NCBI GenBank assembly: GCA_013823245.1
Contig: PNLU01000003.1
Span: forward strand, 4,427-68,426
DNA from: Alcanivorax sp.
Lineage (GTDB): Bacteria; Pseudomonadota; Gammaproteobacteria; Pseudomonadales; Alcanivoracaceae
Reading direction: 5' to 3'
DNA: 64,000 bases
Part shown: positions 1-64,000 of the stretch, piece by piece
How the letters are laid out: every line of letters starts with the position of its first letter
Numbering within the stretch: the first letter of the stretch is position 1
The notes under the pieces: generated by a model
What the model was told of the DNA's origin: nothing
What the model saw: only the letters and a program-made list of their open reading frames with translations
Databases searched by the model: none
Translations under genes and position numbers: made by a program

Positions 1-2307
1 GAAGCCCAGCAGGACCGCTTCGGAGGTCATGGCCAGGTTCACGTCGGATTCGTTGATCGCGCCAACACCCGCCGTCACCATGTTCACCTTCACTTCGTCG
101 GTGTTCATGTCGCTCAGGGCACCCAGCAGGGCTTCCAGCGAACCGCGCACGTCGGTCTTGAGCACAATGTTGACCTGCTTGGCTTCTTTCTCGCCCATGG
201 TCTCGAACAGGTTTTCCAGTTTCGAGGCCTGTGCGCGCTTGAGCTTCAGGTCGCGGTCGCGGATCTGACGGAACTCGGCCACTTCGCGGGCTTTCTTCTC
301 GTCGGCCACTACCAGGAACTGCTCGCCGGATTCCGGCGCGCCGTCCAGGCCCAGGATTTCCACCGGAATGGAGGGGCCAGCTTCCTTGATGGGTTTGCCG
401 TTCTCGTCAACCATGGCGCGGGTGCGGCCAAAGTGGGCACCGGCCAGCACCATGTCGCCCACGCTCAGGCGGCCTTCCTGAATCAGCACCGAGGTCACCG
501 GGCCACGGCCCTTCTCGATGCGGGATTCGATCACCACGCCACGGGCCGGGCCCACGGGTACGGCTTTCAGTTCAAGCAGTTCGGCTTGCAGCAGGATGGC
601 GTCGAGCAGGTCATCCACACCCATGCCGGTATGGGCGGACACATACTGGAACTGGTAATCGCCGCCCCACTCTTCCGAGATGATGCCGAGCTGCGACAGG
701 TCGTTCTTGACGCGATCCGGGTCGGCGCTTTCCTTGTCCATCTTGTTGACGGCAATGATCAGCGGCACACCGGCGGCTTTCGCGTGGTTGATGGCTTCTT
801 CGGTCTGCGGCATCACGCCGTCGTCCGCGGCCACCACGATCACCACGATGTCGGTGGCCTGGGCACCGCGTGCACGCATGGCGGTGAACGCCGCGTGGCC
901 CGGGGTATCCAGGAACGAGATCATGCCCTTGTCGGTTTCTACGTGGTAGGCACCGATATGCTGGGTAATGCCGCCCGCTTCGCCTTCGGCGACCTTGGCG
1001 CGGCGGATATAATCCAGCAGCGAGGTCTTGCCGTGGTCAACGTGGCCCATGATGGTCACCACCGGAGCGCGCGGCTGCGGCTCATCGGTGTACTGCACCA
1101 GGTTGGCCAGATCGTCTTCCAGGCTCTGTTCTTCGCCTTTGGCAGCAATCGGCTTGTGGCCCATTTCTTCCACCAGCAGCATCGCCGTTTCCTGGTCGAT
1201 ATGCTGGTTCACGGTGGCCATTTCGCCCATCTTCATGAGCGTACGCATTACTTCCCGCGCCTTGATGTTCATGCGCTGGGACAGGTCGGCGACCGTAATG
1301 GTCTCCGGAACTTCAACTTCGTACACCATTTTCTCCGTCGGGCTCTTGAAGCCATGCTCCTTGTGGAAGGAGCTCTTCATCTGGCCGTGTGCCACGACAT
1401 TGCGGGTTTGTTGGGAGCCCGGGCGGCGGCGACGGCGCTTGGTGGTGCGCTCTTCGTCGCGCCAGCTCGCTTCCATCGCCTCGGTGACGATGCCGGAACC
1501 GGTCTCGATTTCTTCGGGGCCTTTCTCGGGCTCCTGCTGGCCACGCTTTTCCAGCTCTTCGGCCATGCGACGTGCTTCTTCCGCCGTGCGGCGGGCCGCT
1601 TCTTCCTCGGCCTTCTTGCGGGCTTCGGCTTCCTGCTTGCGGCGCAGCTCTTCGGCTTCGCGCTTGCGGCGTTCTTCTTCCTCGCGCTTGGCGCGTTCTT
1701 CCGGGGTTTCGTCTTTCGGCGGCTCGGCTTTCTTCACGCCGCCCTTGGGCACGGATACCCGCTTGCTCTTGTCGTCCGCTTTCTTGTCGGCGCTGGTGTC
1801 CGCGGCCTGCGGTTCTTCGCCACCGGCTTCGCGGGCGGCTTTCGCTTCCGCAGCGGCACGCTCGGCTTCGCGGCGGGCAATCGCCTCTTCCTCGGCCTTC
1901 TTGCGGGCGTCTTCCTCGGCCTTGCGGGCAGCAGCTTCGGCTTCCAGGCGCTCGCGCTCGGCGCGCTCCTGCTCTTCGCGCTCACGCTCCTGTTCTTCAA
2001 TCACCGAGCGCTTCACATAGGTGCGCTTCTTGCGCACTTCCACCGCCACGGTCTTCGCCTTGCCGGAGGCGCCAGTGGTCTTGATGGTGCTGGTGCTTTT
2101 GCGCTTGAGGGTGATTTTCTGGGGTTCGGCACTGCTCTCTGTGCCGTGTGCGCGGCGCAGGAAGGCCAGCAGCGTCTGCTTCTGGTCGTCAGACACTGCA
2201 TCTTCGGCACCGCCGTGCGGCAGGCCAGCTTCTTTCATCTGCTTGAGCAGGGTATCTACCGGTGTCCCGACGATCTCTGCCAATTTCTTTACGGTCGTTT
2301 CTGCCAT
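1..2307 (-). CDS. infB: Translation initiation factor IF-2 (3' end runs off the window)
   Basis: Reverse strand reads [24 protein letters not shown]..., a charged linker, then GTPase motifs [13 protein letters not shown] and NKMD. Lies directly downstream of nusA. Confidence 0.97.
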
Positions 2308-2488
2308 ATCAGCCAACCCATCTCCTGTCCGCCTGGCGAGACCGGCGCGGCGGGTGTGCCTGCTGCCGGTGTCGCGGCCCGGGCAGCCGCTACGCTGCCC
2401 GGGATTCTGTTACGCGCCATGACTGACCCCGGTGTGTGTTGCCGCCGACCGGGCGGGCGTGGTGCGCCCGTTGTTGCGATAGCCGCCT

Positions 2489-3994
2489 TCAGTTGCCAGC
2501 GTTTTCCTCGGCAAACCAGGGCGCCCGGGCGGTCATGATCAGTTGCGCCGCGCGTTCTTCGTCCAGACCTTCGATCTCCAGCAGGTCGTCTACGGCCTGC
2601 TCGGCCAGATCTTCCATGGTCACGATGCCCTGGGCTGCCAGTTTCAGGGCCAGTTCGCGATCCATCCCCTCCATCGTCAGCAGGTCTTCTGCCGGCGCGG
2701 AGTTTTCAAGCTGCTCTTCGGACGTCAGCGCCCGGGTCAGCAGCACGTCCTTGGCACGCTGGCGCAGCGCTTCAACGATTTCTTCGTCAAAGCCCTCGAT
2801 GGCCAGCATTTCTTCCATCGGCACATAGGCCACTTCTTCCAGGGTGCTGAAGCCTTCTTCCACCAGCACGCCCGCTACGTCTTCGTCCACATCCAGGTCG
2901 GCCATGAAACGCTCCAGCGCTTCCTGGCTTTCGGCCTGCTGTTTCTCCTGGGCGGCATCCAGGGTCATCACGTTCAGTTCCCAGCCGGTCAGCTCGGACG
3001 CCAGACGGATGTTCTGGCCGCCACGGCCGATGGCCTGGGCCAGGGCCGATTCGTCTTCCACGGCCACGTCCATGGCGTGACGCTCTTCGTCCACCACAAT
3101 GGACGCCACTTCCGCCGGCTGCATGGCGTTGATCACCAGCTGCGCGGGGTTGTCGTCCCACAGCACGATGTCGATCCGCTCGCCGGCCAGTTCGTTGGAC
3201 ACGGCCTGTACGCGCGCACCGCGCATACCGACGCAGGCGCCCACCGGGTCGATGCGCTGGTCGTTGGTTTTCACGGCAATCTTGGCGCGTGAGCCGGGAT
3301 CGCGGGCGGCGCCCTTGATCTCGATCAGCTCTTCACCGATTTCCGGTACTTCAATCTTGAACAGCTCAATCAGCATTTCCGGTGCGGCGCGGCTGGCGAA
3401 CAGCTGCGGGCCACGGTTCTCCGGGTTCACACCCGACAGCCAGGCGCGGATGCGGTCGTTCTGGCGCACGGCTTCACGCGGGATCATCTGGTCACGGCTG
3501 ATCAGGGCCTCGGCATTGCCGCCCAGGTCCAGAATAATGCTGTCTCGCGTCGCTTTCTTTACGGTGCCGCTGATCAGTTCGCCGATGCGGTCACGGTATT
3601 CCTCGATAATCTGGGCGCGCTCGGCTTCGCGTACCTTCTGCACGATCACCTGCTTGGCGGTCTGCGCAGCAATACGGCCGAAGGCCACGGATTCGATTTC
3701 CTCGGCCCAGGTGTCGCCGATCTGCAGCGAGGTGTCCTGCTCGTGGGCTTCGTCGAGGGTCAGCTGGCGGCCGAACTCGTACAGCTCTTCATCGGGCACA
3801 ACATGCCAGACGCGATAGGTGCGGTAGTCGCCGCTGACGCGGTCGATGTGCACACGCACTTCCACGTCTTCTTCCTTGAAGCGCTTCTTGGTCGCTGCAG
3901 CCAGCGCCAGTTCGATGGCTTCAAAGATGACGTCACGGCTGACGCCCTTCTCGTTGGAGACTGTTTCCGCTACCAGCAAAATCTCTTTGTTCAT
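2489..3994 (-). CDS. nusA: Transcription termination/antitermination factor NusA
   Basis: [18 protein letters not shown]..., S1/KH domains ([24 protein letters not shown]) and acidic C-terminal repeats. Confidence 0.98.
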
Positions 3995-4022
3995 GGCCGG
4001 GCCTTTACAAAGACTGTAAGTG

Positions 4023-4493
4023 TCATCCTTTCAGGTCGAAATCGGGCACGATATGCGCCCGATCAACCTGCGTGAAAGGAACCTCCAGCACCTCACCGTC
4101 CACGGTGAGGCTCAGGGTATCCCCGTTCACCGCCGTAATCACGGCGGTGACTTTGCGGCGGTTCTTTATCGGCGCCAGCAAACGCACTTGCGCCTGCTCG
4201 CCGATATAGCGCTGCCACTGTTCGAGTGTAAACAGGGGGCGTTCCATGCCAGGGGACGACACTTCCAGGGTGTATTCACCGCTGATCGGGTCTTCCACAT
4301 CCAGCACGCCGCTCACCTGATGGCTGACTGCCGCGCAGTCATCCACAGTAATGCCGTTGTCGCTGTCGATATACAGGCGCAGCACCGCTCCGCGACCCTG
4401 GATATATTCCAGGCCCCAGAACTCATACCCCAGGCCTTCCACCGTGGGCGCCAGCAGGCTGTGCAGTTGTTCCGCCTTGCGCGACATCGTCAT
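4023..4493 (-). CDS. rimP: Ribosome maturation factor RimP
   Basis: LRLYID...[10 protein letters not shown]...[14 protein letters not shown]; conserved position upstream of nusA. Start set at ATG 4493. Confidence 0.95.
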
Positions 4494-4528
4494 CCTCGTG
4501 TGCGCCGCCCCTGCGGCGGCACCAAACA

Positions 4529-4552
4529 AAAAGCCCCTGCTAGAGGGGCTTT
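4529..4552 (-). terminator. Intrinsic terminator/attenuator between tRNA-fMet and rimP
   Basis: Minus strand AAAGCCCCT-CTAGC-AGGGGCTTTTT followed by GTTT. Confidence 0.7.
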
Positions 4553-4594
4553 CTGTTACAGAACCCGTGAGCAGCCACAGGCCTGTCTGTTAAG

Positions 4595-4671
<77 letters not shown>

Positions 4672-4759
4672 CTTAAACATTGCACCGTTCAACCTGCCCC
4701 GGCACCTGGGCCAGAAGCCCGAGCGCTGCTGCCCTCGAACCCCTCAAAACTGGCCGCAA

Positions 4760-4788
4760 ATCCTAATGATCATTGGCACTTATGTCAA
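4760..4788 (-). promoter_or_regulatory. Sigma70 promoter for the tRNA-fMet-rimP-nusA-infB operon
   Basis: Minus strand TTGACA (4788-4783), 17 bp, TAGGAT (4765-4760), then a GC-rich discriminator-like GCGGCC. Confidence 0.8.
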
Positions 4789-4875
4789 ACTGTATTTGGC
4801 CGCCTGACAATAATTTACCGCTGGAATCTGAAAAGAACTTTGGACGGCGCGCGAAGCGCGCCTGCCCGCAATGAA

Positions 4876-4891
4876 TGGTGCCGAAGGCGGG
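4876..4891 (-). repeat. 16-bp duplicate of the tRNA-Leu 3' end (att-like scar)
   Basis: TGGTGCCGAAGGCGGG occurs at 4876-4891 and at 5006-5021. Confidence 0.75.
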
Positions 4892-5005
4892 GCGAAAAGC
4901 CCTGCTTTTTGCGCCAGCGCAGCGGCGGGATATCGCCCGCCGCGTCTCAGCGCTGGCCGGCAGGCCCGCCCGAGAAACAAGAGTGGGCGCAGCCCCTGCA
5001 TTAAT

Positions 5006-5091
5006 TGGTGCCGAAGGCGGGACTTGAACCCGCACGAGCTAGGCTCACTACCCCCTCAAGATAGCGTGTCTACCAATTCCACCACTTCGGC
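5006..5091 (-). tRNA. tRNA-Leu (GAG)
   Basis: GCCGAAGTGGTGGAATTGGTAGACACGCTATCTTGAGGGGGTAG...GGTTCAAGTCCCGCCTTCGGCACCA; long variable arm; canonical position after secG. Confidence 0.97.
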
Positions 5092-5105
5092 AAAACCGTC
5101 CCGGC

Positions 5106-5534
5106 TTACTGCTGCTCTTCCGGGGCCGGGGATTCTACCTCAGGCACCAGCGAGTCTGTAGCACTTTCTGCGCCCGGCACGTCCCCTTCGGGGGCGTCTT
5201 GCGGAATAGTGCCTTCCAGATCGCGCGCCCAGTCGGGCACTTCGGACTCTTCCTGCTGGATGCGCTCCAGCACCGGCAGGGCCGAACCGTCGTCGGAGGC
5301 CAACTGGCGAGCGTGCCAGGCCAGCGCGAGACTGGTGAGCATGAACACGGTAGCCAGAATCGCCGTGGTCCGGGTCAGGAAGCTGGACGAGCCGCTGCTG
5401 CCAAATACCGTGGACGACGACGCGCCACCACCGAAGGAGGCACCGGCATCGGCGCCCTTGCCATGCTGCACCAGCACCAGGCCAATCAGGGCCAGAGCGG
5501 TCAGCACGTGCACAATGTGAAGAACGATATCCAT
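5106..5534 (-). CDS. secG: Preprotein translocase subunit SecG
   Basis: [39 protein letters not shown] motif with two TM helices; acidic C-terminal tail. Confidence 0.95.
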
Positions 5535-5553
5535 AAAAAGTCTGCTTACTGCG

Positions 5554-6303
5554 CTAGGAAGATGCCACCTGACAAATGGCCAGAAAACTGTCTGCGTCCA
5601 GTGACGCCCCGCCGATCAGGCCACCGTCTATATCGGGCTCGGCCAGCAGAAGGGCGGCATTATCCGCCTTTACGCTGCCGCCGTAAAGGATGCGCGTGGC
5701 AGCGGCGACGGCCGCGTCGTGTCCGGCCAGCCGCTGGCGGATAAAGGCATGCACCGCCTGCGCCTGTTCCGGGCTGGCGGTCAGACCGGTGCCGATGGCC
5801 CAGACCGGCTCATAGGCGATCACGGCCTGATGGAAGGCGGCCACGCCCGCCAGCGCCAGCACGGCATCCAGCTGCCGACCCACCACGGCCTCGGTCTGCC
5901 CGGCTTCGCGCTCGGCCTGACTCTCGCCCAGACACAGCACCGGCACCAGCCCGGCGGCCTGGGCACGCTGGAACTTGGTCGCCACCACGGCGTCGGTCTC
6001 GCCATACAGGCTGCGCCGCTCGGAATGCCCCACCAGCACATAGCGGCAGCCGAATTCCGACAGCATCTCGCCCGCCACTTCACCGGTGAAGGCGCCTTCC
6101 GGCTGTTCGGCCAGGTTCTGGGCGCCCAGCGCCACCGGCGTGCCCGCCAGTGTCTGCTGCAACGCCGCCAGATACGGATACGGCGGACACAGGGCCAGCT
6201 CGACGCCCGCCGGGGCCCCCGCTGCGATGCGGGCGGCCAGATCCCGGGCCATGTCCAGCCGGCCATGCATTTTCCAGTTACCGGCTACCAAAGAGGTCCG
6301 CAC
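5554..6303 (-). CDS. tpiA: Triosephosphate isomerase
   Basis: [29 protein letters not shown] and LIGGASL motifs. Confidence 0.98.
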
Positions 6304-6322
6304 GCCAATCTCCTTCTTTTAA

Positions 6323-7660
6323 TCAGGCAATTTCCTGCTGCACCACGGCCGCCAGGTCTTCGCATACGCGCTGCACCAGGGCAGCGTCTTCACCTTCCAC
6401 CATCACCCGTATCAACGGCTCGGTGCCGGAGGGGCGCAGCAACACGCGGCCCTTGCCCGCCAGCCGCTGTTCCGCCGAGGCGACCGCCTTGCGCACGTTG
6501 TCGCGTTCGGCGGCACCGTCGCGGTTGGCGCCCCGCACGTTGATCATCACCTGGGGCAACTTGTCCATGCCGGCGCAGGCTTCGCGCAGGGAGCAGCCAC
6601 GATGTTGCAGTGCCGCCAGCACCTGCAGGGCCGACACCACGCCGTCCCCGGTGGTGGTGCAGTCCAGGCAGATGATGTGCCCGGAGGATTCGCCGCCAAG
6701 CAGCCAGCCCTGCTGGTCCATGGCTTCGATCACATAGCGGTCACCCACCTTGGCGCGCAACAGCGGAATCTGCTCGCGCTGCAGGGCCAGCTCCAGGCCG
6801 AAGTTCGACATCAGGGTGCCCACGGCGCCGCCCTCCAGCAGGTCGCGGCGCTTGCGGTCGGTGGCAAGGATATACAGCAGCTGGTCGCCGTCAACCAGGT
6901 TGCCCTGGTCGTCCACCATCAGTACGCGGTCGGCGTCGCCGTCAAAGGCGATGCCGAGGTCGGCGCCTTCGCGCTGCACGGCGGCCACCAGCGCTTCCGG
7001 GTGGGTGCTGCCGCAGTCGCGGTTGATATTGAGGCCGTCGGGCGTGGTCGCCAGCGGGATTACGGTGGCGCCCAGCTCATCAAGCACGTCCGGCGCAATG
7101 TGATAGGCCGCGCCGTTGGCGCAATCCACCACGATCTTGACGCCGCGCAGGTTCAGGCGCGCCAGCACCGTGCTCTTGCAGAATTCGATATAACGCCCCC
7201 GGGCGTCGTTGATGCGCCGCACCTTGCCCAGGGCATCGGCGTTGACCATGCGCATGTCCTGTTCAAGGCGTGCCTCGATGGCGGCCTCGATGGCGTCGGG
7301 CAGCTTGCGGCCGTTGGCGCCGAAGAACTTGATGCCGTTGTCGTTGTAGGGGTTATGCGAGGCGGAAATCACAATGCCCGCCTGGGCATGGAAGGTGTGG
7401 GTCAGGTAGGCGATGGCGGGGGTCGGCATGGGCCCGAGCAGCAAGGTGTCCACCCCGGCGGCGGAAATCCCGGCTTCCAGCGCCGACTCGAACATATAGC
7501 CGGAGATGCGCGTGTCCTTGCCGATCAGGATCTTGCTTGGCCCCTGTTCCGCCAGCACCGAGCCCACGGCCCAGCCCAGGCGCAGCACGAAATCCGGGGT
7601 AATCGGGTATTCCCCCACCGTGCCGCGTATGCCGTCCGTACCAAAATATTTGCGCGTCAT
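6323..7660 (-). CDS. glmM: Phosphoglucosamine mutase
   Basis: [24 protein letters not shown] and GGESSGH motifs. Confidence 0.97.
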
Positions 7661-7671
7661 CGCTTACATCC

Positions 7672-8517
7672 TCATGTCGTGGGTGCTGAGCCATGCAGCA
7701 CCGCCCAGGCCATCCGCAGGGCATCCACGGTCTCGCGCACATCATGCACCCGCACGATCTGCGCGCCTCGTTCCAGGGCCATGACGGCCAGCGCCAGACT
7801 GCCCGGCAGCCGCTCATCCACAGCGCGACCCAGGGCCTGGCCAATCATCGATTTGCGCGACATGCCCACCAGCAGGGGCAGGCCCAGGGCATGCAGCCGG
7901 TCCAGTTCGCGCAACAGGCGCAGATTATGCGCCAGGGTCTTGCCGAAACCGAAGCCCGGGTCCAGCAGCAGGCGCTGGCGCGGAATACCCGCCGCCTCGC
8001 ACGCCGCCACCCGGGCCACCAGAAAGTCGCTGACTTCCGCCACCACGTCATCGTAGCGCGGCGCCTGCTGCATGGTGTCCGGCTGACCCTGCATGTGCAT
8101 CAGGCACACCGGCAGCTGGCTGGCGGCCGCAGCGGCCAGCGCGCCGGGGCGCTGCAGGGCGCGCACGTCATTGATCAGACCGGCGCCCGCGCGGGCACCT
8201 TCGGTCATCACCTCAGGCGTGCTGGTGTCCAGGGAAATCACGGCATCCAGTTCGGCCGCCAGGGCCTCGACCACCGGAATCACCCGGTCCAGTTCTTCCT
8301 GGGGGCTTACCGGCGCGGCGCCGGGGCGGGTGGACTCGCCACCGACATCGATAATGGCCGCGCCGTCCGCCAGCATCTGCCGGGCATGGCGCAGGGCCGC
8401 ATCACGCCCGGTGAAGCGACCACCATCCGAGAAGGAATCGGGGGTCACATTCAGGACCCCCATAACGACAGGCGCGGACAGTGTCAGTGTCCGCGCCCCG
8501 CAGTGCAGTTCAGTCAT
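7672..8517 (-). CDS. folP: Dihydropteroate synthase
   Basis: MGVLNVTPDSFSDGG, IIDVGGESTRPGA, DPGFGFGK, SRKS and RVHDV motifs. Confidence 0.97.
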   Translation of the reverse strand: MTELHCGARTLTLSAPVVMGVLNVTPDSFSDGGRFTGRDAALRHARQMLADGAAIIDVGGESTRPGAAPVSPQEELDRVIPVVEALAAELDAVISLDTSTPEVMTEGARAGAGLINDVRALQRPGALAAAAASQLPVCLMHMQGQPDTMQQAPRYDDVVAEVSDFLVARVAACEAAGIPRQRLLLDPGFGFGKTLAHNLRLLRELDRLHALGLPLLVGMSRKSMIGQALGRAVDERLPGSLALAVMALERGAQIVRVHDVRETVDALRMAWAVLHGSAPTT

Positions 8518-8533
8518 CGACCGCCGTCAGTGC

Positions 8534-10486
<1,953 letters not shown>

Positions 10487-10536
10487 GGGACACCTCTCCC
10501 TGCTGGCGCGGGCGCGCCCGCTAACTCATTGATACA

Positions 10537-11160
10537 TTACACCATCTTGCGCTCGGACCCCAGCAGATACACCTCCGGGGAGCGCGGACGACTGGCGGCA
10601 GGCTTCCGTGTCACCACTTTGGCAAAGCGCTCGTGAAGATCGCGCCGGTAGGCATCCAGACCCTCGCCCTGGAACACTTTGACCAGGAAACGGCCGTCGG
10701 GTGCCAACACCCGGTCTGCCATGTCCAGCGCCAGTTCGGCCAGATACATGGCGCGCGGCTGATCGACGGCCCTCGTACCACTCATATTGGGGGCCATGTC
10801 GGACATTACAAGGTCTACCTGGGCGCCATCGAGCGCGGTCAGCAGTTGCTCGAATACCGATTCTTCACGGAAATCGCCCTGAATGAAGGTGACATCGGCT
10901 ATCGGATCCATAGCCAGGATGTCGCTGGCCAGGATACGGCCGGAGCTGCCCATCAGGCGCGCCGCCACCTGCGACCAGCCGCCGGGGGCGGCGCCCAGGT
11001 CGAGCACCCGCAGGCCGGGGCGGAACAGTTTGTCTTTCTCGTGGATTTCCAGCAGCTTGAAGCTGGCACGGGAGCGGTAGCCCTCCGCCTGGGCGCGGGC
11101 CACCCACTGGTCGTTGAAGTGCTCCTGGAGCCAGCGGCTACTGCTTTTTGATCTGCCCAT
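10537..11160 (-). CDS. rlmE: 23S rRNA U2552 2'-O-methyltransferase RlmE
   Basis: [11 protein letters not shown]..., [20 protein letters not shown] and SDMAPN; start at ATG 11160. Confidence 0.97.
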
Positions 11161-11207
11161 ATCCGCTTCCCGTGTGTAGAATGGCCGCCCGAACACGGAG
11201 ACCCGAC

Positions 11208-11522
11208 ATGCCCCTGAACCAGCAAGACAAGCGTCGCTTCAAGACCATCGGCCACCACCTGAAGCCGGTGCTGATCTTTGGTGGCAATGGCCTGACGGAA
11301 TCGTTCGTCGAAGAACTCCACCGTCGGCTTGAAGATCATGAGCTGATCAAGGTGCGGGTCAACGCCGAAACCCGTGATGACCGCAGCGCCGTGGTCGACG
11401 CGCTGTGCGAGGCCTCCGGCGCAGAGCTGGTGCAGCGGATCGGCAATATCGCGCTGCTGTACCGGGCGGCGAAGAAGCCGAACCCGAAGTTGTCCAATAT
11501 CCTTCGGGCTCAGCAGGGCTGA
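11208..11522 (+). CDS. yhbY: CRM-domain RNA-binding protein YhbY
   Basis: GHHLKPV...G.NGL...ELIKV...[11 protein letters not shown]; divergent from rlmE. Confidence 0.93.
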
Positions 11523-11531
11523 CCCATCGCC

Positions 11532-12007
11532 TTACAGATGCTCGACCTTGTCGATTTCGTACTCGACCACACCGCCCGGGGTTTCGATCTGCACCACGTC
11601 GCCCTCTTCCTTGCCGATCAGGCCCCGGGCAATCGGTGAATTCACCGAAATCTTGCCCAGCTTGATGCTGGCTTCGTCGTCACCCACGATCTTGTAGACC
11701 TTCTCTTCATCGGTATCGACGTTGATGATGGTCACGGTGGTGCCGAACAGCACCTTGCCCGTGGGCGTGATGGTGCGCACGTCGATAATCTGGGCTGCGC
11801 CCAGCTTGCTCTCGATTTCGTTGATGCGGCCTTCGCAGAAGCCCTGCTCTTCGCGGGCGGCATGGTACTCGGCGTTCTCCTTGAGATCGCCGTGCTCACG
11901 GGCTTCCGCAATAGCCTGCACGATGCGCGGACGCTCGACCATCTTGAGACGTTGCAGCTCCTCGCGAAGTGCTTCCGCCCCCTCAACAGTCATAGGCACT
12001 CGTTGCA

Positions 12008-12011
<4 letters not shown>
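11532..12011 (-). CDS. greA: Transcription elongation factor GreA
   Basis: [16 protein letters not shown] and [14 protein letters not shown] motifs. Confidence 0.97.
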
Positions 12012-15250
<3,239 letters not shown>

Positions 15251-15291
15251 AATTCGCTAACCGTCGGATTCTGTGGTGATGCGCACCGGGC

Positions 15292-16422
15292 TCAGCCCTG
15301 GCGCGCCTGCATCAGCTCAATAAAGTGATCAAACAGCCCGGCGGCATCGTGCGGACCGGGGCTGGCTTCCGGGTGGCCCTGGAAGCTGAACGCGGGCTTG
15401 TCGGTGCGGTGAATCCCCTGCAACGAGCCATCGAACAGCGACACATGCGTGGCACGCAGGGTGTCGGGCAGGCTCGCTTCATCCACCGCAAAGCCATGGT
15501 TCTGGCTGGTGATCATCACGGTGTTGTTGTCCAGGTCTTTCACCGGGTGGTTGGCGCCGTGGTGCCCGAACTTCATCTTCATGGTGCGGGCGCCGCTGGC
15601 CAGGGCCAGCAACTGGTGACCCAGGCAGATCCCGAACACCGGCAGACCGGTGTCGACGATCTCGCGGATGGCGCTGATGGCGTAGTCACAGGGCTCCGGG
15701 TCGCCGGGGCCGTTGGACAGGAAAACGCCGTCCGGCTTCATGGCCAGCACGTCGCTGGCCGGGGTCTGTGCCGGCACCACGGTCAGCTTGCAGCCGCGCT
15801 CGGCCAGCATGCGCAGGATGTTGCGCTTGGCACCGTAGTCGTAGGCCACTACATGAAACGGGGTCTCGCCCTGTTCGCGGTGCCCTTCGCCCCACTGCCA
15901 CACGCCTTCTGACCAGGCGTAGGCGCTGTCGACGGTCACTTCTTTCGCCAGATCCATGCCTTTCAGGCCCGGGAAGCCCCGCGCGGCCGCCAGCGCTTCG
16001 GCTTCGTCGGCGTTCTCGCCCACCATGATGCAGCCGTTCTGAGCGCCTTTTTCGCGCAGGATACGGGTCAGGCGGCGGGTATCGATATCGGCGATGGCAC
16101 AGATGTTGTGCGCCTTGAGGTAATCCGGCAGGGACTGTTTTGCCCGCCAGCTGCTGACCGTCATGGTCAGGTCACGGATGATCAGGCCAGCGGCCCAGAC
16201 ACGTCCCGCTTCCTCATCCTCCGGATTGACCCCGGTATTGCCGATATGCGGGTAAGTGAGGGTGACAATTTGCTGGGCGTAGGAAGGATCGGTCAGGATT
16301 TCCTGATAGCCGGTGAGTGCCGTATTAAACACCACCTCGCCAACGGTCTTGCCGGATGCGCCGATTGAGACGCCCCGGAAGATGCTGCCGTCTTCCAGCG
16401 CCAGTATGGCCGGTACCGTCAA
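15292..16422 (-). CDS. carA: Carbamoyl-phosphate synthase small subunit (TTG start)
   Basis: GEVVFNT, SNGPGDP, GICLGHQ and [12 protein letters not shown] motifs. Confidence 0.98.
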
Positions 16423-16485
16423 CGCAACCTCCAGAATTCAGTGCCAGGTTCAGGGGAAGGGCGTCAGGGGGCACTGCGCGCGCGC

Positions 16486-16515
16486 AAAAAAGCGAGATGG
16501 ACACCTCCACCTCGC
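16486..16515 (-). terminator. Terminator-like hairpin inside the carA 5' leader (candidate attenuator)
   Basis: Minus strand GCGAGGTGG-AGGTGT-CCATCTCGC-TTTTTT, between a predicted promoter and the carA start. Confidence 0.65.
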
Positions 16516-16579
16516 TCAGATCCGCTTTCTTGCTTGCCGCTGCGTGCGCCACCTGCGAAGCCCCTCAGGGCAGGGCCGT

Positions 16580-16608
16580 ATTTTAGGCTCAATTGACGTT
16601 GGTGTCAC
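16580..16608 (-). promoter_or_regulatory. Sigma70-like carAB promoter
   Basis: Minus strand GTGACA (16608-16603), 17 bp, TAAAAT (16585-16580). Confidence 0.6.
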
Positions 16609-16638
16609 GCCGCATGGCCGGACTGCCCGGTCAAAGAC

Positions 16639-18602
<1,964 letters not shown>

Positions 18603-18629
18603 GGCTCTTTTACCCGTTCGATGTAACGC

Positions 18630-18683
18630 ATGACGCCGGGCAAGGCCCGGCGTCATTGGTCCGGCGCGGAAGATCCGCGCCGG
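18630..18683. repeat. Two tandem perfect hairpins between dnaK and dnaJ
   Basis: ATGACGCCGGGC-AAG-GCCCGGCGTCAT (18630-18656) and CCGGCGCGGA-AGA-TCCGCGCCGG (18661-18683). No U-tract, so probably mRNA-stabilising or attenuating. Confidence 0.7.
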
Positions 18684-18700
18684 TTATCAGACGACCGGGC

Positions 18701-20623
<1,923 letters not shown>

Positions 20624-20695
20624 GTTCCTCATCTCCTCACACTTGCTGCCGGCCCCCTGAGGCAACCGGCGCAGCTGAACTCGTCTCACTGCGCT

Positions 20696-20723
20696 ATATT
20701 GAGGTGCCCCTTGTCATTTCAAG
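20696..20723 (-). promoter_or_regulatory. Sigma32 promoter upstream of dnaK
   Basis: Minus strand CTTGAA, 13 bp, CCTCAATAT (consensus CTTGAA-N13-17-CCCCATNT). Confidence 0.65.
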
Positions 20724-20754
20724 AGACCCTGCCAAAAGAAAGGTCTTTCTGCCG

Positions 20755-21360
20755 TCAGTCGGCCTTGGCCACCACCACCCGGGCCGGACGCAGCAGGCGG
20801 CCGTTCAGGGTGTAGCCCTTTTCCAGCACGTCGATCACGCTGTTCGGCGCGGCCTCCGGGTGCGGCACCATGGCCATGGCCTCGTGCTGCTCCGGGTTGA
20901 AGGTCTCGCCCTTCGGGTCGAGCTGGGCAATGTTGAAGCGCCCGAACACATCCAGCAGCACCTTCAGGGTCAACTGGGTGCCCTCGCGGGCCGGGGCCAG
21001 TGCCTCGTTGTCGGCATCCAGACTGGTCAGGGCACGCTCCAGGGAATCCGCCACAGTGATGACTTCACCGGCGAATTTCTCCAGCGCGTACTTGTGCGCG
21101 GCTTCCACATCACGCTCGGCCCGACGGCGCATGTTCTGGATTTCTGCCTGGGCACGCAGGTCGGCCTCGCCCAGGGCCTTGCGGGCCTGCGCCAGTTCGT
21201 CGCGCAGGGCGGCCAGCTCGGCCTCCGGATCAGCCTCGGTGGCCTGCTCCTGACCTTCGTCGGCGCGGGCCTGCTCTACCGCCTCGCGGGCGACCTCTTC
21301 CGCCTGCTTGTGCGCGGCGTCCTGCTCAGGATTCGGGGATCTGTCCTGCTCACTCATCAC
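20755..21360 (-). CDS. grpE: Nucleotide exchange factor GrpE
   Basis: AEIQNMRRR, FNPEQHEAM and KGYTLNGRLLRPARVVV motifs. Confidence 0.97.
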   Translation of the reverse strand: MMSEQDRSPNPEQDAAHKQAEEVAREAVEQARADEGQEQATEADPEAELAALRDELAQARKALGEADLRAQAEIQNMRRRAERDVEAAHKYALEKFAGEVITVADSLERALTSLDADNEALAPAREGTQLTLKVLLDVFGRFNIAQLDPKGETFNPEQHEAMAMVPHPEAAPNSVIDVLEKGYTLNGRLLRPARVVVAKAD

Positions 21361-21404
21361 ATGCTCCGATTACTTGACGGGCTACTTCAGAAAGGCTGGC
21401 AACG

Positions 21405-21432
21405 ATATGGGAACTCAGACGCGGGATTCAAG
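21405..21432 (-). promoter_or_regulatory. Sigma32 promoter upstream of grpE
   Basis: Minus strand CTTGAA-TCCCGCGTCTGAGTT-CCCATAT. Confidence 0.75.
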
Positions 21433-21462
21433 GCCGCCGGGCCCATGGGCGCCGATGACAGG

Positions 21463-22515
21463 TCAGAACTTGCCCAGAGTGGCTGACAGGATACGGGCCG
21501 TGATGTCCACGGTGGGGATGACTTTCTCGTAATCCATGCGCGTGGGGCCGACCACCGCCAGCACCCCCACGGTGCCGGTGTCCGCCTGGTACGGGGCCGA
21601 CACCAGCGACACCTCATCGAACACCTGGAAGCCCGCCTCGCGGCCAATGAAGATCTGCACGCCATCGGCGCGCATGCTGCGCTCCAGCAGGTGCAGGATG
21701 TCGCGCTTGCGATTGAAGGCATCGAACAGGTCGCGCATCTTGTCCAGGTTGTCGGCCTGCGCCATGCCGAGCAGATTGGCTTCGCCGGACACCACATAGT
21801 CGCCGTCTGCGGGCTGCTCCGGCTTGAGCGCCTTGGCCGCCACCTCCACGGTGGTCTGCATCATGGCGTCCATCTGGTCCTTGTCGCTGCGCATGGTCGA
21901 CAGCAGGCCGTCGCAGATCTGATCGAGATTGCAACCGGCATAGGTGCGGTTGATGTAGTTGGCCGCCTGGCGCAGCTCTTCCTGGGTGTAGGCGCGATCG
22001 GTATGAATGACGCGGTTCTGTACTTCTGCGCGATTGACCACCAGCACCACCAGCACACGCTCGCCGGACAGCGGCAGGAACTCCACCTGGCGCAGGGTGC
22101 TGACTTCGCGGCGCGGCACCACCACCACCCCGGCCATGCGAGTCAGTTCCGCCAGCGCGCGCGAGGCGCGGTGCACCAGCTCCTGGGGCGACTGATCCGG
22201 GCGGATCATCTGCTCCAGTTCCTGCTTCAGGGTGCTGTTCTGGGGCTGGTTCATGGGCGCGGAGCGCAGCAGCGCATCAACATAAAGCCGGTAGCCCAGC
22301 TCCGTCGGCACACGCCCGGCCGAGGTATGCGGGCTGTAGAGCACGCCCAGATCCTCCAGCTCCGCCATGATATTGCGGATGGTCGCCGGGCTGACCGGCA
22401 GCGAGCCGCTGGTGGCCAGCGTTTTCGAGCCCACGGGCTGGCCCTCGCGGATGTGCCGCTCCACCAGGGCCATCAGCAGGCGTTGCTTGCGCTCGTTCAG
22501 TTCGAATTCAGGCAT
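21463..22515 (-). CDS. hrcA: Heat-inducible transcriptional repressor HrcA
   Basis: SPATIRNIMAELEDLG, PHTSAGRVPT.LGYR.YVD and VGPTRMDY motifs; start at ATG 22515. Confidence 0.95.
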   Translation of the reverse strand: MPEFELNERKQRLLMALVERHIREGQPVGSKTLATSGSLPVSPATIRNIMAELEDLGVLYSPHTSAGRVPTELGYRLYVDALLRSAPMNQPQNSTLKQELEQMIRPDQSPQELVHRASRALAELTRMAGVVVVPRREVSTLRQVEFLPLSGERVLVVLVVNRAEVQNRVIHTDRAYTQEELRQAANYINRTYAGCNLDQICDGLLSTMRSDKDQMDAMMQTTVEVAAKALKPEQPADGDYVVSGEANLLGMAQADNLDKMRDLFDAFNRKRDILHLLERSMRADGVQIFIGREAGFQVFDEVSLVSAPYQADTGTVGVLAVVGPTRMDYEKVIPTVDITARILSATLGKF

Positions 22516-22569
22516 GGCACCTATCATAGGGGCTTATCAAGCGCCCCGGAATTGCCTATTATCAACACC

Positions 22570-22587
22570 ACTGTCCTTGCGAACAGT
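22570..22587. promoter_or_regulatory. LexA (SOS) box upstream of recN
   Basis: aCTGT-CCTTGCGA-ACAGt matches CTGT-N8-ACAG, ~45 bp before the recN ATG. Confidence 0.8.
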
Positions 22588-22631
22588 AGTGCATCCTGCA
22601 CAGGTCAACATCTTATCTCAGGGGGCCGCCC

Positions 22632-24311
22632 ATGCTCACGCACCTCAATGTCGTCAATTTTGCCACAGTGGACAGCCTGGAGCTGGAGCCGGGCAAGGGC
22701 CTGACCGTGATCACCGGCGAAACCGGCGCGGGCAAGTCGGTGATTATCGATGCCTTGGGGCTGGCGCTGGGTGAACGCGCCGACAGCGCCGTGGTGCGCC
22801 CGGACGCAGAACGCGCCGAGGTGCAGGCCACTTTCGACCTGCGCGACAATCCGGCGGCACGGGCCTGGCTGGCCGAACGCGAACTGGACGACGGCGATGA
22901 CTGCCTGCTGCGCCGCACCGTGCGCCCGGACGGCCGCTCGCGCGCCTTTATCAATGGCAGCGCCATGCCGTTGCAGGAAGTGCGCGCCCTGGGCGATCTG
23001 CTGATCAGCATTCACAGCCAGCACGAGCATCAGGCCCTGCTGCGCCGCGAGGCCCAGCGCGATCTGCTGGACAGTTATGCCGGTGCCGGCGACGCCGCCG
23101 CCGAGGTGCGCAGCCAGTGGCGCGGCTGGCACAAGGCGCGGCGCGCCCACGAGGAGGCCCTGAGCCAGTCCCGCGAGCAGCACGAACGCGAGGAGCTGCT
23201 GCGCTTCCAGCTGGAAGAACTGGATGCCCTGGCGCTGGGGGAACAGGAACTGGCCGAACTGGAAACCGAACAGAAACGCCTGGGCAGCGCCGACGAACTG
23301 ATCCGCCTGTGCCAGCAGAGCCTGGCGCTGCTGTACGAACATGACGAAGGCACGGTCAACGATCAACTGGGGCAGGCGCTGGGCTGGCTGGGCGATGCCA
23401 GCCACGAGGACAACAGCCTGGCGACGGTGCTGAGCACGGTGGAATCCGCCCGCTTGCAGGTGGAAGCGGCAGCCGACGACCTGCGTCATTACCTGGACCG
23501 GCTGGACGTGGACCCGGAGCGACTGGCCCAGGTGGAGGAACGGTTGAGCCAGGTGTACACCCTGGCCCGCAAGCACCGGGTGCGCCCGGAAGAACTCTGG
23601 CAACGCCACCAGCAACTGCGCGAAGAAGCCCACACACTGGCCCATTACGACGACCATCTGGCCGGGCTGGAACAGGCTGAACAGCAGGCCCGCGAAGCCT
23701 ACGAACGGGCCGCGCGCCAACTTAGCGACCAGCGCCGCAGCAAGGGCCCGGAACTGGCGGCGGGCGTCATCACCCATCTGAAAGCGCTGGGCATGCGCGG
23801 CGCACGGCTGGAAATCCAGCTGACCCCGGGCGAGCCCGGCCCGGATGGCAACGAAACCGTGGAATTCCTGTTTACGGCCAATACCGGTCAGCCGCTGCGC
23901 CCGCTGGCCAAGGTCGCCTCCGGTGGCGAACTGTCGCGGATCAGCCTGGCGATTCAGGTGATCTGCGCCCGGGCGCTGACCGTGCCGAGCATGGTGTTTG
24001 ACGAAGTGGATGTGGGCGTGGGCGGCGGCGTGGCGGAAATCGTCGGCCGCCTGCTGCGCGAACTGGGCAGCCATGCCCAGGTGCTGTGCATCACTCATCA
24101 GCCGCAGGTGGCGGCCCTGGGGCACCAGCACTGGCATGTGCACAAGCAGCAGACCCGCAAGGACACACGCACGCGCATCCAGTCGCTGGCCCACGACGAC
24201 CGCACCAGCGAACTGGCACGGATGCTGGGCGGTGTGGAGATCACGGATTCAACGCTGGCACATGCCCGCGAGATGCTGGAGAACGGTCAGCGCGCCCGCC
24301 AGGACGCCTGA
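22632..24311 (+). CDS. recN: DNA repair protein RecN
   Basis: TGETGAGKS Walker A, coiled coil, ASGGELSR, FDEVD and ITHQPQVAA. Confidence 0.97.
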   Translation: MLTHLNVVNFATVDSLELEPGKGLTVITGETGAGKSVIIDALGLALGERADSAVVRPDAERAEVQATFDLRDNPAARAWLAERELDDGDDCLLRRTVRPDGRSRAFINGSAMPLQEVRALGDLLISIHSQHEHQALLRREAQRDLLDSYAGAGDAAAEVRSQWRGWHKARRAHEEALSQSREQHEREELLRFQLEELDALALGEQELAELETEQKRLGSADELIRLCQQSLALLYEHDEGTVNDQLGQALGWLGDASHEDNSLATVLSTVESARLQVEAAADDLRHYLDRLDVDPERLAQVEERLSQVYTLARKHRVRPEELWQRHQQLREEAHTLAHYDDHLAGLEQAEQQAREAYERAARQLSDQRRSKGPELAAGVITHLKALGMRGARLEIQLTPGEPGPDGNETVEFLFTANTGQPLRPLAKVASGGELSRISLAIQVICARALTVPSMVFDEVDVGVGGGVAEIVGRLLRELGSHAQVLCITHQPQVAALGHQHWHVHKQQTRKDTRTRIQSLAHDDRTSELARMLGGVEITDSTLAHAREMLENGQRARQDA

Positions 24312-24323
24312 CCGGAGGCAGGA

Positions 24324-24731
24324 TTACTTCTTCTTTTTCGGGCGCACGTAGAGCACCAGGGAGTGATCGACCAGATCGTAGCCGTGCTCTTCGGCGATGA
24401 TCTTCTGGCGTTTCTCGATCTCCGGATCGAGAAACTCGACCACCGTGCCGGTGTCCAGGCAGACCATGTGGTCGTGATGACCTTCGTCCGCCAGCTCGAA
24501 CACCGCCGAGCCGCCCTCGAAGTTGTGGCGCATGACGATACCGGCCTGCTCGAACTGGGTCAGCACCCGGTAGACCGTTGCCAGGCCCACGTCTTCACCT
24601 GCTTCCATCAGTGCCTTGTAGATGTCTTCAGCGCTCATGTGGCGCTCATCGGAACCTTCAAGCTGCTGCAGGATCTTGACCCGGGGCAGGGTGACCTTGA
24701 GGCCGGCCTTTCGCAAATCATGATTGTCCAA
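24324..24731 (-). CDS. fur: Ferric uptake regulator (TTG start)
   Basis: LRKAGLKVTLPRVKIL, GLATVYRVLTQFE and HHDHMVC motifs. Confidence 0.97.
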   Translation of the reverse strand: MDNHDLRKAGLKVTLPRVKILQQLEGSDERHMSAEDIYKALMEAGEDVGLATVYRVLTQFEQAGIVMRHNFEGGSAVFELADEGHHDHMVCLDTGTVVEFLDPEIEKRQKIIAEEHGYDLVDHSLVLYVRPKKKK

Positions 24732-24835
24732 CGTCTTTCTCCTTGGGGGTGCGAAGCGCCGGGGCGCGGGCAGGAACCTTGTGTCCCCGAAACAAGTCTG
24801 TATTATCGCCCGAACTTATGGGAATTCCAAAAAGC

Positions 24836-25339
24836 ATGCGACATATAACCGTTTTCACTCTGCTGCTCGCGGGCACCCTGCTGCTCAGCGCCTGCGAAAC
24901 CCTGCGCTTTCCAGGGGTTTACCGCATTGATATTCCGCAGGGCAATTTCGTGACCGAAGACATGCTGGCCCAGCTGGAGCCGGGCATGACACCGGATCAG
25001 GTGCGCTACGTACTCGGCCAACCGACCCTGCGTGATCCTTTCACGCCGGATACCTGGTTCTACCCCATGGTATACCAGCCCGGTCGTGGCGACACGGTGC
25101 GTCAGCGCATCGTGGTGCATTTTGAAAATGAGCAGTATGTTCGCCACGAAGGCGCCGTGATCGAAGATTTTCGCAGCAAGGTGACCGGCCAGCAGGACCG
25201 CGACCTGGAGCAGCAGCTGCGCGAGCAGGAACGGGAAGCCCGGGATGGTGAGCAGACCATTCCCGGCCAGCCGACCGAACCCGGCCCGGGCACCGGACCT
25301 GGAACAGTACCCACTGATCCAGGCGTGCCGCCAATCTGA
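24836..25339 (+). CDS. bamE: Outer membrane protein assembly factor BamE (OmlA)
   Basis: Lipobox LSAC, YRIDIPQGN, GMTPDQVRYVLG; divergent from fur. Confidence 0.93.
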   Translation: MRHITVFTLLLAGTLLLSACETLRFPGVYRIDIPQGNFVTEDMLAQLEPGMTPDQVRYVLGQPTLRDPFTPDTWFYPMVYQPGRGDTVRQRIVVHFENEQYVRHEGAVIEDFRSKVTGQQDRDLEQQLREQEREARDGEQTIPGQPTEPGPGTGPGTVPTDPGVPPI

Positions 25340-25351
25340 CGCTTCTTTTAG

Positions 25352-25648
25352 CTAGCGGGCCGTCTTTTTGGCCCGCGCCTTGCGGGTTTCCTTCGGATCA
25401 GCGGTCAACGGACGGTAGATCTCCACCCGCTCACCCTCTTGCAGCACCCGCTTGCGCGGATTCGGCTCGACCTTGCCGAACACACCCATCTGCGCCCGCT
25501 CCAGATCCAGCGCCTCGAAATCCTCTGCAATGCCTGACTGCCGCGCCGCGTCGTAAACGGTAGTCCCTTCGGGCACGCGCAAGCTGATCAATCGCTGCTT
25601 GTGCGGCAGGGCGTAGGCGACCTCCACCTGAATCAGCGCCTCACTCAT
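25352..25648 (-). CDS. rnfH: RnfH/RatB family ubiquitin-like protein
   Basis: VEVAYA..., GVFGK and RVEIYRPL.ADPKE.R motifs. Confidence 0.9.
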   Translation of the reverse strand: MSEALIQVEVAYALPHKQRLISLRVPEGTTVYDAARQSGIAEDFEALDLERAQMGVFGKVEPNPRKRVLQEGERVEIYRPLTADPKETRKARAKKTAR

Positions 25649-27107
25649 CGACGATCACCTCCATATGCCGGGTCGCCTCGACCTGCGGCTCGACAGCCTC
25701 TTCCTCATCGTCGTCGCTCTGCACCAGGGCCACGAAGATGAAGATCACGATCACCGCCAGCGGCGCAAAGATACGGATCATGGCGCGCCAGACCATATAG
25801 AGGCCGAAGCTCTTCATGGCCAGTTCCTTGCGGGCGTGGGTCTCTTTCATGATCCAGCCGGCGAAGATGGCAATCAGCAGGCCGCCCAGGGGCAGCATGA
25901 TATTGATGGTGAGGAATTCCAGATTGCCGAAGAAGGTGCGCCCGAACAGGGTGACCTCCTGCCAGTGATTGAATGACAACACCGTGCCCAGCCCCAGGAA
26001 CCAGGCGGAGGCACCGATGGTGAGGCTGGCGGTCCAGCGCTTCCAGCCGTTCTCGACCATCCACGCCACCAGCGGCTCGCCCAGTGAGATCGACGAGGTC
26101 CAGGCGGCGCACACCAGCAGCACAAAGAACACCGTGCCCAGCAACATGCCGAACGGGATATTGGCGAACGCCAGCGGCAGGGTCACGAACATCAGCCCCG
26201 GCCCTTCATCCGGCGCCAGGCCGTTGGCAAACACAATGGGGAAGATCACCAGACCGGCGACCAGCGCGATCAGCGTATCCAGCCCGGCGATGGTAAATAC
26301 GGTGGAGCCAATGGACACCGACTTGCGCTTGCCGGTGCGCTTGTCAGTGACCTCGCGCGGCATATAGGCCCCGTAGGCCATGATGGCGCCCAGCCCCAGG
26401 CTGAGCGTGAAAAACGCATGACCCAGGGCCAGCAGCACCGCGTTAACCGAGAAGGCCGAGGCATCGAACCGGAACAGGAAGTTCACCGCCGGCATGAAGC
26501 CATCGGTGGTCGCCGAGTAGACCAGCAACACCAGCAGCAGCACAAACAGCAGCGGCATCAGGATACGCACCGCCGCCTCCAGGCCCTTGTTCACGCCGCG
26601 CGCCACCACCAGCATGGTCATGGCCATGAAGGCCGTGTGGCAGCCCAGCATCAACCAGAAGTTACCGCGCAGACCGCTGTAGGTATCCGCCACGGCCTTG
26701 GCGTCGGCACCCTGCAGGGCACCGCTGGCCATTTCCCAGATGTAATACAGCGCCCAGCCCGCAATCACGGTGTACAGCGACAGCAGGAAGAAACCCGCCA
26801 GGGCACCCAGCCCGCCCACCGCACTCCAGCGCTGGCTGACCCCGGCATCGCGGGCCAGCTTGCCCATGGTATGAATCGGACTCAGGCCGCCACGGCGCCC
26901 CAGCATGACCTCGGCAATCATGATCGGCACCCCGACCAGCGCGATACAGACCAGGTAGATCAGCACGAAGGCGCCGCCGCCGTTGTCCCCGGCCATATAG
27001 GGGAATTTCCACAGGTTGCCCAGCCCGACGGCTGACCCGGTGGCGGCCAGGATAAACACCCAGCGGCTGGCCCAGATGCCGTGCACCGGCTTGTAGTCCT
27101 TCGTCAT
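25641..27107 (-). CDS. Sodium-dependent transporter, NSS/SNF (LeuT-like) family
   Basis: [19 protein letters not shown] and FFTLSLG motifs; about 12 TM helices. Confidence 0.93.
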
Positions 27108-27296
27108 GCGCTGTTCCTGCTGTCTGTGTCTGCGACGCCATGTCCGGCGAAAGCGGCCATTTTCCCGACTTTACCCGAACGGCTCAAGCAAACCCCGTGC
27201 CCACCAGACGGCCAGGCGGGTCAATGCCCGCCTTTTGCGGACTTGCAGTGTGCAGAACGCAGCATTTCTGCGGCAATCAGGTATACTGCCGCCCCC

Positions 27297-27773
27297 ATGA
27301 CGACACAGAAAAAAGCCAAGTCGGGCATTGCCAACATTGCGGTCAACCGCAAGGCACGGCACGACTATCATCTTGATGACCGCTTCGAGGCAGGACTGGT
27401 GCTGGAAGGCTGGGAGGTAAAATCCCTGCGTGACGGCCGCTGTAACCTGTCAGAGGCCTATATCACCCTGAAAGACGGGGAAGCCTGGCTGTTCGGCTGC
27501 CGGATAGAGCCGCTGGGCACGGCCAGCACGCACATCAACCCCGACCCCCTGCGCCTGCGCAAGCTGCTGCTGCACCGGCGTGAGCTGGGTCGTGTCTTCA
27601 GCGGCGTACAAAAGGAAGGCTATACCTGCGTGCCGCTCAGCCTGTACTGGAGCAAGGGGCGCGCCAAGCTCGAAATCGCGCTGGCCAAAGGCAAGCAGAA
27701 GTTCGACAAGCGCGCCACCGAGAAGGAGCGCGACTGGAACCGCCAGAAGCAGCGGATCATGCGGCAGCGCTAG
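27297..27773 (+). CDS. smpB: SsrA-binding protein SmpB
   Basis: [32 protein letters not shown] and KGKQKFDKR motifs. Confidence 0.98.
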
Positions 27774-28030
27774 GCGCTGCCGCGATCCAGGCGCTCAAAG
27801 CGACCGCGCAGGTCGTCACGCACTTGCCAGTACACCAGCAACCATGCCCGCAGCACGGCCGGCAGGAAGAAGACCGCAAACAGTACGATCGGCATGCGCG
27901 CGTCGCCCGTTGCAGCGTCCACAGCCAGCAGACCTGCCGCGTAGGCCACCAGTGCCACCATCAGCATCAGGGTGCGCCCCAGCAGCGGCCAGCGGTTCAT
28001 CATGCGTTCTACAGTGTCAAAGGCGTTCAT
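27770..28030 (-). CDS. Small hypothetical membrane protein (86 aa, two TM helices)
   Basis: GGAGG RBS ~7 nt before the ATG, two hydrophobic segments, 4-nt convergent overlap with smpB. Confidence 0.6.
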
Positions 28031-28061
28031 CGTTCAGTCCTCCGTTGAGGATGGGTCCAGC

Positions 28062-28106
28062 TGTTACGTCGGGTACTGTTACGTCTCGTGTTACCCGTCG
28101 TGTTAC
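28062..28106. repeat. Four TGTTAC direct repeats
   Basis: TGTTAC at 28062, 28077, 28089 and 28101; the first two extend to CTGTTACGTC, the last two to TCGTGTTAC. Confidence 0.75.
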
Positions 28107-28284
28107 GAAAGGTATCATCCGACAGTTTTCCGGTTTGTCACCCTTTTTGGGTCGGATTGTCCTACAGCATATCGGGCCAAATTTACATTCGTTGATGGCA
28201 AGGTGACCCAGGTCAAAAAATCCCGCGGCCCGGCACTGGAAATCCCGCGCCATGCCCCCACATTCCTGTACAATGACGCTTACA

Positions 28285-28641
28285 GGGGCCGACAAGGTTT
28301 CGACGCCGGTTATGAATCCTGTGGTGCATGCCGAGAAGGTCACGATTCTCGTAAATCCTTTGTGACAACTTAAAGTAATCGCAAACGACGATACTTACGC
28401 ACTGGCGGCCTAAGGCCTGCCAACGGTCAAGCGACCCAGCCCGTGGGGAAGCGCGACCGGCATAGCTACACGGGATCGCAGCAACGTCCGCCCCGGATTG
28501 CGCTGTTAAAACCTTTAGGGGCTCGGTGGCTGCGTCCTGCCCGTTGGGTTGCAGTCACTCAAATCAGTAAACAGGGCTAAGCATGTAGATCTGCAGGTGG
28601 ATTGCTGACGGACGCGGGTTCGATTCCCGCCGGCTCCACCA
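28285..28641 (+). ncRNA. ssrA: tmRNA
   Basis: 5' GGGGCCGACAAGGTTTCGAC, tag reading frame 28381-28413 (GCA AAC GAC GAT ACT TAC GCA CTG GCG GCC TAA = ANDDTYALAA*), 3' GGTTCGATTCCCGCCGGCTCCACCA; next to smpB. Confidence 0.97.
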
Positions 28642-28647
28642 ATAATG

Positions 28648-28678
28648 AAACCCCAACCGTTCTCGGTTGGGGTTTTTT
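28648..28678 (+). terminator. ssrA intrinsic terminator (probably bidirectional)
   Basis: AAACCCCAACCG-TTCT-CGGTTGGGGTTTTTT. Confidence 0.9.
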
Positions 28679-28814
28679 CTTGCCTGATCGCGCCGGTTCC
28701 CACGTATTCTTGGGGGTTCCTGCGGAAGCGCGCGGACTTCGCCGGTCAGCCTGTTCCTGATGCTCAAGGATCTCAAGGGCAGCGTTGCGGCGAAAGCGTG
28801 GGGTGATTTGCCAT

Positions 28815-30137
28815 TTATGGGTTGTCATGGTGGATAAACATTGCCTGCAGTTGCGCGCAAGCCGGGAGCTTCAGACGACGCGCCTTAAGACAAAACGGCA
28901 GCACCCAAAGACGCAAGCCGCTGGTTTTTGGAAAATCAAACACTGGCAATGGGTTGGCGAAAGCATCGGTTCCGGGGTAAATCAGCACCACATCCCCGGC
29001 ACCGTCGAGATAACTCAATCCATAGGCTTGTAGCTGGTAAAAGTCGCTCTGGGACAAACCGTATTTGTCGGTTCCGTTCGCCTTCAGGCCATCAAGCAGC
29101 TTCCACTTGGTGTCGAGCACCAGTACATTCCGAACTGGATCCCGAATCAGAAAGTCCGGCTTCAAGCGAAACCAATTCTGTTCGCGGTGGCGAACCAGGT
29201 GCTGACTGCGTGCCTGGGTCTTCAGAATGCGGGGCGGAGCCAATTGTCGCGGAAGATGTTTTGCCACATAGGCTTCAAATACCGCCTCCATCGGAAACAG
29301 CAATGATGGGGCGCTGTGGTGACCCGATCCGGTCAGCGGCGATTCCTCATCCAGGATAAGGCGCGCCCATGCCAAGGCATCGGTGTAGTAGCCCATACCG
29401 CGATCCAGCCGCACCTGCTGGAAATCGATCCGCACCTGTGTGGACGTGGGAACATCCGCAAACACGAAACCCAGCTCCCGGGCCAGCTGCTGATTCGCCT
29501 GCGCCCCGGTCAGGAGCAACACGCGCCGTAACGCTGCGTGGAGCAGTCGGTTCTCCGGTCGATCAGTCGAAAACTCATCGTGCTCCGTAAAGAAGCGGTC
29601 GGCCCGGAAAAGGTTCTGCCGCAAGTGTGACGACATCAGCAGCTTGCCACGCAAGACCAATAAGTTGTCCTGCCGCTGGCGATAGTCACTCCGCAGCCCA
29701 CGCTTGACGATTTGCTCCACAGCGCGCAGAAACTCGCTGACGAAGATTTCCAGCAACGGCATCCTCGTTGCAGAAAGTTTAGCGCTGTCGGTCTGCACAT
29801 GCCGAAAGCCCTGCAGGCAGCACAACATGTCAATCAACAACTGACGCGCCTCGACCGCGCCGCCACCGATGGCCTTGCCGACCTTCGGCAGAACCTCTAT
29901 CTGGTATCCGTCCGGCGCACGAATGACGCCAACGAAGCTCGTCACCTGAATAACACGACGGCCACGGCGTTGGGTCCAGCGCAGCCAGGCGGCCTCCCCC
30001 GCGTCTGCAGCGCGCAGGCATTGCTCCTCAAGCCAGCCAAATACGCTGGCCGGAACCCGGTGGACGCCATCGATACCCGAAAAATCCGCCCCAACTGCTG
30101 CCAGGGCGTCAAACTCGTAAATCGTCAAACCATTCAT
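28815..30137 (-). CDS. mcrC: McrC-family PD-(D/E)XK nuclease subunit
   Basis: LFPMEAVFEAYV, LKPDFL, VLDTKWK and DFYQLQAY motifs; coupled to the McrB stop codon. Confidence 0.88.
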   Translation of the reverse strand: MNGLTIYEFDALAAVGADFSGIDGVHRVPASVFGWLEEQCLRAADAGEAAWLRWTQRRGRRVIQVTSFVGVIRAPDGYQIEVLPKVGKAIGGGAVEARQLLIDMLCCLQGFRHVQTDSAKLSATRMPLLEIFVSEFLRAVEQIVKRGLRSDYRQRQDNLLVLRGKLLMSSHLRQNLFRADRFFTEHDEFSTDRPENRLLHAALRRVLLLTGAQANQQLARELGFVFADVPTSTQVRIDFQQVRLDRGMGYYTDALAWARLILDEESPLTGSGHHSAPSLLFPMEAVFEAYVAKHLPRQLAPPRILKTQARSQHLVRHREQNWFRLKPDFLIRDPVRNVLVLDTKWKLLDGLKANGTDKYGLSQSDFYQLQAYGLSYLDGAGDVVLIYPGTDAFANPLPVFDFPKTSGLRLWVLPFCLKARRLKLPACAQLQAMFIHHDNP

Positions 30138-32518
30138 CAGGCTGGCGGTGTCTGGTAGATGCCGATATAGGCATCTGGATTGGTGAACGCCGCCTCCTGA
30201 ACCACGTAACGCTGCCGCGTGGTATAAGTGTCAAGGCCGTGATCACTGCCGAACAGGCGCGCCAGATCCTCTTCATAATCCTGGCTCTCAATCACAAACC
30301 GGGCCGCCTCAGGCTTCTGATTGTCGGCCAGAACCAGCCGTATTTTTTGCCAGTCCTCGAAGAAGTATTCCTCGAGCAAGGGGACGATGCGCTGACTGAA
30401 GACCTGCGACAAGGCCACCAGCCGCTCGTCTCCGTCCGGCACTTGTGCAAGCGATGTGAAGTAAGCGTGGCCGATACAGTGGTCGCGATCATAAAGGGCC
30501 TCAACGCGCTGATTGATGGCAGACAACATGCGTGGAATGTCGATTACCTGCTCACCCAAACTCACCCGCAGATCAAACAGTGGCGCACCTGCTTCATTTC
30601 GAACATCCGGCAGCACAGGCACGAAGTCGAACCGGCGACGCAGCGCCGTATCCAGCAGCGCCAGCGACCTGTCCGCCGTGTTCATGGTGCCGATGATGTC
30701 TACATTGGCGGGCACCGAGAAGGATTCGCCCGAGTAGGGCAAGGTGACCGAGATAGCATTTTCCGCACCCTCGCGCTTGTCCGGCTCGATCAAGGTGATC
30801 AGTTCACCGAAGATCTTGCTGATGTTGCCCCGGTTGATTTCGTCGATAACCATAGCAAAGCGCTGATCCGGGGTGAGGCGTGCCTTACGGCATAACTCCT
30901 TGAAGGCACCGGCGCGTATCTCGTACTTGATCGCGCCAGATTCAGTGTCGCCCTCCAGCACCGGACGCAGGCCCTCCACGAACTCCTCATAGCCATACGA
31001 TTGATGGAAGGTGACAAAGCTGTAGTGCCGAAGAATTTCCGAAGACTGAGCACCAGCTCGATACTCCTCAAGCAAGACAACGAGGTCGACGCATGCTTCC
31101 TCCCATTCTCCGGCGAGCTGCCAGACAGAGTCTTCACTCTTGTCAAAAACTTGTGGGCTAAGGCGGCGGCTGGTTCTTACCGTCGTTGATTCATCGATCG
31201 TATGCGCTTGCAATGTGCCCCAGATGGTTTGCCGCTGATTTTTCTCTCGTCCCTTTGTGACTGAAACTACCTTGATGAAGGGGTGCTCCAGTAGCTGGCT
31301 CACATTGGCCTTGCCACCAAGGTCGACCAATGCCAGGAGGGCAGCCTCCCACCATTTCAGCGGCGCAATTCTGTCAGCGATAAACTGGCTTTGCCATTGC
31401 GCCGCAGACACCGATGTCGTTGCCTGCTCATAGTCACGCCGCAGCAACTTGGAAACCTCGTACGTCTTGCCGGTCCCGGGCGGTCCGTAGTAAATGCGAT
31501 TGAAGGCTTGCGTGACAGCGGCATCCATCGGTGGCTCCTCGTCATCGGATTCCTCGTCAGATTCCTCCGGATCATCCCGCAGCTGGTCAGGCCACAGACC
31601 AGGGCGTTCGGTTTCCAACACCAACCACTCGTCCAGGGTTTCGCGCTCGGCCACCAAGGCAGCTTCGATTTTCGCCACCAGATCGTCGGTCAGTGGCTCT
31701 CGGTTCAACTTGGGCACCGTGCCGACATCACGTGTCCAGGATATCTTTCGGGTGCGGGTGCCACGGATCACACCGAGCACGCCGATCGCACGCTCACTGC
31801 CAGGGTTCTTGCGGCCAAAGCGCACCTGAATCCCTTTGCCCATGTGCCACCAATCCAGCCCTGCCGCGTGAACGGCTCTGGCCAGCCGGCAAAACGTAGC
31901 CTTGTCCTGCGCCGACCAAGAAGCCCGGAAGGTTTTGAAGGCGGGCTTGCCATCGAAGTGTTTGAGCAGATCCTCATCACTCAGCTTTTCGCCCAAATCC
32001 AGCTTGGCCACCACTTCGTCGTAGCGAATGCGGAACTGGCGAATGGCCTCGATGCTCCAATCCACCAGCTCAGCCAGCGATTTGCCCAGTCCTTCCGAGG
32101 CTGGAAGCATAGCGACGATAGGTGACCCGTTGTCGTAGCCGCCGCGCAGTGCAAGGTAGCCACGACGCGCGGGTGCACCCTCATCAAGCCCGACCGTGTC
32201 AATCTTGACCACAAAACCGTCGCCGGCCCCAATACCAACCGTATAAGCCAGCTCCTTCGGTGAATCCTTTGCGGGGTAGATGCGCGCCCAGTTATACGGC
32301 AGAAAGGAATTCGCCTGGCTGGTCGGGCGCTTGCGAACCTTGACCACACCCGTCGGGAACAACTTGGTCTTCACCTCGTTGGCCCACGACTCGGTCACCT
32401 CGTAGGCCTTCTTCAGTTCCTCATAGGCGCGGTTCTGCTCGGGGTTGGATTCGTCGCGCTTTTGCCCCTTCCACTTATTCAGCAGTTTGAAGTGGTCACT
32501 GGTGAAGTAGTCCGCCAT
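30137..32518 (-). CDS. mcrB: McrB-family AAA+ GTPase with extended N-terminal domains
   Basis: GPPGTGKT, FVTFHQSYGYEEFVEG, IDEINRGN, McrB signature MNTADRS, ALRRRF and IGHAYF. Confidence 0.88.
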   Translation of the reverse strand: MADYFTSDHFKLLNKWKGQKRDESNPEQNRAYEELKKAYEVTESWANEVKTKLFPTGVVKVRKRPTSQANSFLPYNWARIYPAKDSPKELAYTVGIGAGDGFVVKIDTVGLDEGAPARRGYLALRGGYDNGSPIVAMLPASEGLGKSLAELVDWSIEAIRQFRIRYDEVVAKLDLGEKLSDEDLLKHFDGKPAFKTFRASWSAQDKATFCRLARAVHAAGLDWWHMGKGIQVRFGRKNPGSERAIGVLGVIRGTRTRKISWTRDVGTVPKLNREPLTDDLVAKIEAALVAERETLDEWLVLETERPGLWPDQLRDDPEESDEESDDEEPPMDAAVTQAFNRIYYGPPGTGKTYEVSKLLRRDYEQATTSVSAAQWQSQFIADRIAPLKWWEAALLALVDLGGKANVSQLLEHPFIKVVSVTKGREKNQRQTIWGTLQAHTIDESTTVRTSRRLSPQVFDKSEDSVWQLAGEWEEACVDLVVLLEEYRAGAQSSEILRHYSFVTFHQSYGYEEFVEGLRPVLEGDTESGAIKYEIRAGAFKELCRKARLTPDQRFAMVIDEINRGNISKIFGELITLIEPDKREGAENAISVTLPYSGESFSVPANVDIIGTMNTADRSLALLDTALRRRFDFVPVLPDVRNEAGAPLFDLRVSLGEQVIDIPRMLSAINQRVEALYDRDHCIGHAYFTSLAQVPDGDERLVALSQVFSQRIVPLLEEYFFEDWQKIRLVLADNQKPEAARFVIESQDYEEDLARLFGSDHGLDTYTTRQRYVVQEAAFTNPDAYIGIYQTPPA

Positions 32519-32524
32519 GTTCTC

Positions 32525-33277
32525 TTATATCCCCTCAACATCCATTCCGTGTTCCGCCAGCCAGGCCCTGCGCTGGGCATAGTCGGGCATGGCGCGCTCG
32601 ACGCGTAGCCAGAAGGCAGGGGTGTGGTGCGGCTCGTGCAGATGGGCAATCTCGTGCACCACCACATATTCCGCTATACCCGCCGGCAGCAAGATCGTTT
32701 TCCAGTGGAAGTACAGCCAGTCACCCTTGCCGCAAGAACCCCAGCGATAGCCGAGGTCCTGCACCTTCACGCCAGCCGGTGCTACCTCCATGCGTGACTG
32801 GTAGTCGGCTACCCGGCCCGACAGCCAGACCCGAGCCCGCTCGCTATACCAGCGAATGAAATGCTCCCGTGCGCCTGCCTTCGCATCGTGGCGCAGCGCA
32901 AAGCGGCCACTCACCAGCTTCAAGGGTGCGCCTTGGTCATCGACCAATTTCAGCCGATGGCTGCGCCCCAGATACAGGAAACCCTCGCCATCAACGAACT
33001 CTTTGCGCGGCACCTGCCGTTGTAGCCGATCCTTCTCGGCCAGCTTGGTGTAGATCCAGAAGCGCTTCTCGCTGACAAACTCACGGAGTTGGTCGATGCC
33101 CACATCGGGCGGCGCGCTCACAATCAGCTCCCCCGTTCTTTCCACCGTGATTTGCATCGTCCGGCGCCGAGCACTGCGACGTAGCGTAAACTGCAAGTCG
33201 TCCACGTGGATGCAAGCCTCTGCTTCGGCGGCAGGACTGTTGCCGTGTGGATGGGCCGGTTTCAGCGAAGTCTGCAT
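32525..33277 (-). CDS. M48/SprT-like (YgjP/DUF45) zinc metallopeptidase family protein
   Basis: RWGSC, YVVVHEIAHLHEPHHTPAFW (HExxH); typical partner downstream of hsdR. Confidence 0.88.
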   Translation of the reverse strand: MQTSLKPAHPHGNSPAAEAEACIHVDDLQFTLRRSARRRTMQITVERTGELIVSAPPDVGIDQLREFVSEKRFWIYTKLAEKDRLQRQVPRKEFVDGEGFLYLGRSHRLKLVDDQGAPLKLVSGRFALRHDAKAGAREHFIRWYSERARVWLSGRVADYQSRMEVAPAGVKVQDLGYRWGSCGKGDWLYFHWKTILLPAGIAEYVVVHEIAHLHEPHHTPAFWLRVERAMPDYAQRRAWLAEHGMDVEGI

Positions 33278-33280
33278 GCG

Positions 33281-36200
33281 TTACACCTGCACCAGCTTGT
33301 CGTGGTTGGCGCGCGCCTGTTCCATCAGCCTGTCTGCCAGCACACCCGCCATGTCGGTATCCACCAGGGGTGGCCGCAGGCGCATCAGATGCTCGAACAA
33401 TTGCGTGTTCAAGTCTTCCTGAGCGGCGCGTTTATGGGGGCTCCAGATATCACGGTTGCCTTGCAGCTCTTGCACCAGAAGATCCACCAGTTCCACGGTT
33501 ACATCTTTCAGGCGCAACAGCTGGGTGGCGCTGGGTGTCTGGCCTACGCACACCACATCCAGCAGCGTGCGCAAAAACGGCGCGCAGTGCTCGGGCAGGT
33601 CGCTTGGCGCATCGTCACTCCCGGCCTTGCCGGTGCGCAGCTCGTCGATGATTTTCTGCAGCTGCGAGATTACCTCGCTCCACTGCTCGCCGAGCGTTTT
33701 CAGAATGTCGTTCAAACGCTCCGAAAGTTTGCGGTACAGCACCGGGTCTTCATCGACGTGCTTGCGGATGTGTGAGCGAATCGCGTGTTCCATCTCCGAA
33801 GCCACTGCGCGACTGGCTTCCGCACCGGCGTCATCGGCGGTCTTTCGCAGATGCTTTTCAAAGGCCACATCGGTGAGCTGAATCGGTGGGATCTTAGGAT
33901 CGATGCCCAGCGAGATCACATGGTCGTCAATCAGCTTGCGCACTTTGGCGCCGACATCCTTGCCCAGTACCGGCGTGTCCTTGTAGCGGTTACGGGCGCG
34001 GGCGTAGATATAAGCAAGCTTCTTGGCGTCCTTGGTGTAGGGCAAGCCCTCTGGTCGTGGCAGCACCGTATCCAGTGACCCGAGGAAGGCCTTGAGCTTG
34101 ACGGCAAACTCGGCGCGCAGCTTCTCGCTGCGCAGCGCCTCGATGCAGGCTTCGCTGTCCTCCAGCGATTCAATACCGCGCTGGCGGAACAGATCCACCA
34201 GGCGCAGATGGCGGTCGCGCAGTATCGGCACCTCGTCCTTCAGGCTGGCCAGCGCGCCTGCTACGTCTTCATCGGCGTAGGCCGCCAGCGCCTCCTTCAA
34301 ATGCTGCGCCACGCCGTAGTAGTCCACCACGATGCCGCAGCGCTTGCCGAAGCCGGTGCGGTTGACGCGAGCAATCGCCTGCAGCAATTCCGCCTCGCGG
34401 ATCGGTCGGTCAAGGTACATCACGCCCTCGATCGGCGCATCAAAGCCGGTGAGCAACATCGATTTCACCACCAGGAAGGCCAGCGGGTCGGTCTTCTCGG
34501 GCCTGGCATTGAACAAGGGCTTTTTGAAGCGCTTGATCAGCTGGTCGTGCGCCGTGCCATCGGTCCACGGCTTCCAAGCCGGGTCGTCGTTGTTGCTGCC
34601 CGAAATGATGGGCGCGAATTCAATGCGCGCCAGGGTGTCGCGGTAGCGCCAGGCCTGCACCACCGCCTGGATGCTCACCGAGCGCTGACACAGCGCCTCG
34701 TCATCCAGCGCCTTGTCCCCGGGAGAAAGCGCGTGGGCCTCGGCCAACAGCTCATCGCGGGCTGACCGCAGGGCCTCGAAATATCGAATCGCCGCCAACC
34801 GGCTGTACGCCACCACCTGTGCCTTGTAACCGTTGGGCAGGATGTTGGTCACGTAGTGGCGCAAGATGTCGCGCGCCTTGTCGGCGATCAGCGCCGGGGC
34901 GTCAAAGATGTGGCCCTTGGTGGCGTACTTCTTCTTAATGGCCTCCAGCTCTTCGGGGCTGTGCTGACGGAACAGGTCCTCAAACAGCTCGTCCAGGCTG
35001 GCGCCGTCCTTGATAGCGCCGCTGGCTGTGCGGCCCTCGTAGAGCACCGGCACCGTGGCACCGTCGGCCTCAGCTTCCTTGATGGTGTACTTGTCGATGA
35101 ACTCGCCAAAGATCTCGTGGGTGCGCTTTTTGTCGCCCATGATGATCGGCGTGCCGGTAAAGCCGATGCGTGCGCAGTTGGGCAGGCCCGCCAACAGGTT
35201 GGCATGCAGGTCGCCCGCCTGGGTGCGGTGCGCCTCGTCCACCAGCACGAGGATGCTATCGTCCTCGTTCAGCACCTCGAACTTTTCGTCGGGTTTGTAG
35301 GGGGCCTTCGGTTCTTTTACGCTGGGTTCGGGCACCTTCGGCAGATCGTCTGCGGTCAGCGGCGCATCACCGACGCTGTCCGGGTCGCGGTATTTTTGAA
35401 TGGTGGCAAAGATCAGCCCCGGGCCCTTACGCCGCGCCAGCGCCTTCACGCCGTGGGTGCTCTCGGCCACATCCACCACCTCGCCGGTCAGCGTGGCGGT
35501 CACCGACAACTGGCCCTGCAGGTCCTTGCGGTCGGTGACGACGATAACCTTGAAGCGCCGCAGTTGCGCGTCCGCGCGCATCTTGCGCACCAGGAACACC
35601 ATGGTCAGCGATTTGCCCGAGCCCTGGGTGTGCCAGATGATGCCGCCGCGCTGGTCGTGTTCGCCGTGCTGCAGCCGCGTCGGACCGGTCTTGAGGCACG
35701 CAATCGCCCGATTCACTGCCCGGTACTGCTGGTAGCGGCACACCGTCTTGACGGTCTGGCCGCCGGTCTGCATGAACAACATGAAGTTTTTCACCACATC
35801 CAGCAAATGCGCGGGGGCCAGCAGCCCGGCGATCAGACGTTCCTGCTCGGAGAGGGCTGGCTTGCCGAGTGCCTGCGCCACCTCGATCTCACTGCCCGTC
35901 CCATCCGGGCCGACCACCGTTTTCCACTGCGCGTAGTGCTCAAAAGCTGCGCCCACGCAGCCTACCCGCGCCTCGTCGAAGCTGGTGGCCACCAATAGCT
36001 GGTTGGTGGCGAACAAAGACTCGTTGCCCTCGTTGTCATCAACCTCGAAGGCGGCCTTGCGCTGGTTGCTGTAGCGCCGCAGTTGGTCCACCGCCTCGGC
36101 CAGCGGCTCGGGGACGGACGGGCTCTTGCACTCCACCACCACCAGCGGGATGCCGTTCACCAGCAGTACCAGATCGGGCACGATGAATTGCTTGGCGCTG

Positions 36201-36631
36201 TTGAAGCCGGGCGGGCAATCCACGCGGTACTGGTTGATCACCGTAAAGCGGTTGTTGGCCGGGGTGTCCCAGTCGATGTAGCGGAGGGTCTGGCCGCGCC
36301 CACCGTCCCAGCCGGGCAGGCCCTCCACCGTCAGGCCACAGATCAACAACGAGGTCGCCTTTTCGTTGGCCTCCATCAACTTGTGAGTGCCCAGCCGGGT
36401 GATGGCGGATACCGCCTCCGACAGCCGCGCCTCGTCCAGCCAGGGCGCACCGTCAGGCCCCAGGTTCAGCGCGCGCAGTTGATCGCGTAGCACCCCCTCC
36501 TGAATAACGTCGGTAAAACTGGCTCGACCCGTGACTGATGGGGCATCAAGACTGCCCGCGTTATAGCCCCAACCGAGTGCCTGCAACTGGGTTACGAAGG
36601 GTTTTTCAACGTCATCAAGTTCCCAGCCCAT
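33281..36631 (-). CDS. hsdR: Type I restriction enzyme R subunit (~1116 aa)
   Basis: PDLVLLVNGIPLVVVECK nuclease, HTQGSGKS, DEAH, FTGTP, MLLTGFDAP and QAIARVNR. ATG at 36631 overlaps the hsdS TGA. Confidence 0.95.
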   Translation of the reverse strand: MGWELDDVEKPFVTQLQALGWGYNAGSLDAPSVTGRASFTDVIQEGVLRDQLRALNLGPDGAPWLDEARLSEAVSAITRLGTHKLMEANEKATSLLICGLTVEGLPGWDGGRGQTLRYIDWDTPANNRFTVINQYRVDCPPGFNSAKQFIVPDLVLLVNGIPLVVVECKSPSVPEPLAEAVDQLRRYSNQRKAAFEVDDNEGNESLFATNQLLVATSFDEARVGCVGAAFEHYAQWKTVVGPDGTGSEIEVAQALGKPALSEQERLIAGLLAPAHLLDVVKNFMLFMQTGGQTVKTVCRYQQYRAVNRAIACLKTGPTRLQHGEHDQRGGIIWHTQGSGKSLTMVFLVRKMRADAQLRRFKVIVVTDRKDLQGQLSVTATLTGEVVDVAESTHGVKALARRKGPGLIFATIQKYRDPDSVGDAPLTADDLPKVPEPSVKEPKAPYKPDEKFEVLNEDDSILVLVDEAHRTQAGDLHANLLAGLPNCARIGFTGTPIIMGDKKRTHEIFGEFIDKYTIKEAEADGATVPVLYEGRTASGAIKDGASLDELFEDLFRQHSPEELEAIKKKYATKGHIFDAPALIADKARDILRHYVTNILPNGYKAQVVAYSRLAAIRYFEALRSARDELLAEAHALSPGDKALDDEALCQRSVSIQAVVQAWRYRDTLARIEFAPIISGSNNDDPAWKPWTDGTAHDQLIKRFKKPLFNARPEKTDPLAFLVVKSMLLTGFDAPIEGVMYLDRPIREAELLQAIARVNRTGFGKRCGIVVDYYGVAQHLKEALAAYADEDVAGALASLKDEVPILRDRHLRLVDLFRQRGIESLEDSEACIEALRSEKLRAEFAVKLKAFLGSLDTVLPRPEGLPYTKDAKKLAYIYARARNRYKDTPVLGKDVGAKVRKLIDDHVISLGIDPKIPPIQLTDVAFEKHLRKTADDAGAEASRAVASEMEHAIRSHIRKHVDEDPVLYRKLSERLNDILKTLGEQWSEVISQLQKIIDELRTGKAGSDDAPSDLPEHCAPFLRTLLDVVCVGQTPSATQLLRLKDVTVELVDLLVQELQGNRDIWSPHKRAAQEDLNTQLFEHLMRLRPPLVDTDMAGVLADRLMEQARANHDKLVQV

Positions 36632-37840
36632 CAGGCGCTCCTCTTTTGTTGTACTGCTTCGGCAAGCAATGCCGTGACGCGGACGCGGCCGGTGAGGAGA
36701 TCGTCCATGAGGCCCGTCTTCTCTGCCCAAAGCTTCTCGATGCTTTGTTCCTCCAGACGAAGGCGGGTTTCAATTGCATCCACACGCTCCATGAGCAACC
36801 GTTGCTCTTCAAGCACCGGGACCGCTAAGCGTAGGTTTCGAACATCACGAAGTGTGACTTTCGGTCGCGTCACCCCCGCCGTGATTTGCTCTACTTGTTT
36901 GGCGACTGATGGAGCATTGATAAAGACCGACATCCATCCGGGAAGGATTCGGCCCAGGTTAGGCCGCAATCGGACAATGTCTGCAGTCACTACACCATTC
37001 GGCATCGAAGCTGGATAGACGGCGGCAACACAGGGTGGAAGCCCCATTTTTGTAGCCACGACGTCGCCTGGTACTACCTCGTGTGCAGCGAGCGCCTGTG
37101 CCTTTCTGCCGCTCACATAGACGTTGCTCTTCCAGATCAGACAGCCCGGCTTTACGTCCCGAACGAACACGACCGGAACACCCGTTGCTCGATAATCAGA
37201 CGCCACGAGATCGCTTCCAAACGGCCCGATTACGGAGCTCGTCGTGAGATTTGAGACGAAATCGACTTTCCACTCTTTCGGGATCCACCCCAGCGGCGAC
37301 TGCTTGTAGAGATGCGGCGCCTCGGCCTGGGGCGGGCGCAGTTCGCCGTTGGCGTCGATGCCGCACGTCAGCAGGTCGTGCAGCAGGCCCTGCTTGACGG
37401 CCTTGAGCTTGGCGATGATCGCCTCGGTTTGGTGGATGGCGGTGTCGAGGGTGTCGAGGATTTGGGCGATCTGCTGCCGCTCAATCAGCCGAGGACGGTC
37501 AACAGTTAGTGCATAGGCGTCGTTTCGATTCAGGCCAGGAACACCCGTTGAGCTATCAAGTCGCGTCAACGGCAACCATTTCAAAATCCAATAGATCCAC
37601 CGTCTATCCTCGGGGGCACAGTTTACCCAATACGTCGTATCAATTGGCCAGAACGGCTCGTCTGACCACGTGACTTTCCCGACACTGCCCTTGCGCCCTA
37701 CGATGATGCCGGGCTCCGGGATCAAGTACTTGTGGTGTCTTCCAACTTCGCCATTCGATCCAAAAACAGGAAAGCCGTGACCGGAGCGCGCCTCAGCAGG
37801 CATTGCTTCGCCATACTCAAGGATCAGTATCGAACCCAAC

Positions 37841-37848
<8 letters not shown>
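36631..37848 (-). CDS. hsdS: Type I R-M specificity subunit
   Basis: Two TRDs, each followed by a conserved helix (EQ..I..ILD.LD..I...E....[13 protein letters not shown]; [15 protein letters not shown]), joined by [13 protein letters not shown]. Confidence 0.93.
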
Positions 37849-40366
<2,518 letters not shown>

Positions 40367-40424
40367 GTCAAAAGTCCAGTCAAAGTCGGTTTTTCTGTTT
40401 TGTTCGTTCGCTGGGCGCGCTGCA

Positions 40425-41339
40425 TCAGTTGGCCTTGCCCAGAATGTTTTGTGAGCCTGGCGAGCGGTAGCCCGGCGCCAGCACGGCATTTTTTACACCG
40501 TACAACACCAGATGATCTTTCAACCATAACCGGTATTCGTAGCCACGCAGGCTGTGGTCAGGGGAGCAGTCGACGCTCCATTTGCGCAGGATGTATCCAG
40601 CCGTAGCCGCGCGCAGCTTCATCCGCAGCACGCCACCTTGCATGCTGTAGTCCATCTCAGTGATCTCTGGTCGGGGTTGATCCGGGTGCGGCACCAGCTC
40701 CAGCTCGACGATGCGGGTCCATTGGATGTCCTGATCGCTCCTCTCGCAGGGCGCCACTGGCTGCCCCTTGAGCACCACAGGCTTCTTGATCCGGGTGATG
40801 ACGAAATCCCTGAACCCCTGGGTTTTGCGATCAAACGCACGGACGTGCCAGCGCAACCCGGTGTCGATCAACGCAAACGGGACGATCTCACGCTCAGTCT
40901 CGCCACTCGACAAGGAGTGGTAGGCGACTTTCAGCGGGCGCTCCTGGTGGATGGCCCGCGTGACGCATGCGAGAGTGTCGAGACCTGGTTTTGTGAGCCT
41001 GGAAGGGACCTCACAGGTAATCCAGGACTTGAGGGCGGAAGGCTCACCGTCACCGAAGCCCTGTGACAGCCACGCCAAGACCCGCTCTGCCGGGAAGTCA
41101 AAGACGGGCGCAAAACCGTCTGCGCACCCGTACACCTTGTTCTTAGTGTCGTAGTCCAGATTGCCTGGGGCGAGATCCTTGTAGATCCCGATATCCCGGG
41201 TTGCCGCCGCCACCTGTATGCCGAAACGCGACACCAGATCTTGACGACGAATCTCTCCGATGAAGCGCAGGCGCAACTCGATGAACGCAAGCCGGTCGCG
41301 CTGGGGCTGGGTCAGGTCTGCAAGCTGTTCGTTGGACAT
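40425..41339 (-). CDS. wHTH-WYL-WCX transcriptional regulator (BrxR/CapW-like)
   Basis: N-terminal wHTH ([20 protein letters not shown]...AATRDI..Y) and WYL core (YHSLSSG...R.IVPFAL...RWHVRAFD...FRDFVITRI); first gene of the defence operon. Confidence 0.88.
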
Positions 41340-41511
41340 CCTGGCTGCCGCTTCGGGTTAATGATCGCCAGTTCATACTTTAATGATCAGTATATTCCTC
41401 ACACTATAATCTGTCGATAAATTGACGCTGCGTAGGAGTCCATCGCATTTTATTACTTACATAGGGCCACAATGAGCGGGGGCCGATGGGAAAGCAGGCC
41501 TTTGCCAAAAT

Positions 41512-41567
41512 TGGGTGTAAATGGGCGTCTTAGTGGATGCACCTCGAAAATGGGTGTAAATGGGCGT
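41512..41567 (+). repeat. Perfect 17-bp direct repeat upstream of fic
   Basis: TGGGTGTAAATGGGCGT at 41512-41528 and 41551-41567; the second copy ends 11 bp before the ATG. Confidence 0.85.
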
Positions 41568-41578
41568 AGTATTGGTTC

Positions 41579-42628
41579 ATGCTGAAAACTGACACCATCC
41601 AGATCACCCCGGAGATGCTGAGCCTCATCGCCAGGATCGACGAGTTCAAGGGCGCCTGGCGCGCCTTGGGCACGCTCGCGCCCGACCGGCTGTTGGCCCT
41701 GCGCCGCGTAGCCACCATCGAGAGCATCGGCTCATCGACCCGCATCGAGGGCAGCAAGCTGTCCGACCGGGAAGTGGAGCAGTTGCTGTCGAACCTGGAG
41801 ATCAAGTCTTTTGCTACCCGCGACGAGCAGGAAGTGGCTGGCTACGCCGAGCTGATGGATCTGGCCTTCACGTCCTGGCAGGACATCCCGTTCACAGAGA
41901 ACCACATCAAACAGTTGCACCAGGTCCTGCTGCGCTATAGCGAGAAGGACACCTGGCATCGCGGCAGCTACAAGACCAACTCGAACAGCGTCGCCGCCTT
42001 CGACGAGACCGGCGCGCAGATCGGCATCGTGTTCCAGACAGCGTCGCCCTTCGACACGCCCCGCCTGATGAGGGAGCTGGTGGCCTGGGTGAACCAGGAG
42101 CGCGAGACGGCTCGTCTGCACCCGCTGCTGATCATCGCCCTGTGCGTCGTCGTGTTCCTGGAGATCCATCCGTTCCAGGACGGCAACGGGCGGCTCTCCC
42201 GCGTGCTGACCACGCTCCTGCTTCTGCAGGCCGGTTACGCCTATGTGCCGTACAGCTCGCTGGAAAGCGTGGTCGAGCAAAGCAAGGAGGCGTACTACCT
42301 GGCTTTGCGGCAGACACAGGGCACGATCCGCTCTGATGCACCGAACTGGCAGCCGTGGCTGATGTTCTTCCTGCGCTCTCTGGCCGAGCAGGTACGACGC
42401 CTGGAGAAAAAAGTCGAGCGCGAGAAGATCGTGCTGGCAGCCATGCCGGAACTACAGCTACAGATCGTCGAGTTCGCCCGCGAGCACGGCCGCGTCACCA
42501 TCGGCGAGGCTATCAAACTGACCGGGGCCAGCCGCAACACGCTGAAGCAGCACTTCCGGACACTGGTCGAGCGCGGCACGCTTGCTCAGCACGGCGGTGG
42601 CCGTGGGGTTTGGTACGATCTACGCTGA
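41579..42628 (+). CDS. Fic-domain protein (class II autoinhibited) with C-terminal HTH
   Basis: [12 protein letters not shown] catalytic motif, N-terminal STRIEG inhibitory motif (S/T-xxx-E-G/N), C-terminal wHTH ([30 protein letters not shown]). Confidence 0.92.
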
Positions 42629-42684
42629 GAACTGCGGGACGCGGGTTCGATTCGCGTTCTGTGACCTATCACCGGAGAACCGCC

Positions 42685-43668
42685 ATGCCCCACCCTGCCC
42701 GCCTTTCCATTCTCGACCTGGTCCGCGTCACCGAAGACGGCAGCGTGCGCCAGGCGCTGGACAATGCCCGGGATCTGGCGGCTCATGCGGAGCAATGGGG
42801 CTACCAGCGTTTCTGGGTGGCCGAGCATCACAATATGGAGAGTATCGCCAGCGCGGCGACGTCGCTGGTGATCAGTCATGTGGCGGCGGGTACGCGGCAT
42901 ATTCGTGTCGGTGCGGGCGGCATCATGTTGCCCAACCATTCGCCGCTAGTGATCGCGGAGCAATTCGGCACCCTGGCGCATCTGTATCCGGGCCGTATTG
43001 ATCTTGGTCTGGGGCGGGCGCCGGGGACGGACCAGAACACGCTGCATGCGTTGCGGCGCACGCCGGCGGCATCGGATCGTTTTCCGGAGGACGTGCGCGC
43101 CTTGCAGGCGTTGCTGGCGCCCGCCCAGCCGGGGCAGGCTATTCAGGCGATCCCGGGGGTGGGCACGCAGGTGCCGCTGTGGATTCTCGGCTCCAGCACC
43201 TTTGGTGCGGCGTTGGCGGCGGAGTTCGGTTTGCCCTATGCCTTCGCGTCGCATTTTGCGCCGCAGCAGCTGATGGAGGCGCTGGCGCTGTATCGCCAGC
43301 GCTTCAAGCCTTCCGCGCAGTTGTCCGAGCCTTACGCCATGGTCGGCGTGAATGTGGTGGCGGCCGATTCGGAGCGGGAGGCGAAGCGTCTGGCCACGAC
43401 GCAGCAAATGTCGTTTGCCAATCTGTTACGCGGTGACCGACGCCTGAGCCAGCCGCCGATTGATGACATTGATACCTACTGGTCGCCGCGCGAGAAGATG
43501 CAGGCCAGCCAGATGCTGGCGCGTTCGATCATCGGCACACCGGAAATAGTGCATGCGGGGCTGGAGGCATTGCAGGCGGAAACCGGGGCCGATGAACTGA
43601 TCATCGTCTCGGACATTTATGATCATGCGTCGCGCTTGCGCTCTTTCGAGTTGATCGCCTCACGCTGA
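42685..43668 (+). CDS. LLM-class flavin-dependent oxidoreductase (luciferase-like)
   Basis: [39 protein letters not shown] and PYAFASHF motifs; GGAG RBS. Confidence 0.92.
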
Positions 43669-45068
43669 AGGCGGCCGCTGCGCTTCATGTCGCCCCACTT
43701 GGCCTGTTTGCCGCGCAGCCACTGCAGGGTGCCGCGCACGCGCCACCAGGTGTTGAGCTGCCGGTAACCCAGATTCTCGGCCAGGGCGGCGCCGAACAGG
43801 CGCAGGATGGAGCGCTTGCCGGGGTAGATGCGGAACGACAGCTCTTCCAGCAACAACGCAAACACCGACATGAGAATACCAAGGCCAATAGCCACCAGCA
43901 GAAAGGCGATAATCCATGCCGGGCTGAGGGCACCGGTAAGCGCCATGGTGATCACGAACAGATAACCGCCCAGTTCCAGCAGCGGCCCGATGGCCTCGAA
44001 GATCAGCATGAACGGAAAGGCAAGCCAGCCCACCGTGCCGCCACGGGGATGGCAGCACAGTTTGCTGTTGGCGGACAGGCTTTCCAGCAGGCCCCGCTGC
44101 CAGCGGATACGCTGCGAGCGCAGGGTGGCCAGGTCCTCCGGCGCCTCGGTCCAGCACACCGGGTCCGGCAGAAAATGGATGCGGTAACGGCGCCGGTTCA
44201 GGCGCATGTGCCGATGCAAACGCACCACTAGTTCCATGTCTTCGCCGATGGACTTGTGGCGGTAGCCGCCGACTTCCACCACCACGCTTTTACGAAACAC
44301 GCCGAAGGCGCCGCTGATGATCAGCAGGGCATTCAGGGGTTCCCAGCCCAGGCGACCGAACATGAAGGCGCGCAGGTATTCGATAATCTGCATCAGCGGC
44401 AACCAGCGCTTCGGCAGGCGTGCCTGAAGCAGGTTACCAGCATCCACGTCGCTGCCGTTGGCAATACGCACCGTGCCGCCGGCGGCGATGGTGTCGGGGT
44501 CGTCCACGAACATGCGGATAATGCGCAGCAGGCTGTCGCGCTGGATGATGGAGTCGGCATCCACGCCGCAGAACAGCGGGTAGCGGCTGTAGTTGATGCC
44601 GGCATTCAGGGCATCAGCCTTGCCGCCGTTTTCCTTGTCGATGACTCGCAGTAACGGCTGACTGCGTGAGCGATACACACCGCGCACGCGGGCGGTGGGC
44701 AAACGCTCGTCGGCGGTTTCCGGCACCTGATACAGATCAAACGCCTGCTGCAATACGGCCAGGGTGTTGTCGCGCGAGCCGTCGTTGATCACCACTACTT
44801 CGTGTTCGGGATACGCCAGTTGCAGCATGGCCTGCACCGAGGAAGTAATGTTCGCTTCTTCGTTGTACGCAGGCACCAGCACGGAAATCGGTGGCAGGAA
44901 GGCATGGTAGGGGCGCGGCAGGTACTCCGCGCGGGCGGCACGGGTGTGCTTGCCGATGGCGAGCAGGGCCATCAGATTGAGCATCAGGTAGCCCAGCGCC
45001 AGGGCGATGAAATAGCACAGGAAGAACCACTGCGCCCAGATGATCAGGTCGTCAATCCACGGCATCAA
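43623..45068 (-). CDS. Processive GT2 glycosyltransferase (PgaC/IcaA/NodC/chitin-synthase-like)
   Basis: N-terminal [31 protein letters not shown](E), QRIRW and two C-terminal TM helices. Confidence 0.92.
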
Positions 45069-46147
45069 TCGGGCTCCGACAGAACATGGGCCAGAATCTC
45101 GCGCACCTGGGGTTGATCATGGGCCGTGGCCAGGGTTTCCAGGTCCCGGCGCTCGGCCCCGGGCAGCGCCAGTAATGCCTGGGCGGCGCGATAACGCACC
45201 CACCAGACCGGATCACTGAGCCGTGCCGCCAGCAGGGTGCGATCGCGGGCATCGCCCAGCCGGCCCAGTGATTGCACGGCCTGAACCCGCACGATCCATT
45301 CCGGGTCCGCCACCGCCGCGCGCAGGGTGCCCAGCCATTGCGGGCCGTCGGCACAGGCACATACCGCGCTACGCAGTTCGGTATCTTCAGGAAAGCGTTC
45401 GTTGGCCTGGCGCAGCAGGTCGTCCACCTGGCCCGGTTGCAGGCTGTCGGCGATGCGGATCAGTTTGCGCAGCGCTGCGGCGTCCAGGGGCTGCGCCAGT
45501 GCTTTCAACTGCCGCGCCAGCTCGGGCGCCGGCACTTCCTTGAGCAGGGCACTGACCCGGCTTTCCGACCAGTCGGGCCGATTCAGGCGACTGAAAATTT
45601 CCGGCAAACCGCGCTGGGCATCAATCGCCACCAGTGCCCGGGCGGCTGTCAGGCTGGTGACGCTGTCGCGGTGATCGAGATACGTCAGCACATCGGGCCA
45701 GGCATCATGAATGCGCAGGTTGCCCAGGCAGGTCAGGGCATCCAGGCGGCGATCCGCGCTGCCGCGCCGCAGCCAGCGGCGCAGGTGCGGGACCAGATTG
45801 AGCTGGCGGGCGAGATCGTGCAGTGGGTCGAGGGACACGCCACGCACGGTGTCTTGCAGGGCGTTGCATAGCCCCACCAGCAATGGCAAGTCACGTCGTG
45901 CCACGGATGGCAGCGACGGCGGGCGCTGCCCGGGAGTCGCCGTCAACAGGCCAAACAGGCGCGGTGTCCAGTCACGGCGCAGGGCGGCAGCCCGCTCATC
46001 CAGGCGCACGTGCCGCCAGTGCAGCCAGACGGTCCCCAGCAACATCAGCACCGTGCCGCCCAGCAAACCTGCTGCGGCCAGCAGCACAGCCAGCAAGGCC
46101 GGGTCAGAACCGATAGCGAAGCCCCAGCCGCCATCCGGTGCGTTCAT
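45065..46147 (-). CDS. Membrane-anchored HEAT/ARM-repeat protein
   Basis: One N-terminal TM helix, then helical repeats (RRLDALTCLGNL, VRVQAVQSLGRLG, LSDPVWWVRYRAAQALL); GGGAG RBS inside the upstream gene. Confidence 0.8.
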   Translation of the reverse strand: MNAPDGGWGFAIGSDPALLAVLLAAAGLLGGTVLMLLGTVWLHWRHVRLDERAAALRRDWTPRLFGLLTATPGQRPPSLPSVARRDLPLLVGLCNALQDTVRGVSLDPLHDLARQLNLVPHLRRWLRRGSADRRLDALTCLGNLRIHDAWPDVLTYLDHRDSVTSLTAARALVAIDAQRGLPEIFSRLNRPDWSESRVSALLKEVPAPELARQLKALAQPLDAAALRKLIRIADSLQPGQVDDLLRQANERFPEDTELRSAVCACADGPQWLGTLRAAVADPEWIVRVQAVQSLGRLGDARDRTLLAARLSDPVWWVRYRAAQALLALPGAERRDLETLATAHDQPQVREILAHVLSEPD

Positions 46148-47327
46148 ACAGATCTCCCTGCTCTGTCCAGCCCAGGCGCCAGGTCACACTCCAGTCCGGG
46201 TCGAGAAAATGCTCGCCAAAGACAGAAATGCCGACCACATCCGTGACCAGTACCCCTTGGGGCAACGACTCGATGTCCTTGCCGTAGCCCAGACCCGCCC
46301 CGACATGACTGGTGTCACGGTAGTAGCGACGCGCGTCCAGCACATGCGCCGGGGCGGAGCCGCCGCCGTCCAGGCGGGTAAAAAAGAAGGTGTAGGCATA
46401 ACGCCACTGGCCCCGGTAATGCTCCGCCAGCAGACTGGCCGTGGTGCTGTCGCTGCTTTCGTAATGCGTGCGTCGCACGCCCGGTTGCAGCCCCCAGCGC
46501 GCACGCGGCATCCAGTAGAAACCGGCATAGGCAGACCATTCCGGCCGGATGCGCGCGGTGTCGCTGTAGGTGGCGTCCAGTTGCAACTGTCGTTGCCGCC
46601 CCATGGGCAGGTACACGCCGACGTTGCCTTCCAGGTCATCCTGGTCGAAGCGGCGCGTGTGCCGCGCGCGGGTGTACCAGAGACGATCACGACTGTCCTG
46701 CCATTGCAGGCCGATGTCGGCGCCGCGCCAATCGTCACGGTCGCCACTCAGGTAGTCTTCCTCGTAACCGATGTCGAGTATGCGGCGGCGGCGCCAGGTG
46801 AAGGGCGGCAACGCTTCCTCGGGCCAGGCGTCCGCCACTTCCGGTACCTGGGCGCGGGCCTCGCGGTGGCGCTGCGCGTAGGCCGCCACGTGGCCGGGAT
46901 CACGGGTCTCCCGCGCCCGGGCTTGCAGGACCTGTAATTCAAACGCCCAGACACTGGCGTAATCCGGCGCCTGGGCACGGGCCACCGCCAGCTCCTCCAG
47001 CGCGGCCTCGTTGTCGCCTTGCCAGGCGTACTGCTGGGCCGAGGCAAAGCGGACATCCACATCATCGGGATAATCGGCGATCAGGGCATCAAAACGGGAG
47101 CGCGACCGGGCGTGGTCATTGAGCAGGGCGTCAATGCGGGCCTGCCACAGGCGCGCCGCCGGGTCTGCCGGGCGGGCGCGCAGCACCGCTTCCACCTGGG
47201 CGCGGGCACGATGCAGATCGTGGTTGCCCACGGTTTCACGGACCTGTGCCTGCCAGGCGTCTTCCGCCCAGGCCGGCGCGTGGCTCAGCAGCAGCCCGAC
47301 CATCATCGCCATCAGATACCGCTTCAT
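46104..47327 (-). CDS. TPR + YaiO-family outer-membrane beta-barrel (PgaA/NfrA-like export pore)
   Basis: Signal peptide ending APAWA, TPR-like helices, alternating beta-strand pattern, C-terminal beta-signal RLGLRYRF. Confidence 0.8.
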   Translation of the reverse strand: MKRYLMAMMVGLLLSHAPAWAEDAWQAQVRETVGNHDLHRARAQVEAVLRARPADPAARLWQARIDALLNDHARSRSRFDALIADYPDDVDVRFASAQQYAWQGDNEAALEELAVARAQAPDYASVWAFELQVLQARARETRDPGHVAAYAQRHREARAQVPEVADAWPEEALPPFTWRRRRILDIGYEEDYLSGDRDDWRGADIGLQWQDSRDRLWYTRARHTRRFDQDDLEGNVGVYLPMGRQRQLQLDATYSDTARIRPEWSAYAGFYWMPRARWGLQPGVRRTHYESSDSTTASLLAEHYRGQWRYAYTFFFTRLDGGGSAPAHVLDARRYYRDTSHVGAGLGYGKDIESLPQGVLVTDVVGISVFGEHFLDPDWSVTWRLGWTEQGDLYERTGWRLGLRYRF

Positions 47328-47725
47328 GCGCCGCGCCTCCCCGGCTGGTCGCTACGGCGCACCAGCCGCCTGAGGCGCGCAGTCAGCTCGCCAGGCTGGA
47401 ACGGTTTGACCAGATAATCATCAGCACCCAGATCCAGTGCCCGGACCACATCCTGCTCCTGGGCGCGGGCGGTCAGCATCAGAATCGGGATATCCCCGTG
47501 CTGTTCGCTGGCGCGCAACTCGCGCACCAGGGAGTAGCCGTCCACATAGGGCAACATGACATCGAGCACCGCACAGACAAACGATTGCCCGGCATTGATC
47601 TGCTCGTGGGCCGCCCGGCCATCCCGGACCCAGCGCACCGCAAAGCCTTCGCGACCGAGCAGATACTCCAGCAATTCGCCCACCAGCGGATCATCCTCCA
47701 CCAGCAATATCAGCGGTTCCGCCAC
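47324..47725 (-). CDS. Stand-alone receiver-domain response regulator
   Basis: LLVEDD, VLDVMLP, MLTA and KPF; no output domain (133 aa). Confidence 0.9.
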   Translation of the reverse strand: MAEPLILLVEDDPLVGELLEYLLGREGFAVRWVRDGRAAHEQINAGQSFVCAVLDVMLPYVDGYSLVRELRASEQHGDIPILMLTARAQEQDVVRALDLGADDYLVKPFQPGELTARLRRLVRRSDQPGRRGA

Positions 47726-47727
47726 GA

Positions 47728-48120
47728 CTAGTCCCCCAACTGATGCGCATCCCAGATAATGCGCACACGCTGGGCCAGCTGCATCGGATCAAACGGCTTG
47801 GCGATCACCTCCAGTGCCCCCAGGGCCAGCAACTGGCTGACCTCTTCCGGCTGCACCTTGGCGGTCATGAACACGGCGGGCACGCTCGCCAGAGCAGGTC
47901 GCTCGTGCAGGGCGGCCAGTGTCGTGGGTCCGTCCATGCCCGGCATCATCACGTCCAGAATCATCAACTGGGGCGCAAAGGCTTCCGCCTTGCGCAGCGC
48001 GTCTTCGCCGCTGTGGCAACTGCACAACTCAAAGCCGCCCACGGTTTCCAGAGCCAGTTCTGCCACGGCGCGTATATCCGGTTCATCTTCCACATACAGA
48101 ATGCGTTTGAGTTCAGCCAT
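47728..48120 (-). CDS. Stand-alone receiver-domain response regulator (CheY-like)
   Basis: ILYVEDE, ILDVMMPGMDG, FMTAK and KPFDP; ATG at 48120 overlaps the kinase stop. Confidence 0.9.
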   Translation of the reverse strand: MAELKRILYVEDEPDIRAVAELALETVGGFELCSCHSGEDALRKAEAFAPQLMILDVMMPGMDGPTTLAALHERPALASVPAVFMTAKVQPEEVSQLLALGALEVIAKPFDPMQLAQRVRIIWDAHQLGD

Positions 48121-50992
48121 GGTCGTCTCCGTTGCTCTGCCCACGAGCATGGTGTATCGCGCGGCGCAAGGTTTCCAGTAGAGAAGCGTTAGTCGCTCGG
48201 GATTTGACCAGCGCAGCCACCACGTCGGCCCGCGCTGCCTCATTTTCCTCGATCTCGGCATCCGAGGCCGACAGGATCACCACGGCGGGAGCGGGTGACA
48301 TGCGATTCAGCAGCGGCAGCAGACTGCTGCCTCGCCCGTCCGGCAGCCCCAGGTCCAGCACCACCACATCGTAATCGTGCTGGGCCAGGCAGCGATGCGC
48401 CTCTGCCAGCGTCGGCGCGACGTGAAAATCCGCCAGTTCACGCCCCACCAGCGACAGCACCTGCGCCAGATCCATGTCGTCTTCCACATGCAACACGCGC
48501 GGCCGGTGCCCGTCGCCGGGTTCGGGCAGGCCCAGCCGCAGGGCATCGCGCAAGCGCTGGCGGTCCACCGGCTTGGGCAGCCAGTCCAGCGCCTCCAGGT
48601 CCGCCGACAGTTGCAGTCGCCCGTCGTCCACCGACGCCGCCACCATAATCACCGGCAGCTGCGCCAGCCGCTCGTCACTGCGCAAGGTGCGCATGAAATC
48701 AATCACGCCATCCATATTCACATCCAGCGTGACGGCGGCAAACTCTTCTTCCAGCATCTCCAGCGCCGTCTGCGTATCCGCCGCGCGCTCGGCCTCGTAG
48801 CCTGCATCGTGCAGCAATGCCGCCAGCCGCATGGCCACATCGGCGCGGGCCTCCACCATCAGCAACCGCTCGGAGGTCGACGCCGCCTCTTCCTGTATAA
48901 CAGCCCGTGGCAGGTCGACATAGAAGCAGGCCCCCTGTCCCTCGACCGGCTCCGCCAGCGCCACCTGCCCCCCCATGTGCTCCACCAGCTCCCGCGTGAT
49001 CGCCAGCCCCAGCCCGGTTCCCCCTCGAGGCCGGGTGTCCGAGCTGTCGGCCTGAGTGAAGCGGTTGAACAACTGCTGCCGGAAGGCCTCCGGCACACCG
49101 GGCCCCTGGTCCTTCACGGTAATGCGCACGCCACGTTTGCCCTGGGCCTGCACGCCGACTTCCACTTCACCGCCGGAGGGCGAAAACTTGATGGCATTGG
49201 AGAGCAGGTTGGCCATCACCTGCAGGAAACGATCACCATCCACGCGCACCACGGCCCCCGGCAGGTCGTCGCGCAGTATCAGTTGCGCCTGAAACTGCTG
49301 GGCATAGCCGCGATTGCTTTCAATGGCCTGATGCAGCAGCGGCTGCAGCTCATGATGCTGCATATCAAAGCGCATGCTGCCCGCCGCGATCTTTTCCATA
49401 TCCAGCAAATCGTTGATCAGCAGCGTCAGGCGATCACTGTTCTTGACCGCGATGTCCAGTAACTGCCGGACCGCATCCGGCAGCGAACCGAAGGCGCCAC
49501 CGGTCAGCAAACCCAGCGCGCCCTTGATCGATGTCAGCGGCGTTCGCAGTTCATGGCTGACGGTCGAGACAAACTCTTTCTTGAGCCGTTCGGCCCGCTG
49601 CCGCTCGCTGATATCCTGCACCAGCATCCACACCATTGCTTCACCGTGGCGATCCAGTGTCAGGGAGCCGTTGACCTGCACCGGCAGCCGCGTCCCGTCG
49701 GCACACACCAGCACTTTTTCGTAAGGGCCGTACACGCCGCAGGTATTCAACGTTTCGTAATAGGCGGCTTCTTCGTCCGCGTATTCCGGCGGCGTCAGAT
49801 CCCAGAAGTTCATCGACAGCAACTGTTCCTGGTCGTAGCCGGTCAGTTTCAGAATGGCGTCATTCACTTCCACAAAGCGCCCGTCTGACATGCGATTGAG
49901 CATGATGCCGATAGGGGCGTATTCATACAGTGAGCGAAACTTTTCCTCGCTTTCCCGCAACAGCTCGCGCGACAGGTACAGCTCGGTAATATCAAGGTGG
50001 GTGCCGCTGGCACGCAGGGCCTTGCCGTCGGCATCGCGGGCCATCACGCGCCCACGATCCAGCACCCAGACCCAGTGGCCATCGCGATGACGCATCCGGT
50101 ATTCCGCCTGGTAGCTGTCCGCCTGGCCGGTGAGGTGCCGGACCAGGGCCTCGCGCACCCGGCGGCGATCCTGCGGATGCACCAGCTGGGCGGCGTCACT
50201 CATCGTGTGCACCACCTCTTCAGGTTTATAGCCCAGCATGGCCGCCCAGCGATCGTTGAACACCACCTGATCACCCTTGAGCTGCCATTCCCAGAGGCCC
50301 AGATTGGCACCGGCCATGGCCAGATTGGCGCGCTGCTGTTCACGCTCCAGCCGAGTTTCCAGTTCGACCCGTTCGGTGACATCGGCGAGGCTGCCCACCC
50401 GTTCGCGTGGTATCCCTTCGCCATCACGGATCAAGCGGCAGCGGTCCTCGATCCAGCGCCAACTGCCATCAGCGTGCAGGAAACGATAGCTGCTGACATG
50501 CTGGTCCTGCTCCCACTCGGTCCATTCGAGCGTACCCACACGCGTTTGGTCCTCCGGGTGTATCCGGCGGCTCCACCAGCGCACCTCAAGCACATCGGGG
50601 GTCACGGCGTAACCCAGCATGGTGGTGAAGTTGGGGCTGATATAGGTGAGTTCACGGTTGCCGAGGCGAGCGCTGTAAATCACGGCCGGGGCGGTGTGCA
50701 TCAGGCTGTCCAGTCGCTGGCGCTGGTCGGCCAGCAGGTCGCGTTCGGCGCGCAACCGGGCGTTGGCCGTGCGGATACGCCGGTCCATGAGCCGGCGGGC
50801 CTGACGGAACGCCCAGACCACTGCCAGACACACGATCAGTACGATCACCGCACTGATATACAGCGCGACCAGATCGCCTGTCGGCGCCAGTTCCTCGTGC
50901 ACGGCGTTCGCCGGCATACTGAGCATGCCCTGAAGCGCAACGGCTGCCGCGGCATGACAGGGCAACCGCCAAAGGATTGTTTTCAACACCAT
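48113..50992 (-). CDS. Membrane hybrid histidine kinase: 3 PAS/PAC, HisKA, HATPase and 2 REC domains
   Basis: PAC motifs (DGSWRW, RDGHWVW), H-box SHELRTPLTSI, N box NLLSNAIKF, G boxes DQGPG and GTGLGL, two receiver folds. Start could be ATG 50992 or GTG 51007. Confidence 0.92.
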   Translation of the reverse strand: MVLKTILWRLPCHAAAAVALQGMLSMPANAVHEELAPTGDLVALYISAVIVLIVCLAVVWAFRQARRLMDRRIRTANARLRAERDLLADQRQRLDSLMHTAPAVIYSARLGNRELTYISPNFTTMLGYAVTPDVLEVRWWSRRIHPEDQTRVGTLEWTEWEQDQHVSSYRFLHADGSWRWIEDRCRLIRDGEGIPRERVGSLADVTERVELETRLEREQQRANLAMAGANLGLWEWQLKGDQVVFNDRWAAMLGYKPEEVVHTMSDAAQLVHPQDRRRVREALVRHLTGQADSYQAEYRMRHRDGHWVWVLDRGRVMARDADGKALRASGTHLDITELYLSRELLRESEEKFRSLYEYAPIGIMLNRMSDGRFVEVNDAILKLTGYDQEQLLSMNFWDLTPPEYADEEAAYYETLNTCGVYGPYEKVLVCADGTRLPVQVNGSLTLDRHGEAMVWMLVQDISERQRAERLKKEFVSTVSHELRTPLTSIKGALGLLTGGAFGSLPDAVRQLLDIAVKNSDRLTLLINDLLDMEKIAAGSMRFDMQHHELQPLLHQAIESNRGYAQQFQAQLILRDDLPGAVVRVDGDRFLQVMANLLSNAIKFSPSGGEVEVGVQAQGKRGVRITVKDQGPGVPEAFRQQLFNRFTQADSSDTRPRGGTGLGLAITRELVEHMGGQVALAEPVEGQGACFYVDLPRAVIQEEAASTSERLLMVEARADVAMRLAALLHDAGYEAERAADTQTALEMLEEEFAAVTLDVNMDGVIDFMRTLRSDERLAQLPVIMVAASVDDGRLQLSADLEALDWLPKPVDRQRLRDALRLGLPEPGDGHRPRVLHVEDDMDLAQVLSLVGRELADFHVAPTLAEAHRCLAQHDYDVVVLDLGLPDGRGSSLLPLLNRMSPAPAVVILSASDAEIEENEAARADVVAALVKSRATNASLLETLRRAIHHARGQSNGDDHG

Positions 50993-51078
50993 GCTGTCCC
51001 TGCGCACCTGCTGATCCCCCGGTCACGAGGGTCTGCCCCAAAGCCTACGCCATCGCACCAGCAAGTTGCACCCCGGGT

Positions 51079-51816
51079 TCAGGTGAAGGCGAACCAGAGG
51101 GTCATGCATAACCCTGTCAACAGGACCACCGCGCGCAAGACAGCAACAGGCAAGCGTCGCCCCCATGCCGCACCGGCATAACCGCCCAGAGTGCCCGCCA
51201 GCATCATCGGCACACCCAGCCGCCATTCCAGTGCGCCACCGGCACCGTAGATCAGCACTGCGATCAGCGTCAGCACGGCAGAGCAGAGGTTTTTCAGCGC
51301 ATTGGCCTGGTGCAGGTTGCCAGAACCCGCCAGCACAAACAGCGCCAGCAACAGAATGCCCAGCCCGCCGTTGAAGTAACCGCCGTAGACCGACACCAGC
51401 AGCAGGCCCAGCGCCACCGCTGCCCACGGCAAGTTACGGGTGATCCCGAGCAGGCGCGGCGCCAGTGCAAACAGCAGGGTCGCCAGACCGAGCAGCCAGG
51501 GCACCAGCGTGCGGAACAGGGCATCGCTGGTCAGCAGCAACAGGGCCGCCCCCAGCGCGCCGCCGATCAGGGTGAGTGTGATAATGCGCGGCAGCGACCA
51601 GTGCGCCCGCGCCTGGTGCAGTTCACGCCGATAGCCCGCGCAACTGGCCAGATAGCCCGGCAGCAGCGACAACGTACCGGTGGCGTTGGCCGCCACCGGC
51701 GGCACGCCGGCCCAGAGCAGAGCAGGCAGGGTGAGGAAGCTGCCCCCGCCTGCCACCGCATTCAGGGCCCCGCCAAGAAACGCGGCGGGCAGGACGAGCC
51801 ACCAGGTCAGATCCAT
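51079..51816 (-). CDS. TSUP family (TauE/SafE) membrane transporter
   Basis: NAVAGGGSFL.LP, YGGYFNGGLG and NALKN motifs; about 8 TM helices. Confidence 0.88.
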   Translation of the reverse strand: MDLTWWLVLPAAFLGGALNAVAGGGSFLTLPALLWAGVPPVAANATGTLSLLPGYLASCAGYRRELHQARAHWSLPRIITLTLIGGALGAALLLLTSDALFRTLVPWLLGLATLLFALAPRLLGITRNLPWAAVALGLLLVSVYGGYFNGGLGILLLALFVLAGSGNLHQANALKNLCSAVLTLIAVLIYGAGGALEWRLGVPMMLAGTLGGYAGAAWGRRLPVAVLRAVVLLTGLCMTLWFAFT

Positions 51817-51828
51817 CGGCGCTGCCGA

Positions 51829-52365
51829 TCAGTTACCGTCTTCCGGCTCGTAGGGCACCACCTTGTCGGCAGTGATGGTATACCCCGTCAGGGCGAGGTC
51901 GGTCTCGCTGGTTTCCACCGACATGGTGCCAGTCACCCACACCGTGAAGAAGGCATGGCGGATACGCGCCGTCTTGCCCTCGGCCATGTTCACCAGCACC
52001 GTCTGGTTGCGCGGCGGCGGTGGCACATGGATGCAGGCGCCGAAGTACGGCACCAGCAGGAAGCTGGTCACCGAGCGGCTGTCGCCTTCCAGCGGAATGG
52101 CGTAACCCGGCAGGCGCACACGCTTGCCGTCCAGGGACTCGACCACTGGCGCTTCATCCCAGAGCTGTTCGATCTTGGCGAAAAACTCGATGGCTTCCGG
52201 GTCGTCGTCCTGCAATTCGTCAATGTTGATGCCCTCGAACAGCTCCGGCGGCGGCCAGCCCTCGGGGATCATGTCGTCCCATTCCAGTGTGATCTCGGCG
52301 GCGGACGGCAGCGCGAGCGACAGCAGCGCGGCAGCGGCCAGCGATCGGAACAGCGAGCGAATCAT
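51829..52365 (-). CDS. DUF3299 family periplasmic protein
   Basis: Signal peptide, LEWDDMIP, LDGKRVRLPGY and FLLVPYFGACIHVPPPPRNQ. Confidence 0.85.
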   Translation of the reverse strand: MIRSLFRSLAAAALLSLALPSAAEITLEWDDMIPEGWPPPELFEGINIDELQDDDPEAIEFFAKIEQLWDEAPVVESLDGKRVRLPGYAIPLEGDSRSVTSFLLVPYFGACIHVPPPPRNQTVLVNMAEGKTARIRHAFFTVWVTGTMSVETSETDLALTGYTITADKVVPYEPEDGN

Positions 52366-52381
52366 AGGCAGGAAACCTCGG

Positions 52382-53641
52382 TTACATGCGGATGGCCATG
52401 CCATCGGTGAGTGCGTTGCGGTAGGCCCGCCAGGCAGGCCAGAGGCCCACCAGTATGCCACCGGCAAACAGGATCGCCAGTATCTTCATCTCGTGCAGCG
52501 TGGGCGGCCACAGAGTGACGGTCAGCCCGAGTTGACCGCTGAGCCAGCCACTGGCGCCCAACGCCAGCCCCTGCAACAGCACCACACCGAGCAGCGCACC
52601 CAGGATGCTCAGCAGCAACGACTCGCCGATGATCAGTGCGAAGATTTGCCAGGGCCGTGCGCCCAGGGCGCGCAGCAGGGCCATTTCCCGGCGCCGCTCG
52701 TTGAGGCCGGTCAGCAACGCCGTGAGCATCACTGTCAGGGCCACCAGCATCACCAGCGCCGACACCGCCAGCAGGGCGTTTTCGCCCACTCGCATCAGGT
52801 CCCACAACTGTTGCAGTGTGAGCCCTGGCATGATGGCCATCAGGGCCTCGTCGCGATCCGTGTTGATCTGCCGTTGCACCTGGAATACCGCCCGGCGCGA
52901 TGTCAGGCCGACCATGACCGCAGTAATGGAGTCCGGGGTCAGGTCCATGGACTGGACCCGCTCGGCAGAAATCGACAGGCCGGGGATCGGTGCGCCGCCG
53001 CGCCAGTCCACGTGAATCGCTTCCATGCCTTCCAGGCTGATGTGCACCGTGTTGTCCACCGGGGTGCCGGTGCGCTCGAGCACGCCCACCACCCTGAACG
53101 GCTTGTCGTCATGTTGGGTCAGGCTGACCGCACCGGTACCGTGGGCCAGCACGATCTCATCGCCGAGGTCATAGCCCAGTCGGCGGGCCACCTCAGCCCC
53201 GAGCACCGCGTCGAAAATGCCATCGAAAATCTCGCCACGCGCCAGCGCCAGCGACTGGTCCCGACCGTAGCGATAGTGGGTGAAGTATGCCTGCGTGGTG
53301 CCCAGCACCGGGAAACCGCGCAAGGAGTCGCCCAGCGACAGCGGCACTGTCCAGGCGACTTGCGGATGCTCGGCAATGCGCTCGTAGCTGGCCCAGCTGA
53401 CATTATTGACCGGGTCACCCAGCCGAAACACGCTGTAGAGCAGCAGGTTGATCGGCCCACTGCGTGCCCCGACGATCAGGTCAACGCCGGACAGCGTATT
53501 GGCGAAGCTTTCCCGTGCCTCCGTGCGCAGGCGCTCGACGCCGAGTAACAATGCCACGCTCAACGCCACCGAACAGACCACCAGGGCCGCCGTGCCGCGC
53601 CGGTTCCACAGGCTGCGACGTGCCAGGGACAGCACCGTCAT
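52382..53641 (-). CDS. MacB/FtsX-type ABC transporter permease
   Basis: N-terminal TM, large periplasmic domain, ERRREMALLRALGA and three C-terminal TM helices. Confidence 0.9.
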   Translation of the reverse strand: MTVLSLARRSLWNRRGTAALVVCSVALSVALLLGVERLRTEARESFANTLSGVDLIVGARSGPINLLLYSVFRLGDPVNNVSWASYERIAEHPQVAWTVPLSLGDSLRGFPVLGTTQAYFTHYRYGRDQSLALARGEIFDGIFDAVLGAEVARRLGYDLGDEIVLAHGTGAVSLTQHDDKPFRVVGVLERTGTPVDNTVHISLEGMEAIHVDWRGGAPIPGLSISAERVQSMDLTPDSITAVMVGLTSRRAVFQVQRQINTDRDEALMAIMPGLTLQQLWDLMRVGENALLAVSALVMLVALTVMLTALLTGLNERRREMALLRALGARPWQIFALIIGESLLLSILGALLGVVLLQGLALGASGWLSGQLGLTVTLWPPTLHEMKILAILFAGGILVGLWPAWRAYRNALTDGMAIRM

Positions 53642-54363
53642 GGCGTCACCCCCGAGCCCGACTGCGCATCCGCCTGATTGATATCCAGCAAACTCAGGCG
53701 ACGCGGGAAGTGCGAGGCCAGCGTCTGATCGTGGCTGACAAACAGCAGCGCGGCACCGGACGCATCACATTCGCTGGACAACAGATCGACAAATTCCAGA
53801 CGCCGGTCGGCGTCCAGCGCCGAGGTCGGCTCGTCGGCAATCACCAGCGCTGGCGCACCCATCAACGCACGCGCCGCCGCCACCCGCTGCTGCTGCCCCA
53901 CCGACAGCGCCGTCACCGGCCGCCGCAGCAAATCGTCGGCATCCAGCCCCAGTGCTCCCAGCAACCGCCGGGCCTGCGCTTCCACGCTGCCGTCGCGCGC
54001 TATGGCGCGGGCGCGACGCGCACGGGAAAAGCGGCACGGCAGGAGCACGTTCTGCAACACCGGCAAGTAGGGCAACAGATTGAACATCTGGAAAATGATA
54101 CCCAGCTGGTCTGCGCGGAACCGGTCCCGGGCCGACCCGCGCATCTGGCTGAGCGGCTGGCCCAGCACCTGGATGTGGCCGGTGCGTGGTGTGGCGATGC
54201 CCGCCACCAGCGACAACAGCGTACTCTTGCCGCTGCCGCTCGGCCCCGCCAGAAAAACCCGCTCGCCGGGCTGCATCTGGAAGGCCGGGACCGACAGCAC
54301 ATCGGGCAGGCCGGACTGCCAGCGAAAAGTAACGTCCGTGAGCGAGAGAACCGGTGCCGTCAT
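53638..54363 (-). CDS. ABC transporter ATP-binding protein
   Basis: GPSGSGKS, LSVGQQQRVA, ADEPT and SHD motifs. Confidence 0.93.
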   Translation of the reverse strand: MTAPVLSLTDVTFRWQSGLPDVLSVPAFQMQPGERVFLAGPSGSGKSTLLSLVAGIATPRTGHIQVLGQPLSQMRGSARDRFRADQLGIIFQMFNLLPYLPVLQNVLLPCRFSRARRARAIARDGSVEAQARRLLGALGLDADDLLRRPVTALSVGQQQRVAAARALMGAPALVIADEPTSALDADRRLEFVDLLSSECDASGAALLFVSHDQTLASHFPRRLSLLDINQADAQSGSGVTP

Positions 54364-54929
54364 CAGGGCAGCGTGACCTGGCGCTCGTTGCGGCGCAGGC
54401 GCTGCTCGCGCTGGCCGTTGTCCGATACCGCCTGAACAATCAGCCGCTCCAGACCGGGAAGATTATCGAACAGGGTAATCTCCAGCGTGCGCAGCACATC
54501 GGGGTTGCTGCAATCGAAGGTATAGGTGGCGGTGAAATCCGCATGCGCATGGTCATGATGATCATGGTCGTGGTGATGATCGTGGCTGTGATCATCCTTT
54601 TTCAGCCCGGTCTCTGCCCGGTTCTCCACCAGCGTGCAGCCCGCTTCGGCAGGTGTACGGAACACATTGCCCGGCCGCTCCAGCAGGGCCAGCGCCTCAC
54701 GCACGGCATCACGCCCCTCGTCGTCCTGCGGCACGCGCTCGAAGCCCACCACATCCATACCGGGCACAGTCAGGTCCGCCTGCAGCACGCCGTCTTCCAG
54801 CACCAGTTGCAGATTACCCTGCCCATGCACATGGGGGCCGTGGGCCGCCACCTGGGGGGCAGCCACCATCAGCGCACAGGCACCCAACAGATATCGGGCA
54901 TACGGAAAAATCCGGGAAACAGATGTCAT
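54363..54929 (-). CDS. His-rich periplasmic DUF2796/ZrgA-like zinc-binding protein
   Basis: Signal peptide, HGPHVHG, VGFE, DDHSHDHHHDHDHHDHAHADF and YTFDC; AGGAG RBS 7 nt before ATG 54929. Confidence 0.85.
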   Translation of the reverse strand: MTSVSRIFPYARYLLGACALMVAAPQVAAHGPHVHGQGNLQLVLEDGVLQADLTVPGMDVVGFERVPQDDEGRDAVREALALLERPGNVFRTPAEAGCTLVENRAETGLKKDDHSHDHHHDHDHHDHAHADFTATYTFDCSNPDVLRTLEITLFDNLPGLERLIVQAVSDNGQREQRLRRNERQVTLP

Positions 54930-55058
54930 TGGCATTCTCCTTGGGAAAACTATGAACCGGCTGATGCGCCCTGAGTTCCGGAAGATCATCACCTTCACCT
55001 GATCACCATGGCGCACCCGGAACACTGCCCGCTTGTACCGCAGGGATGTTACGTGCGC

Positions 55059-55976
55059 ATGTTACCTCATTCACGGACCCGTCATGTCGTCGCCGGCTTT
55101 CTTCTGTTCATGCTGCTTTCGGCCTGCGCACGCAGCCCGGCGACGCCGGGTCACGCCACGCTGGCCACGTCGGTGTGGCAGCCCGAAGGCGAGACGCGCG
55201 GTGTCATCATCGCGCTGCACAGCTTTGGTGATTACCGGGCCGCCTTCGATCATCTGGGCCCCTGGTTTGCCGAGCGCGGCTTTGCAATCCATGCCATGGA
55301 CCAGCGCGGCTTCGGCAGTGACCCCCGGGCGGGCTACTGGCCAGGTGACGAAGCGCTGCTTGAGGATCTTCGAGACACCCTCATCACCGTGTCTGACCAG
55401 TATGACGCGCCACTGTACCTGCTCGGCGAAAGCATGGGCGGCGGCGTCATCATGCGCGTGCTGGCCGACGACCCGGAGCTGCCCGTGGCCGGAGCGATTC
55501 TGGCGGCGCCCTCGGTCCGCGCCGGGCTGCGCACCCGCTACCTGTGGAACGGCGCACTGGCGGTGGGCGCCACGGTCACGCCGGGCTATACCTTCACCCT
55601 GAACCGCGACCCGCAGGACCCCCGCTACACCCCGCACAGCGCGGCACGCCTGGCGGAAGATCCCCTGGTGCTGCGCCAGGTGCGCATGGATACCTACCGC
55701 GATCTGATCCGGTTCACTGACCGGGCGTCGGACCAGGCCGCCAGCATCCGTCATCCGGTGCTGCTGCTTTACGGGGGTAACGACGATCTGATCCCGGCGA
55801 TCTCCATTGCCCGGCTGCGCGAGCAACTGGCACCGCAACTGACCTATCGTTTCTACCCCGAAGCGCCGCACCTGTTGTTGCAGGGCGCCCATTGGGGGCA
55901 CTACGCCGCTGACATCCTGCTGTGGCTGGATGAGACCCTGCAGGCTGGCCAGACGGGTGCGCACGCGCAACAATAG
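55059..55976 (+). CDS. Alpha/beta hydrolase lipoprotein (lysophospholipase/monoacylglycerol lipase-like)
   Basis: Lipobox LSAC, DQRGFG, GESMGG nucleophile elbow, Asp (GGNDDLI) and His (APHLL). Confidence 0.85.
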   Translation: MLPHSRTRHVVAGFLLFMLLSACARSPATPGHATLATSVWQPEGETRGVIIALHSFGDYRAAFDHLGPWFAERGFAIHAMDQRGFGSDPRAGYWPGDEALLEDLRDTLITVSDQYDAPLYLLGESMGGGVIMRVLADDPELPVAGAILAAPSVRAGLRTRYLWNGALAVGATVTPGYTFTLNRDPQDPRYTPHSAARLAEDPLVLRQVRMDTYRDLIRFTDRASDQAASIRHPVLLLYGGNDDLIPAISIARLREQLAPQLTYRFYPEAPHLLLQGAHWGHYAADILLWLDETLQAGQTGAHAQQ

Positions 55977-56021
55977 CGGCCATCTTGTGGATGGACCTGA
56001 CTTGTGGACGGACCCGATCCT

Positions 56022-56729
56022 ATGCCCGCTCGCTCCTGGCCGCTGCGCCGCCTGCTGATCTGGGTGCCCGTGGCGCTGCTGGCCGCCTTGCTGGCGGTGC
56101 AACTGTGGTTTGCCGCCTGGTTGACCTGGTACCGCACCCACTACCCGCTGGAAACCGCTTTCATGAGCCGTGAACTGGCGCGCCTGCAAGCCGACAACCC
56201 GGCCGCTCGCCTGCATTACACCTGGGTGGACTACGACCGGATCTCGATTCACCTGAAGCGCGCCGCCCTGGCTGCGGAAGACAGCCGCTTCATGGAGCAC
56301 GGTGGCATCGACTGGGACGGCGTGCGTCATGCCCTGGAACGTAATCGGGCGGCGGGTGACACCGTGGCGGGCGGATCGACCATCAGCCAGCAGCTGGCCC
56401 GCAACCTGTTCCTGTCGCCGCGCCGCTCCTGGCCACGCAAGGCGCAGGAGGTGGCGATTACGCTGATGCAGGAACAGATTCTGGACAAGCGACGCATTCT
56501 GGAGCTGTACCTGAATGTGGCGGAATTCGGTGAGGGTATTTTTGGCGCCGAAGCGGCGGCCCAGCACTTCTTTGGCAAGCCCGCCGCCGCCCTGACGCCG
56601 ATCGAGGCCGCTGATCTGGCGGCCCGATTGCCGCGCCCCCGCTACTATCACCGGCACGGGCACACCGACTGGTTACTCCAGTACCGGCAGATCATTCTGG
56701 CGCGCATGGATCAGGTGACACCGCCGTAA
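56022..56729 (+). CDS. mtgA: Monofunctional peptidoglycan transglycosylase
   Basis: AAEDSRF, GGSTISQQLARNLFL, RKAQE and YLNVAEFG motifs. Confidence 0.93.
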   Translation: MPARSWPLRRLLIWVPVALLAALLAVQLWFAAWLTWYRTHYPLETAFMSRELARLQADNPAARLHYTWVDYDRISIHLKRAALAAEDSRFMEHGGIDWDGVRHALERNRAAGDTVAGGSTISQQLARNLFLSPRRSWPRKAQEVAITLMQEQILDKRRILELYLNVAEFGEGIFGAEAAAQHFFGKPAAALTPIEAADLAARLPRPRYYHRHGHTDWLLQYRQIILARMDQVTPP

Positions 56730-56794
56730 GGAACCTCTGCGCACCAGCAGCCTCAAACACGCTCTGACCGCTCATCAGCCGGAGCCCGTGCAGT

Positions 56795-57562
56795 ATGCGC
56801 CTGTTGATCATCCCGTTGCTGGCCTTGCTCAGTGCCTGCAGCGATGCCCCGGACCCGACCCCCGAGGGCGACACCACCGAACACGATACCGCTGCCCCCT
56901 CCGCCCCTGCGCCCCGGCAAATGCCGCTGGCTGGCAGTTGGGTCATGGAACAGGACGACCATTACCGGGTGATGGTGCTGGGCCGCGACGGCTCTTTGCA
57001 CTGGCTGCCAAACGGCCCCTGGCAGGGCCAGCGCTGGCAGGCGGACGATACCACCCTGACCCTGCACAGCGTGGCGCGCCGTCGCGGCGAGACGCAGACC
57101 CTGACGCTGGACTACACCCTGAACCGGGACACGCTGACGCTGGCCAGCGAGGACGCCGACGTGGACAAGGGCGTATCCGGGGCCTGGCGCCGTGACAACC
57201 AGGCCGCTGCGCGGGTGGAGGGTGAGTTGCTGCTGCCCGAGGGCCATCAGGTCCCCGAGCGCGCCGTGCTGGCCCTGCATATCGAGCCGCGCGAGGTGCG
57301 CGATCCGGACATCACCGATATCCAGCGCAAGGTGCGCCCCCTGGACGCCGGGGATACCCATATCCCCTACCGGCTCTACTACGATGCCCGCGCCGTGGAC
57401 AACAACAGACCACTGCAACTCCAGGCGACCATCATCGTCGATGGCGCGGCACACTATGCAAGCGAAGAACCGGTGCGTCTGGCGCCAGTGACGGAGCAGA
57501 GCCAGACCGTTACTCTTTCGCCACGCGGCCTCGCCAGAGGGCAAAGTGCCAGCGGCGAATGA
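56795..57562 (+). CDS. Lipoprotein with a lipocalin-like N-domain and a YbaY/pilotin-like C-domain
   Basis: Lipobox LSAC; LAGSW beta-barrel start; C-terminal VEGELL...P..A.L....IPYRLYYD pattern. Confidence 0.6.
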   Translation: MRLLIIPLLALLSACSDAPDPTPEGDTTEHDTAAPSAPAPRQMPLAGSWVMEQDDHYRVMVLGRDGSLHWLPNGPWQGQRWQADDTTLTLHSVARRRGETQTLTLDYTLNRDTLTLASEDADVDKGVSGAWRRDNQAAARVEGELLLPEGHQVPERAVLALHIEPREVRDPDITDIQRKVRPLDAGDTHIPYRLYYDARAVDNNRPLQLQATIIVDGAAHYASEEPVRLAPVTEQSQTVTLSPRGLARGQSASGE

Positions 57563-57636
57563 CACCATAACAAAAGATTTGATAAAACGGATGCGAATAG
57601 CGCAATATCCGTATAAACCGTAACGAGCATCCACCT

Positions 57637-58350
57637 ATGCAGCGTGCCCTGATCATCAAGCATGTTCACTTTGAAGGCCCTGGCGCCATCACCACCTGGC
57701 TGGACCGCCAGGGCATCACCTGGGAGGTGATTGAAGCCCGGCAGGTGACCCGCTGGCCGACGCCCGATGACTTCGAATGGCTGTTCGTGATGGGCGGCCC
57801 GATGAGTGCCCGCGACGAAGGCAAGCTGCCCTGGATGCGGGAAGAGAAGCGCCTGATCCGGCAGGCCATTGATGCAGGCCGCAAGGTGGTCGGCATCTGC
57901 CTGGGCGCGCAACTGATTGCCAGTGCGCTGGGCGCAAACGTTCATCGCAACAGCGCACCGGAAATCGGCTGGTATACGATTACCCCTGCGCCAAATTGCC
58001 CGCCGGACATTGCCAGCCTGTTCGCCGATTCCCCGCCGGTACTGCACTGGCACGGTGAAGGCTTCAGCCTGCCCGAGGGCGCAGAGCACCTGTTCTGCAG
58101 TTCCGCCTGCACGCAGCAAGGCTTCCTGTTTGATAACCGGGTCATGGGGCTGCAATGCCACCTGGAATGCGACATGGAAACGCTGAAAGGGCTGTGTGAG
58201 CACTGCGCCGACGAGATTGTGCCCGGCCCCTGGACCGAGCCGGCCCACAAACTGATGGTGTCCGAGGCCGTGCTGGCCGCCACCCATCAACGCCTCTACT
58301 GGCTGCTCAACCGGGTGGCCAACCCGCCCGCCCCGAAGCCCGCCGCCTGA
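57637..58350 (+). CDS. Class I glutamine amidotransferase-like protein
   Basis: HVHFEGPG, VMGGPMS, GICLGAQ, HWHGE and QCHLE motifs. Confidence 0.9.
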   Translation: MQRALIIKHVHFEGPGAITTWLDRQGITWEVIEARQVTRWPTPDDFEWLFVMGGPMSARDEGKLPWMREEKRLIRQAIDAGRKVVGICLGAQLIASALGANVHRNSAPEIGWYTITPAPNCPPDIASLFADSPPVLHWHGEGFSLPEGAEHLFCSSACTQQGFLFDNRVMGLQCHLECDMETLKGLCEHCADEIVPGPWTEPAHKLMVSEAVLAATHQRLYWLLNRVANPPAPKPAA

Positions 58351-58352
58351 AC

Positions 58353-58382
58353 AAAAAACGCCCCGGTCGATGCCGGGGCGTT
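58353..58382 (-). terminator. Intrinsic terminator after leuA (between convergent genes)
   Basis: AACGCCCCGG-TCGATG-CCGGGGCGTT with an A6 run on the left side. Confidence 0.8.
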
Positions 58383-58405
58383 CTGGTTTCTGGCAGACGT
58401 CAGTC

Positions 58406-60079
58406 TCAGGCGCTGGCGCGTACCGCCCTGGGCCCCTGATGGTGCCCCACCGCCGACAGCACCGCCTGCAGCGTGGCCGAGGCCGTATCGTCAGCCAGGG
58501 CCGCCGCGCTGGCCGGTTCATCGTCAATCAGCACGCGCACACAGGCCATGGCGCTGGCCTGGGTGCCCTCGCTGAGGGCCATTTCGTCGAAGCTCTCCAC
58601 CGCAATACGACGCCCGGTGCGCGCCATCAATGCCGCCACCAGGGCATCCACAACGCCCTTGCCCTCGCCTTCGAGGTTCTCGGCCACCGCACTGGAGCCG
58701 ATCCGCACCGACGCCCGCACCACATCACCTTCGCGGTGAACGTCGTAGCCCTGCAACTGCCAGCCTTCCGGCGCGGCCAGATAATGTTGCTCGAACAACG
58801 CATGAATCGCGGCGCCGTCCACTTCACCCGCCTGCTCCTCCGCCTGGCGCTGCACCACGCGTGAGAACTCGATCTGCAACCAGCGCGGCAGGGTGATGCC
58901 GTAATCCCGTTCCAGCACATGCAATACGCCGCCCTTGCCGGACTGCGAGTTGATGCGCACCACTTCTTCGTAGCGGCGGCCCAGATCACGCGGATCAATG
59001 GGCAGGTAGGCCACATCCCATTTTTCGTCCGGCTGCTGCAGCACCAGGCACTTGCGAATCGCATCCTGGTGGCTGCCCGAGAACGCCGTGAACACCAGCT
59101 CGCCGGCGTAGGGGTGGCGCGGATGCGTGCTGATCTCGGTCACCGCTTCCACGGTCTCGATGATCTCGCGCATGCCGGAAAAATCCACTTTCGGGTCCAC
59201 GCCCTGGCTGTAGAGGTTCATGGCCATGGTGACCAGGTCCATGTTGCCAGTGCGCTCGCCGTTACCCATCAGGGTGCCTTCCACCCGGTCGGCCCCGGCC
59301 ATTACCGCCAGTTCCGCAGCGGCCACCGCGCAGCCCCGGTCGTTGTGGGTGTGCACGGAGATCTGCAAATGCTCGCGCTGAATAATGTTGTCATTCATGT
59401 GTTCGACCATATCGGCAAACACATTCGGTGTGCTCACTTCCACGGTGGCGGGCAGATTGATGATCACACCCTGACCGCTGGCGGGCTGCCAGACGTCTAC
59501 CACGGCGTTGACCACTTCCACCGCCACATCCAGTTCCGTGCCGGTGAAACTCTCCGGCGAATACTGGAACACCCACTCGGTGTCCGGCTGCTGCGCGGCA
59601 TGGCGGGCCACGCACTCGGCGCCGCGCACGGCGATGTCACGAATCCCCGCCACATCCATGCGGAACACTTTTTCCCGCTGGGTGCGTGAGGTGGAGTTGT
59701 ACAGGTGCATGACCGCACGCCGGGCGCCCTTGAGGGACTCGAACGAGCGGGCAATCAGTTCGTCACGCGCCTGCGTCAGCACCTGGATGGTAACGTCGGC
59801 AGGAATGCGGTCCTGCTCGATCAGCGCGCGCACGAAATCGAAATCCGGTTGTGAGGCGGCAGGAAAGCCGACCTCGATTTCCTTGAAGCCCACCTTCACC
59901 AGCAGGTCGAACAGGCGCATCTTCTGGGCCACGGTCATCGGCTTGACCAGGGCCTGGTTGCCATCGCGCAGGTCCACGGCACACCAGTGCGGCGCGCTGC
60001 GAATCACCTGCTCCGGCCAGCGGCGCTGCGGACGCTGCACGGGGGTGAAGGGCTGGTACTTGCGATGATCGAAGGCCAT
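58406..60079 (-). CDS. leuA: 2-isopropylmalate synthase (yeast/actinobacterial-type LeuA)
   Basis: DLRDGNQAL, GFKEIEVGFP, FQYSPESF, HTHNDRG, GNGERTGN and SGSHQDAI; start at ATG 60079. Confidence 0.95.
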   Translation of the reverse strand: MAFDHRKYQPFTPVQRPQRRWPEQVIRSAPHWCAVDLRDGNQALVKPMTVAQKMRLFDLLVKVGFKEIEVGFPAASQPDFDFVRALIEQDRIPADVTIQVLTQARDELIARSFESLKGARRAVMHLYNSTSRTQREKVFRMDVAGIRDIAVRGAECVARHAAQQPDTEWVFQYSPESFTGTELDVAVEVVNAVVDVWQPASGQGVIINLPATVEVSTPNVFADMVEHMNDNIIQREHLQISVHTHNDRGCAVAAAELAVMAGADRVEGTLMGNGERTGNMDLVTMAMNLYSQGVDPKVDFSGMREIIETVEAVTEISTHPRHPYAGELVFTAFSGSHQDAIRKCLVLQQPDEKWDVAYLPIDPRDLGRRYEEVVRINSQSGKGGVLHVLERDYGITLPRWLQIEFSRVVQRQAEEQAGEVDGAAIHALFEQHYLAAPEGWQLQGYDVHREGDVVRASVRIGSSAVAENLEGEGKGVVDALVAALMARTGRRIAVESFDEMALSEGTQASAMACVRVLIDDEPASAAALADDTASATLQAVLSAVGHHQGPRAVRASA

Positions 60080-60294
60080 GTCGTGCTCCTGAATAACGGT
60101 CTGTTGAAGCCGGGTGTTGAAACCGGGAGTGCCCGAAGCCGGGTGGGCGGGGCTTTTCCCCGGCGCCGACCGCCTTGTGAGCGAGGGGCCGGGGAAGCCG
60201 CCGGGCTTGTGGACCGGCGACTGACACAGTGTAGTCCTGCAGCAGCGCAATGGGATTGCGAAGTTGCTGATAATCAGACTTAAAAGGGTGATAT

Positions 60295-60313
60295 ATTCCA
60301 ATATATATGGAAT
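60295..60313. promoter_or_regulatory. AT-rich inverted repeat between the divergent leuA and Lrp-family genes
   Basis: ATTCCA-ATATATA-TGGAAT. Confidence 0.55.
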
Positions 60314-60365
60314 GCTTGCATTTTATAGCCTCATATCTGTCTTGCTACGTTTGCGGAGAGCCCCC

Positions 60366-60860
60366 ATGCCCGCTTCAGTACCACACAAACTGGATCGCAC
60401 CGACCGCCGCATCCTCCAGGCCCTGCAGGAGGATGGCGGCCTGAGCAACCTGGAACTGGCCGAGCGGGTCGGCCTGTCGCCGTCGCCCTGCTCCCGCCGG
60501 GTACAGAAGCTGGAGGAAGCGGGCGTGCTGCTCAACCGGGTGACGCTGCTCAACCAGAAGGCGCTGGGGCTGGACCTGACCGCCATCATCCAGATCAGCA
60601 TGGACCGCCACACGCCGGAGCGTTTCGAACGGTTCGAGCAGACAGTAGCCAGCTTCGAAGAGGTGCAGCAGTGCTACCTGGTCACGGGCCAGGACGCCGA
60701 CTACCTGCTCAAGGTGGTGGTGCCGGACATGGACGCCTACCAGCAGTTCCTGCTCGGCAAGATCACCCGCATCGAGGGGGTCACCGGGGTGCACTCCAGT
60801 TTCGTGATGCGCAAGGTGATCGATTCCACCGCCCTGCCGCTGGGCTATCTGCCAGAGTGA
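60366..60860 (+). CDS. Lrp/AsnC family transcriptional regulator
   Basis: LDRTDRRIL..LQ.DG...NLELAERVGLSPSPC.RRVQKLE and C.LVTGQDADYLLKV. Confidence 0.93.
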   Translation: MPASVPHKLDRTDRRILQALQEDGGLSNLELAERVGLSPSPCSRRVQKLEEAGVLLNRVTLLNQKALGLDLTAIIQISMDRHTPERFERFEQTVASFEEVQQCYLVTGQDADYLLKVVVPDMDAYQQFLLGKITRIEGVTGVHSSFVMRKVIDSTALPLGYLPE

Positions 60861-60980
60861 ATGTCTCCAGCGCACAGCCAGGATTGACCCGGGCGCCCCG
60901 GCCAATGGCCTGACCCGGCGGGCCGCTACACTGCCGCCCGATTCCAGGGTCCCCGGCTATTGATCAACAGGAGTGCTTCC

Positions 60981-62126
60981 ATGCTGTCTTCCCTGCGTCG
61001 GCGCTACGACAATGCGCGCGACTGGCTGCGACGGCCCGCCGATCTGATTCAGGCCAACCGCACGCCGTTCGAGGTGATCCACGAGCAGGACATCATTCGC
61101 CTGCGCTACTACCCGCCCCTCACCGAGGCGCAGATCACTGTAGACGGCCAGGTGCTGCCGGTCAGCCGCCAGCGCCAGAAGGTGCCGCTGGTGCTGGTGA
61201 CACCGCTGGCCGCCAACACCCTGCTCTATGATCTGTTCGAGGAGCGCAGCCTGGTGCGCTACCTGCGCGCGCGCGGCTTCGAGGTCTATCTGATCGACTG
61301 GGGCCGCCCTGGCCGGCGTCACGATAGCTGGTCACTGGAGACCTATTTCGCGGAACACCTGCCGGCTCTGCTGGAACGGGTGCGGGCGCACAGCGGCGAA
61401 CGTCGCCTGGCCCTGCACGGCTGGAGCTTCGGCGCGCTGTTCAGCTACTGCTATACCGCTCTGGGCAATGACCCGGATATCGCCGCACTGGCGCTGATCG
61501 GTGCGCCAGGGGACTACCATGCCAATGGTGCGCTGGGCGTGCAGTATCGACGTCTGTCACGGCAGTTGCGCTGGCTCAAGCGCCGCACCGGTCGTCATGT
61601 GCATCAGTTGCCCGCCACGCTGGTGCGCTCGCCCGGCTGGATCAACGCCCTGAGCTTCAAGCTGATCACGCCGGTCTCGACGCTGAAAAGCTATGTTGAT
61701 CTGCTGCGGCGTCTGGATGATCGTGAGTACGTCAGCAGCCATGCCACCAATGCCGCCTTCCTGGATGACATGTACGCCTACCCCGGCGCAGTGATCCAGG
61801 ACATCGTCCGCCACCTGTGGACCGACAACTGTGTGGCCCGTGGCCGTTTGCCAATGCGTGAGGCGCGCGGCGATCTGCAAGGCGTCACCGTGCCCACCCT
61901 GCTGGTGACCGGGCGGCAGGACACCATCGTCACGCGGGAATGCAGTCTGGCCCTGCGCTTGCAGATGCCGCAGGCGCCGATCACCCACCATGAGGTGGCA
62001 GGCGGACATATGGGCATTCTGGGGGGCAGCCAGGCGCCACGCGATAACTGGCCGGTGGTCGCGGACTGGCTGATTCGCCAGTGCGACGAGGGGAATGCGG
62101 CGGAACCGGCACGCCAGGCGTCCTGA
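60981..62126 (+). CDS. PhaC (class III PHA synthase)-like alpha/beta hydrolase with a Ser nucleophile
   Basis: TPFEVI, RLRYY, PLVLVTPL, SLVRYL..RGFEVYLIDWG.P, GWSFG, Asp (GRQD) and His (GGHMG). Confidence 0.75.
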   Translation: MLSSLRRRYDNARDWLRRPADLIQANRTPFEVIHEQDIIRLRYYPPLTEAQITVDGQVLPVSRQRQKVPLVLVTPLAANTLLYDLFEERSLVRYLRARGFEVYLIDWGRPGRRHDSWSLETYFAEHLPALLERVRAHSGERRLALHGWSFGALFSYCYTALGNDPDIAALALIGAPGDYHANGALGVQYRRLSRQLRWLKRRTGRHVHQLPATLVRSPGWINALSFKLITPVSTLKSYVDLLRRLDDREYVSSHATNAAFLDDMYAYPGAVIQDIVRHLWTDNCVARGRLPMREARGDLQGVTVPTLLVTGRQDTIVTRECSLALRLQMPQAPITHHEVAGGHMGILGGSQAPRDNWPVVADWLIRQCDEGNAAEPARQAS

Positions 62127-62150
62127 TACGCCTGGCCTGCGCGCTCGCGG

Positions 62151-62585
62151 TCAGGATGCGGCGTCTTCGGCCTCTTCCTGCTCTGCAGCACGCCGTGCGG
62201 CGGCTACCTTCTCCGCTTCCGCATCACGCAGCGTCTTCAGGCGCTGCTCTGCCATGCGGTTGGCAATGATGATGGCCACGGCCGCCACAAACGGGATAGC
62301 GCCCAACAGCGCCACCAGCCCGAGCACGGCCAGGATGATGCCCCAGGCCGCCCCCTTCACCATGAACATCATCATGCCCATGAACACCAGTGCCGACATG
62401 GCCGAGGCGAAATAGGCCAACATCAGCGATTGGAGAAATTGCTGGTGCGCCTCCACATCCAGCGGCAGCCAACCCACCATGACGGCGCCCAGAAATATGC
62501 CGATCAGGATCGCCACCACGAACATGATCAACATCATGCGGCGGCGCAGCTCGATCACCCTGATCATGCGCTGATTTTCGTTCAT
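62151..62585 (-). CDS. Hypothetical membrane protein (about 4 TM)
   Basis: GGAGAG RBS, several hydrophobic helices, charged C-terminal tail. Confidence 0.6.
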   Translation of the reverse strand: MNENQRMIRVIELRRRMMLIMFVVAILIGIFLGAVMVGWLPLDVEAHQQFLQSLMLAYFASAMSALVFMGMMMFMVKGAAWGIILAVLGLVALLGAIPFVAAVAIIIANRMAEQRLKTLRDAEAEKVAAARRAAEQEEAEDAAS

Positions 62586-62599
62586 CTATGCTCTCCAGC

Positions 62600-62630
62600 A
62601 AAAAAAGGCCCCGGGGCAGGCCCCGGGGCC
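62600..62630 (-). terminator. Intrinsic terminator after the metallophosphoesterase gene
   Basis: GGCCCCGGGG-4 nt-CCCCGGGGCC stem followed by U7 on the minus strand. Confidence 0.75.
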
Positions 62631-62672
62631 CTTCACCATGCCCGTGCATGATACATGCCAGCGACGGGCTGG

Positions 62673-64000
62673 TCAGCCGCGACCGAGCAGACCTGCCAGC
62701 AGGTTGGTGATCGGCGCCAGCAGTTCCAGTATGCCGCCCACGGGTGACAGCACGTACTGATCCAGATGGAAAGCCACTTCGCGCGCGACAGACAACAACC
62801 CCGCCGACAGGAACTGCCCTGGCAGCACGGCAATATCACCGGCCTCTTCCGAAAACATGTCCAGCAACAGCACATCCCGCGCCACCGTATCCAGCGTCGC
62901 CTGAATATGCCCTACCAGCGCCGCCACCGCTGCACTGGAATCCAGATTGACGACGTCGGCCACCGCAATCGCCGCGCCCTGGGATACCGTACCAAGCACC
63001 CGGGTGATGCCCGCCAGCACCGGCACCTCGGCGGTCTGTGTGCCTACCCCTTCCAGAATATTTTCGATGTTGCGCGACAATTGCAGCAGCGGCCCGGCAA
63101 TCAGCACCAGATCATCACGGGCACTGCCCTGGCCGCGATCCATGCCACCCACCCCGGAGGCCAACGCAGCGAAAGCAGCGCCGAGCTGATCGAAGGGCGC
63201 GGGCAGATCAGCGGTATCGATACCGCTGAGCACATTGGCCGCCTCGATCACCGACAGCAGGCTCTGCTCCGCCGCATCATCGTCATCACCACCCAGCAAC
63301 GCCGCCACGCTGTCGAGGCTGTTGAACAGCACATCCAGGCCACCAATCAACGCAGAAATTGCTTCCTGATGGGGGCCGTCCGGCAGTTCCGTGGCGGCCA
63401 GATTGAGCCCGGACGTCAGGGCCGACTGAAAGGCCTGCAAAGGACCACTGAAAGCCGGATCGAAGCCAGTGCTGTCACCCGCCAGCTCGCGCAGTGCCGG
63501 GCCGACAAAGGGCACCGAGGAAAAACGATTCGGCGTCGGCAGTCCGGCGAGCGGCTGCTGGTCGTAGCAGTGCTGATACACCGGCTGCAATTGCCCGCCT
63601 GCCACAACCCCCATGCCGGTTTCATCGTCCGGGTCGACGACATAGGCTTCGGTACACATCCGGGCAGCACGCCCTTGCGCAGGGTCGGCATCCACCGCTT
63701 CCATCCAGAAGAAACCGTAGATATCCCCGCGCTGGAACCAGGCCGGGTTACGTTCGGTATCGGTCAGGCTGCGCGTCTTGCCCGCAGCGCCACTGATCAC
63801 GAATTCCGTGCGACCACAGCGATCCACCGCCTTGAGCTGTTGCAGATCATGATCGTGTCCGGCCATGTAGAAGTCGGCCTTGTCGCAAATGGCTTCCTCG
63901 AGAAAGTCGCGCCAGCGCTGTCCCGCCAGCACCGGCAGCAGGGCGCCGGGAATGCCATCGTAGTTACCCGCGTTACCGTGCAATCCGTTGGAGATGTAAG
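62673..64000 (-). CDS. Calcineurin-like metallophosphoesterase (purple acid phosphatase/TRAP-like) with a long helical C-terminal domain; 5' end beyond the window
   Basis: The frame stays open to the window edge (YISNGLHGNAG); GHDH, FVISGAAGK and YGFFWME motifs. Confidence 0.8.
   Translation of the reverse strand, partial: YISNGLHGNAGNYDGIPGALLPVLAGQRWRDFLEEAICDKADFYMAGHDHDLQQLKAVDRCGRTEFVISGAAGKTRSLTDTERNPAWFQRGDIYGFFWMEAVDADPAQGRAARMCTEAYVVDPDDETGMGVVAGGQLQPVYQHCYDQQPLAGLPTPNRFSSVPFVGPALRELAGDSTGFDPAFSGPLQAFQSALTSGLNLAATELPDGPHQEAISALIGGLDVLFNSLDSVAALLGGDDDDAAEQSLLSVIEAANVLSGIDTADLPAPFDQLGAAFAALASGVGGMDRGQGSARDDLVLIAGPLLQLSRNIENILEGVGTQTAEVPVLAGITRVLGTVSQGAAIAVADVVNLDSSAAVAALVGHIQATLDTVARDVLLLDMFSEEAGDIAVLPGQFLSAGLLSVAREVAFHLDQYVLSPVGGILELLAPITNLLAGLLGRG

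Follow-up and report, generated by a model that had tools for sequence, protein, structure and literature searches.

How does a block of anti-phage genes come to lie between a tmRNA gene and a second copy of that gene's T-arm when no integrase accompanies it? The question is posed by a 64,000-nt stretch of DNA from Alcanivorax sp. (GCA_013823245.1, contig PNLU01000003.1, positions 4,427–68,426 of the forward strand; hereafter the window, whose numbering is used unless a genome is named), which belongs to an assembly of 196 contigs with 92% completeness. A sequence-only reading had described the locus as a defence island linked to ssrA and devoid of an integrase. The locus was compared with genomes of relatives (G numbers; G004 and G005 are congeners) and with loci bearing fic homologues (L numbers); the comparison of the hotspot itself rests on five to eight genomes.

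The tmRNA gene ssrA (28285..28641, + strand) is intact: ARAGORN finds it with the tag ANDDTYALAA, and Rfam RF00023 matches it over its full length (model positions 1–374, 196 bits). The 17-mer GGACGCGGGTTCGATTC, which is its T-arm at 28610–28626, recurs exactly at 42637–42653 in direct orientation, both copies lying on the + strand, and extension to 20 nt leaves 19 of 20 positions in agreement, as the sequence-only reading had noted. No third match was found in the window with up to two mismatches allowed (100 shuffles gave 0), and the whole genome holds these two exact 17-mers only, the next nearest sequence being the T-arm of a tRNA-Gly with one mismatch. A tRNA-Gly(TCC) source was rejected, as it matches at 16/17 positions compared with 17/17 for ssrA and as the Thiobacillus locus L086 shows an ssrA-type acceptor end. 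A genome-wide REP-type family was likewise rejected, T-arm-like copies being confined to tRNAs, ssrA and arrays downstream of ssrA in this genome and five relatives. A search of 28700–43000 for degenerate ssrA 3′ fragments returned the 17-mer alone, and none near position 41508.

The right copy begins 9 nt past the fic stop codon (TGA, 42626–42628) and runs into GCGTTCTGTGACC instead of CCGCCGGCTCCACCA, so that the 3′ end of the acceptor stem is absent, again as had been described; everything 3′ of the T-loop is lost. The distal repeat is thus 17–20 nt of T-arm and not a displaced ssrA 3′ end reaching from the core through CCA. A complete version, continuing into an ssrA-type acceptor end, is present in L086. 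Folding predicts that the right copy pairs with the sequence 3′ of it at −17.2 kcal/mol, five of the pairs being G-U. The six bases just upstream of it, ACTGCG, are the same in distant fic copies and different in the local ssrA. The earlier supposition that the repeat is a duplicate of the local gene therefore fails, because both these bases and the fic module match distant copies instead. The two copies form a direct repeat simply because the fragment travels with the fic module to every site and resembles the T-arm of ssrA, which is conserved. These observations support the view that the right copy is an element-borne, ssrA-like core fragment, an att-type relic marking the right end of a family of ssrA-targeting elements.

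That fic module (41508..42653/42658, + strand) is about 1.15 kb long. It opens with two operator-like repeats, TGGGTGTAAATGGGCGT, at 41509–41529 and 41549–41569, and continues with the fic coding sequence (41579–42628, +), an 8-nt spacer and the T-arm-like att fragment. The encoded protein, which has a Fic core (PF02661) and a C-terminal winged-helix region, matches the PADLOC SoFic model PDLC03963 over residues 17–343 (1e-50). Homologues with 80–96% amino acid identity were found at 80 loci in several phyla. At the DNA level, the module is 88–91% identical to copies in Thermomonas, Thiobacillus, Steroidobacteraceae and Chromatiales (91.3% for L084 of Thermomonas and 91.2% for L086, but 82.4% for the congener G004), and more than 40 distant loci share DNA homology with it from 41507–41551 to 42626–42658. 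Copies that carry the T-arm span 41508 to 42653 or 42658, and there, at 42653–42658, DNA homology halts. In 14 of the 80 loci, all within one half of the fic tree, the same T-arm sequence stands 7–10 nt beyond the fic stop; L084, L086 and L089 have it together with the upstream ACTGCG, and in these three the fic gene and T-arm adjoin ordinary chromosomal genes. In copies linked to tRNA-Phe, the repeat fits the T-loop of tRNA-Phe instead. The fic gene tree is incongruent with taxonomy. It places the window's copy beside one from Oleiphilaceae (SH-aLRT 95), as separate acquisitions by the window and G004 would predict, but an AU test keeps a clade of the window and G004 (p 0.51), so the gene could be of old, vertical descent in this lineage.

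The 3′ element forms a hairpin in almost all fic copies. Its commonest form is a palindrome of the type GGTTCRATTCC-N6-7-GGGAAYYGAAC and does not correspond to a canonical attL or attR. Past fic in L083, Rfam gave sub-threshold terminator-like matches only. As a separate observation, G003 and G005 carry arrays of T-arm-like palindromes after ssrA, and an integrase remnant adjoins one of these.

At the other end, the sequence from 28642 onwards is unlike the terminator common to G006, G004 and G002 and is foreign to the clade. Its first 109 bp (28642..28750, +) are a mobile flank module ('P-prime' arm) that comprises a bidirectional terminator hairpin (28648–28675) and a conserved tail ending in GGTCAGC. 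The hairpin lies about 137 bp from the mcrC stop at 28815, close to the 135 bp or so estimated earlier. The module shares 94% identity with each of the displaced copies G005:C56:70971-71085 and G018:C7:92987-93079, and 86% with a copy in G003; in these genomes it is preceded by only CCACCA, CTCCACCA or a 25-nt ssrA 3′ fragment, and the ssrA genes of these flank-sharing relatives are 80–84% identical to that of the window (G005, 84%; G018, 80%). It also stands 3′ of ssrA or tRNA-Phe in the distant loci L083, L097 and L124, the taxa being Steroidobacteraceae, Chromatiaceae and Extensimonas. As in tmRNA-gene islands, ssrA is kept intact by element-borne sequence. Phage and plasmid collections do not contain the 109-bp flank; they match at the ssrA 3′ end alone, which many phage attP sites carry.

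The two end modules belong together. When the right end of the locus is joined to its left end in silico, the product can be aligned continuously over 136 nt with Thiobacillus L086 (~90%), and its alignment with L089 of Chromatiales is interrupted by an insert of 33 nt. Because the fic end and the flank module are joined in two distant genomes, we take them to be partner ends of one family of ssrA-targeting elements, of which L097 (ssrA–flank module–fic–T-arm) is a minimal form.

Between these ends lies a defence operon read on the minus strand. Its first gene encodes a BrxR-family WYL regulator (40425..41339, −; Pfam WYL) that matches PDB 7qfz at residues 3–292 with E 5.9e-84; further matches were to the BrxR structure 7t8k (5e-21) and to CapW. 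Full-length similarity to solved BrxR proteins (wHTH-WYL-WCX) and a place at the head of a defence operon are both features of the BrxR family. Behind it come a type I restriction–modification system, namely HsdM (37841–40489, −; PADLOC MTase_I, E=0; Pfam N6_Mtase), HsdS (36631–37848, −; PADLOC Specificity_I, 5e-74; Pfam Methylase_S) and HsdR (33281–36730, −; PADLOC REase_I, 2.5e-112; Pfam HSDR_N/SWI2_SNF2), then a YgjP-like metallopeptidase (32525..33277, −; PF01863, 2.5e-54) and type IV restriction by an McrB-like AAA+ GTPase (30137–32518, −; PF07728 AAA_5) and McrC (28815–30137, −; PF10117 McrBC, 2.4e-104). With the Fic AMPylase-type single-gene system added, the locus is predicted to act as a layered anti-phage battery that would restrict both unmodified and modified DNA.

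The right side of this operon is truncated. The brxR DNA is 81% identical to G005:C56:96355-97378, where the counterpart heads a BREX system in an island with the same 109-bp flank module at its left end. The region ahead of the gene (41340..41507) contains a promoter-like site at the operon head (41417–41389, − strand) and about 36 nt of the start of a divergent ORF: ATGAGCGG..CGATGGGA at 41472 is the start of a 169-aa ORF that adjoins brxR in G005. Similarity to G005 stops at 41491, and the ORF is severed at 41507/41508, exactly where the fic module begins.

The surroundings are those of a hotspot. The right flank is a conserved gene for a luciferase-like monooxygenase (LLM; 42685..43668, +; PF00296, 7.4e-46), with orthologues of 78–89% DNA identity in G006, G004, G002 and G001, and the flanks are collinear among relatives at 75–85% identity. 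In G006, G004 and G002, LLM lies 1.3–3.5 kb downstream of ssrA; across four species the gap measures 1.3 kb (G004), 1.5 kb (G006), 3.5 kb (G002) and 14 kb (window). A Fic-type gene occupies it in each of these three relatives: the same fic in G004, another in G006 and, in G002, a DUF4172-type Fic preceded by small toxin/antitoxin-like genes (so named from ORF sizes and sequences). Constant flanks around variable, defence-rich content (Fic variants, small toxin/antitoxin-like genes, restriction–modification and McrBC), albeit in few genomes, make the ssrA–LLM interval a tmRNA-gene-linked defence hotspot across the genus. The 12.9-kb cargo is missing from G004, G006 and G002, each of which keeps other content between ssrA and LLM, and the empty site that had been predicted, with LLM directly after ssrA, occurs in no relative examined.

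These comparisons also redraw the boundaries. Because G004 has ssrA–fic–LLM without the intervening 12.9 kb, the present indel runs from 28642 to 41508, and the repeat does not delimit it as had been proposed. Nor is the island one unit: three modules make it up, and they meet sharply at 28750/28751 and at 41507/41508, the latter joint being marked by the truncated ORF. To the right of the repeat, the joint to the chromosome (42654..42684, +) was defined by alignment and BLAST ends; positions 42654–42664 have no counterpart in relatives, and homology to the LLM upstream region resumes only at ~42665, which means that about 45 bp of the ancestral region are missing. What stands of the sequence-only reading is a defence island at ssrA that lacks an integrase and looks fixed; its unity and the origin of its repeat in the local ssrA do not.

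The lack of an integrase was confirmed and extended. Pfam searches of all eight large ORFs found no tyrosine or serine recombinase between the repeat copies. Six-frame searches of the genome gave five matches to PF00589, none of them on the contig of the island, and zero to PF00239, and tblastn with three integrase queries found no island integrase. Among the fic loci, a P4-like integrase gene occurs in L090 alone, and those in L126 and L130 are unrelated. PF00589 found nothing on the apparent contigs of L083, L097 and L098, and on those that seem to carry L124 and L152 its matches are tens of kilobases from the locus. None of the family members examined was found with its own integrase, and the argument for a site-specific origin is therefore drawn from anatomy only.

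What is observed is a set of bounded modules that recur in distant taxa, a pairing of the two ends and no recombinase gene. We favour, at a probability of roughly 60%, the interpretation that the hotspot here contains the decayed, composite remains of integrase-less elements targeting ssrA, set end to end as three modules. The first would be the element-borne 109-bp flank, which follows the ssrA 3′ end and would supply the ssrA terminator; the second the BrxR-controlled operon of type I restriction–modification, YgjP peptidase and McrBC, whose right part would have been deleted; and the third the SoFic-type fic module, the last 17–25 nt of which would be an ssrA-like att core fragment. The end modules may be attP halves once used by a T-loop-specific tyrosine integrase acting in trans, and the cargo may later have been exchanged or lost through recombination and deletion. 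The result looks fixed, a composite remnant: clean exit should be impossible today because the right site is without the ssrA 3′ end, and recombination between the repeats would delete CCGCCGGCTCCACCA from ssrA. The same defect has a price for our interpretation, as an additional deletion starting exactly at the core must be assumed; the prevalence of the palindromic form among fic 3′ elements, the AU result for fic and the fragmented state of the assembly also weigh against it.

Three other explanations were weighed against this history. One of them, that of the sequence-only reading, holds that a single island of ~14 kb entered the local ssrA, that the 17–20-bp repeat represents attL and attR, and that the unit lost its integrase yet can still be moved in trans. 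An exact direct repeat at both ends, clade-foreign sequence right after ssrA, GC of 0.56–0.62 within the island compared with 0.63–0.68 in the flanks, and two ends that are partner ends elsewhere are all in keeping with it. We nevertheless consider it quite unlikely, since the 5′ bases of the right copy and the entire fic gene are shared with distant genomes and not with the local ssrA, there are joints within the island at 28750 and at 41508, the second cutting an ORF short, G004 possesses fic but not the 12.9 kb, and excision would break ssrA. Far less probable still is an assembly artefact in which the strong conservation of the fic module led a metagenome assembler to fuse two organisms. 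The genome is indeed in 196 contigs, and the module is ~90% identical between taxa that may co-occur; but ~90% identity is too low for assembly paths to merge, a 17-bp repeat is below usual k-mers, and 25000–28642 and 42685–46367 are together collinear with a single contig in each of G006, G004 and G002, with order and orientation kept. As for strain variants, no identical LLM or Fic protein is on record in other assemblies.

A stronger competitor, although still an improbable one, dispenses with site-specific events: homologous recombination would have imported the segment from a relative, through ssrA on the left and fic/LLM on the right, and the T-arm would be an inert passenger or a hairpin of the fic mRNA. 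The ssrA gene is 97% identical to those of G006 and G004, and six of its nine differences from G006 lie at 28529–28590, upstream of the T-arm, three of the six in the outgroup state. Such outgroup-like bases in the 3′ third of the gene are more in keeping with homologous recombination than with crossover at the T-loop. Moreover, mobility genes were not found, nearly every copy of fic has a 3′ element that folds into a hairpin, and this route has been proposed for cDHS2 of Pseudomonas aeruginosa (PMC10250203). Against this, the clustering is weakly significant (~p 0.03 before correction for segment choice), and the segment 28529–28590 is variable in all relatives. With ~45 bp of the LLM upstream region missing, the right joint is no clean homologous exchange. 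The explanation also leaves unaccounted for the same end modules at ssrA and tRNA-Phe in different bacterial classes and the fit of the repeat to the local type of target RNA.

The favoured history invites a broader and more speculative proposal, which we put forward as possible, if doubtful: the fic module, its palindrome and the 109-bp flank might form a widespread, integrase-less 'docking scaffold' that uses helper integrases directed at the T-loop of tmRNA or tRNA genes. Its T-arm mimic, of high affinity, would give them another landing pad 3′ of ssrA, so that defence cargo could accumulate between the ends or behind them at no further risk to ssrA. Such a scaffold would explain why the same two ends surround unrelated defence systems in different classes, as well as the arrays of T-arm-like palindromes after ssrA in G003 and G005. 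For this genome alone, the locus is ordinary, a decayed ssrA island with type I restriction–modification, McrBC and Fic under BrxR control. Defence islands without mobility genes are already known beside tmRNA genes; how they are constructed is less so, and the present case offers a concrete anatomy in which two short end modules, traceable across bacterial classes, enclose defence cargo that can be exchanged. Should these modules prove to be att halves that pair with each other and are acted on by a helper integrase, they would provide search handles for defence cargo in many Proteobacteria and a testable model for the origin of integrase-less hotspots.

Several known systems resemble parts of this locus. 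Islands and prophages reportedly enter tRNA and tmRNA genes via tyrosine integrases, and the present locus shares with them its position at the ssrA 3′ part, a gene restored by element DNA and a distal direct repeat; relatives of this genome show tandem arrays with displaced 3′ fragments. It differs in being without an integrase and in its repeat, which comprises no more than the 5′ side of the T-arm plus the T-loop, without the displaced 3′ end, and which travels as part of a mobile gene module. Cis-mobilizable elements of the CIME type, known from the ICESt1/CIME work in Streptococcus thermophilus, and further satellites of integrative elements that lack an integrase have att-like ends and no recombination module and need a helper integrase to move. 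The att-like ends without a recombination module are common to both, whereas the right att site here is incomplete, and mobilization would depend on a hypothetical helper. Like pdif modules and integron cassettes, the fic module is a discrete unit of one gene with sharply defined limits, and an imperfect palindrome of 11-6/7-11 architecture comes after it. The likeness is architectural only: the palindrome arms are T-loop sequence of tmRNA or tRNA, and attC or dif identity was rejected, the palindromes lacking RYYYAAC/GTTRRRY and being unlike dif or attC in sequence. No IntI-type match was found in the fic loci, nor any link to Xer or IntI. With the SoFic single-gene defence system and class II Fic AMPylases (PDLC03963; PDB 3eqx, 3zcn), the protein has the profile, the Fic core and the C-terminal winged-helix region in common; identity to the Shewanella protein is low (E 3e-10 over 120 residues), and a defence role here is predicted from sequence.

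In BrxR-regulated defence islands, a WYL regulator heads a multi-system defence operon (Picton et al. 2022, PMC9122601; PDB 7qfz, 7t8k). The operon here likewise has a BrxR-family regulator at its head, similar to 7qfz over its full length, but its cargo is type I restriction–modification, YgjP peptidase and McrBC without BREX, the BREX version being that of G005. The closest counterpart to the hotspot as a whole is cDHS2 of Pseudomonas aeruginosa, in which variable anti-phage systems lie directly 3′ of ssrA between conserved flanks, often with no mobility genes, and for which transfer via homologous recombination has been raised (Johnson et al. 2023, PMC10250203). Both hold a variable defence set downstream of the tmRNA gene between core flanks. 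The hotspot described here belongs to another genus, was compared across five to eight genomes and not hundreds, and has LLM as its right flank where cDHS2 has VOC/LysR/RidA; its end modules, the 109-bp flank and fic with its T-arm, are traceable to other bacterial classes.

The 17-mer GGACGCGGGTTCGATTC occurs in two exact copies in the window, at 28610–28626 and 42637–42653, both on the plus strand. These are its only exact copies in the whole 3.19-Mb assembly (196 contigs, 92% completeness); shuffled sequence gave no match, and the next-closest sequence in the genome, one mismatch away, is the tRNA-Gly(TCC) T-arm. The left copy forms the T-arm of the intact tmRNA gene (ssrA, 28285–28641). 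The right copy starts 9 nt past the fic stop and continues as GCGTTCTGTGACC, not CCGCCGGCTCCACCA. The sequence-only reading, which proposed an integrase-less island of ~14 kb bounded by this repeat, had the coordinates of both copies right, as it did the 19/20 extension of the repeat and the ~135-bp spacing.

Between the copies, genes for McrC, a McrB-like AAA+ protein, a YgjP-like peptidase, HsdR, HsdS, HsdM and a WYL regulator lie on the minus strand, followed by a plus-strand gene for a Fic protein; a luciferase-like monooxygenase (LLM) gene lies beyond the right copy. Along its full length, the WYL protein matches 7qfz, a BrxR-family regulator of solved structure (E 5.9e-84); for the Fic protein, the PADLOC match is to the SoFic profile (1e-50). 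As longest ORFs, HsdM (37841–40489) and HsdR (33281–36730) overlap their upstream genes (40425–41339 and 36631–37848) by 65 and 100 nt; because HsdM profile matches begin at residue ~42, the true starts of both are probably internal. The ssrA terminator hairpin (28648–28675) lies between an A-run and a T-run and can serve as terminator for ssrA as well as for the convergent mcrBC operon. Pfam searches of all large ORFs between the copies revealed no recombinase domain, matching the earlier impression that no tyrosine or serine recombinase ORF was present. An ssrA-type integrase, which the same reading had proposed seeking elsewhere in the genome, did not emerge on this contig: six-frame searches gave five PF00589 matches, all on other contigs, and none to PF00239.

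Orthologous LLM genes are found in four Alcanivorax congeners, three of which carry ssrA just upstream in the same orientation, and the flanks are collinear at 75–85% identity. In G004, ssrA, its terminator, an orthologous fic and LLM follow one another (gap 1.3 kb); G006 has a different, 389-aa Fic (1.5 kb); and G002 has small genes, toxin–antitoxin-like by ORF sizes and sequences alone, plus, on the opposite strand, a DUF4172-type Fic (3.5 kb). The interval is a hotspot that is never empty among these three congeners, and the predicted empty site, with LLM directly after ssrA, was not found. DUF4172-Fic genes on the strand opposite ssrA, at L036 (G002) 4100–5365, L049 (congener G005) 13517–14692 and L098 7429–8706, recur in ssrA-linked arrays of unrelated genomes and represent a second Fic type tied to such sites. 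In the G004 alignment, homology stops at the final ssrA base and restarts at 41509, so the indel relative to G004 is 28642–41508, with fic excluded. The boundary of this indel is thus not the repeat, on which the proposed island limits (28610–42653) rest. The second T-arm copy is absent from G004, G006 and G002; after its fic stop, G004 keeps only CGATGACGGGCGCG, the beginning of the same element as in loci L097 (Chromatiaceae) and L102.

The island is composed of three modules with sharp joints: a flank module (28642–28750), a BrxR operon (about 28751–41507) and a fic module (41508–42653/8). The 109-bp flank module is 94% identical to G005:C56:70971–71085 and G018:C7:92987–93079; with the copy in congener G003, identity is 86%. 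These copies sit downstream of a real ssrA, preceded only by CCACCA, CTCCACCA or a 25-nt ssrA 3′ fragment, and the ssrA genes of the three genomes are only 80–84% identical to that of the window. Because a non-coding flank is better conserved than the RNA gene, the module must, by this comparison, be mobile. It also follows ssrA in L083 (Steroidobacteraceae) and L097, and tRNA-Phe in L124 (Extensimonas). It ends with GGTCAGC in the window, G005 and L097, beyond which each genome differs. The BrxR end of the operon is 81% identical to G005, in which BrxR heads a BREX system within an island opening with the flank module. At 41472–41507 (ATGAGCGGGGGCCGATGGGA...) lies a gene start homologous to a 169-aa ORF beside BrxR in G005; only its first ~36 nt are left, cut at the start of the fic module, which indicates that the right part of the BrxR island was deleted.

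The G005 island (G005:C56:70971–97400; L048, L049) spans ~26 kb and carries AbiEi/AbiEii, a Lit-like peptidase, a large serine recombinase, DUF4917, BrxR, AbiJ and a complete BREX system with a BrxL–MIT_C fusion. An ~85-nt element, ATTCCGCACCTTTCCGCAG...GGCGCAGGGTTCC(A)CCCCACCACCA, is conserved between G003 (L051, about 10690–10780, reverse strand) and L097 (about 4040–4130), with a T-arm fragment on one side and a terminator on the other in both genomes. Another genus of the family has displaced 68-nt ssrA 3′ fragments at G075:C42:73892–73959, G068:C52:73329–73395 (both about 2 kb downstream of ssrA) and G067:C46:10561–10626; in that genus, the crossover point of some elements lies much further upstream within ssrA.

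With one genome searched per species, fic homologues turned up at 80 loci (80–96% amino-acid identity) in Beta- and Gammaproteobacteria, Desulfobacterota, Bacteroidota, Acidobacteriota and Verrucomicrobiota, and the gene tree does not follow taxonomy. The T-arm-bearing copies closest to the window share DNA homology with it from 41508 to 42653–42658, at 91.3% identity in Thermomonas L084, 91.2% in Thiobacillus L086 and 90.8% in L083, versus 82.4% in congener G004. The window fic may share its inheritance with the G004 copy or may have arrived independently. A 17-mer-like sequence (≤3 mismatches) begins 7–10 nt past the fic stop at 14 loci, all in one half of the tree, and a looser version follows fic at five more. 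The window shares ACTGCGGGACGCGGGTTCGATTC with L084, L086 and L089 (Chromatiales). Its ACTGCG part mismatches the window ssrA (TGCTGAC) and resembles what other Gammaproteobacteria have in ssrA (L083 and L097 read GGACTTGCGGACGCGGG). A sequence unlike the local ssrA and common to distant fic loci indicates that the right copy is an ssrA-like fragment borne by the fic module rather than a duplicate of the local ssrA. Ordinary chromosomal genes follow fic in L084, L086 and L089, so fic with its T-arm is an island edge there, as in the window. Just upstream of fic, direct repeats of TGGGTGTAAATGGGCGT (41509–41529 and 41549–41569) are kept in nearly all 80 loci, some with an inverted copy further upstream; they are probably an operator through which the C-terminal winged-helix part of Fic autoregulates.

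At its 3′ end the fic module most often carries a ~42-bp imperfect palindrome (GGTTCRATTCC, 6–7 nt, GGGAAYYGAAC) that forms strong hairpins (−17 to −34 kcal/mol); the window keeps only the left arm of this palindrome. The 11–6/7–11 layout fits a tyrosine recombinase core site, but the palindrome is neither a canonical attL nor a canonical attR. It also lies behind other genes in ssrA arrays, at G005:C56:99316–99358, 101558– and 103272– (L049 ~10817, 13059 and 14773) and G003:C1:389841–389883 (L051). Such palindromes, with tmRNA T-loop arms, stand behind AbiJ, an AraC-type gene and a DUF4172-Fic gene, downstream of ssrA and in its orientation.

The right end of the window island (to 42653) was joined in silico to the sequence after the left copy (from 28627). 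The joint aligned with L086 without a break over 136 nt at about 90% identity, in the order fic 3′ end, T-arm, ssrA acceptor end and ATAATGAAAC terminator; with L089, the alignment ran well into the flank module, with a 33-nt insert. An attP, or a joint between tandem islands of one family, would be expected to have this order, which indicates that the two end modules are partners. The simplest version, seen in L097, consists of ssrA, the flank module, fic and the T-arm, and L083 holds 5.4 kb of cargo between the end modules. In the tRNA-Phe-linked L124 and L152, the post-fic element instead matches the tRNA-Phe T-loop and 3′ stem (GTTCGATTCCGCG). No integrase was detected by Pfam on ORFs of L083, L098 and L124, or by tblastn with three integrase queries at loci holding both ends. 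The only recombinase among G005 island ORFs is one large serine recombinase. The sole PF00589 signal near the G005, G018 and G003 arrays is a truncated tyrosine integrase gene in G003, which points towards a T-arm-like palindrome lying about 300 bp away.

In a canonical right site, CCGCCGGCTCCACCA and after it the native terminator should follow the core; past the T-loop, the sequence in the window is unrelated to that continuation. Because CCGCCGGCTCCACCA is missing, recombination between the 17-bp repeats would cost ssrA the 3′ strand of its T-stem, its acceptor strand and its CCA, and the island would in effect be locked in place. Also missing is a stretch of about 45 bp upstream of LLM that G004 and G002 share. 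We favour a history in which an element family with an integrase acting in trans would have integrated at the ssrA T-loop, followed by cargo exchange and then deletions. Arrival by homologous recombination competes seriously with this reading: of the nine differences between the window and G006 ssrA, six fall at 28529–28590, upstream of the T-arm, and at 28573, 28577 and 28590 the window agrees with other genera, whereas a derived state is common to G006, G004 and G002. The window ssrA may be a mosaic, but the clustering is weak (about p 0.03 before correction) and this part of tmRNA is generally variable.

As an island, the locus belongs to known kinds. The ssrA 3′ end is present in many phage attP sites, and the repeats are arranged as in tmRNA-gene islands, reportedly treated by Williams in 2002. 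Only the end modules shared across classes may be new. Among described cases the nearest is cDHS2, a core defence hotspot of Pseudomonas aeruginosa flanked by ssrA (PMC10250203), and BrxR-led defence islands have already been described (PMC9122601).

Follow-up and report, generated by a model that had tools for sequence, protein, structure and literature searches.

An operon of Alcanivorax sp. appears to encode a synthase-dependent exopolysaccharide machine controlled by a phosphorylated, output-less receiver and not by c-di-GMP. We give this reading, machine and switch together, a probability of roughly 60%. The synthase would be a processive family-2 glycosyltransferase (GT2), its obligatory partner a HEAT-repeat inner-membrane protein, and its pore a TPR-YaiO outer-membrane protein. 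The phosphorylated form of one stand-alone receiver, REC_B, would act on the HEAT-GT2 pair from the cytoplasmic side, with the C-terminal tail of GT2 being part of the switch. Comparison of loci supports a genetic tie between an output-less receiver and the HEAT-GT2 pair across several phyla.

Organization of the operon

We analyzed a window of 64,000 nucleotides, the whole stretch to which all positions refer. Six overlapping or abutting genes lie on its minus strand in the order PAS hybrid histidine kinase, REC_A, REC_B, TPR-YaiO barrel, HEAT, and GT2 (Table 1). The kinase, the two stand-alone receivers, the HEAT protein, and the GT2 listed in an earlier note on this DNA are thus all present, on the minus strand. 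The kinase and REC_A genes overlap by 8 nt, REC_A and REC_B are separated by a 2-nt gap, REC_B and the outer-membrane protein gene share an ATGA, and the latter overlaps the HEAT gene by 44 nt. The HEAT/GT2 junction reads TGATG, an overlap of 1 nt with the ATG start of GT2 or 4 nt with a TTG start. A domain scan of the operon proteins found no c-di-GMP module (PilZ, GGDEF, or MshEN), and the operon encodes no modifying enzyme.

Table 1. Features of the operon, with positions in the window.
Feature	Position	Strand	Length	Basis or detail
GT2, processive family-2 glycosyltransferase	43623..45065 (45068 with TTG start)	-	480 aa from ATG	Pfam GT2 families
GT2 tail motif WGxMxR (W457-G458-D-M460-K-R462)	43680..43697	-		tail listings, contingency over loci
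HEAT-repeat inner-membrane protein	45065..46147	-	360 aa	PF13646 (HEAT_2)
HEAT TM helix, about residues 17-41	46025..46099	-		hydropathy; predicted N-out/C-in
TPR-YaiO outer-membrane protein	46104..47327	-	407 aa	PF19413, 75.3 bits; TIGR04390, 137.8 bits (cut-off 32 bits)
REC_B, single-domain receiver, OmpR/PhoB type	47324..47725	-	133 aa	Pfam, 97.1 bits
REC_A, single-domain receiver	47728..48120	-	130 aa	Pfam Response_reg, 86.9 bits
Hybrid sensor histidine kinase	48113..51007 (alternative ATG start at 50992)	-	964 aa from GTG start	Pfam and NCBIfam scans, receiver alignment

The synthase, its partner, and the putative pore

GT2 carries the motifs DGSRD, DADS, GEDME, and QRIRW, and has one plus two TM segments; at its C-terminus it has an amphipathic helix and a basic tail. 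Its AlphaFold 2 (AF2) model has a pLDDT of 91.0, and its closest structural matches are to hyaluronan, cellulose, and chitin synthases; a sequence search of the PDB matched BcsA. Topology prediction places the basic tail in the cytoplasm. Across 58 homologues W457, G458, and R462 of the tail are invariant and M460 is conserved in at least 90%. The pLDDT falls to 69-73 around the WGxMxR motif, versus 91 for the whole protein, and in this model the segment is probably flexible.

The HEAT protein was described earlier as one TM helix and a large repeat solenoid overlapping the GT2 start, and the AF2 model (pLDDT 92.3), hydropathy, and the gene junction all agree with that description. The model shows one long helix spanning residues 16-69 and, after it, a solenoid made entirely of helices, for which the only fold matches in the PDB are generic HEAT/ARM scaffolds. 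The count of lysine and arginine is 5.3 after the TM helix versus 0.5 before it, and by this positive-inside measure all 66 of the 66 family members counted are predicted to have a cytoplasmic HEAT domain, as had been supposed. By prediction, the HEAT domain therefore shares its compartment with the GT2 tail. The family is large, with about 2005 representatives at E ≤ 1e-30. In one homologue (P0334), the TM helix is preceded by a signal peptide and by an additional N-terminal domain.

The outer-membrane protein has a signal peptide (…APAWA/ED), TPR repeats that match TPR families, and a YaiO-family beta-barrel, which is probably the export pore. Its gene lies inside the region covered by the earlier note and is absent from that note's text.

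The receivers and the kinase

REC_A and REC_B each consist of a Response_reg domain alone, without an output domain. In the receiver alignment, both have canonical residues (E11 D12, D54, T84, and K106 in REC_A; D11 D12, D55, T85, and K107 in REC_B), and the best NCBIfam matches to REC_B are OmpR-family receivers. The two separate clearly in phylogeny. REC_B falls in a 20-member clade whose members are all cassette-adjacent (SH-like support 0.964). REC_A falls in a separate 6-member clade (support 0.995), in which none of the six is cassette-adjacent and three directly follow a kinase core. The earlier proposal that the HEAT protein is the output of both is not supported by this separation, which shows that the two are not equivalent; judged from the trees, it is REC_B, not REC_A, that has been conserved together with the cassette. 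In 64 orthologues of the cassette receiver, D11, D12, D55, T85, and K107 are kept in 91-97%. By these sequence criteria, it is one orthologous clade with intact phospho-acceptor chemistry, dedicated to the cassette.

The kinase has an N-terminal TM segment, three PAS domains, a HisKA domain with the H-box SHELRTP, a HATPase domain, and two receivers, which makes four receiver domains for one kinase, as first noted. The degenerate acidic pocket (VEAR) reported for the first of these is also borne out: the alignment reads LLMVEARAD, with alanine at the T/S position and the acceptor Asp and the Lys kept. The second is canonical (HVEDD...LDLGLP). Pfam and NCBIfam scans found neither an Hpt nor a DNA-binding domain in the kinase. 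The statement that the system has no Hpt holds within the operon and fails genome-wide, where 10 Hpt matches were found, one of them a stand-alone Hpt on contig C38 (motif HTLKGSSSNLG), along with many further two-component proteins. Because the kinase is a hybrid and an Hpt is missing from the operon, phosphate may reach REC_B by more than one route, an Hpt relay among them; the gene order in a Nitrospira relative is HK-Hpt-REC-HEAT.

Conservation of the cassette

Of 87 non-redundant loci, 64 carry a receiver immediately upstream of [YaiO]-HEAT-GT2, and the other 23 lack one. The REC-[YaiO]-HEAT-GT2 arrangement recurs in Pseudomonadota, Nitrospira, Anaeromyxobacter, and Planococcaceae, and the cassette was also found in Rheinheimera, Noviherbaspirillum, Gallionellaceae, alphaproteobacteria, and Bdellovibrionales. 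Among 60 loci fetched with HEAT as the query, 59 have HEAT immediately upstream of GT2; at the exception (L060), the first GT2 match begins about 160 nt further on. Among 151 sampled Xanthomonadaceae genomes, 20 of the 23 GT2-positive ones are also HEAT-positive, and those listed at about 5 Mb (G011, G012, G019, G020, and G022) have no HEAT or close GT2 match. Searches of homologues found no REC-HEAT or REC-GT2 fusion protein, and our literature search found no paper describing a REC-[YaiO]-HEAT-GT2 module.

Mirror-tree analysis gave pairwise distance correlations of r = 0.79-0.90 among REC, HEAT, and GT2, with REC-GT2 the highest at 0.90. The partial correlation is 0.20 for REC-HEAT given GT2 versus 0.73 for REC-GT2 given HEAT; with saturated HEAT distances, these are weak evidence that the receiver is tied to GT2 no less closely than to HEAT.

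The WGxMxR motif is present in 61 of the 64 loci with a receiver and absent from 22 of the 23 without one. Receiver and tail therefore agree in 83 of 87 loci, and the four discordant loci are three with a receiver and a degenerate tail and one that keeps the motif without a receiver. The tail residues W, M, and R are present in 97-100% of receiver-positive versus 4-35% of receiver-less loci, and in these alignments WGxMxR is the sole strong sequence feature correlated with the receiver. In one Nitrospira locus we predicted a receiver from the tail motif alone, and the locus then read HK-Hpt-REC-HEAT. The strict motif is missing from seven of eight maximal receiver-less clades. However, only four independent contrasts fall on well-supported branches, about three of them in the same direction (sign test, p = 0.25), and on this tree the association rests on few independent events.

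Discussion

Where does the receiver act? The earlier note had a phosphorylated receiver docking on the HEAT solenoid, which would gate the synthase much as PgaD/PilZ partners relay c-di-GMP; taken strictly, both REC_A and REC_B would dock and HEAT would be a dedicated adaptor. Part of this stands, as a receiver is linked to HEAT-GT2 and the solenoid, a protein-binding fold modeled with high confidence, is predicted on the cytoplasmic side. Gene order also speaks for it: in rearranged loci the receiver stays beside HEAT with spacers of 13-80 nt while GT2 lies 1.7-6 kb off, and wherever no YaiO gene intervenes the receiver abuts HEAT (L004, L007, Planococcaceae, L142, L143, L149, and L156-L159). 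The adaptor role itself fares less well. HEAT is kept in all 23 receiver-less loci, some of which are no more than a HEAT-GT2 pair set among housekeeping genes, and is therefore a core partner of the synthase and not a receiver-specific relay. No HEAT column separates loci with and without a receiver beyond a weak R102 (77% vs 22%), the partial correlations lean, weakly, toward GT2, the tail tracks the receiver, and REC_A is not linked to the cassette. Docking on the solenoid is possible, is not favored over docking on the synthase tail, and as a full account of the system we consider it unlikely.

CheY~P binds the N-terminal peptide of FliM, and phosphorylated REC_B could likewise bind the WGxMxR tail directly, leaving HEAT as a receiver-independent structural or co-polymerase subunit. 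The parallel is an analogy only: in both cases a stand-alone receiver would bind a short terminal peptide of a membrane-machine subunit when phosphorylated, but the peptides are unrelated in sequence and the cassette receiver is of the OmpR/PhoB type. This account draws on the tail as the one strong correlate of the receiver, on its basic and probably flexible character, on the REC-GT2 distances, and on a second cassette-family receiver immediately downstream of GT2 in Planococcaceae and L135/L138. Against it are the few independent events, the variant tail of Xanthomonadales and the strict motif of L045, both without a linked receiver, and a gene order that holds the receiver with HEAT and not with GT2. 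We regard it as a tentative possibility. It is improbable, by contrast, that the receivers never touch the synthase and serve as phosphate sinks, in kinase feedback, or on an unlinked effector (a transcription factor or c-di-GMP enzyme), their linkage reflecting co-expression. The four receiver domains per kinase, one degenerate, the REC_A clade near kinases, and the stand-alone Hpt and further two-component proteins of the genome would fit such a role, but in Rheinheimera the cassette receiver accompanies HEAT-GT2 although the nearest 7 kb hold no kinase, the cassette-specific clade spans phyla, and the receiver occurs in step with a trait of the synthase itself.

Among known systems, PgaABCD/IcaADBC, the poly-beta-1,6-GlcNAc system (PgaC-PgaD and the porin PgaA in E. 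coli), shares a membrane-integrated processive GT2 (motifs D, DxD, ED, and QxxRW), an adjacent gene for a small or medium inner-membrane partner, a TPR and beta-barrel exporter, and the post-translational control proposed here. However, our GT2 is 27% identical to E. coli PgaC in the GT domain only and scores 143.9 bits against the NCBIfam PgaC_IcaA equivalog, below its cut-off of 422.3. The YaiO-type barrel has no similarity to PgaA by sequence comparison, the operon lacks a PgaB deacetylase, the partner is a HEAT solenoid where PgaD has two TM segments, and a receiver stands in place of a c-di-GMP component. BcsA-BcsB cellulose synthase has the same synthase fold class, an obligatory single-TM partner, and a regulatory element at the synthase's C-terminus in the cytoplasm, putative in our case. 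There, this element is a PilZ domain gating the active site, whereas here it is a WGxMxR tail of about 30 aa; the bulk of the partner is periplasmic in BcsB and predicted cytoplasmic here, and the signal here is likely a phosphoprotein, not c-di-GMP. The Xanthomonadales variant (HEAT-GT2-TPR/YaiO-sulfatase-family) resembles, by gene count and order alone, xagABCD of Xanthomonas campestris, X. oryzae, and X. citri, a four-gene biofilm glycosyltransferase cluster whose second gene encodes a PgaC-like GT2 (PMC3609779, PMC4643136).

In Myxococcus xanthus, the single-domain protein EpsW, when phosphorylated, activates the priming transferase EpsZ directly (PMC12802240). As in our proposal, exopolysaccharide synthesis there is under post-translational control by a phosphorylated, single-domain regulator that contacts a membrane glycosyltransferase, although that is a Wzx/Wzy pathway with a monotopic phosphoglycosyl transferase and ours is synthase-dependent with a HEAT partner. 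The NCBIfam EpsW equivalog scores 48.8 bits against REC_A (cut-off 200) and is absent from the top 25 listed for REC_B.

In the reading we prefer, the PAS hybrid kinase would phosphorylate REC_B either in one step or by way of the kinase's own receiver and an Hpt encoded elsewhere, and REC_A would be a kinase-associated accessory, either a competing phosphate sink or a kinase modulator. The gene and domain content, the conserved cassette, the receiver clades, the predicted topologies, and the co-occurrence of receiver and tail are observed, whereas this route, contact between the proteins, whether control activates or inhibits, and which polymer is made are inferred. Phosphorylated REC_B would bind the cytoplasmic face of HEAT-GT2 and change synthase activity post-translationally; the WGxMxR tail may be its docking peptide, or may be held by HEAT and then released or captured by the phosphorylated receiver.

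Operon content and gene junctions

Six overlapping or abutting frames occupy 43623-51007 on the minus strand of the window, which has a G+C content of ~64%. They encode a hybrid histidine kinase, two stand-alone receivers (REC_A and REC_B), an outer-membrane barrel protein, a HEAT protein, and a family-2 glycosyltransferase (GT2). See the table for coordinates and junctions. Pfam and NCBIfam recovered every domain named in an earlier note on this DNA, and the receiver residues are as described there; its observation is therefore confirmed. The barrel gene lies inside the interval of that note, though absent from its text. The HisKA H-box and HATPase domain of the kinase, together with the receivers, form a two-component His-Asp system by Pfam and alignment. 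By alignment, three of the four receivers (the second in the kinase, REC_A, and REC_B) have the full canonical set of acidic pocket, phosphoacceptor Asp, Thr/Ser, and Lys. As had been claimed, the first one in the kinase is degenerate: it reads MVEARAD, with Ala in place of the expected Thr/Ser.

No promoter-like sites were found in a promoter scan, and a terminator scan gave fewer terminator-like sites than expected by chance. Directly downstream of the operon is a defence island (28610-42653). Its genes are a plus-strand ORF for a luciferase-like monooxygenase (42355-43668), those for a Fic-domain protein (41579-42628) and a WYL-like protein (40425-41339), and hsdM of a type I R-M system (37841-40489). 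The island may mark the whole region as accessory DNA.

Coordinates of the operon genes in the window and of related features elsewhere
Feature	Location	Strand	Description	Junction with the next operon gene
Hybrid histidine kinase	48113-51007	-	964 aa	8-nt overlap
REC_A	47728-48120	-	130 aa, stand-alone receiver	2-nt gap
REC_B	47324-47725	-	133 aa, stand-alone receiver	ATGA
Outer-membrane protein	46104-47327	-	407 aa; signal peptide, TPR_19/TPR_16, YaiO-family beta-barrel (Pfam, NCBIfam)	44-nt overlap
HEAT protein	45065-46147	-	360 aa	TGATG
Family-2 glycosyltransferase GT2	43623-45065/45068	-	480/481 aa	
Stand-alone Hpt	G000 (the window's own genome) contig C38, L081:3462-4016	-	adjoins a 474-aa GT2/DUF2064-like ORF	
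Xanthomonadales variant	L005:8046-14312, L015:7863-14110, L019, L168		sulfatase-family membrane protein of 816-842 aa, phosphoethanolamine-transferase-like	

The GT2 synthase and the HEAT protein

The GT2 translation contains the motifs of a processive synthase (DGSRD, DADS, GEDME, and QRIRW), falls in Pfam GT2 families, and has a sequence match to BcsA. Its AF2 model (pLDDT 91.0) finds its best fold matches in hyaluronan, cellulose, and chitin synthases, with a TM-score of up to 0.65. A single TM helix at the N-terminus leads into a cytoplasmic GT domain and two more membrane passes; an amphipathic helix (residues 417-450) and a very basic C-terminal tail with 11 K/R in 30 residues follow. 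From the arrangement of membrane passes, the tail is predicted to be cytoplasmic.

The AF2 model of the HEAT protein (pLDDT 92.3) consists of one long helix, residues 16-69, and then a helical solenoid. A PDB fold search returned no specific structural relative, the matches being designed alphaRep, PP2A-A, and importin scaffolds only. In all 66 family members, the Lys and Arg residues following the hydrophobic helix outnumber those preceding it (means 5.3 vs. 0.5), and in one homologue, P0334, the TM helix is preceded by a signal peptide and an additional periplasmic segment; this make-up led us to reject the extension as a fused receiver. On these two grounds, the HEAT protein is predicted to be N-out/C-in with a cytoplasmic solenoid. 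As far as prediction goes, the HEAT domain is thus not periplasmic, a location that the earlier note had held to be incompatible with its model. Four giant proteins of 2543-6021 aa (P0241, P0249, P0361, and P0282) contain 15-37 HEAT-profile stretches each, in an architecture unrelated to the 350-aa family.

Comparison with known exopolysaccharide systems

The operon shares with the synthase-dependent exopolysaccharide systems (Bcs, Pga, Alg, and Pel) an inner-membrane processive GT2 that has its own channel and bears the motifs D, DxD, (T)ED, and QxxRW, as well as an operon-encoded outer-membrane β-barrel with a periplasmic TPR scaffold. However, the barrel family here (YaiO) differs from PgaA, BcsC, and AlgE, and assignment as PgaA, which was compared by sequence, was rejected as there was no similarity. 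We also rejected GT2 as PgaC/IcaA, as its TIGR03937 score of 143.9 bits falls short of the 422.3-bit cut-off and its 27% identity to E. coli PgaC covers the GT domain only. Unlike PgaABCD, the operon has neither a PgaB deacetylase gene nor a PgaD gene. It works like a synthase-dependent secretion system but is not itself a Pga system. Control in the known systems is defined by a c-di-GMP receptor, whereas the operon here has none: searches for PilZ, a degenerate GGDEF I-site, MshEN, and PgaD-type receptors found nothing in the six proteins at E ≤ 0.01, although a cryptic site on HEAT or GT2 is beyond the reach of sequence.

The nearest functional precedent is in M. xanthus, in which EpsW~P activates the priming transferase EpsZ (PMC12802240). 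However, EpsW-EpsZ belongs to a different pathway and has a different target, a monotopic phosphoglycosyl transferase (PGT). REC_A was rejected as an EpsW-type receiver (NF041866; 48.8 bits vs. a cut-off of 200), and the operon contains no PGT gene.

Distribution and cassette architecture

Compared with the HEAT protein of the window, one from Isoalcanivorax indicus shows 86% identity, and those from Alcanivorax show 62-64%. The module is patchy in the window's family, being present in 4/8 genomes of the genus and 0/62 of other genera, and a phylum-wide sample of 401 genomes contained it in 13. The HEAT family as a whole has ~2005 cluster representatives (HEAT profile, E ≤ 1e-30), and the module spans several phyla, with Nitrospira, Gallionellaceae, marine hydrocarbon degraders, and Gram-positive Planococcaceae among its carriers. 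With HEAT as the query, GT2 follows HEAT directly in 59/60 loci; in the remaining locus (L060), the first GT2 match starts ~160 nt on. The window has the same arrangement, a HEAT protein with one TM helix encoded immediately upstream of a GT2 whose relatives are ~50-60% identical. GT2 is conserved at 50-64% identity, far above the ~30% of HEAT.

We classified loci using HMMs built for this analysis (66 HEAT-anchored, 80 GT2-anchored metagenomic, and 37 from species genomes) and retained the 87 with sufficient flank after dropping GT2s >90% identical. A single-domain receiver lies directly upstream of [YaiO]-HEAT-GT2 in 64 of these (REC+) and is lacking in 23 (REC-). Rheinheimera and Noviherbaspirillum carry the four-gene REC-YaiO-HEAT-GT2 cassette alone amid unrelated genes, Anaeromyxobacter has the same gene order, and Planococcaceae have REC-HEAT-GT2-REC without the barrel. 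The window layout recurs in an alphaproteobacterial lineage, complete with hybrid kinase, extra receivers, barrel, HEAT, and GT2.

The loci that lack a receiver include two variants. A Xanthomonadales variant reads HEAT-GT2-TPR/YaiO-sulfatase-family protein, and its GT2 tail is WGx[IV]xRDGSW. This variant matches xagABCD of Xanthomonas in gene count and order, and a relation of the module to that cluster, in which HEAT would correspond to XagA and GT2 to XagB, is possible. Among 151 genomes sampled from the Stenotrophomonas family, HEAT was found in 20 and GT2 in 23, the named matches being Stenotrophomonas and Pseudomarimonas only. Small Burkholderiales genomes contain bare HEAT-GT2 pairs amid housekeeping genes. 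Just downstream of GT2 in REC-less Burkholderiales loci (L025:10574-12010; L029, L031, L032, and L034) is a gene for a 478-aa membrane protein with CHASE3 and two PAS domains and no recognisable output domain, which may serve the HEAT-GT2 synthase as an alternative sensor.

Some copies are damaged. In an uncultured betaproteobacterium (L043:6035-9621), the YaiO, HEAT, and GT2 matches are broken across several frames, and the cassette looks pseudogenised. Four GT2 matches each have one in-frame stop: L177 (genome G264) and L188 (G843) TGA, L195 (G966) TAA, and L196 (G851) TAG. Either sequencing error or decay of the copies could explain these stops.

The two receivers and the phosphate route

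The two stand-alone receivers fell apart in a phylogeny built from 66 receiver domains of the collected loci. REC_B falls in a 20-member clade, all cassette-adjacent (SH-like support 0.964), to which the Planococcaceae cassette receivers are sister (0.916). REC_A falls in a separate 6-member clade (0.995) with no cassette-adjacent member, and three of the six lie directly after a kinase core. REC_B is an OmpR-type single-domain receiver of the cassette clade, encoded directly upstream of the rest of the cassette. The cassette receiver is, judging from its residues, functional as a phospho-receiver, because D11, D12, D55, T85, and K107 are kept in 91-97% of 64 orthologues and it carries the OmpR/PhoB-type alpha4-beta5-alpha5 signature. 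Receivers of the OmpR/PhoB family dimerise upon phosphorylation, and by analogy the cassette receiver probably does so as well.

The earlier note had also stated that there is no Hpt and no DNA-binding domain. This holds for all six operon proteins, in which Pfam and NCBIfam found neither, but the genome does have Hpt domains: a stand-alone one with the sequence HTLKGSSSNLG and nine others. The stand-alone Hpt may serve the hybrid kinase as a shuttle. In a Nitrospira metagenome contig (L165:1-11407), a hybrid GAF-PAS kinase, a 111-aa Hpt, and a REC lie together, the REC directly upstream of HEAT. By contrast, a plain kinase core adjoins the cassette in Gallionellaceae loci, and the Alcanivorax limicola kinase ends in one degenerate receiver. 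Either direct His-to-Asp transfer or a relay via an unlinked Hpt is possible.

Which protein the receiver may act on

The earlier note proposed that a phosphorylated receiver docks on the HEAT solenoid, which then gates the synthase. Gene order favors a REC-HEAT pairing, since REC stays beside HEAT, with a spacer of 13-22 nt, in loci where HEAT and GT2 have been separated. Three opposite-strand genes lie between HEAT and GT2 in the rearranged loci L126/L162-L164 and in L165, where they encode proteins of 643 aa, 786 aa (TPR-YaiO), and 526 aa; a single opposite-strand gene lies between them in L135/L138. However, HEAT is kept, at the same length, in all 23 REC- loci, and a column scan singled out just one HEAT position, R102, as conserved in REC+ rather than REC- loci, and that one weakly (77% vs. 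22%). Therefore, HEAT is a core subunit and not a REC-specific adaptor. The claim that HEAT is the output of both receivers was too specific and is partly contradicted, by these REC- loci and by the REC_A clade, which is not cassette-linked. Overall, the interpretation in the earlier note is partly supported: REC is tied to HEAT by gene order and HEAT is predicted to be cytoplasmic, but HEAT is retained without REC and a GT2 tail tracks the receiver. Mirror-tree correlations (r = 0.79 for REC-HEAT, 0.90 for REC-GT2, and 0.82 for HEAT-GT2; partial correlations 0.73 for REC-GT2 vs. 0.20 for REC-HEAT) were given little weight, because HEAT distances are saturated and all pairs correlate without discrimination. 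We inspected the 120 top-ranking GT2 homologues and the 150 top-ranking HEAT representatives for Rosetta-stone fusions and found none. In GC-rich genomes, open frames of >800 aa surround GT2, but these are out-of-frame artefacts and were rejected as HEAT-GT2 fusions.

The same column scan applied to GT2 showed that W, M, and R in the tail are conserved at 97-100% in REC+ loci vs. 4-35% in REC- loci. We propose the motif, WGxMxR, as the mark of the REC-linked subtype. The window GT2 carries it at residues 457-462 of the 480-aa form, within KWGDMKRSG. Among the 87 loci, it is present in 61 and absent from 3 with a receiver, the three exceptions being degenerate tail variants, and it is present in 1 and absent from 22 without one. 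On a GT2 tree built with the tail left out, REC requires eight or more changes, as does the motif, and the strict motif is absent from 7/8 maximal REC-less clades. A conservative test on well-supported branches gave ~3 concordant and 0-1 opposite contrasts (sign test p = 0.25), and this test could not reach significance because there are only four independent contrasts. Furthermore, Nitrospira-type GT2s carry the tail; a receiver was predicted from the motif and then seen in the widened flank, in the order hybrid kinase-Hpt-REC-HEAT.

On balance, these results support action of the receiver on the HEAT-GT2 complex, with the HEAT solenoid not singled out as the docking site, and point to GT2's own tail as part of the switch. 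In the fullest form of this reading, to which we assign a probability of about 0.35, the phosphorylated stand-alone receiver would, in place of c-di-GMP, gate a widespread class of processive polysaccharide synthases by reading the WGxMxR peptide at their cytoplasmic C-terminus, while the membrane-anchored HEAT solenoid would scaffold the complex. This would be a CheY/FliM-like switch on an exopolysaccharide machine, and lineages losing the receiver would have lost the peptide too.

Significance

The REC-YaiO-HEAT-GT2 module is likely a phosphorylation-controlled synthase, and our literature search found no paper describing it. What is new here is a GT2 tail motif that tracks the receiver, which narrows a vague regulatory role of REC to one that a few point mutants and an assay of peptide binding can address. 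HEAT-GT2 pairs that naturally lack both REC and the tail are built-in controls. To our knowledge, c-di-GMP is the protein-level on-switch of every well-studied synthase-dependent exopolysaccharide system (cellulose, PNAG, alginate, Pel, NfrB, and Pss). If our reading is true, the module would represent a second, phosphorylation-based gating of synthase-dependent exopolysaccharide enzymes, independent of c-di-GMP.
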